Shown: positions 1 to 32,000, counted from the first letter of the stretch. The stretch: DNA of 32,000 nt from Crocosphaera subtropica ATCC 51142 (GCF_000017845.1 NC_010546.1:4170001-4202000); one strand, 5' to 3'. A program made the numbers and translations. Notes: generated from the letters alone by a model not told the origin.

Positions 1-231
1 GACTTTTTTGCTCAAGGGGAATGGTTAGTCTTAAGCTTACACCGACTCTTAAGAACAATGCGTCCCTTACCTTACAGCATTTCTGATGTTTATGTAGAAA
101 ATACCGCCCAAGAACTGCTAAAACTTTATAAAGAAGATAAACTGTTTTCAATCGTTCCTTTTCAATTAGCTCATTCACCGATAAACGAGGATCGCTCTTA
201 TGCAACTTCAAAGCTCCAGCTACAAGCTTAA
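1..231 (+). CDS. 3' end of an unidentified CDS entering from upstream of the window (family not recognised)
   Basis: Frame +1 is open from base 1 to TAA at 229-231 (...FQLAHSPINEDRSYATSKLQLQA*). The last 32 nt overlap the ATG at 200 of the carrier-protein gene, which suggests one operon. It is absent from the ORF track because its start lies outside the window. Confidence 0.35.
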   Translation, partial: DFFAQGEWLVLSLHRLLRTMRPLPYSISDVYVENTAQELLKLYKEDKLFSIVPFQLAHSPINEDRSYATSKLQLQA

Positions 232-613
232 TAACCAAGCAACAGCAACTACCACGCCAGTCGAAACTGTCCAAAATTGGCTGATTAAGCAGTTAGCTGA
301 GCAGTTACGTCTTGACCCTGCTAGTATTAAACTCACCGAACCGTTTACCCGCTATGGCCTTGATTCTATTGATGCTGTGACCCTAGTAGGAGACTTAGAA
401 GACTGGTTAGACTTAGACCTTCCTGATACTTTATTTTGGGATCATCCCACTGTAGAAAAATCAGCCAAGTATCTTGAAGAAAATTATGATCTTGCTGATG
501 CAGTGAGTAATATTGAATCAGAAGAAACAGTAACCGAAACACCCATTAATGAAACTCAAGATAATAATAACGACAAAAAAGGATGGGGAAATCTTTTTGG
601 AAGATTCAAGTAA
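200..613 (+). CDS. Phosphopantetheine-binding carrier protein (ACP/PCP-like, DltC-like position) with an extra roughly 45-aa acidic/Asn-rich C-terminal tail
   Basis: Carries the carrier-domain signature ...FTRYGLDSIDAVTLVGDLEDWL...LFWDHPTVEKSAKYL with the Ser attachment site in GLDS. At 137 aa it is longer than a typical roughly 80-aa stand-alone carrier. Confidence 0.8.
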   Translation: MQLQSSSYKLNNQATATTTPVETVQNWLIKQLAEQLRLDPASIKLTEPFTRYGLDSIDAVTLVGDLEDWLDLDLPDTLFWDHPTVEKSAKYLEENYDLADAVSNIESEETVTETPINETQDNNNDKKGWGNLFGRFK

Positions 614-636
614 AAAATAAACCATAAAATATCAAT

Positions 637-676
637 AGGGTTAGCCAAGAAGAAAACTTGACTAACCCTAATTTTT
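637..676 (+). terminator. Candidate intrinsic terminator downstream of the carrier-protein gene
   Basis: AGGGTTAG (637-644) pairs with CTAACCCT (662-669). After one mismatch there are 4 further inner pairs (646-649 with 657-660) and a 7-nt loop. The hairpin is followed by AATTTTT (670-676) and lies 24 nt after the stop at 613. Confidence 0.4.
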
Positions 677-737
677 AATAGAACACTTCTCAAAATCAAA
701 CGTCTTAAACCCCCAATTATTTCATGGCAACAATGAC

Positions 738-754
738 AACTCCGAACTCAGGTT
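738..754 (-). repeat. Copy of a short dispersed intergenic motif (AACCTGAGTTCGG on the minus strand)
   Basis: The reverse complement of 742-754 is AACCTGAGTTCGG. Its first 12 nt are identical to 25205-25216 and its last 10 nt match 5253-5262. All copies lie in intergenic DNA. Confidence 0.4.
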
Positions 755-865
755 TATGAGCGACTGAAACGTGACTTGACCTGCTATAGTATTAAAAATT
801 CTATCTTCTGTTTCTCTAGAACTCAATAATTGGGTTTCATAGCTTAAATATAAATTATTATATGT

Positions 866-2323
866 ATGAATTACTCTGATTTTTCTTTTTGGTGGATTTT
901 AATTTTATTTAGCGTTCCCTTTTTTACGGTTCGTTATTTAGCGCAGTCAGCTAATCTATGGCGTGGAATTTTTGATAGTATTGGTCTATTAGCTTTATCG
1001 TTTCTGCTCTTTTTCCATGCAAGTCGCTCTAGCTTTGTTATTTTTGTCGCTGAGCTTATTTTTAACTATTTGATGGTGCAATGGATGTTGCGATCGCAAG
1101 GTTGGAAAGCAAAGATAATTGCCACTATTCTTATTGTTATTAATGTTTCTATTTTAGCCTATTTTAAATACTTAATTTTCTTTGTTGAGGACGTTATTGG
1201 TTTATTTATCAATGTACCCGAAAATTGGCAAGAATTATCCCCCATTCCTGTTAAAAATCGTATTCCTCCAGGAGTTTCATTTTATACCTTTCAGATGGTT
1301 GCTTTTGTAGTAGATTCTCTTAATGCCAGAAAAAAGAAACCTATTTCTTTTATTGATTATCTTAATTTTGTTGCTTTTTTCCCTCAAATTGTAGCAGGAC
1401 CGATTGAAAGAAGAAAAGATTTATTTCCTCAGATTGAATCTTTTCGTTTTAAATTTAAGGTAGAAAACTTTGAAACAGGGTTAAGATGGATTACTTTGGG
1501 TTTATTTATGAAGTTTGTTTTAGCGGATAATATTGCTCCTTATATTAATTTAGAAATTGCTGATAATGCTTGGACAGTTTGGTTTTTTGCTTTATTATTT
1601 ACCCTAAGAATTTACTTTGATTTTGCGGGTTATAGTTTTGTTGCTATCGGTATTGCCAGCTTTTTAGGGGTTAAATTAACGGTTAACTTTTTAGCCCCTT
1701 ATACCTCCCAAAGTATCAATGAATTTTGGCGACGTTGGCACATTACCCTAAGTACCTGGTTTAGAGATTATGTCTTTTTACCGTTAATGGGATCAAATAA
1801 AAAATGGGCAGCTTTTTACCTATTCTTAACTTTTACGTTATCAGGATTTTGGCATGGTGCTGCCTGGAATTTCATCATCTGGGGTGCTTATCACGGTGCA
1901 TTATTGTTAGTATTAAGGTATTTAGGTCGTCCTTTCTATGGCTTAGTCGGAAGTTATTTTCCTCGTCCTCAAATTGTCTCTTGGTTTTTAACCTTTGCCT
2001 CAGTAACCCTAGGTTGTCTTTTCTTTATGGAAACCAACAGTCGACGACTATTAACTAAATTAATCACATTAATAACTCCCGATGCTTATTCTTGGGAAAA
2101 TTTGCAAGCTGTGTTTGGATCGTATAGTATTAACGAAACATCGGCATTGCTGTTGGTTTTAGCCTTATCATTGTTTGTTCTGATTATGGAACATTTAGCA
2201 GTATGGCAAGGCAAATTTGAATATGATTTATTATTATCCCGTTGGTTGTCTCCTATTTTATTAGCTTTAACCATTTTATTAGCTGCTAATACACCATCTG
2301 AGTTTATTTATTTTGAGTTCTAA
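866..2323 (+). CDS. MBOAT family membrane-bound O-acyltransferase (AlgI/DltB-like)
   Basis: A 485-aa polytopic membrane protein with typical MBOAT blocks: FYTFQ, FPQIVAGPIERR, INEFWRRWHITLSTWFRDYVF, and the conserved His in GFWHGAAWNF. Confidence 0.9.
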   Translation: MNYSDFSFWWILILFSVPFFTVRYLAQSANLWRGIFDSIGLLALSFLLFFHASRSSFVIFVAELIFNYLMVQWMLRSQGWKAKIIATILIVINVSILAYFKYLIFFVEDVIGLFINVPENWQELSPIPVKNRIPPGVSFYTFQMVAFVVDSLNARKKKPISFIDYLNFVAFFPQIVAGPIERRKDLFPQIESFRFKFKVENFETGLRWITLGLFMKFVLADNIAPYINLEIADNAWTVWFFALLFTLRIYFDFAGYSFVAIGIASFLGVKLTVNFLAPYTSQSINEFWRRWHITLSTWFRDYVFLPLMGSNKKWAAFYLFLTFTLSGFWHGAAWNFIIWGAYHGALLLVLRYLGRPFYGLVGSYFPRPQIVSWFLTFASVTLGCLFFMETNSRRLLTKLITLITPDAYSWENLQAVFGSYSINETSALLLVLALSLFVLIMEHLAVWQGKFEYDLLLSRWLSPILLALTILLAANTPSEFIYFEF

Positions 2324-3573
2324 TGAATACTAACAATTCTATTAATATCTGTGTGTTAGGAGGAGGATTTAGCGGTTTATATACGGCTTTATATCTCAGT
2401 AACTATCCTCAAGTCAAATTAGGTCAATGGAAAATCACCTTAGTAGAACGTAATGACAACTTTTTATTTACTCCCTTATTATATGAATTAATTACGGGAG
2501 AATTGCAACGGTGGGAAATTGCTCCAACGTATCAAAAATTATTAGCAGGAACCTCCATTAAATTTTGTCAACATATTGTTAAAAAAATTGACTTAGAGAA
2601 TCGTCAGGTTAAACTCGATAATGATAATAGTTTAAGTTACGATTATTTGGTTTTAGGATTAGGGACTCAAAACCGTTGGGTGGATATTCCAGGGTTAAAA
2701 ACCCATGCGTTAACCTTTAGAACCTTACGAGATTTAGAACAATTACAAGCTAAAATACACTACTTAGAAACCTTAGATAGAAAGCATCTCAGAGTCGCTA
2801 TTATTGGCGGTGGACCCAATGGGGTAGAATTATCTTGTAAGTTAGCTGATCGGTTAGAAAAACGAGCAGAAGTGTTATTAATTGATCGAGGTAATCAAAT
2901 CTTAAAAGGGTTATCTAATGGCATTCGTAAGGCTTCTTATCGTGCGCTAGGTTCCCGTGGGGTTCAATTATATTTAAACACAAATGTTGAAGAAATTGAA
3001 AAAACTTCTATTACTATAAATCACGGTGAACATAGTATTAATGTTCCAGTAGATATGGTTATCTGGGTGGCTGGAACTGAGTCAAAACCCTTAATTCAAT
3101 CTTTAAACTGTCAACAAACTAGCTCAGGGAGATTATTAACTAACTCTCGGTTACAATTAATTGATTATCCTGAAGTCTTTGCATTAGGTGATCTAGCACA
3201 AATAAGTAATAAAAAGAAATCCCTTCCGACTACGGCACAAGTTGCTTATCAACAGGCAAGTTGTGCGGCTAAAAATATCGCTGCTATTATCGAAAGAAAA
3301 CCATTAAAATCTTTTAATTATCTTCATTTAGGGGATATGTTAACATTAGGAAGAAGAACCGCTATTATCTCTAGTTATGGGATTAATATTAATGGACAAA
3401 TAGGGGGTATGCTGAGACGGTTAGCTTATATTTTCCGTTTGCCAACCATGCGCCATCGTCTTCAAGTTTTAAGGAATTTTGTACAAAAAATAGGGTTAAA
3501 AATTAGTCGTTTTTTTCAGGAAATCATAACTAATTTATTAGGTCAAAAATCATCTAGAAAATACTCAAAATAA
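2323..3573 (+). CDS. Type II NADH dehydrogenase-like FAD/NAD(P)-dependent oxidoreductase (NDH-2 family)
   Basis: Has two Rossmann GxGxxG motifs (ICVLGGGFSGLY and VAIIGGGPNGVE) and the GD motif FALGDLA. Length and layout are typical of NDH-2. The start ATG overlaps the MBOAT stop (TAATG at 2321-2325). Confidence 0.85.
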   Translation: MNTNNSINICVLGGGFSGLYTALYLSNYPQVKLGQWKITLVERNDNFLFTPLLYELITGELQRWEIAPTYQKLLAGTSIKFCQHIVKKIDLENRQVKLDNDNSLSYDYLVLGLGTQNRWVDIPGLKTHALTFRTLRDLEQLQAKIHYLETLDRKHLRVAIIGGGPNGVELSCKLADRLEKRAEVLLIDRGNQILKGLSNGIRKASYRALGSRGVQLYLNTNVEEIEKTSITINHGEHSINVPVDMVIWVAGTESKPLIQSLNCQQTSSGRLLTNSRLQLIDYPEVFALGDLAQISNKKKSLPTTAQVAYQQASCAAKNIAAIIERKPLKSFNYLHLGDMLTLGRRTAIISSYGININGQIGGMLRRLAYIFRLPTMRHRLQVLRNFVQKIGLKISRFFQEIITNLLGQKSSRKYSK

Positions 3574-3619
3574 TAAGTTAAGATAAAATCCAAATTGGAA
3601 AGCAAATGACTTAAAATCC

Positions 3620-5242
3620 ATGGGAATATTTTATCTTTTAACCAATAATATCGCCATCTCTCCAATAGAAGAGTCCCTGGCCACCACAGGGGGATTTACA
3701 GGGTTGGTAAGCACCTTAATTATCCTCTTATTAGTGGCGACTGCGGTAGCCTTAATTACCCGTTGGCTAAAAATTCCTTATGTGATTGGTCTTGTCTTAG
3801 CAGGTTTAGTGATTACCAAACAAGCATTACCCGGATCTGTGGGTTTAAATCCTGATGTTATTTTGAATTTATTTCTACCTATTTTAATTTTTGAGGCAGC
3901 GATTAATACCGATATTAGTCGTTTACGCAGTACCATCAAACCCATTCTTTTATTAGCAGGGCCAGGAGTTATTCTATCTGCAGCCATCACTGCTACTTTA
4001 CTGAAATTTGGGCTTGATCTCGTTTGGATTACGGCTTGTGCCGTTGGTGTCATTTTAACCATTACGGACACAGTTTCAGTGATCGCTGCCTTTAGAACAG
4101 TAACCGTTCCTGGACGACTGGCTACTATTGTAGAAGGAGAAAGTCTCTTTAATGATGGGATCGCCTTAGTATTACTAACCCTAATCACTACTATCCATAC
4201 CGAGGGGTCATTTTCCGTTGCGGAGGGATTAGAACAAGTTTTTATTGCTTTTGTTGGGGGTACCATTCTTGGAGTGGGACTTGGCTATCTGTGTGTGGGA
4301 CTATTTCAACAGTTAGATGATGCCTTAAGTGACATTTTATTGACCGTTGCGGTTTCGTTGGGAACCTTTCAAATTGGTCAATTTTTGGGGGTTTCTAGTG
4401 CGATCGCAGTAATGGTAGCTGGATTAGTGATAGGGAATTTAGGATTTCGTCAAACTTCGGCCACTGCCAAAGTAACACTGCTAAATTTTTGGGAATATGC
4501 GGGATTTGGGGTAAATACCTTTATTTTTTTGCTGGTGGGGATTGAAACTGATCCCATTGTTCTTTTAACAACCATTCCCGATACCCTTTTGACTATTGTG
4601 GTTTATCAGATCGGACGAGTTTGTGCTATTTATCCCTTACTCTTTTTCTTGGGTTTCGTTGATCGTCGTTTACCGTTGCGTTGGCAGCACGTTTTAATTT
4701 TAGGTAATGTTAAAGGGTCCCTTTCTATGGCTCTTGCCCTAAGCTTACCTTATACTTTACCAGGACGAACGGAAGTCATTACTTTGGTCTTTAGTACGGT
4801 TTTTGTTTCTTTGGTGGGGCAAGGACTCAGTTTACCCTGGTTTGTGAAACGTTTACAGTTGTCTCGACTGTCTCCAACGAAACAAGAGATGGAAACCTTA
4901 CAATTAAATCTAATCGCATCTAAAGCAGCCCAACAAGAGTTAGGAAGTCTTTTGAAGTCGGGTAGTTTACCAAAATCCCTCTATGAAGAACTATTTGCCA
5001 CCTACCAAGCTAAAGTAGCGGTGTCAGAACAAAAATTACGCAATCTCTATCATTCTCCTCTCATTGATGAGTCAGATAATATAGGGGAAAATGGGTATTT
5101 AGATGGCCTCCGTCGTCGCCTTTATTTAGCAGAAAAAGGCGCAGTTAATGATGCTGTTCGGAAAGGACTACTTTCAGATGAATTGGCTCAATGTTATATT
5201 AAGTCACTCAACGAAAAACTATTATCCCTCAAGGATGATTAA
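3620..5242 (+). CDS. Na+/H+ antiporter, CPA1 (NhaP-type) family with a C-terminal cytoplasmic domain
   Basis: A 540-aa protein with about 11-12 hydrophobic segments and CPA1-like blocks (LFLPILIFEAA, ITDTVSV, ESLFNDGIALV). A soluble tail of about 130 aa follows. Confidence 0.85.
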   Translation: MGIFYLLTNNIAISPIEESLATTGGFTGLVSTLIILLLVATAVALITRWLKIPYVIGLVLAGLVITKQALPGSVGLNPDVILNLFLPILIFEAAINTDISRLRSTIKPILLLAGPGVILSAAITATLLKFGLDLVWITACAVGVILTITDTVSVIAAFRTVTVPGRLATIVEGESLFNDGIALVLLTLITTIHTEGSFSVAEGLEQVFIAFVGGTILGVGLGYLCVGLFQQLDDALSDILLTVAVSLGTFQIGQFLGVSSAIAVMVAGLVIGNLGFRQTSATAKVTLLNFWEYAGFGVNTFIFLLVGIETDPIVLLTTIPDTLLTIVVYQIGRVCAIYPLLFFLGFVDRRLPLRWQHVLILGNVKGSLSMALALSLPYTLPGRTEVITLVFSTVFVSLVGQGLSLPWFVKRLQLSRLSPTKQEMETLQLNLIASKAAQQELGSLLKSGSLPKSLYEELFATYQAKVAVSEQKLRNLYHSPLIDESDNIGENGYLDGLRRRLYLAEKGAVNDAVRKGLLSDELAQCYIKSLNEKLLSLKDD

Positions 5243-5252
5243 ATGGCGTGAT

Positions 5253-5262
5253 CTGAGTTCGG
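5253..5262 (+). repeat. Copy of the short dispersed intergenic motif CTGAGTTCGG
   Basis: This 10-mer is identical to the core of the copies at 742-754 (reverse complement) and matches 25207-25216 for 9 of its 10 nt. It lies in the intergenic space after the antiporter gene. Confidence 0.35.
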
Positions 5263-5339
5263 ATTAAGAAAAAGAGATGATAATAAGTGAGGAGACTAAC
5301 CCCTCAATTATTAGAAAAACCCTTGAATCAGAGGTAAAA

Positions 5340-5924
5340 ATGGCTGTTGCGATCGCTAAATCCATAACTGTCGAAGAATACTTAGCACGGGAAGAAGCTG
5401 CCCAAGAGAAAAGCGAATTTATTAATGGGGAAATGATTAAAATGGCGGGAGCTTCTGCAAATCACAATCTTTTAACGGGTAAACTTCATGCTCGGTTGTT
5501 ATTAGCATTAGAAGACGTGGATTATACGGTGTTTATGAGTGATATGAAACTTTGGCCGCCCCATTTTCAGAACTACTTTTATCCTGATGTCATGGTAATT
5601 AAGGGTGAACCTTGCTTTACCGATGCCAAACAAACCGCAGTCACTAATCCTTGTTTAATCGCAGAAATATTATCGGTTTCAACGGAAGGATTTGATAAGA
5701 ATCAGAAATTTACTTTTTATCGCACGATTCCTGAGTTGCAAGAATATCTGTTAATTGATCAGTGTGCTTATCGGGTGGAATTATATCGTAAAGTCGGCGA
5801 TCGTCAATGGTTATTAACGGAATTTATTGGTCAAGAAGAAGTTTTTACTTTACAATCGGTAGCAGTAGAAATTACACTTGCAGATTTATATAAACGAGTC
5901 AACTTTATCGGAAAGGAGCAATAA
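5340..5924 (+). CDS. Uma2 family (DUF820) PD-(D/E)xK-fold putative endonuclease
   Basis: The N-terminus ...ITVEEYLAREEAAQEKSEFINGEMI, the PDVMV...AEILSVST block and YRTIPELQEYLLIDQ are typical of the cyanobacterially expanded Uma2 family. I prefer the ATG at 5340, which is preceded by GAGG, over the track start at 5277. Confidence 0.8.
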   Translation: MAVAIAKSITVEEYLAREEAAQEKSEFINGEMIKMAGASANHNLLTGKLHARLLLALEDVDYTVFMSDMKLWPPHFQNYFYPDVMVIKGEPCFTDAKQTAVTNPCLIAEILSVSTEGFDKNQKFTFYRTIPELQEYLLIDQCAYRVELYRKVGDRQWLLTEFIGQEEVFTLQSVAVEITLADLYKRVNFIGKEQ

Positions 5925-6013
5925 TTATGCCATTAAATCCTAAAATTATCGCCAAAATTTGTGGGATTTAGCATACTAACGACGCAAAACCCATAATCTT
6001 AGGAGTTTAACCC

Positions 6014-6427
6014 ATGAAACGAATGTTAAAAACACAAACTTACCAGACAGATTACTATCAATGGACGATAGAGCAAGTCCAAGCTTTAAGAGAGCGAAAT
6101 TTAGACAATTTAGACTGGGAAAATATTATTGAGGAAATTGAATCTTTGGGACGTAGTGACTACAATGCTGTGTCTAGTCTTCTGATGAGAGAGATCGAAC
6201 ATCGCCTCAAAATTGACTATCCTCCTTTAGAGGAATGCTATAAAAAATCGCAAGTCGAAATACAAGCTTTCAAAATCGGGATCAAACGAAAGATTTCACC
6301 CAGTATGAAACCCAAACTCCAACAAGACTTAGATGAAATTTATCAAGATGCTGTTAGTTTAGTTACCTTGGAATACGGTATTAAATTACCTGATCAATGC
6401 CCCTACATTTTAGACGAATTGTTGTAG
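6014..6427 (+). CDS. DUF29 domain-containing protein
   Basis: The N-terminus YQTDYYQWTIEQVQALRERNLDNLDWENIIEEIESLGRSD is the hallmark of the cyanobacterial DUF29 family. Confidence 0.8.
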   Translation: MKRMLKTQTYQTDYYQWTIEQVQALRERNLDNLDWENIIEEIESLGRSDYNAVSSLLMREIEHRLKIDYPPLEECYKKSQVEIQAFKIGIKRKISPSMKPKLQQDLDEIYQDAVSLVTLEYGIKLPDQCPYILDELL

Positions 6428-6440
6428 AAGCTAAACCCAT

Positions 6441-7118
6441 TCAAGAACATAACCCCATAAAATCAATGAGTTGCTTAACGAGATCGGGTTTGGTGACGGC
6501 TAACATGGTCGAGCCAGTCTCTAGAATAGTGCTACCATTAGGGATGGTTAAATCTTCATGGGGATGGGCTTGATACCCAATAATTAAAGTTCCTACTGGA
6601 AACTGAGGATCTTTAGCAAGTTCAGCAATGGTACGTCCTGCAAGATAACACCCGTGGGGAACAGACAGTTTTAAAACTTCAATCTGTCCCTGTTCAAAGT
6701 GCATCATGGCTTCTACCTGAGGATATTCAATGGCGTTAATCACACGATTAATGGCTAGTTCTGTTGTACTGATTATATGAGTTGCACCGGCTAATTGATA
6801 GGGTTCAAGAAAATCGCGATCGCGCATCCGTACAATTATCTGCTGTACCCCATAATGTTTGGCTAAAGTTACCATGGCTAAGTTGAGAGCATCTTCTCGA
6901 AGGGCTGCAATCATTGCATCAGCTTTCCGAATGCCGGCTTCTAGTAATATATTAGTATTAACTGCACTGCCTTCAAAAGCCATGACACCGATTTTCTCGC
7001 GAGCATACTGACAAGCAAGAGTGTCTGTGTCTACAACAGCGATGGTATGGCCCATGTTCAACAAAGTTTTTGCTGAATCTAAGCCCATCATTCCTGCACC
7101 ACCAATGAGAATATACAT
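6441..7118 (-). CDS. TrkA/KtrA-like K+ transport regulatory protein (RCK: TrkA-N plus TrkA-C)
   Basis: The N-terminal Rossmann motif is MYILIGGAGMMG. The 225-aa length and C-terminal TrkA-C-like segment (RTIAEL...PNGSTILETGSTMLAV) fit the family. Confidence 0.85.
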   Translation of the reverse strand: MYILIGGAGMMGLDSAKTLLNMGHTIAVVDTDTLACQYAREKIGVMAFEGSAVNTNILLEAGIRKADAMIAALREDALNLAMVTLAKHYGVQQIIVRMRDRDFLEPYQLAGATHIISTTELAINRVINAIEYPQVEAMMHFEQGQIEVLKLSVPHGCYLAGRTIAELAKDPQFPVGTLIIGYQAHPHEDLTIPNGSTILETGSTMLAVTKPDLVKQLIDFMGLCS

Positions 7119-7222
7119 GGTTATTGCTAATTTTTTCTATAGAGTAGAGTTTCCATCAGAGATTACACTTAATCATAAAGATTACCTTTACAGTCATAAT
7201 ATTATCAAAATATCGAAGATCA

Positions 7223-7765
7223 ATGATTCAAACTGCTAAACTTTCGGTTACAGAGTATGAAACAATTGTCGAAACGGGAATTTTTAGTGATCGCCGTATT
7301 GAATTAATTGAAGGAAACTTAATCGAAGTGAGCCCAGAAACCCCGTACCATGCTAACTGTAATAACAAACTCTATAAATATTTTCTGACCTTATTTAATA
7401 GTTTAGCAGATGTGCGATCGGCTCATCCCATTAGTCTTATTAACTCGGAACCACAACCGGATTTAGTATTAGCAAAACTTCCTGATAGCTTATATGACAA
7501 CAAACATCCCGAACCAGAAGATATCTATTTATTAATTGAAATTTCCTATTCAACCTTAAGCTATGATTTAAACGAAAAAAAAAGAGTTTATGCTAAGTCA
7601 AATATTCAAGAATATTGGATAATTGATCTTGAAAATTATCGCTTAATTATCTTTAAGTCTCCTCATGGAGACGACTATCAAAATCAACTTGAATTAAAAA
7701 CAGGTTTTGTTTTCTGTTTAGCTTTTCCTGATGTTACTATAGAAGTGAATAAACTAATTAATTAA
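7223..7765 (+). CDS. Uma2 family (DUF820) putative endonuclease, second and divergent copy
   Basis: Shows LSVTEYETIVETGIF...RIELIEGNLIEVSPE, PDLVL and LLIEISYSTLSYDL...YAKSNIQEYWIIDL, giving PD...E-x-S motif spacing like Uma2. Confidence 0.8.
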   Translation: MIQTAKLSVTEYETIVETGIFSDRRIELIEGNLIEVSPETPYHANCNNKLYKYFLTLFNSLADVRSAHPISLINSEPQPDLVLAKLPDSLYDNKHPEPEDIYLLIEISYSTLSYDLNEKKRVYAKSNIQEYWIIDLENYRLIIFKSPHGDDYQNQLELKTGFVFCLAFPDVTIEVNKLIN

Positions 7766-7798
7766 ACTTCGAGATTTTGAGAGTTTCTTCTTATTCAC

Positions 7799-7900
7799 AT
7801 GAACACTATAACCCTGAATGTTAAACCCGTTCAACTGACGGATGAAGAGTTTTATCAACTTTGCCAAGTGAATGAAGCATGGCGATTTGATAACTATTAA
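7799..7900 (+). pseudogene. Probable truncated remnant of a third Uma2-family gene (33 codons)
   Basis: The translation is MNTITLNVKPVQLTDEEFYQLCQVNEAWRFDNY*. The ...QLTDEEFYQLCQ.N...RF... pattern resembles the N-terminus of many Uma2 proteins. The frame stops after 33 codons, so the nuclease core is missing. Confidence 0.4.
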
Positions 7901-7911
7901 CTTAAAAATTA

Positions 7912-7945
7912 AGGCGATCGCTTTTTACCAAAGAAGCGATCGCCT
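7912..7945. terminator. Perfect 12-bp hairpin built from two HIP1 sites; candidate bidirectional terminator
   Basis: AGGCGATCGCTT (7912-7923) is the exact reverse complement of AAGCGATCGCCT (7934-7945), with a 10-nt loop. It sits between the convergent Uma2 remnant (+) and the kinase gene (-, stop at 7978). There is no clear U-tract. Confidence 0.45.
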
Positions 7946-7977
7946 CTATCCAATATCCAAAATCAAAGGGTTAAAAA

Positions 7978-10062
7978 TTAGCTTCTTATAGCATCAATAA
8001 GTTCGTCAGCAGTGGGGTTAAAGTTAGGCTTAGGAATGTTAATATTTTCAGCCCAAAGATAATAAACTTTTTCTAAAGCTTCTTCATGAACACTCCAGGA
8101 TCTTGTTTGTTTTTTAGTGTTAACCTGAACTAATAACCATTTTTGTTCTGGAGACTCTCGAGGTTCAATGGCAAAAATAAAACAAAGTTCTTGATTATAC
8201 GCTTCATAATAAGATAACTTATACAGTGATCCTTGCCATCCACGTTCTCCCATTGTTGCTAATTGAATGGCTTGTTCTTCTAGTTCATTTTTAGGGATAA
8301 AAATATAAGTTTGTGGGGTAGTTTGATCAGAATAAACTGGAGGACACCAACCAAATTTATCTAGCATAAAATCTAACAGTTGATCAAATGCTTCTATATC
8401 ATTTGTCATCAAAGCAACATCCCCATCTTGATCAGGTTGTGTTCTTACCCATTTGATTTGTTCTTTAAACTTATGGTTTGCAGCAACGGCAAAAGCATTA
8501 TCAGTCACTAATTCATAATCAACCCCAATATAGCCTTTTTCTACAAGTTCTTCAATGGTTTTATCCGAAGGAAAAGGATGATTAATTGAGTAATCATAAT
8601 CAGCAAATGACACTGTTTGAGCAGTTTGATTAGTAGTATTGCCGCTCTGATTCATTAATTCTTTAGCACGAGGAATGATCTCTTTTTTCTTACTGGAAAT
8701 ACCTTTTATGGTATTAATAGGAAATACTGTTTCTTCTCCATTGTCTAAAATTAAAGAAAAACGCAGATTCTCTTCATCATTAAAATATAATTTGATCAGA
8801 GTTTTGTTTTCATCTCCATCAATATTGATACCACAATACTCTACAGTATCCTTCATTTGTAAACGATTACTATCTAAATCATTACGTTTAAATAATCGTT
8901 TCAGGGCATTAAATCCATTAATTTCCATCTGAGTTGTGATAATTTCTTCAAAATGAGAAGGAACTGACTGCATTTCAGAAGGAGCTTGCTCAAACTCTTC
9001 TATTTGGATATTTGTAGGTTTCTTAGAGTTAGTATTTGAGTTTTTAGATTGACTTAATTCTTGTTTTAAGCTTTCAATTTCATTCTGTAAAGCTTTTAGT
9101 TTTTCTTGGTTTTCTTCCTCTGCTAATGCAATTCCGTGAGCTACATAATCAAGACTATAAATATGTAAAAGCGTTTCTCTCATTTCTTCGGCTGACTCAA
9201 AACGATTTTGTGGTAAAACCGCTACTGCTTTTTTTAGCCACTTAAATAAAGGAGGTGCAATTATTTCTTCAACTTCTGTTAAGTCTAATTCGTAATTTTC
9301 CGTGATGTCAAATTGATGAGGCGGAACTCCTGTTATTAATACTAAAAGTGTCATTCCTACTGCATATAAATCACTTTGAAAGAATGTTTTACCCATTTGC
9401 TGTTCAATGGGACAATATCCAGGAGTACCAATAACTGTTCCTGTTTTTCCTAAACCAGAAACTTCTACATCTTTGATGATTCCGAAGTCAATTAAAACTG
9501 GTTTACCATCTCCTTGACGTAAAATAATGTTATCAGGTTTAATATCTCGATGAATAATGTTTTGTTGATGAACTGTTTCTAAAACCTCTAGTAAAGATAA
9601 CATTAGTTCAATAGCTTTTTTATCAGCCATAACATATCCTTCTTTCAATAATGCCAAGAGTTGATCTTTTAAACTATTACCCTGAATAAATTCTTGAATT
9701 AAATAAAAATTTCCTTCAAAATCAAAAAAATCAATTAAAGAAGGGATTTGCCCGTGAGAAACTCCTAATTTTTGTAGAACTTGTGCTTCTTTTTTAAATC
9801 TCTCTAATAAGTCTAAATTATGGTCATGATCATCTCCTAATTTTTGCAATTTAGCGACATAAATAACTGGAACGGCTGTCATTAAACTTTTAACTAGAAA
9901 GGTTGCACCGAAACCCCCTTCTCCTAAAACTTTCGTCACTTCATATTTATTAGCTAAACAATAACCGGGTTGAATATCTTTGACCTTTTTTCTACCGTGA
10001 TTATTTTGGTTATCTTCTGAAAATAAATCAAAAATTTTATTTAACATGGTTGGGTTCCTCAT
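7978..10062 (-). CDS. Hanks-type Ser/Thr protein kinase fused to a coiled-coil linker and an unassigned roughly 330-aa C-terminal domain
   Basis: Kinase motifs are all present: G-loop LGEGGFGATF, VAK lysine, catalytic HRDIKPDNIIL, DFG (LIDFGI) and GTPGYCPIEQ. Residues around 310-345 are heptad-like (KLKALQNEIESLKQELSQ). I cannot assign residues around 370-694 to any family. An alternative start is the ATG at 10047, preceded by GAGGAA. Confidence 0.85.
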   Translation of the reverse strand: MRNPTMLNKIFDLFSEDNQNNHGRKKVKDIQPGYCLANKYEVTKVLGEGGFGATFLVKSLMTAVPVIYVAKLQKLGDDHDHNLDLLERFKKEAQVLQKLGVSHGQIPSLIDFFDFEGNFYLIQEFIQGNSLKDQLLALLKEGYVMADKKAIELMLSLLEVLETVHQQNIIHRDIKPDNIILRQGDGKPVLIDFGIIKDVEVSGLGKTGTVIGTPGYCPIEQQMGKTFFQSDLYAVGMTLLVLITGVPPHQFDITENYELDLTEVEEIIAPPLFKWLKKAVAVLPQNRFESAEEMRETLLHIYSLDYVAHGIALAEEENQEKLKALQNEIESLKQELSQSKNSNTNSKKPTNIQIEEFEQAPSEMQSVPSHFEEIITTQMEINGFNALKRLFKRNDLDSNRLQMKDTVEYCGINIDGDENKTLIKLYFNDEENLRFSLILDNGEETVFPINTIKGISSKKKEIIPRAKELMNQSGNTTNQTAQTVSFADYDYSINHPFPSDKTIEELVEKGYIGVDYELVTDNAFAVAANHKFKEQIKWVRTQPDQDGDVALMTNDIEAFDQLLDFMLDKFGWCPPVYSDQTTPQTYIFIPKNELEEQAIQLATMGERGWQGSLYKLSYYEAYNQELCFIFAIEPRESPEQKWLLVQVNTKKQTRSWSVHEEALEKVYYLWAENINIPKPNFNPTADELIDAIRS

Positions 10063-10095
10063 TATGACGGTTAACTGGACATTTTCCTAATGATC

Positions 10096-10105
10096 AGTAT
10101 TCCCA
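10096..10105 (-). promoter_or_regulatory. TGGGAATACT motif upstream of the kinase gene
   Basis: The minus strand reads TGGGAATACT. There are 33 nt between the motif and the ATG at 10062. The identical 10-mer occurs upstream of comM and GmrSD-2, and a 1-mismatch copy lies upstream of GmrSD-1. Confidence 0.4.
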
Positions 10106-10156
10106 AAACTCAGCTAACCATAACAACTTAATGAACAAAAATAATAGCGATCGCTA

Positions 10157-10186
10157 ATTTTTCCTCAATTTCTGGGAATACTAAAT
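10157..10186 (+). promoter_or_regulatory. 30-nt element containing TGGGAATACT upstream of comM
   Basis: The sequence is ATTTTTCCTCAATTTCTGGGAATACTAAAT. The core 10-mer lies at 10173-10182, 35 nt before the ATG at 10218. It is 24/30 identical to 11760-11789. Confidence 0.4.
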
Positions 10187-10217
10187 AAAACAAACAATAA
10201 AGTCATAGGAAATCATA

Positions 10218-11747
10218 ATGTTAGCCAGGGTTTGGTGCGCTTCATTAGTGGGTATTGATGCGGTAAAAGTTGGGGTAGAAGTAGATGTTGCCGGGGGACT
10301 TCCTGCTATCACAATTGTGGGACTACCAGACACTGCTGTACAAGAATCCAGGGAAAGAGTGAAAGCAGCTATTAAGAATTCAGGGTTTGCCTTTCCCGTG
10401 CGAAAAATAATTATTAACTTAGCCCCGGCTGACTTACGCAAAGATGGCCCTTCTTTTGACTTACCCATCAGTGTGGGTATATTAACGGCCTCAGAGCAAG
10501 TTGATGCCCATTTATTGGGGGATTATTTGTTTTTAGGAGAACTCTCCCTTGATGGCAGTTTGCGCCCCGTGGCCGGCGTTTTACCCATCGCTGCTAAAGC
10601 GCAACAGTTAAGGATCAAAGGGTTAGTGGTGCCGGCGGATAACGCCCAAGAAGCAGCCGTCGTCAAAGGTTTAGCGGTTTATGGGTTCAAACACCTCTCA
10701 GATGTAGCTGACTTCCTCTGTCAACCCGAAAACTATCAACCTGTCACCTATCAACCCCCGAAAAAGGATGATTTAAGCCCTATTTTTCCCCTGGATCTCA
10801 AAGACGTTAAAGGCCAAACCCACGCCCGTCGCGCCTTAGAAATAGCGGCATCGGGGGGACATAATTTAATTTTAGTTGGGCCACCCGGAAGCGGAAAAAC
10901 CATGTTAGCTAAGCGTTTACCTGGTATTTTACCGCCGTTATCCTTTTCTGAGGCGTTAGAAGTCTCTCAGATCCACTCTGTAGCTGGTTTACTGAAAAAT
11001 AGAGGCTCTTTGATCCAGGATCGCCCCTTTCGTAGTCCCCATCATTCTGCGTCGGGTCCGAGTTTAGTGGGGGGTGGAAGTTACCCGAAACCGGGAGAAA
11101 TTTCCTTATCTCATCACGGTATCTTATTTTTAGACGAATTAACGGAGTTTAAGCGTAATGTGCTGGAGTTTCTTCGTCAACCCTTAGAAGATGGTTATGT
11201 TTCAATATCCCGAACTCGTCAGTCGGTGACATTCCCTGCACAGTTTACCCTGGTCGCAAGCACAAACCCTTGTCCCTGTGGGTATTTCGGCGATCCCATC
11301 CAACGCTGTACTTGTTCCCCCCGTCAACGGGAACAATATTGGGCGAAGTTATCGGGTCCGTTGATGGATAGAATTGATTTACAAGTGGCTGTAAACCGCC
11401 TAAAACCCGAAGAAATGACGCAACAAGTGACAGGGGAGGGATCGGATAGTATTAGAGAGAGGGTGAAATTAGCCCGCGATCGCGCTCACCATCGCTTTAA
11501 GGAAGATGCTTCAGTATCTTGTAACGCACAGATGCAGACATCCCATTTACGGCGTTTTTGTGCGTTGGATGATGGTAGTCGTAACTTATTAGAAGGGGCG
11601 ATCCGTAAGTTAGGGTTATCTGCAAGGGCGATGGATCGAGTGTTAAAAGTATCTCGTACTATTGCGGATCTTGCTGATGATGACACAGTTAAAAGTTATC
11701 ATGTTGCTGAGGCAATACAATATCGAACCATTGATAGAATGCAGTAG
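10218..11747 (+). CDS. comM: YifB/ComM family Mg-chelatase-like AAA+ ATPase
   Basis: The N-terminal Lon-protease-like domain is GVEVDVAGGLPAITIVGLPD...ESRERVKAAI. Also present are Walker A GPPGSGKTM, Walker B ILFLDEL and the Cys cluster NPCPCGYFGDP..RCTC. The 509-aa length is typical. Confidence 0.9.
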   Translation: MLARVWCASLVGIDAVKVGVEVDVAGGLPAITIVGLPDTAVQESRERVKAAIKNSGFAFPVRKIIINLAPADLRKDGPSFDLPISVGILTASEQVDAHLLGDYLFLGELSLDGSLRPVAGVLPIAAKAQQLRIKGLVVPADNAQEAAVVKGLAVYGFKHLSDVADFLCQPENYQPVTYQPPKKDDLSPIFPLDLKDVKGQTHARRALEIAASGGHNLILVGPPGSGKTMLAKRLPGILPPLSFSEALEVSQIHSVAGLLKNRGSLIQDRPFRSPHHSASGPSLVGGGSYPKPGEISLSHHGILFLDELTEFKRNVLEFLRQPLEDGYVSISRTRQSVTFPAQFTLVASTNPCPCGYFGDPIQRCTCSPRQREQYWAKLSGPLMDRIDLQVAVNRLKPEEMTQQVTGEGSDSIRERVKLARDRAHHRFKEDASVSCNAQMQTSHLRRFCALDDGSRNLLEGAIRKLGLSARAMDRVLKVSRTIADLADDDTVKSYHVAEAIQYRTIDRMQ

Positions 11748-11759
11748 GATTTTTTTGTT

Positions 11760-11789
11760 ATTTTTCTGTAATTTCTGGGAATCCTAATA
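11760..11789 (+). promoter_or_regulatory. 30-nt element containing TGGGAATCCT upstream of GmrSD-1
   Basis: The sequence is ATTTTTCTGTAATTTCTGGGAATCCTAATA. The core lies at 11776-11785, 17 nt before the ATG at 11803 (32 nt before the alternative ATG at 11818). It forms a direct repeat with 10157-10186. Confidence 0.4.
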
Positions 11790-11802
11790 CAAGTTAGGTC
11801 AA

Positions 11803-13497
11803 ATGAATAGTAACAAAATGAAAGCTTCTGAAACCAGTATTCGTAATCTTTTAGAAGGTACAAAACAGTTCCAAGTTCCTCTTTTTCAAAGACCCTATTC
11901 TTGGAAAAAAAGCCACTGGGATACTCTTTGGGATGATTTAATGAGTATATATAATGAAGAAGTTGAAGGCAGTTACTTTTTAGGTCCAATAGTTACACAG
12001 TCAATATCTGCAACGGCTGACGGAATTTCACCATTTCTTATCATTGATGGTCAACAGCGTTTGACTACTTTAAGTATTTTATTAGCAAGTTTACGAGATA
12101 AATTAAAAAATGCAAATAAGAAGAGAGTTTCAGATGAGTTACACGAATTTTATTTAATTAATAAGTTTAAAGACAATGAAGATTATTTTAAAGTCTTACC
12201 AACTCAAGCTGATCGGGACTCTTATAAAGCACTTATTGATAGAGAAAATAGCTTAAGTCATCTCAACTTGAATGGTCAAATAACTAAAGCTCATGAATAT
12301 TTTATTAAAAAATTAAATAACCAAGGAATTGATTTTTGCGACAAAATCAAAAATATTATTCTTGAAAAATTAATTGTTGTTAATATTACATCGGGCGAGG
12401 ATGATAATCCTTATTTAATTTTTGAGAGTTTGAATAATAAAGGACAAGAATTGACTCAAGCTGATTTAGTTCGTAATTATATATTTATGAAGCTACCTCT
12501 TGAAAGTAGAGAAAAAGAATATAATTGTTTATGGTTACCTCTTGAAAATAAATTTAAAGAACAAGTGGGTGAAAAATATTCTGGAGAATTGACCAATTCC
12601 TTTTGGTTTTATTTAAGAAAAGAGGGAAAATCCGTTTCTAAAAATAATATTTATCAATCATTTAAGAAAAAATGTGATAACTCTTCAGATGGGTTACAAG
12701 AAGAATTAGAATTATTAGTGAAATTTTCTCAGTATTATGAATGTTTAAACTTTCCTGAAACAGAAGAATCTAATTCTATGCTAAAAAACTATTTTAATAA
12801 CTTAAAGAAATTAGATTTCACCACATCACACATTTTTCTATTAAATATATATAATGATTATCAAAATAGTCAAATTTCAAAAGATGACTTTGAGAAAATA
12901 TTAATTTATCTCGAATCCTATTTTGTTCGTCGTTTATTTTCAGGAGTATCTACAAGGGTATTAGGTGGAATTCTCAATAATTTATATAAGGATATACAAA
13001 AAGAAAATACTGGTGATATTGTCCAAAGATTATATGAAATCCTAAATCGATTTGAAAACCAAAAAAGATGGCCAACGGATGAAGAGTTTAAACAGGGAAT
13101 TATAAATCATAATATTTATAGTCAAAAAACAGCAGGACGAACTCAATTTATTCTAGAAAGATTAGAAAAAAGTCAAGGTAAAGAAACTGTTGATTTTTCA
13201 AACTTGACTGTTGAACATATTATGCCTCAAACGCTTAGTAATCAATGGAAAAAAACATTAGGTGAGAAAAATGCAAAGAATTATAAGACGTGGCTTCATA
13301 CATTGGGAAATTTAACACTAACTGCTTATAACCCAGAATTATCTAATAAACCCTATTTTGATAAACAAAAATATTTAATAGACAGTAACTTATATCTTAA
13401 TCGGTATTTTCGTGATATTAATGACTGGAATTTTGATGAGATTAAAGAAAGGGGAAACCGCTTAGCTGATATCGCTATCAAAGTCTGGCCTAGATAA
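11803..13497 (+). CDS. GmrSD-family type IV (modification-dependent) restriction endonuclease candidate: DUF262 plus DUF1524
   Basis: N-terminal DUF262 (ParB/Srx-like) motifs are FQVPLFQRPYSW and IIDGQQRLTTLSILL. The C-terminal DUF1524 His-Me finger-like block is TVEHIMPQ...WLHTLGNLTLTAYNPELSNKPY. Confidence 0.85.
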   Translation: MNSNKMKASETSIRNLLEGTKQFQVPLFQRPYSWKKSHWDTLWDDLMSIYNEEVEGSYFLGPIVTQSISATADGISPFLIIDGQQRLTTLSILLASLRDKLKNANKKRVSDELHEFYLINKFKDNEDYFKVLPTQADRDSYKALIDRENSLSHLNLNGQITKAHEYFIKKLNNQGIDFCDKIKNIILEKLIVVNITSGEDDNPYLIFESLNNKGQELTQADLVRNYIFMKLPLESREKEYNCLWLPLENKFKEQVGEKYSGELTNSFWFYLRKEGKSVSKNNIYQSFKKKCDNSSDGLQEELELLVKFSQYYECLNFPETEESNSMLKNYFNNLKKLDFTTSHIFLLNIYNDYQNSQISKDDFEKILIYLESYFVRRLFSGVSTRVLGGILNNLYKDIQKENTGDIVQRLYEILNRFENQKRWPTDEEFKQGIINHNIYSQKTAGRTQFILERLEKSQGKETVDFSNLTVEHIMPQTLSNQWKKTLGEKNAKNYKTWLHTLGNLTLTAYNPELSNKPYFDKQKYLIDSNLYLNRYFRDINDWNFDEIKERGNRLADIAIKVWPR

Positions 13498-13559
13498 CAA
13501 TTATTTTGATAAAGTATCGGGAGTAAAAACGGTTTGTCCTATCAAATAAATAGATTTTC

Positions 13560-14921
13560 TTACAAAGTAAATTGAAAATCATTAACGATCATTCCTGGGG
13601 TCAAAATACCCCCTAAACTTCTTTGTCCATAAGTACCTGTTCTCGGAATAAACTCTCTAAAATTAGTTAAAGTAACTAAATTTTCTCTCCAAAAACGATA
13701 TAAACTTTCATCAAATCTTAAGTTTTCAATGGGGGCAATAATTTCGCCATTTTCTACCCAGAAACAAGCATAACGAGTCATTCCTGTTATTCTTCCTCCT
13801 GTGCGATCGCTCCAGTTTAAATAGTGTAAATTAGAGACATATAACCCTGTATTTAAAGTCGATAAAATCTCCTCTTGAGATAAATTCCCTGGTAATAATT
13901 CAGGCGATCGCAAACTCTCATAATTATTAGCACCATTTGCAGTTAAATTATATTCTGATGCAGTGCGAGAACTAATTAAAGTATTAACTAAATTTCCTTC
14001 GGTGATAATGGGTAAAATTTCGGGAGCAATTTCTCCTAATTCATTAAACCTAGGGACGCTACCTTTACTAAAGTTTTCTTGCAAGGAAAATTGAGGAGAT
14101 AATGTTTTTCCTTGTTGCAATTTTAATAAAGAACTATCTCCCCGTCTCAAAGAAGATTGACTAATACCACCCCAAGATAACATACTAATCAAATCAGCAA
14201 CGGCAGCAGGGGCGAAATAAGTACGATATCCTCCAGGTTTAATGGTTTTTGATGGTTTCTCTAAAGCAATAAATTGCGCTTTATCGGTTTTAATTTGCTC
14301 TAAATACTTATTATGATCCCAATTTTGTCCTGAAAATATACCTTTAACTGCTTTGTCTTCTGGCGTAATTAAAGAATAATCAACGATGTAATTTTCAGTC
14401 GCAAACCAATGAAATTGACCAGCAGAATTACTATTTCCTCGAATCATAGAACCTGCGGTATATAGTCCCGTCATATCTAATTCAGAAACAGGAGAAATAA
14501 TCTCATTCACTGCTTTTTCTGTCGATAATAAGTTTCCTGGATAAACTTCTTTTGTTGTTCCGTTATTTTCAGGGAGAACAATATGAGGATCTTCTGGTAA
14601 TTGGGGTAATTCTTGACGTAAATAGTTCAAATTTTCTACTGCAATTTGACTATCACCTGACTCATCTCCTGTAAAAGAAAATGTAGCAAAAGCTATTCTT
14701 TGATTAGCCATTAAGGTGAGTTTAATAGTCCCATCTTTAACTATGCCAGTTTGTCTTACTTTTGCACTATTAAACCGAATAAATTGAGTTTGTTCTCCAC
14801 TTAATTCGATAGTTAAATATTCTTCACTTTGTAATTTATCAATGAGAAGATGACACAGTTGTTGAAAGCTAGATTCTAAATGGTCTAATTTTTGATTATT
14901 CATCAGAGAAAAAATAAGCAA
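13560..14921 (-). CDS. pmbA: TldD/PmbA family protein, PmbA/TldE-like (no HExxxH motif seen)
   Basis: The C-terminal family block is GGRITGMTRYACFWVENGEIIAPIENLRFDES and the size is about 450 aa. I see no HExxxH metal site, which argues for the TldE/PmbA partner rather than TldD. It contains two HIP1 sites (13803, 13904). An alternative start is at 14903. Confidence 0.8.
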   Translation of the reverse strand: MLIFSLMNNQKLDHLESSFQQLCHLLIDKLQSEEYLTIELSGEQTQFIRFNSAKVRQTGIVKDGTIKLTLMANQRIAFATFSFTGDESGDSQIAVENLNYLRQELPQLPEDPHIVLPENNGTTKEVYPGNLLSTEKAVNEIISPVSELDMTGLYTAGSMIRGNSNSAGQFHWFATENYIVDYSLITPEDKAVKGIFSGQNWDHNKYLEQIKTDKAQFIALEKPSKTIKPGGYRTYFAPAAVADLISMLSWGGISQSSLRRGDSSLLKLQQGKTLSPQFSLQENFSKGSVPRFNELGEIAPEILPIITEGNLVNTLISSRTASEYNLTANGANNYESLRSPELLPGNLSQEEILSTLNTGLYVSNLHYLNWSDRTGGRITGMTRYACFWVENGEIIAPIENLRFDESLYRFWRENLVTLTNFREFIPRTGTYGQRSLGGILTPGMIVNDFQFTL

Positions 14922-15042
14922 ATCTAATGGATGAAGACAGTTAATTGCTTGGGGATAATGACCTAAAGTAGCAATACTTTTCTTGAATCATTAAATTGTA
15001 ACTTATTTTCTTCTCTGTGTGCTAGTCTATCTTACTCTTTTA

Positions 15043-16740
15043 TTAAGTGGATAGGTTTAACTTCCATAAATTTTGCAATTCTGCCAGTAAATACCGTTGT
15101 CGTTGTTCAATAATTTCTGGTGTCCATTCTTCTTCTTTCATTGCTTGGATAGTTAAAGCAAAGATAGCGGTAGGATTATTAATGTATTTATCTTTTTTTA
15201 CTTTATATTCATAATTTTTTGCTTCACTATTTTTTTTATGAGAAAGTAAAACTAAATTACCGAGACGATGAACATATTTGTCTTTTTGTTCTTGAGAAGT
15301 AAACCATTCGTTCCACTGACTATCTAATGGAGGATTTTGAGGTAAAATGTGTTCAATGGTAATCACTTTATAACCATCATAGTTAGGAATTCCATCACTC
15401 ATTAAACTATCAAGACGAAGTAAAACATACAGGTTTACTTTTCTCATTTCGTAAAGATTTCTATCTAATAATTTAATGATTTCTTCTTGTTCTGAAGACG
15501 ATAGTTGTAAAGGAGAATCTACTGCATATAAATCTGCATCATCTTCTATCGCTTGTAAAATATCTGCATAGTGTTTATTTCTTTGATAAATAGTCGTTCT
15601 GAGAATCATTAAGCCGACAGCAAATCGCTCTAAATAGGTTAAAAAAGCTAGTATCTTTTCAGGCTTATTTTTATGTTTTTTAATATACAAAATAGTGGGA
15701 GGTATCCACTCAAAATGATCAATACGCTGTAACCATTTCAAGAGTTCATTAATTTCTTTAGCACCGTGATCATGGATAAAATCACATTTTTTTATGTCAT
15801 CAAAAGCCTCACTAAAAGCTTGTAATACATTATCAATAAAATCACGAGGATTATGCTTAATTAAAACATACTCACGAAATTCCTCAATCACTTTACGACT
15901 TAGTCTCTTCTTTGCGTAAATCATGCGTATATGAGAGAATAATTCTTGAAAATTCTCTCGACCTAATTTTACTTCTATGTCTTCCCATTTCTTGGTATAT
16001 TTTTTTTCTAGAGATTCATTATCTGAAATTTTACCGATCAAATCTGCTTTTAAAATATCAGTAACCGATAAATCTAAGCCTCGATCATTTAAGACTGAGA
16101 AAATACGATAAGCTGATTCAAAATCAGGAGTAGAAACAGCTACTAAATAACATCGCTGTAAGAGGAATTTTGTTAAATGTTGTTTTTGAGAGTCTTCGGG
16201 TAATTTTTCACTTATTCTTTTAAGTAAAATCCGAGTATTGTTAACAATATTTTTTTGAGGATCAGAAAGATTTTGAACTGTTATAGTTTCGATATCTTTT
16301 AATCCTTCTGAAGTTTGAATATATTTTTCAAAAAATTCTTTATCCCGTTCCCTTAAATATAATCGAGGACGGGCAGGAATTCCTGAAAGTCTCCTTTCTG
16401 CCTGATAGATAAAATACCCTAATTCATTATCATTTATCAACTTCCTTAAGACAGATAAAAGAATTGTCAAAGTGGTTAATCTTTGTTGTCCATCGACAAC
16501 CTCTGAGTCTGGTTTTCCTTCAGGTTTTATAAGGACAATATTTCCTAAAAAATAAGGTGCTATATGTTCAATATTTACAGAATTATCACCCATAGCATCA
16601 ATCAGATCATCTAATAATCTTTCCGTTTCCTCTGTCGTCCAAGCATAAGGACGTTGATAGTTAGGAATATTAAAAGAAAATTGATCACTAAAAATCTCTT
16701 TAATGGGATATCCTGCACCGTCAATTTTAATTGCTGTCAT
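15043..16740 (-). CDS. Second, divergent GmrSD-family type IV restriction endonuclease candidate (DUF262 plus DUF1524)
   Basis: DUF262 motifs are FNIPNYQRPYAW and VVDGQQRLTTLTILL. The DUF1524 block is TIEHILPQN...YVHRLGNLVLLSHKKNSEAKNYEY. At 565 aa it is close to the 564 aa of the first copy, but by eye they share only motif-level identity. Confidence 0.85.
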   Translation of the reverse strand: MTAIKIDGAGYPIKEIFSDQFSFNIPNYQRPYAWTTEETERLLDDLIDAMGDNSVNIEHIAPYFLGNIVLIKPEGKPDSEVVDGQQRLTTLTILLSVLRKLINDNELGYFIYQAERRLSGIPARPRLYLRERDKEFFEKYIQTSEGLKDIETITVQNLSDPQKNIVNNTRILLKRISEKLPEDSQKQHLTKFLLQRCYLVAVSTPDFESAYRIFSVLNDRGLDLSVTDILKADLIGKISDNESLEKKYTKKWEDIEVKLGRENFQELFSHIRMIYAKKRLSRKVIEEFREYVLIKHNPRDFIDNVLQAFSEAFDDIKKCDFIHDHGAKEINELLKWLQRIDHFEWIPPTILYIKKHKNKPEKILAFLTYLERFAVGLMILRTTIYQRNKHYADILQAIEDDADLYAVDSPLQLSSSEQEEIIKLLDRNLYEMRKVNLYVLLRLDSLMSDGIPNYDGYKVITIEHILPQNPPLDSQWNEWFTSQEQKDKYVHRLGNLVLLSHKKNSEAKNYEYKVKKDKYINNPTAIFALTIQAMKEEEWTPEIIEQRQRYLLAELQNLWKLNLST

Positions 16741-16780
16741 GGTGTTTCCTTGAAAAATTTTTCTTCATCTGCTAACTGAT

Positions 16781-16790
16781 AGTATTCCCA
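16781..16790 (-). promoter_or_regulatory. TGGGAATACT motif upstream of GmrSD-2
   Basis: The minus strand reads AAATTGGGAATACTATCAG. There are 40 nt between the 10-mer and the ATG at 16740. Confidence 0.4.
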
Positions 16791-17084
16791 ATTTCGTGAA
16801 ACTTATTACCATGATTATTACTCACATCTTGCACCTTGGATTAAATTAGCTAGTTTAGGGAGGGAAGACTGGAACAAAAAAAGGGTTTATTTTGACTGTA
16901 TCTACTTAATACCAGTTCTCAGAAATAGCTAAAAAGATTGCTTCGGGGTATTTTCAGTAAAAGTCAAAGCTTACTGTTTACATTACCCCTCGCAATGACC
17001 ATTTAAGTATTTAATAACTTTCGAGAATTTCTCAACTCAAATAGATACAATAAATAAACGAGTGTTCAATATGATAGATAAATT

Positions 17085-18023
17085 GTGGAGATTACCTTTT
17101 TAGGAACCAGTTCCGGAGTGCCAACACGATCGCGTAATGTGTCGAGTGTCGCCTTAAGATTACCTCAACGGGCCGAAGTTTGGTTATTTGACTGTGGAGA
17201 AGGAACCCAACACCAACTATTACGCAGTGACGTGAAAATATCCCAAATTACGCGCATTTTTGTCACCCATATGCACGGCGATCACATTTATGGGTTGACG
17301 GGGTTATTGGCCAGTTGTGGGTTAGCAGGAAGTGGCCAACCCATTGAAATTTATGGTCCCCCAGAATTAAAAGACTATCTAAAAGCTTGCGCTAAATACT
17401 CCCATTTCAAGCTACCTCATCATATTCGCTTTCATCCCATTCACCCGGGTATCCTCTACGAAGATGCTGAGTTTAGTGTCAGTTGCAACCTGTTGAAACA
17501 TCGTATTCCAGCTTATGGTTATCGTATCGCAGAAAGCGATCGCCCCGGACGCTTTAATGTGGAAAAAGCCAAGTCCCTAGGTATTCCCCCCGGCCCAGTT
17601 TATGGGGAACTTAAACAAGGGAAAACTGTTACCTTACCCGATGGCCGTAATATTCGCGGACAAGACTTGTGTGGAGAGAGAGAAACAGGCCGAAAAGTCA
17701 TTTATTGTACAGATACGGTATTTTGTGAAGGAGCGATCGCATTATCAGAAGATGCAGATGTATTAATTCATGAGGCCACCTTTGCCCATCAAGATGCACA
17801 ATTGGCTTTTGATCGTCTTCATTCTACCTCAACAATGGCTGCACAAGTGGCGTTAGCAGCCCAAGTTAAACAACTCATCATGACCCATTTTAGCCCCCGT
17901 TATGCCCCAGGAAATGCCCTACAGTTGGATGATTTATTACAAGAAGCAAGGGCAATTTTTCCTAATACCATTTTAGCCCGTGACTTCATGACCTATGAAG
18001 TCCCTAGAAGATCCTCAGATTAA
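17085..18023 (+). CDS. rnz: Ribonuclease Z (tRNA 3' endonuclease)
   Basis: Shows the metallo-beta-lactamase motif HMHGDHIYG and the N-terminus ITFLGTSSGVPTRSRNVSS. The 312-aa length fits. It uses a GTG start at 17085. Confidence 0.9.
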   Translation: MEITFLGTSSGVPTRSRNVSSVALRLPQRAEVWLFDCGEGTQHQLLRSDVKISQITRIFVTHMHGDHIYGLTGLLASCGLAGSGQPIEIYGPPELKDYLKACAKYSHFKLPHHIRFHPIHPGILYEDAEFSVSCNLLKHRIPAYGYRIAESDRPGRFNVEKAKSLGIPPGPVYGELKQGKTVTLPDGRNIRGQDLCGERETGRKVIYCTDTVFCEGAIALSEDADVLIHEATFAHQDAQLAFDRLHSTSTMAAQVALAAQVKQLIMTHFSPRYAPGNALQLDDLLQEARAIFPNTILARDFMTYEVPRRSSD

Positions 18024-18048
18024 TCATATTGTTGTTACCAAAAGGAGT

Positions 18049-18357
18049 TTAACAATGAATCAGATAACTAGAGAAAAAGTTTACGAAACAGAATTGCTGA
18101 AAAAAGAATGATTTTACAATTTTCACTTGTTGATTTTCACTATCAATCTCGTAAACAAGACGATGTTGAAGATTAATTCTTCGTGAATACATATCTTTCA
18201 AATCCCCTGTTAGTTTTTCATAAGGTGGAGGATTTTGATAGGGGTTAACCTTAAGAATATCAAGTAACTGATCTACTTTACTTTTTAACCCTGCACGATT
18301 AACTTTTTTAGCATCTTTTAACGCTCTTTTTGTTAACGCAATTTTCCACATTACCAT
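18049..18357 (-). CDS. yoeB: Txe/YoeB-family type II toxin with an atypical C-terminus
   Basis: The translation MWKIALTKRALKDAKK...NPYQNPPPYEKLTGDLKDMYSRRINLQHRLVYEI matches the YoeB/Txe core. The expected terminal ...W.HY(E) is replaced by KSFFFQQFCFVNFFSSYLIHC. The start overlaps the antitoxin stop (ATGGTAATG). Confidence 0.7.
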   Translation of the reverse strand: MVMWKIALTKRALKDAKKVNRAGLKSKVDQLLDILKVNPYQNPPPYEKLTGDLKDMYSRRINLQHRLVYEIDSENQQVKIVKSFFFQQFCFVNFFSSYLIHC

Positions 18358-18602
18358 TCCACTTCGTCAAGAGGAGTGCAGTCTTCCCAAGGAGTATTTT
18401 TTCCTTTTATCAAATCGTCTTTTACCCCAGGAATGGATAATAGGTAAAGGGTTTCCTGTAAAGATTTCCACTCATCCAAAGAAATTAATACAGCTTGTTT
18501 ATGATTTTCAACGGTGATTAAGGTAGCTTCATGAGATATGTTAACCTGGTCAATTAGTGAAGAAAGGAGAGCATTAGCTTCTTCAATATTAATATTATTC
18601 AT
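18351..18602 (-). CDS. yefM: Phd/YefM-family type II antitoxin
   Basis: An 83-aa protein with LSSLIDQVNISHEATLIT..NHKQAVLISLDEWKSLQETLYLLS, typical of YefM. It lies immediately upstream of the toxin gene and overlaps it. Confidence 0.8.
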   Translation of the reverse strand: MNNINIEEANALLSSLIDQVNISHEATLITVENHKQAVLISLDEWKSLQETLYLLSIPGVKDDLIKGKNTPWEDCTPLDEVEW

Positions 18603-18659
18603 ATTAGATGATTTTATCTATCTAAATTCCCTATTTTATCATCATAACATGGTTAAATA

Positions 18660-19130
18660 ATGATTAAACCTTCAAACTTGCTTATCCTCCCAAATTTTGA
18701 GGCAACCAAAGCCCTTGGAAAGAAATTAGGTCAAAATTTACCTAAAGGGTCTGTTTTGTTGCTTAAAGGGGACTTAGGGGCGGGGAAAACCACCTTAGTA
18801 CAGGGTATAGGAGAAGGTTTAGGCATTCACGATCCCATTGTCAGTCCTACCTTTACTCTAATCAACGAGTACCAGGAGGGACGCTTACCCCTGTATCATC
18901 TAGACTTATATCGCCTCGAACCCGACGCAGTCAGCGAACTATATTTAGAACAATATTGGGAAGAAGGGGAAAGATTACCCGGTATTACCGCCATTGAATG
19001 GCCTGAAAAATTGTCCTATCTTCCTTTAAATTATTTAGAGATTCAATTATCTTATATTGAGGGGACAGGCCGTCAAGTTATTTTGCAACCTGTTGGTGAC
19101 GTTTCTCTTGATTTAAGTCACATTGGTTAA
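18660..19130 (+). CDS. tsaE: tRNA t6A37 threonylcarbamoyl-adenosine biosynthesis protein TsaE (YjeE ATPase)
   Basis: Shows the P-loop GDLGAGKTTLVQGI plus SPTFTLINEY, HLDLYRL and IEWPE. Confidence 0.9.
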   Translation: MIKPSNLLILPNFEATKALGKKLGQNLPKGSVLLLKGDLGAGKTTLVQGIGEGLGIHDPIVSPTFTLINEYQEGRLPLYHLDLYRLEPDAVSELYLEQYWEEGERLPGITAIEWPEKLSYLPLNYLEIQLSYIEGTGRQVILQPVGDVSLDLSHIG

Positions 19131-19156
19131 TCCCCTTTCTCAACTCAATTTTTATT

Positions 19157-19867
19157 ATGTTGTTTCAGAAAGATAAATTAAAACTCAAGATTATTTACGT
19201 TGTAATAACGTTGGCGATAGGTTGTATCATCCCCGAAACTGTTTACAGTCAAACGGCTGATTCTAGTTCTGAAAATTCCCTAGATTTACCCCCCGAAGTT
19301 ATTAATAATAGTCCTGTTTTACAAAAATGGATCAAAGAGGTTCCTAACGTTTTAGAAGATATTAATCATGACCCTAGTTTTCGCACTAGAGTAGGCATCG
19401 GATATGCGGAATTTCCGTCTACTGAACACGACGGAGGACTTACTATTTCTGTAGATGATATTTTTATTGGTCGAACGGGTTTAACTATTAGTGGAGACTA
19501 TGAAACGTCTTTCGGAGAAAGGGATGCAGGAGGAGTGAATTTACAATATTATCTATTACCTTTAGGCTATTATATTAATGTCGCTCCAGTCGTGGGTTAT
19601 CGGGCTATTAGTACCAATAATTACTCAGAAGATGGGGTTAATATTGGCGGAAAAATCATCTTTCCTTTATCCCGTTCTGGGGCTGCTGATTTATCAGTTT
19701 CTCATACTTTTATTTCCCCTGGGGATGATGACGAAGTTGGCATTACTAATGTATCTTTTGGCTATGCGATTACGAAACAAATTCGCCTTGCTACTGAAAT
19801 AGAGAAACAAAATTCACGGGTTAAAAAAGATAGTCAATTTAGTTTGATGTTGGAATGGATGCCTTAG
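19157..19867 (+). CDS. Hypothetical secreted protein, possibly a small beta-barrel outer-membrane protein
   Basis: The N-terminal hydrophobic signal-like segment is LKIIYVVITLAIGCIIPETVYSQ. The C-terminal half has alternating hydrophobic/polar residues with Gly/Tyr-rich strands. No family was recognised. Confidence 0.5.
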   Translation: MLFQKDKLKLKIIYVVITLAIGCIIPETVYSQTADSSSENSLDLPPEVINNSPVLQKWIKEVPNVLEDINHDPSFRTRVGIGYAEFPSTEHDGGLTISVDDIFIGRTGLTISGDYETSFGERDAGGVNLQYYLLPLGYYINVAPVVGYRAISTNNYSEDGVNIGGKIIFPLSRSGAADLSVSHTFISPGDDDEVGITNVSFGYAITKQIRLATEIEKQNSRVKKDSQFSLMLEWMP

Positions 19868-19875
19868 TTTAAAAC

Positions 19876-20667
19876 ATGAATAAAATCAAAGTTTATGGGA
19901 AAGTTTTAAAATTATTTTGGGCAACAGCGATCGCAGCCGAATTAGAATATCGTTTGAATTTTTTAATCGCTGTGTTTAGTAGTTTAACTAACCTAACTGG
20001 CAGTATCTTCACCTTATTTTTATTTTATCAAACCAATTATACATTTCCGGGATGGAGTTGGGACGAATCTTTAATTGTTTTAGGAATGTTTACCCTCTTA
20101 CAAGGAATTTCTGCTACATTATTAGTGCCTAATTTGAATCGCATTGTCGAACAAGTGCAACAAGGAACCCTCGATTTTATTCTTCTCAAACCTATCAGTA
20201 GTCAATATTGGTTATCCCTCAGAAGTCTCTCCCCTTGGGGCTTTTCTGATATTATTTTTGGTTTAATGATTATAATTTATGCTAGTTATCAAATAAACTT
20301 GAATCTAGCTAACTGTTTCTTAAGTTTAATAACAGTTGGATTTGCTATTATTAGTTTATATAGTATTTGGTTTATGTTAGGAGCTACAAGTATTTGGTTT
20401 GTGAAAATATATAATGTCACTGAAGTATTAAGAGGGTTATTAGAAGCAGGAAGATATCCTATTTCAGCCTATCCTGCTGCCTATCGAATTTTCTTCACTT
20501 TTGTGGTTCCAGTCACTTTTCTAACCACAGTTCCTGCAGAAACATTGATCGGTAAAAATCAAGAAATTTGGTTATTATTTTCAGCCTTACTCGCTATCTT
20601 TCTTTTGATTCTCTCCCATTGTTTTTGGCAATTTGCTTTACGGTTTTATACCAGTGCCTCTAGTTAA
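19876..20667 (+). CDS. ABC-2 type transporter permease (DUF990-like)
   Basis: A 263-aa protein with about 6 transmembrane segments. The N-terminus AAELEYRLNF and the segment LLEAGRYPISAYP are reminiscent of the ABC-2/DUF990 permease family. Confidence 0.65.
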   Translation: MNKIKVYGKVLKLFWATAIAAELEYRLNFLIAVFSSLTNLTGSIFTLFLFYQTNYTFPGWSWDESLIVLGMFTLLQGISATLLVPNLNRIVEQVQQGTLDFILLKPISSQYWLSLRSLSPWGFSDIIFGLMIIIYASYQINLNLANCFLSLITVGFAIISLYSIWFMLGATSIWFVKIYNVTEVLRGLLEAGRYPISAYPAAYRIFFTFVVPVTFLTTVPAETLIGKNQEIWLLFSALLAIFLLILSHCFWQFALRFYTSASS

Positions 20668-20709
20668 GTTAAACTCGATTAATGTGAGGGGTTTTGTCAT
20701 TATTTAATC

Positions 20710-21489
20710 ATGCACCATAATCCAGTTTTTATCAAAAATTTGAGTTATCGTTATCCTGATGGAACCATGGCCTTGAAAGATATTAATATATCGATTAAAG
20801 CCAATGATAAAGTGGCCTTAATTGGGGCTAATGGATCAGGAAAATCTACCCTACAGTTCCATTTAAACGGTATTTTTTTACCCCAAACGGGAGAAATAAC
20901 CATAGGAGAATGGAAAATTAAAGATGAAAATTTAGCCGATATTCGTAACTTTGTCGGCTTAGTGTTTCAAAACCCCGATAATCAATTATTTATGCCGACG
21001 GTTTGGGAAGATATAGCCTTTGGTCCCATGAATAGAGGGATGAAAGGAAACGAGTTAAAATTAAGGGTATTAGAAGCGATGGAAGCGGTAAATATTGACC
21101 CTGAAATCTATGGTTCCCGTAACCCTGATAACCTATCAGGAGGAGAAAAAAAACGAGTCGCCATCGCTGGTGTTTTGGCTATGCAACCCCAAGTCTTAGT
21201 ATTAGATGAACCTTCGGCCCAACTTGATCCCCGTTCCCGTCGTCAACTGATTCATTTACTCGATCAATTACCCTTAACCCTCATCATAGCAACCCACGAT
21301 CTTGATCTCGCTTGGGAACTATGCGATCGAACAATTATATTAAGTCAAGGACAAGTGGTTTATGACGGAAAAACTGATAAAATTATGAGTGATTATGCTT
21401 TTTTGGAACAACACTCCTTAGAAGCCCCCTTAAGCTTTAGTCGTCCTTATTGTAATCTAGAAGATAAACCTGAGTTATCCTTATTGTAG
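20710..21489 (+). CDS. ABC transporter ATP-binding protein (CbiO/EcfA-like)
   Basis: Shows Walker A GANGSGKST, the Q-loop, signature LSGGEKKRVAIA, Walker B VLVLDEPS and the H-loop ATHD. Confidence 0.85.
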   Translation: MHHNPVFIKNLSYRYPDGTMALKDINISIKANDKVALIGANGSGKSTLQFHLNGIFLPQTGEITIGEWKIKDENLADIRNFVGLVFQNPDNQLFMPTVWEDIAFGPMNRGMKGNELKLRVLEAMEAVNIDPEIYGSRNPDNLSGGEKKRVAIAGVLAMQPQVLVLDEPSAQLDPRSRRQLIHLLDQLPLTLIIATHDLDLAWELCDRTIILSQGQVVYDGKTDKIMSDYAFLEQHSLEAPLSFSRPYCNLEDKPELSLL

Positions 21490-21547
21490 GGTAGATAAAA
21501 TTAAACGATATTTTTTTTAGCAATTGCCCCTTATCAAGTATTAGTGA

Positions 21548-21937
21548 ATGAAACCAACCTTTCAAAATGCAGCAGACTGGGACAAAGCAGAAATATTGAT
21601 GCAACCTACGTTTATTCGTGTTATGGATAACCTTCGGAAACAATTAGAAAAATCAAGTTTAGTTGCCACTTACGAAGAAATCCAAGAACCCTTACCAGGA
21701 TATCAATTAATCTTAACCCAGGAAAATAATTCCGTAACGATAAGCATTTGGGATATTTGTTTTAAAGTTTGTTTTACGGATTATGAATTGTTGTCAAACG
21801 AATCATCTCCAGATAGTATCATGGTAGAAATTGATGAAAATCTTTTCCACGAAAAAGGAGTGATTAATTGGGACAGTCTAGAAGAAAAAACACAAAAAAC
21901 AATACAAAATATTATTGATAATTTTCCTAATATTTAA
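21548..21937 (+). CDS. Hypothetical protein (129 aa, no recognised motif)
   Basis: An uninterrupted ORF with coding-like composition, sitting between two well-supported genes on the same strand. Confidence 0.55.
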   Translation: MKPTFQNAADWDKAEILMQPTFIRVMDNLRKQLEKSSLVATYEEIQEPLPGYQLILTQENNSVTISIWDICFKVCFTDYELLSNESSPDSIMVEIDENLFHEKGVINWDSLEEKTQKTIQNIIDNFPNI

Positions 21938-21950
21938 AAATCAAGAAATC

Positions 21951-23021
21951 ATGCTAAAAGACTTAAGAAATTCACAAAAAAAATCAGGTGCAAAACTACT
22001 AGAAAATGATAACATTATCGAAAGTTTTAATAACGATAGTCAAGGGTTTAAAAGTGCTTATGATGATGTTGTTATCTGCGATCGCAGTCATTGGGGACTT
22101 TTACAATTAACAGGAGAAGATCGCTTACGGTTTCTTCATAATCAAACCACTAATGATATTAATCGTCTCCAATGTGGACAACTATGTGATACAGTTTTCG
22201 TCAATTCTACTGGTAGAACCCTCGACTTAGTCACTACTTATGTGACAGAAGATAGCATTTTACTCTTAGTGTCTCCTAACCGTCGTCGCTTTCTTTATGA
22301 GTGGATGGATCGCTATATTTTCCCAATGGATAAGGTAGAAATAAGGGACATTTCCGAGCAAAATGCCATTTTTACTATCATCGGAAAAGAGGCAGCCAAA
22401 AAGTTAAATCAATGGGATATTGCTGCTCAAATTCTATCTGAATTATCTCCTAGAAAATACGGTTTACTAACAGTAGAAGAAAAGAATATTATGATCGGAT
22501 ATGATACAGGTTTAAACCTTTCTGGATACACATTAATCGTCCCTGAAAACTTAGCTAAAACCGTTTGGGAAACAGTAATTAATTTGGGTATAATTCCTAT
22601 CGGCGATCGGGTCTGGCAACAATTAAGAATTAAACAAGGACGGCCTTATCCTGATCAAGAATTAACAGAAGATTATAACCCTTTAGAAGCCGGTTTATGG
22701 TCAAGCATTTCCTTTGATAAAGGGTGTTACATTGGACAAGAAACCATTGCTAGATTAAACACTTATCAAGGGGTTAAACAGCGTCTATGGGGTGTGAAAT
22801 TAACTCAACCCGTCAAAGCAGGAAATACGGTTATGGTAGATGATAAAAAAGTTGGTATTTTAACCAGTTCTATTCAACTAGAAGAGGAATGTCTTGGGTT
22901 AGCTTATGTCAAAACAAAAGCAGGAGGAGAGGGACTAAAAGTTACTATAGGAGATGCAAAAGGACAATTAATTTCTGTCCCATTTTTAAGTCATGAATAC
23001 TATAAACCAGAGTCAAAATAA
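21951..23021 (+). CDS. ygfZ: YgfZ/CAF17-type folate-binding Fe-S cluster assembly/repair protein (GcvT fold)
   Basis: The signature KGCYIGQETIARL is present, along with the GcvT-like N-terminal half (HWGLLQLTGEDRLRFLHNQTTNDI). I prefer the ATG at 21951. The track start at 21915 overlaps the preceding gene. Confidence 0.8.
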   Translation: MLKDLRNSQKKSGAKLLENDNIIESFNNDSQGFKSAYDDVVICDRSHWGLLQLTGEDRLRFLHNQTTNDINRLQCGQLCDTVFVNSTGRTLDLVTTYVTEDSILLLVSPNRRRFLYEWMDRYIFPMDKVEIRDISEQNAIFTIIGKEAAKKLNQWDIAAQILSELSPRKYGLLTVEEKNIMIGYDTGLNLSGYTLIVPENLAKTVWETVINLGIIPIGDRVWQQLRIKQGRPYPDQELTEDYNPLEAGLWSSISFDKGCYIGQETIARLNTYQGVKQRLWGVKLTQPVKAGNTVMVDDKKVGILTSSIQLEEECLGLAYVKTKAGGEGLKVTIGDAKGQLISVPFLSHEYYKPESK

Positions 23022-23258
23022 AAAGCAGTATGTCTTAAGAGACGATATCGTGTAACTAGATTGCTTTCTATGATGAATGAATCAGACTACAAAACTTACC
23101 CTCTGATCATTCCCTAGGAAACCTTTGAAAGTAACATCATACAGTCAACAGACTTATCTAGGGTATAACAAGCTGTGATCTTGCATAAAATGTGAAAACT
23201 GTGTAACTTTCTGTTAATATCTTAGAGAAAGGTTAAGAAACGTTACAAATTTATATAA

Positions 23259-24236
23259 ATGAAATTATTAATCGTCGGTGCAACAGGGACACTAGGGCGA
23301 CAAATAGCCCGTCGTGCCATAGATGAGGGACACGAAGTCCGTTGTTTAGTCAGAAATGCTAGAAAAGCGGCCTTTTTAAAAGAATGGGGCGCAGAATTAA
23401 AAATAGGGGACATCTGTAAACCTGAAACCTTACCCCCTATCTTAGAAGGGATGGACGCAGTCATTGACGCAGCAGCAGCGAGGGCAACGGATAGCCTCTC
23501 CATGAAAGAAATAGACTGGAATGGTAAAGTAAACTTAATTCAAGAGACTCAAAAAGCAGGTATTGATCGTTATATTTTCTTTTCTATTCTTAATGCTGAG
23601 AAATACCCTGACGTACCGTTAATGAATATTAAACACTGTACCGAAAAATTCTTAGAAGAATCAGGGTTAAATTATACCATACTACGACCTTGTGGCTTTA
23701 TGCAGGGTTTAATCGGTCAATACGCTGTTCCTATCCTAGATAACCAAGCGGTTTGGATCACAGGAGAAAGCACTCCTATTGCTTATATGGACACCCAAGA
23801 CGTTGCTAAATTAACCATTCGTGCGTTAGAAGTCCCCGAAACCCAACAACAAACCTATCCGATGGTGGGAACAAAAGCTTGGACAGCCGAAGAAATTATC
23901 GCATTATGTGAGAGACTCTCGGATAAGAAGGTCAAAATTGCCCGTGTGCCTTTAGGACTGCTAAGATTTTTACGTCGCTTTACTCGTTTCTTCCAATGGA
24001 CGTATAATATTTCTGACCGCCTAGCGTTTGCTGAAGTTTTGGCCAGTGGCAAACCTTTGAATGCCTCAATGGATGAAGTTTACAAAACCCTAGGGGTTGA
24101 TGCCAAAGAAACGACGACTTTAGAATCTTATTTTCAAGAGTATTTCAGTCGTATTCTTAAAAAGCTCAAAGAAATCGATTACGAAAAGAGCAAATCGAAG
24201 AAGAAAAAGAAAACCCCTTTTAAATCTTCTGTGTAA
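23259..24236 (+). CDS. ycf39: Ycf39-like atypical SDR / NmrA-like NAD(P)-binding protein
   Basis: Shows MKLLIVGATGTLGRQIARRAIDEGHEVRCLVRN and overall similarity to the cyanobacterial/plastid Ycf39 family. It ends in a Lys-rich tail (KSKSKKKKKTPF). Confidence 0.75.
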   Translation: MKLLIVGATGTLGRQIARRAIDEGHEVRCLVRNARKAAFLKEWGAELKIGDICKPETLPPILEGMDAVIDAAAARATDSLSMKEIDWNGKVNLIQETQKAGIDRYIFFSILNAEKYPDVPLMNIKHCTEKFLEESGLNYTILRPCGFMQGLIGQYAVPILDNQAVWITGESTPIAYMDTQDVAKLTIRALEVPETQQQTYPMVGTKAWTAEEIIALCERLSDKKVKIARVPLGLLRFLRRFTRFFQWTYNISDRLAFAEVLASGKPLNASMDEVYKTLGVDAKETTTLESYFQEYFSRILKKLKEIDYEKSKSKKKKKTPFKSSV

Positions 24237-24263
24237 GTTAAAGCTGATCCAGGATAATTTGTT

Positions 24264-25181
24264 GTGCCAAAAGTCGGCATTATTTTTAACGATCTCAAAC
24301 CCGTCGCTTGTAAAGCTGCCAAAGATTTACAAAACCAGTTGACGGAAAAAGGCTGGACTGTTGTTTTAGAGACTGGCCGAGGGGGACTCCTTGGCTATTC
24401 TCACCCCGAAAGTCCTGTCTGTCATACTGCTATCGATCACTTAATTCCCCCTAATTTTGACCAAGATATGGCATTTGCCATTGTCTTAGGGGGCGATGGT
24501 ACGGTATTGTCTGCTTATCGACAGTTAGCCCCTTGTGGTATTCCTTTATTAACGGTTAATACGGGACACATGGGCTTTTTGACAGAAATTTATCTGAATC
24601 AGTTATCAGAAGTCTTAGACCAAGTATTAACCCAAGACTACGAGATAGAAGAACGTACCATGTTAACGGTACAGCTATATCGTGAAAAGACTTTGCTCTG
24701 GGAAGCGTTATCCCTTAATGAAATGGTCATCCATCGAGAACCTTTGACCAGTATGTGTCATTTTGAGATAAAAATCGGTAGACACGCATCGGTTGATATT
24801 GCTGCTGATGGCTTGATTTTGTCTACGCCTACGGGGTCAACCGCCTATTCTTTGAGTGCAGGGGGTCCAGTGGTCACTCCTGATGTCCCTGTGTTACAAT
24901 TAGCTCCCATTTGTCCCCATTCCTTGGCTTCTCGTTCTTTGGTGTTTTCCGATAAAGAAGCCGTCAGTATTTTTCCTGCAACCCCTAACCGCATGGTATT
25001 GGTTGTAGACGGAAATGGCGGATGTTATGTGTTACCAGAAGATAGAATTCATGTAGAAAAATCCAGTTATACTGCTCGTTTTATTCGCTTAGAAGAGCCT
25101 GAATTTTTCCGAATTTTACGAGAGAAGTTGGGGTGGGGACTCCCTCATATTGCTAAACCAACCTCTGTGGAGTTACCCTAA
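24264..25181 (+). CDS. nadK: NAD+ kinase
   Basis: Shows [19 protein letters not shown] and [16 protein letters not shown]. It uses a GTG start at 24264. Confidence 0.9.
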
Positions 25182-25204
25182 AGTTGAGAAGCTCTATCCT
25201 CTTT

Positions 25205-25350
25205 AACCTGAGTTCGACGGAAGAGAATCTATGGAAAACTGACAACTAACAAGGAGTCTCAAACCCTGATTTCCCCGTTAAAAAAATTCTAACTCCGTTG
25301 CGTAGCACGATGTAGTCGCACTCCGAACTCCTAATACCGAACTCACGTTA
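25205..25350. repeat. MITE-like intergenic segment bounded by imperfect inverted copies of the AACCTGAGTTCG motif
   Basis: The left end is AACCTGAGTTCG (25205-25216). The reverse complement of the right end (25339-25350) is AACGTGAGTTCG, an 11/12 match. The related internal half-sites AACTCCG (25291-25297) and ACTCCGAACTCC (25320-25331) resemble AACTCCGAACTCAGG at 738-752. Confidence 0.3.
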
Positions 25351-25417
25351 TCTTTAACCCTTCCTTTTGTTCATTAGGGATAGTTATGATGATGACAGTT
25401 GTAACCATCCCCATACC

Positions 25418-26827
25418 ATGAACTCGGTTGACTTAGCCTTTACCCCAGCCTTGGATTTAGCCCAATTAATCAGCGATCGCACTATTTCGCCCCTAGAATT
25501 AACGCAACTCTATCTAGAGCGAATCGAAAGATATAATCCTCAATTGGGTAGTTTTTTTTTCATAGCTGCTGAAACAGCGATTCAAGAAGCCAAAGAAAAA
25601 ACAGAACAATTAATTCATTCATCAAATTCTAATGGGCTGCCTCCTTTTTTTGGGGTTCCCACCGCTATTAAAGACCTTAACGCAGTGGCAAAAATGCCTA
25701 TCAGTTATGGTGTGGCTGCTCTTAAAGAGAATATTGCCAGCTATGATGACGGGGTAACTCTGCGAATGAAAGAGGCAGGATTTATCATTTTAGGTAAAAC
25801 GGCTACTTCTCAACTGGGATCATTTCCCTTTACAGAACCCCCAGGGTTTCCTCCTGCCCGTAATCCTTGGCATTTAGATTATACTCCAGGGGGATCGAGT
25901 GGAGGATCAGCAGCGGCCGTAGCAGCCGGTTTGTGTGCTATTGCCCAAGGTTCTGATGGTGGGGGGTCAGTTCGAGGTCCGGCTGCCTGTTGTGGGTTGG
26001 TGGGCATCAAACCGGCAAGAGGAAGGGTTTCTCATGCGCCGGTGGGAGATTATCAAAGTGGCATTTCTACTAATGGACCTTTAGCCCGAACAGTGGCTGA
26101 TGCAGCAGCTTTATTAGATGTTATGTCAGGTTATATCACCGGTGATCCTTATTGGTTGCCCTCTCCTGATATTTCTTTTTCAGAAGCAACAAAACAGATG
26201 TCTCCCCCGTTAAAAATTGCTTTTTGTGACCATATTCCTCCCTTTACTCACAGTGAAACCATTGTCAAAGAAACAATACAAAAAACGGTTCACTTATTAG
26301 AGTCATTTGGTCATAGTTTAGAAATGAAATGTCCATCAGTAGAGACATTAATTGAACCTTTTACCCTCATTTGGCAGTCCGCAATCAGTGCATCAGGATT
26401 ACCCTCTACGGTATTGAGTCCCCTTAATGGTTGGTTTAAAGAACAAGAAATAACCGCAGGAGAATATTTACGAGCCGTTCATCAACTACAGATTGGTTCC
26501 CGTCATTTAGTGGCATTTTTCGATAACTATGATGTTTTACTGTTACCGGTTTATTTACATCAACCCATAAAAGTAGGGCAATGGAAAGATTTATCACCCC
26601 AAGAAACCTTAGAGAAAATCATCAATTGGATTGCCCCTTGTCCTGCGTTTAATGCCAGTGGTTTACCTGCGATAACGTTACCGATGGCACAGGATGAAAA
26701 AGGTTTACCCATAGGAATTCAATTAGTAGGAAAACCAGCCGATGAGTTGACTTTAATTCGTTTAGCAGCCCAGTTAGAAAAAGGGAATAATTTATCCTTG
26801 TCTATTCCATCTTCAGTTAAAGATTAG
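25418..26827 (+). CDS. Amidase-signature family amidase
   Basis: The amidase signature [42 protein letters not shown] is present, with the catalytic Lys in AIKDL. I prefer the ATG at 25418 over the TTG at 25367. Confidence 0.85.
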
Positions 26828-26829
26828 AC

Positions 26830-29454
26830 TTATAGAGTCAATTGTTTAAGGTCTAAATTGTTCTCAAAAATTTCATCAATGGGTAACATTTTACCTTCCA
26901 TTGTCATAAATTTATGGTCTTTGGTAGCTCGAATGGTTGCTCCATCTTCGAGATAGTATTCAAAGATTTCTTGTTCTCCTCGATAATGCCATTGGGCGAT
27001 CGCTTGAGTATAAACAAAACCATTTGGATCAACGGTATAAACCGTACAATTGATGTTTTCTTCGACTATTTTACCAATAGGCATCGGTCCATATTCAACG
27101 GTTAAAATTTCCGTATCATAGCTTAAACAATATTCAGCAAATTTGATCATCTGCTCAAATAAATCTTCTGCAATGGCTTGAGACACGCCATTTTTAGTTG
27201 CCCCATCGATAAAAATCTCTCGGTGTTTCGTCATTTCTGCAATTTTTTTCTTACCCATCGCACGACGCAATAAGTCAGCTTCTCCTAACGAATAGCCAGC
27301 TAAATCTTGCGCCATTTTCATGATTTGTTCTTGATATACTAACACCGCATAGGTTTCTTTTAAAATGGGTTCTAATAGTTTATGTTGATAAATAATCTCC
27401 TCTCGTCCATGTTTTCGATTGATAAATTTGGGAATTAATCCTGCATCTAATGGTCCGGGACGATAGAGGGCTAAAATAGAAGAAATATCTTCTATTCCTG
27501 ACGGTTTTAAGTCTTTTACAATCTGTTTCATTCCCGATGATTCTAACTGAAAGATCCCTTCTAAATCTCCTTTTTCTAACAATTTGTGAGTCTTTTCTAC
27601 ATCGGGAGGTAATTTTTTTGCTGTTCCTTTAGCAATAATTTCTAGAGCTTTTCTTTCATCTAAAGGTAATTGATCTAAGTCTAATGTTACCCCTTGGTTT
27701 TGTTTAATTAAATCAGCCGTTCTTTGAATCGTAGTTAAATTTCTTAACCCCAAAAAGTCCATTTTTAATAATCCCAAGGACTCTAAATCTTCCATATAAT
27801 ATTGGGTGATCACTGCCCCATCATTATTCTTTTGTAAAGGAACAACTTGATCTAAAGGTTCAGAAGAAATAACCACACCGGCAGCATGAACCCCAAAAGT
27901 TTTATTCGTTCCTTCGATCCGAATAGCCATGTCAACCCAACGACGAACTAAAGGATCATTTTCATACCTTTCTTTAAATTCTGGGGTTGGGGTTTCATCA
28001 GAAACCATAACTTTTAATTTCGTGGGTTTTCCCCTTGAAACTGGGATCATTTTTGTCATTTTATCTGATTCAGCATAGGGAATATCTAACACCCTCGCCA
28101 CATCTTTTAACACTGCTTTTGATGTCATGCGGTTAAAGGTAATAATCTGAGCAACATTTGCTTCCCCGTACTTTCTAGTGACATATTTAATCATTTCGTC
28201 CCGTCTTTCGATACAAAAATCTGTATCAACATCAGGCATAGATTTCCTTTCAGGATTTAGAAATCGCTCAAATAATAGACCATGATGAACGGGATCAATG
28301 TTGGTTATTTTTAAACAATAAGCGACCAAAGAACCGGCCGCCGAACCCCTACCCGGACCCACAGGAATATGGTTATCTCTGGCATATTTAATATAGTCCC
28401 ACACCACTAAGAAATAGGTTGAAAAACCCATCTGTTGCAACATTTTTAATTCATATTCTAACCGTTCCCGATATTCATCAGGAATTTCACTACGAGAGCG
28501 ACACTTTAACCTTTCTAATAATCCTTGCCAAGCAATTTCTTCTACATAACTATCAGGGTTATGTCCAGCAGGAACGGGATAATTAGGAATCCTTGGTTCT
28601 CCCAAAATATCTTTATAAGGTTCAATTTTTTCTGCTACTTCTAATGTGTTATTAACAGCTTCTTCGATGACATCATCAGAGAGATGATCACGAAATAGTA
28701 ACCGCATTTCATCAGCAGATTTCAAATATTCTGTGCCACTATATCTCAGGCGTTTTTCATCAGTAATTAATTTACCCGTTTGAATACATAATAATGCGTC
28801 ATGTGCTTCAACATCGTAACAAGAAATAAAATGGGAGTCATTGGTTGCCACAATTTTAATGTCTAAGTCACGGGCAATTTTAGCAATAGCAACATTAACA
28901 ATTCTATCCTCAACAGAACCGTGATCTTGAATTTCTAAATAAAAGTCCTCTTTAAATAGTTTTTTGTACCATTTAGCAACAGCTTTTGCTTCTTTTATAT
29001 CTCCTGCTAAAATTCGCTGAGGTATTTCTCCCCCTAAACAAGCACTGGTAACAATTAACCCTTCATGATATTGCTCTAATAGTTCTTTATTGATACAAGG
29101 ACGTGCAAAAATACCTTTTCCTTGCATTCCTTTGAGATGGGAAATGGTGGTTAATTTAACTAAATTTTTATAACCTTGGGTATTTTTAGCTAAGACAACT
29201 TGATGATATTTTTTATACTTTTTCTTCTCTTCAATATCCCCATTAATCACATACATTTCGTTACCAATAATGGGTTTTACGCCTTTATTCCGACACACTT
29301 TAATGAGTTCGATCGCCCCATACATTACACCATGATCCGTTAAGGCGATCGCTGGCATTTCTAATTCTACGGCACGATCAATTAACGCATTTAATTGGGA
29401 TGCACCATCGAGTAAACTATAATCACTGTGTATATGTAAACCAACGAAGGACAT
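26830..29454 (-). CDS. dnaE: DNA polymerase III alpha subunit, N-terminal split fragment (DnaE-N) ending in a split-intein N-fragment
   Basis: The PHP domain ([17 protein letters not shown]) and polymerase palm blocks ([21 protein letters not shown]) are present. The extein ends ...KFAEY and is followed by [14 protein letters not shown]... Confidence 0.95.
26833..27129 (-). other. DnaE split intein, N-terminal fragment (IntN, 99 aa)
   Basis: The sequence is [99 protein letters not shown]. It closely resembles the Npu/Ssp DnaE IntN, with Cys1 and block B TKDH. The Cys1 codon lies at 27127-27129. Confidence 0.9.
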
Positions 29455-29641
29455 AATAGAATATTGTTAGATTAATTGTGAACAATAATGACTTAATCGG
29501 GATTTATATTATAGCGTTGACCGATCAATTGTGACTATTTTAGCCAAAACATATCTTGAAACTATTGTTGATCTTTAAGATCGCTCTAATCTTTTAGTAG
29601 AGACATTAAATTTAACGCCTCTACATATTCTACTAAAAAAA

Positions 29642-30088
29642 TCATCCAACTTCTAATAAACTGTCTGAGGTTTTTTGACGGTTAGGTTTAGATTTCATCC
29701 ATTGCCAAGAAACCAGGTTTAATAGTAATCCAATCACAAAAAGAATCACCATTAAAAGAATTTGATACCAAGCAATAGGCGTAACAAACAAATCAGCCGT
29801 AATATGACTCAAATTTAATACAGAATAAACGATACTCAGCCAAAAATGTCCCACTCTAAACTGTTTAGACTGGGTAAATAAGGTCCCAATCATGGCAAAC
29901 ATAGGAATAATAAAAAAGAGTAACATTAGCCATAAAATCCCACTAATATCACTGGTATCATGGGAATGAGCTATTTCTTGTCCATGAAAAAGAGGCATTA
30001 ACCCTAGTTGCGTATGAAATAGGAGTCCTAAAAGAAAAGTTGCCCACAGGGTAATAATTTGAGTTTGATAATCAACTTTGGTATTCAT
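29642..30088 (-). CDS. Hypothetical integral membrane protein (4 predicted transmembrane segments)
   Basis: A 148-aa protein with four long hydrophobic stretches. No family was recognised. Confidence 0.55.
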   Translation of the reverse strand: MNTKVDYQTQIITLWATFLLGLLFHTQLGLMPLFHGQEIAHSHDTSDISGILWLMLLFFIIPMFAMIGTLFTQSKQFRVGHFWLSIVYSVLNLSHITADLFVTPIAWYQILLMVILFVIGLLLNLVSWQWMKSKPNRQKTSDSLLEVG

Positions 30089-30264
30089 AAGCTTATCCCT
30101 CCTGTTCCCATTTTAAACATTAGATTCAGAGGCGGTTCGCTTTTGTAACAGTTTGATAAATTATGGCTCAAATAAGCCCATCAAAATTGTAATTTGAGGA
30201 AGCAGGAAAGGAAAATTCAAGAAATCTTCTTTATTTCTTCTGGTGAAAGATGTTCGTAAAGCTG

Positions 30265-30296
30265 TCAAAAAACCCTTCTCAGTCACGAGAAGGGTT
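30265..30296 (-). terminator. Rho-independent terminator of hslO
   Basis: The minus strand reads AACCCTTCTC-GTGACT-GAGAAGGGTT followed by TTTT. This is a perfect 10-bp stem (30271-30280 with 30287-30296) and a 6-nt loop, lying 30 nt after the hslO stop. Confidence 0.65.
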
Positions 30297-30326
30297 AACT
30301 ATTTTGATCAAAAAAATCAACTGAAA

Positions 30327-31226
30327 CTAAACTGATTCTGTCCGTAAATCTTCAATTAATTGTGCTAATTGATCGCTATTGGCCTGGTAAACTTCTCCAC
30401 AAAATTCGCAAGTTGCTTCGGCACCATCATCCTTTTCAATCATATCTTGTAACTCCGCTTCTCCTAACAGTTTTAAAGCTCCTAAAACCCGACTAAAAGA
30501 ACAACGGCAATCAAATCGTAACATTTGAACTTCAGGGAAAATAACTAACCCTAAATCTCCTAATAATTCCTCTAAAATATCGGGTAAAGTTTTCCCTGCC
30601 CGTAATAAAGGGGTAAACCCTGAAAGCTTACCAAGACGAGATTCTAAGGTGGCTACTAACTTCTCATCTCTGGCTGCCTTGGGCATCACTTGCAAGAGTA
30701 AGCCCCCTGCTGCTGTAACCCCTTGCGCCCCCACAAATACCCCTAATAACAACGCTGAGGGAGTTTGTTCAGAGGTGACTAAATAATGGGTCACGTCGTC
30801 CCCAATTTCCCCTGATACCAACTCTACGGTACTCGAATAGGGATAACCATACCCTATATCTCGCACCACATAAAGAAATCCTTCCGAACCAACAGCACCC
30901 CCGACATCTAACTTACCGACGGGGTTGGGAGGTAATTCGATACTAGGATTAGCTACATAACCCCTGACGGTTCCGTCTAACCCTGCATCTACTAATAACC
31001 CTCCTAACGGACCATTTCCTTTAATACGAATGTTGACACGGGACCCTTCTCGTTTCATGCTAGAAGCCAGTAATAGACCGGCTGACATGGTGCGTCCTAA
31101 AGCTGCAGTAGCGACATAAGAAAGTTGATGTCTTTGTCTTGCTTCTTCTGTGAGTCGGGTAGAAATGAGACTAACCGCCCGAATACCCCCATCGGCTGCT
31201 GTTGCGCGTATAAGTTGATCCGCCAT
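30327..31226 (-). CDS. hslO: Hsp33 redox-regulated chaperone
   Basis: Shows MADQLIRATAADGGIRAV..., LLQVMP and the C-terminal zinc/redox switch CRCS...CEFCG. I prefer the ATG at 31226 over the track start at 31286. Confidence 0.9.
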   Translation of the reverse strand: MADQLIRATAADGGIRAVSLISTRLTEEARQRHQLSYVATAALGRTMSAGLLLASSMKREGSRVNIRIKGNGPLGGLLVDAGLDGTVRGYVANPSIELPPNPVGKLDVGGAVGSEGFLYVVRDIGYGYPYSSTVELVSGEIGDDVTHYLVTSEQTPSALLLGVFVGAQGVTAAGGLLLQVMPKAARDEKLVATLESRLGKLSGFTPLLRAGKTLPDILEELLGDLGLVIFPEVQMLRFDCRCSFSRVLGALKLLGEAELQDMIEKDDGAEATCEFCGEVYQANSDQLAQLIEDLRTESV

Positions 31227-31309
31227 GAAAACCCTTACATTTCTTGATATATTTTTTCTTATCTTAATCAAACTGTACAATATCAAACAAACGGTTCTAG
31301 TGTATTAAC

Positions 31310-32000
31310 GTGGCCAAAGTTACTTTACAAGATATCAACAAAAGTTTTCCTCAACGGGGGGGAAAATCAAAGGGGGATCGGGTCAAAGTATTGCATCATA
31401 TTGACCTAGAAATTAAGGACGGGGAATTTATGGTGTTGGTGGGTCCGTCAGGTTGCGGAAAAAGTACCCTTTTACGAATGATTGCCGGACTGGAAACAGC
31501 TACATCCGGCAACATCTGGGTAGGGGAAGAAAATGTTACCCAGTTGCCCCCGAAACAGCGAGACATTGCTATGGTGTTTCAAAATTATGCCCTTTATCCC
31601 CATCTCAATGTTTACGATAATATTGCCTTTGGTTTACGTCGCATGACACAAGGGGTAAAAGAGGAAAATAAGTCTGCTTTGCCTGGGAAACTCGAAAAAG
31701 GTTTAACGGGTTTAACCAGGGCATTTCCTAAGGAATTTCGTTACCATTCCGCAACAGAAACAAGTATTAAGCAAAAAGTTCAACAAGTTGCCCAATTATT
31801 ACAATTAGAATCTTTATTAAATCGCTTACCCAAAGATTTATCAGGGGGACAAAAACAACGGGTTGCTTTGGGACGGGCGATCGCTAGAAATCCTCAAGTT
31901 TTTTTGATGGATGAACCCATGTCTAATTTAGATGCAACTTTACGGGCTGAAACTCGTTCTCAAATTGTTCAATTACAGCGAAAACTAGGAATTACAACGA
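31310..32000 (+). CDS. MalK/UgpC-type sugar ABC transporter ATP-binding protein (5' part, runs off the window)
   Basis: A GTG start at 31310 is followed by Walker A GPSGCGKST, the Q-loop MVFQNYALYPH, signature LSGGQKQRVALGRA and Walker B VFLMDEPMSNLD. It is not in the ORF track, which has no stop for it in the window. Confidence 0.85.
   Translation, partial: MAKVTLQDINKSFPQRGGKSKGDRVKVLHHIDLEIKDGEFMVLVGPSGCGKSTLLRMIAGLETATSGNIWVGEENVTQLPPKQRDIAMVFQNYALYPHLNVYDNIAFGLRRMTQGVKEENKSALPGKLEKGLTGLTRAFPKEFRYHSATETSIKQKVQQVAQLLQLESLLNRLPKDLSGGQKQRVALGRAIARNPQVFLMDEPMSNLDATLRAETRSQIVQLQRKLGITT

What the first reader, a model, noticed from the sequence alone, without database searches (positions are those of the whole stretch)
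10096..16790. The same 10-mer (TGGGAATACT) lies sense-oriented upstream of the kinase, comM and both GmrSD genes
Four copies sit just upstream of four genes, always oriented with the downstream gene.
- Reverse complement of 10096-10105: 33 nt before the kinase ATG at 10062.
- 10173-10182: 35 nt before the comM ATG.
- 11776-11785, reading TGGGAATCCT (1 mismatch): 17 nt before the GmrSD-1 ATG, or 32 nt before the alternative ATG at 11818.
- Reverse complement of 16781-16790: 40 nt before the GmrSD-2 ATG.

With equal base frequencies a given 10-mer is expected about 0.06 times in 64 kb of two-strand sequence (64000/4^10). Three exact copies in equivalent promoter/5'UTR positions are therefore unlikely to be chance. 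pmbA, which sits between the two GmrSD genes, has no copy. I saw no copy upstream of any other gene in the window. The only other near-match I noticed is TGGGAATATT at 3621-3630, which overlaps the antiporter start codon.

The motif does not match the cyanobacterial boxes I know (NtcA GTA-N8-TAC, LexA, HLR1/RpaB). It could be a shared operator, a -10-like promoter element or a 5'UTR RNA motif. Any of these would tie these four genes into one regulon.
Basis: seen in the sequence. Interest (0 to 1): 0.7.

Follow-up and report, generated by a model that had tools for sequence, protein, structure and literature searches.

The report
Known cyanobacterial J-Box promoters, new target genes
The repeated TGGGAATACT is the already described "J-Box", the extended -10 promoter element read by the SigJ/SigF-type alternative sigma factor of cyanobacteria; here it sits in front of the DNA-uptake helicase gene comM, two GmrSD restriction-enzyme genes and a protein kinase gene, which suggests these genes are switched on together with the pilus and competence programme.

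Summary
There are three exact copies and one 1-mismatch copy, each sense-oriented 41-57 nt (first G to ATG) upstream of a gene. The chance expectation for the exact 10-mer is 0.05 copies.

The motif is not new. GGGAATACT is the published consensus of the J-Box, the extended -10 element of SigJ-dependent promoters in Nostoc punctiforme (Gonzalez et al. 2019). The same paper lists a J-Box upstream of pilB in this organism. The window is Crocosphaera subtropica (Cyanothece) ATCC 51142, and GmrSD-2 is cce_4064.

A matrix built from 47 published J-Boxes ranks the four sites as the top four in the window.

What is new is the set of target genes:
- J-Box-like sites lie at a fixed 30-49 nt upstream of comM in 13 of 80 cyanobacterial species.
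- They lie upstream of 9 of 28 cyanobacterial relatives of GmrSD-1, and of 0 of 50 non-cyanobacterial relatives.
- They lie upstream of 7 of 8 relatives of GmrSD-2.
- The inferred N. punctiforme GmrSD-2 orthologue, Npun_R0157, is strictly SigJ-dependent in the published RNA-seq data, where it is annotated only as "hypothetical".
- The kinase J-Box is conserved only within Crocosphaera.

Verdict: new members of a known promoter class, of moderate interest. No transcription start sites or sigma-factor genetics are available for this organism.

The parts
10173..10182 (+). J-Box (extended -10 element) of the comM promoter. The 16-mer CTGGGAATACTAAATA spans 10172-10187. The first G is 44 nt before the ATG. 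Predicted TSS is about 10189-10190 and the 5'UTR about 28 nt.
   Evidence: Exact consensus and the highest matrix score in the window, 18.9 bits. The identical box sits at the identical distance in four related genomes, L001-L004, even though the upstream gene differs in L002-L004. TSS inferred from the gvpA rule.
10096..10105 (-). J-Box of the divergent Ser/Thr kinase promoter (TTGGGAATACTGATCA, 10091-10106). The first G is 57 nt before the likely start at 10047. Predicted TSS is about 10088.
   Evidence: Matrix score 15.5. Conserved in C. chwakensis (L001), where most of the kinase gene is deleted, and in Crocosphaera sp. UHCC 0190 (L173).
11776..11785 (+). J-Box of the GmrSD-1 promoter (CTGGGAATCCTAATAC, 11775-11790). 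GGGAATCCT is the same variant as in the N. punctiforme pilB promoter. The first G is 41 nt before the ATG at 11818.
   Evidence: Matrix score 16.4. Npun_F5138 (pilB) carries CTGGGAATCCT. Nine of 28 cyanobacterial relatives have a J-Box 37-49 nt before the ATG.
16781..16790 (-). J-Box of the GmrSD-2 (cce_4064) promoter (TTGGGAATACTATCAG, 16776-16791). The first G is 49 nt before the ATG at 16740. Predicted TSS is about 16773.
   Evidence: Matrix score 15.7. Seven of 8 relatives from other cyanobacteria have a J-Box 41-55 nt upstream. The inferred N. punctiforme orthologue Npun_R0157 is SigJ-dependent.
10157..10184 (+). A 28-nt block shared with 11760-11787 (86% identical: ATTTTTCCTCAATTTCTGGGAATACTAA against ATTTTTCTGTAATTTCTGGGAATCCTAA). 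It is an AT-rich spacer and -35 region plus the box, shared by the comM and GmrSD-1 promoters.
   Evidence: (family D4).
10218..11747 (+). comM, a YifB/ComM family Mg-chelatase-like AAA+ ATPase.
   Evidence: TIGR00368, 759 bits against a cutoff of 362. Pfam ChlI, Mg_chelatase and Mg_chelatase_C.
7978..10062 (-). Ser/Thr protein kinase with a roughly 420-aa C-terminal region that has no Pfam match. The likely true start is the ATG at 10047.
   Evidence: Pfam Pkinase. In L001 the first ATG is absent and the second is kept. A gene caller chose the 689-aa form in L081. PADLOC PD-T4-6, 229 bits.
11818..13497 (+). GmrSD-1, a DUF262/DUF1524 type IV restriction-like enzyme. The true start is 11818, not 11803.
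   Evidence: Pfam GmrSD_N and GmrSD_C. The 559-aa form is 100% identical to the NCBI protein of C. subtropica, and 24 aligned homologues (P0001 plus 23 relatives) begin at its Met, mostly MKASE.
15043..16740 (-). GmrSD-2 (cce_4064).
   Evidence: Pfam GmrSD_N and GmrSD_C. 100% identical to cce_4064.
18375..18390 (-). Possible fifth J-Box (TTGGGAAGACTGCACT). It lies inside the 3' end of the yefM-like antitoxin gene, with its first G 31 nt before the yoeB/parE-like toxin ATG at 18357. Its status is uncertain.
   Evidence: Matrix score 13.4, fifth in the window. Pfam assignments. GGGAAGACT is a J-Box variant seen in Npun_F2367 and L172.
16860..16875 (+). Weak J-Box-like site (GAGGGAAGACTGGAAC) facing the RNase Z gene, 223 nt before its GTG at 17085. 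Its status is uncertain.
   Evidence: Matrix score 11.0. The whole stretch is conserved in L001, so conservation says nothing specific about the box.

Best explanation
The four copies are J-Boxes. A J-Box is the extended -10 promoter element (GGG followed by aAtacT) recognised by RNA polymerase carrying a group-3 alternative sigma factor of the SigJ/SigF family. The window comes from Crocosphaera subtropica ATCC 51142.

Each box is a separate promoter. Transcription would start about 7 nt downstream of the final T, giving 5'UTRs of 26-42 nt. The -35 region is AT-rich and largely dispensable.

The boxes place four genes in the regulon that in other cyanobacteria drives type IV pili, motility and natural competence: comM, the divergent Ser/Thr kinase gene, GmrSD-1 and GmrSD-2. 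pmbA, which lies between the two GmrSD genes, is not included.

Shown here: sequence identity to the consensus, position and orientation, and conservation upstream of orthologues. Taken from published data: SigJ dependence of the inferred GmrSD-2 orthologue in N. punctiforme. Inferred: that a SigJ/SigF-type sigma factor reads these promoters in Crocosphaera, the exact start sites, and the rationale of switching on anti-foreign-DNA genes when pili and DNA uptake are active.
For: **1. Match to the published element.**
- The published J-Box consensus is GGGaAtacT, or GGGAATACT. It sits at -10 of SigJ-dependent start sites mapped by 5'RACE and Cappable-seq, with invariant GGG, A and T.
- Three sites here match it exactly.
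- The fourth, GGGAATCCT, equals the box of N. punctiforme pilB.

**2. Matrix ranking.**
- A matrix from 47 published boxes ranks the four sites first to fourth in the window, at 15.5-18.9 bits. The training median is 14.9.
- The expectation for hits of 15 bits or more is 0.585 per window.
- All four hits lie in the 2% of strand positions that are 15-60 nt upstream of, and sense to, a gene. P is about 8e-10.

**3. The same strain has a listed J-Box.** The paper's data set lists TTTGGGAATAATAAC upstream of pilB in Cyanothece ATCC 51142 and CCY0110. The window is that organism.

**4. Conservation upstream of orthologues.**
- comM: the same box at the same 44 nt in L001-L004. J-Box-like sites fall 30-49 nt upstream, sense strand, in 13 of 80 species, against 1 antisense.
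- GmrSD-1 family: 9 of 28 cyanobacterial loci have a box 37-49 nt upstream. None of 50 non-cyanobacterial loci does.
- GmrSD-2 family: 7 of 8 loci.
- These relatives are not next to comM outside Crocosphaera, so the associations are independent.

**5. Published expression data for Npun_R0157.**
- Its promoter is 80% identical to the upstream region of a Nostoc GmrSD-2 relative, with matching synteny.
- Reads: wild type 7, 52, 122, 194, 153; the sigJ deletion 1, 1, 0, 1, 1.

**6. Link to competence.** S. elongatus SigF2 is the SigJ homologue. It is required for natural transformation and for dprA expression. That fits a competence helicase gene under a J-Box.

**7. No competing promoter.** No sigma-70-type promoter match lies upstream of comM, GmrSD-1 or GmrSD-2.
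Against: - No transcription start site or expression data were found for these genes in C. subtropica. A literature search for the locus tags returned nothing relevant.
- The presence of a sigJ or sigF gene in this genome was not checked.
- comM has no J-Box in Nostocales or Microcystis, so its membership is lineage-specific.
- C. chwakensis lacks the GmrSD-2 box because of an indel of about 100 bp. One Crocosphaera relative of GmrSD-1 (L085) has a degenerate box, GTTGGCAACCT.
- Two of 14 exact 9-mers in 104 kb of Crocosphaera-clade DNA are intragenic and antisense. A consensus match therefore does not always sit in front of a gene.
- That Npun_R0157 is a GmrSD protein rests on promoter homology and synteny. 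Its protein sequence was not seen.
Confidence: 0.8

Rival explanations
1. The motif is the operator of a DNA-binding transcription factor (a repressor or activator) that co-regulates the four genes, and is not a sigma-factor recognition element.
For: Sequence alone cannot separate a -10 element from a factor site that overlaps the promoter. TTCTGGGAA in the comM and GmrSD-1 copies has weak dyad character, TTC-N3-GAA. The spacing to the ATG varies from 41 to 57 nt.
Against: - The dyad is absent from the kinase and GmrSD-2 copies.
- All copies are strictly sense-oriented, which a symmetric operator would not need.
- The 9-mer equals a consensus placed at -10 of SigJ-dependent start sites by mapping.
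- The flanking preferences also match the sigma-dependent motif: T before the box, AA after it, AT-rich upstream.
Confidence: 0.08
2. The motif is part of the transcribed 5'UTR and acts as an RNA element, for example a binding site for a protein or small RNA.
For: The motif lies 17-40 nt upstream of start codons, where a 5'UTR element could sit. No start-site data exist for this organism.
Against: - Rfam finds nothing in 9800-17200, even at E up to 1.
- In N. punctiforme the same sequence lies upstream of mapped start sites.
- No sigma-70-type promoter lies further upstream for comM or the GmrSD genes that could produce such a UTR.
- Only about 10-16 nt are conserved, and no partner for pairing was seen in the alignments.
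Confidence: 0.03
3. The copies are chance matches, or pieces of a dispersed repeat or mobile element, with no regulatory role.
For: - With one mismatch allowed the count is not significant: 6 against 2.67 expected.
- 284 different 10-mers occur three or more times in this AT-rich window.
- Two consensus 9-mers in related loci are intragenic and antisense.
Against: - The exact 10-mer is expected 0.05 times.
- All four copies sit in the 11% of the window that is non-coding, at promoter distance and in sense orientation. P is about 8e-10.
- No longer repeat surrounds them apart from one 28-nt block.
- The box is conserved upstream of orthologues in many genomes while the flanks diverge.
Confidence: 0.02

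Closest known systems
J-Box, the extended -10 element of SigJ-dependent promoters in Nostoc punctiforme (Gonzalez et al. 2019, mSphere, PMC6495340; consensus GGGAATACT also in PMC11407516)
   Same: - The same 9-mer, with the same invariant GGG, A and T.
- The same flanking preferences: T before the box, AA after it, and an AT-rich, weakly conserved -35 region.
- The same sense orientation upstream of genes.
- The paper already lists J-Boxes upstream of pilB in Cyanothece ATCC 51142 and CCY0110.
   Different: - The organism here is a unicellular diazotroph that makes no hormogonia.
- The target genes comM, GmrSD-1, GmrSD-2 and this kinase were not discussed in the main text of that paper, and comM and DUF262 did not occur in the stored part of its supplements. 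A different Ser/Thr kinase, Npun_R0292, is listed in its SigJ regulon with a J-Box.
- No start sites or sigma-factor mutants exist for this organism.
- Which sigma factor reads the box, SigJ or SigF, is unknown.
SigF2 of Synechococcus elongatus PCC 7942, the SigJ homologue, and its control of natural competence (Taton et al. 2020, PMC7125226; Suban et al. 2024, PMC11345509)
   Same: A SigJ-type group-3 sigma factor is needed for transformation and for expression of dprA, a gene for processing incoming DNA. ComM acts at the same post-uptake stage (established knowledge of ComM as a branch-migration helicase in transformation). S. elongatus pilB carries a GGGCACGCT box, like the GGGCAC variants found upstream of comM in several lineages.
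   Different: comM did not appear as a SigF2 target, and no promoter motif was found, in the main text of the Taton paper as searched here. Restriction genes are not known to belong to that regulon.
SigF-recognised -10 region of Synechocystis sp. PCC 6803
   Same: [quoted passage not shown] It also finds J-Boxes upstream of pilB in strains that have sigF but no sigJ.
   Different: The two motifs are described as similar but not identical. This was not tested here.
Extended -10 (TGn) promoters of sigma-70 in E. coli
   Same: The same logic applies: extra contacts just upstream of the -10 hexamer make the -35 hexamer dispensable (and established knowledge).
   Different: The extension is GGG rather than TG, and the hexamer is aAtacT rather than TATAAT. 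A sigma-70 consensus scan does not pick these sites up.
Competence regulons that include restriction-modification functions, such as competence-induced DpnA in Streptococcus pneumoniae (from my own knowledge; not checked here)
   Same: Genes that deal with the modification status of incoming DNA are wired to the DNA-uptake programme.
   Different: The logic is opposite: DpnA protects incoming DNA, whereas GmrSD-type enzymes cut modified DNA. The regulator is also different.

Membership tests
J-Box / SigJ-type promoter | Sequence GGGaAtacT with invariant GGG, an A at position 5 and a T at position 9 | tested here: met
   Three sites are GGGAATACT and one is GGGAATCCT. Matrix scores are 15.5-18.9, against a training median of 14.9.
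J-Box / SigJ-type promoter | Lies upstream of, and in the same orientation as, the regulated gene, at promoter distance | tested here: met
   The first G is 41-57 nt before the start codon, and all four sites are sense-oriented and intergenic.
J-Box / SigJ-type promoter | The box is centred at -10 relative to the transcription start site | not testable with these tools
   No 5'-end data for C. subtropica were found. The predicted start sites are inferred from the gvpA rule.
J-Box / SigJ-type promoter | An AT-rich, weakly conserved -35 region, with no canonical TTGACA | tested here: met
   The 30 nt upstream are 67-80% A+T, against 63% for the window. There is no sigma-70 promoter match at comM, GmrSD-1 or GmrSD-2.
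J-Box / SigJ-type promoter | Transcription depends on SigJ or a SigF-family sigma factor | not testable with these tools
   Indirect evidence only. The inferred N. punctiforme orthologue of GmrSD-2, Npun_R0157, loses all expression in the sigJ deletion.
J-Box / SigJ-type promoter | The genome encodes a SigJ or SigF orthologue | not tested
   No such gene lies in the window, and the genome-wide scans were exhausted. The published pilB J-Box in the same strain suggests the system is present.
YifB/ComM family | Full-length match to TIGR00368 above its cutoff, with the ChlI, Mg_chelatase and Mg_chelatase_C architecture | tested here: met
   759 bits against a cutoff of 362, covering residues 5-503. 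Pfam domains. A role in transformation in this organism was not tested.
GmrSD-type type IV restriction enzymes (DUF262 + DUF1524) | An N-terminal GmrSD_N (ParB-like NTPase) domain and a C-terminal GmrSD_C (HNH-type nuclease) domain in one protein | tested here: met
   Both proteins exceed the Pfam cutoffs for both domains. PADLOC models Orf5, HEC-06 and mREase_IV also match. Cleavage of modified DNA was not tested.
PD-T4-6-type defence kinase | A single-gene Ser/Thr kinase that confers phage defence | tested here: inconclusive
   PADLOC PD-T4-6 gives 229 bits over the kinase domain only. Generic kinase similarity cannot be excluded: the NCBIfam MADS6 model scores 118 bits against a cutoff of 460.

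The most novel reading that the evidence does not exclude
Across cyanobacteria, from unicellular Crocosphaera to Nostoc, the SigJ/SigF2-type sigma factor that turns on type IV pili and DNA uptake may also directly turn on genes that act on incoming DNA. These would be two separate clades of GmrSD type IV restriction enzymes, possibly a defence-type kinase, and in some lineages the ComM helicase. That would be a hard-wired coupling of pilus exposure and competence to innate immunity. It has gone unnoticed because the N. punctiforme member, Npun_R0157, is annotated as hypothetical.
Probability: 0.4. Interest if true: 0.6.

Novelty: new member of a known kind. Interest (0 to 1): 0.4.

Why it matters
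The motif itself needs no new explanation. Recognising it turns an anonymous 10-mer into a testable regulatory prediction for a model diazotroph that is hard to manipulate genetically.

The new content is the target list:
- comM joins dprA as a post-uptake competence gene linked to a SigJ-type sigma factor.
- Two distantly related GmrSD restriction families carry J-Boxes in many cyanobacteria. One member is SigJ-dependent in published RNA-seq data.

If this holds, defence against modified foreign DNA in cyanobacteria is timed by the sigma factor that deploys pili. Pili are receptors for some phages and the route for DNA uptake. This bears on why some strains resist transformation, and on how defence genes are regulated rather than merely catalogued.

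Tried and rejected
- **Rfam.** An E-value search of 9800-17200 gave no hit, so there is no support for an RNA element.
- **Repeat search.** It found only a 28-nt block shared by the comM and GmrSD-1 promoters. No MITE or longer repeat was found.
- **Sigma-70 consensus scan.** The number of matches equals chance, and none lies in the comM or GmrSD upstream regions.
- **Recent duplication of a GmrSD gene with its promoter.** Rejected, because the two proteins are 25% identical.
- **comM J-Box as a general cyanobacterial feature.** Rejected. It is absent in Nostocales and Microcystis and present in 13 of 80 species.
- **Kinase J-Box beyond Crocosphaera.** It was not found in two distant relatives, L174 and L175.
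- **The near-match at 3621-3630.** It overlaps the antiporter start codon and scores low.
- **Literature search for cce_4060-4064 and Npun_R0157.** Nothing relevant was found.
- **Direct confirmation of the Npun_R0157 protein.** Cluster look-up found no N. punctiforme member.
- **A GmrSD-1 orthologue promoter in the published SigJ promoter list.** No convincing match. Only a 12-nt coincidence with Npun_BR072 turned up.
- **comM, DUF262 and chelatase in the published expression table.** The stored copy is truncated, so N. punctiforme comM could not be checked.
- **Literature linking GmrSD, cyanobacteria and sigma factors.** Only a general review was found.

Full report
**Observation**

The window contains the exact TGGGAATACT at 10096-10105 (-), 10173-10182 (+) and 16781-16790 (-). 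It contains TGGGAATCCT at 11776-11785 (+).

The exact 10-mer is expected 0.05 times in dinucleotide-preserving shuffles, and no shuffle reached three copies. With one mismatch allowed the count is 6 against 2.67 expected, which is not significant on its own. The case therefore rests on the exact copies and on where they sit.

Pfam and NCBIfam confirm the gene identities:
- 7978-10062 (-): a Ser/Thr kinase.
- 10218-11747 (+): a YifB/ComM family ATPase, 759 bits on TIGR00368.
- 11803-13497 (+) and 15043-16740 (-): two proteins, each with GmrSD_N plus GmrSD_C.
- 13560-14921 (-): PmbA/TldD, between the two GmrSD genes and without a copy of the motif.

The two GmrSD proteins are only 25% identical. 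Outside the box the four upstream regions do not align, apart from a 28-nt block shared by the comM and GmrSD-1 promoters. The copies are therefore not left over from a recent duplication or a dispersed repeat.

**Source organism**

The window comes from Crocosphaera subtropica (formerly Cyanothece sp.) ATCC 51142.
- The 559-aa form of GmrSD-1 is 100% identical to an NCBI protein of that species, on a 4,934,271-bp contig.
- GmrSD-2 is 100% identical to cce_4064.
- The closest ComM relatives, at 97%, are from C. chwakensis CCY0110 and Crocosphaera MAGs.

**What the motif is**

GGGaAtacT is the J-Box. Gonzalez et al. 2019 (PMC6495340) defined it as the highly conserved extended -10 region of SigJ-dependent promoters in Nostoc punctiforme.
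- It was found in 93 of 118 promoters in three expression clusters.
- The gvpA start site mapped by 5'RACE lies 10 bp from the centre of aAtacT.
- The GGG trio is interpreted as an extended -10 contact, and the -35 region is AT-rich and weak.

Later papers give the consensus as GGGAATACT and place it at -10 of SigJ-dependent start sites mapped by Cappable-seq. MEME motifs in the supplementary data read TGGGAATWMTAAA. The GmrSD-1 variant GGGAATCCT is the same as the box of N. punctiforme pilB, Npun_F5138. The same data set lists a J-Box (TTTGGGAATAATAAC) upstream of pilB in Cyanothece ATCC 51142 and CCY0110. The element was therefore already recorded in this organism.

**Quantitative test**

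I built a 16-position weight matrix from 47 published N. punctiforme J-Boxes.
- The four sites are the four best hits in the window on either strand: 18.9 for comM, 16.4 for GmrSD-1, 15.7 for GmrSD-2 and 15.5 for the kinase. The training median is 14.9.
- First-order Markov simulations give 0.585 hits of 15 bits or more per window.
- All four observed hits fall 15-60 nt upstream of, and sense to, one of 28 genes. That class holds 2% of strand positions. The Poisson probability is about 8e-10.
- A sigma-70 consensus scan finds no promoter match upstream of comM, GmrSD-1 or GmrSD-2.
- Rfam finds nothing in the region.

Applying the gvpA rule predicts start sites near 10189 (+), 10088 (-), 11792 (+) and 16773 (-), and 5'UTRs of 26-42 nt. 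This also settles two start codons.
- GmrSD-1 starts at 11818. P0001 and the 23 aligned relatives begin at that Met, mostly as MKASE, and NCBI uses the same start.
- The kinase probably starts at 10047. The first ATG is lost in C. chwakensis while the second is kept.

**Conservation upstream of comM**

In four related genomes (L001-L004; ComM 89-97% identical) the same box sits at the same 44 nt. It lies within a conserved block that runs from about -35 to the Shine-Dalgarno region, even though the upstream gene differs in L002-L004.

Across 80 cyanobacterial species, J-Box-like hits (7 bits or more) upstream of comM pile up 30-49 nt before the ATG on the sense strand. Thirteen species have one, against one antisense hit and about one expected from the other bins. 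The non-Crocosphaera cases mostly carry a GGGCAC variant, like the S. elongatus pilB box. They include members of:
- Elainellales
- Leptolyngbyaceae
- Tildeniella
- Chroococcidiopsis

Nostocales and Microcystis lack a box there.

**Conservation upstream of the GmrSD genes**

GmrSD-1 family. Among 80 metagenomic loci, 9 of the 28 with 44% identity or more have a J-Box of 11.4-14.6 bits 37-49 nt upstream. These 28 have low G+C and are cyanobacterial. None of the 50 loci with 36-41% identity reaches 11 bits; most of these have high G+C and are non-cyanobacterial.

GmrSD-2 family. Seven of eight relatives have a box of 12.5-16.0 bits 41-55 nt upstream. The seven come from:
- Cyanothece BG0011
- a Crocosphaera MAG
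- an unnamed 6-Mb genome
- Waterburya
- Pleurocapsa
- Coleofasciculus
- Nostoc

Outside Crocosphaera these genes are not next to comM. The box is therefore tied to each gene family independently.

**Conservation upstream of the kinase**

The kinase box is conserved only within Crocosphaera: in the window, in L001 and in L173. It is absent from two distant relatives.

**Experimental link from published data**

The upstream region of the Nostoc GmrSD-2 relative (L172) is 80% identical over 80 nt to the promoter listed for Npun_R0157 in SigJ cluster 12. In both cases the gene is followed by two metallophosphoesterase genes.

Npun_R0157 is annotated as a hypothetical protein. Its published read counts are:
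- wild type: 7, 52, 122, 194, 153
- sigJ deletion: 1, 1, 0, 1, 1
- sigC deletion: 23, 182, 120, 111, 102
- sigF deletion: 7, 44, 75, 278, 131

This GmrSD family is therefore very likely a true SigJ-regulon member in N. punctiforme. I did not see the Npun_R0157 protein sequence itself, so this step is inferred. A Ser/Thr kinase, Npun_R0292, is also in that regulon with a J-Box, but orthology to the kinase here was not shown.

**Mechanism**

RNA polymerase carrying a SigJ/SigF-family group-3 sigma factor most likely recognises GGG plus aAtacT and starts transcription about 7 nt downstream, independently at each of the four promoters. In S. elongatus the SigJ homologue SigF2 is required for natural transformation and for dprA expression. 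A ComM gene under a J-Box fits the same programme.

The GmrSD genes match type IV restriction models in PADLOC, and the kinase domain matches PD-T4-6 models at 229 bits, though generic kinase similarity cannot be excluded. I suggest that defence against modified foreign DNA is switched on when pili and DNA uptake are active. This rationale is inference only.

**Caveats**
- There are no start-site or expression data for this organism.
- The sigma-factor gene was not looked for.
- C. chwakensis lacks the GmrSD-2 box because of an indel of about 100 bp.
- L085 has a degenerate box.
- Two of 14 exact 9-mers in 104 kb of Crocosphaera-clade DNA are intragenic and antisense.

**Verdict**

The new content is the set of target genes and their conservation. 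This is a new member of a known kind, of moderate interest.

Noticed in passing
window 18375-18390 (-): A fifth J-Box-like site (TTGGGAAGACTGCACT, 13.4 bits) lies inside the 3' end of a Phd/YefM antitoxin gene (18351-18602). Its first G is 31 nt before the ATG of the overlapping YoeB/ParE-like toxin gene (18049-18357). It could be an internal promoter that expresses the toxin alone, or a chance match.
   Followed up: partly
window 16860-16875 (+): A weak J-Box-like site (GAGGGAAGACTGGAAC, 11.0 bits) faces the RNase Z gene (17085-18023), 223 nt before its GTG. With the GmrSD-2 box it would form a divergent pair like the one between the kinase gene and comM. The whole stretch is nearly identical in C. 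chwakensis, so conservation is uninformative.
   Followed up: partly
window 11803 vs 11818; 10062 vs 10047: Start codons. GmrSD-1 most likely starts at 11818: P0001 and the 23 aligned relatives begin at that Met, mostly as MKASE, and NCBI uses the same start. The kinase most likely starts at 10047: the first ATG is lost in C. chwakensis and AGGA lies upstream of the second ATG. Gene callers disagree between L081 and L082.
   Followed up: yes
window 11748-13560; L002 9530-12731; L001 4909-6716: The slot between comM and pmbA is a variable defence slot in Crocosphaera. The window holds GmrSD-1. One MAG (L002) holds a three-gene NsnABC system, whose first gene is a DUF262-only protein. C. chwakensis holds fragments of type I R-M specificity subunits.
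   Followed up: partly
L001 2601-3268 (C. chwakensis CCY0110): Most of the kinase gene (window 8317-9997) is deleted, leaving a 175-aa ORF with no Pfam domain. The kinase-side J-Box is still intact upstream of it.
   Followed up: partly
L001 9914-9955 vs window 16741-16872: An indel of about 100 bp directly upstream of the GmrSD-2 start codon removes the J-Box and the 5'UTR in C. chwakensis. The stretch is present in the window, in Cyanothece BG0011 (L165) and in a Crocosphaera MAG (L166).
   Followed up: partly
L173 900-2800 (Crocosphaera sp. UHCC 0190): The divergent J-Box (2773-2788, -) sits 46 nt before a 243-aa ORF whose first roughly 215 residues match the N-terminus of ComM. A PemK/MazF toxin-antitoxin module and other DNA lie between this fragment and a full-length comM. 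This looks like an insertion into comM with a partial duplication.
   Followed up: partly
window 7978-10047 (-): The kinase domain matches PADLOC PD-T4-6 (single-gene defence kinase) models at up to 229 bits. The C-terminal region of about 420 aa has no Pfam match. Full-length relatives are almost confined to Crocosphaera.
   Followed up: partly
L002 16542-16557 (-); L173 5527-5542 (+): Two consensus J-Boxes lie inside genes on the antisense strand: a cbiG/precorrin methylase fusion and a fatty-acid desaturase. They may be antisense promoters, since SigJ-dependent antisense RNAs exist in the N. punctiforme data, or they may be chance matches.
   Followed up: no
PMC6495340 Data Set S1 (not in the window): Npun_R0370, an OLD-family ATP-dependent endonuclease, is induced in hormogonia (13 to 187 reads) and much less in the sigJ deletion (9 to 33). 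This is another defence-type gene following the SigJ programme in N. punctiforme.
   Followed up: no
window 5277-7765: There are two Uma2-family putative endonuclease genes (5277-5924 and 7223-7765) and a DUF29 gene (6014-6427) around a TrkA-like gene. The first Uma2 and the DUF29 assignments come from the precomputed annotation of L081, which carries the same genes. None of these genes has a J-Box.
   Followed up: no
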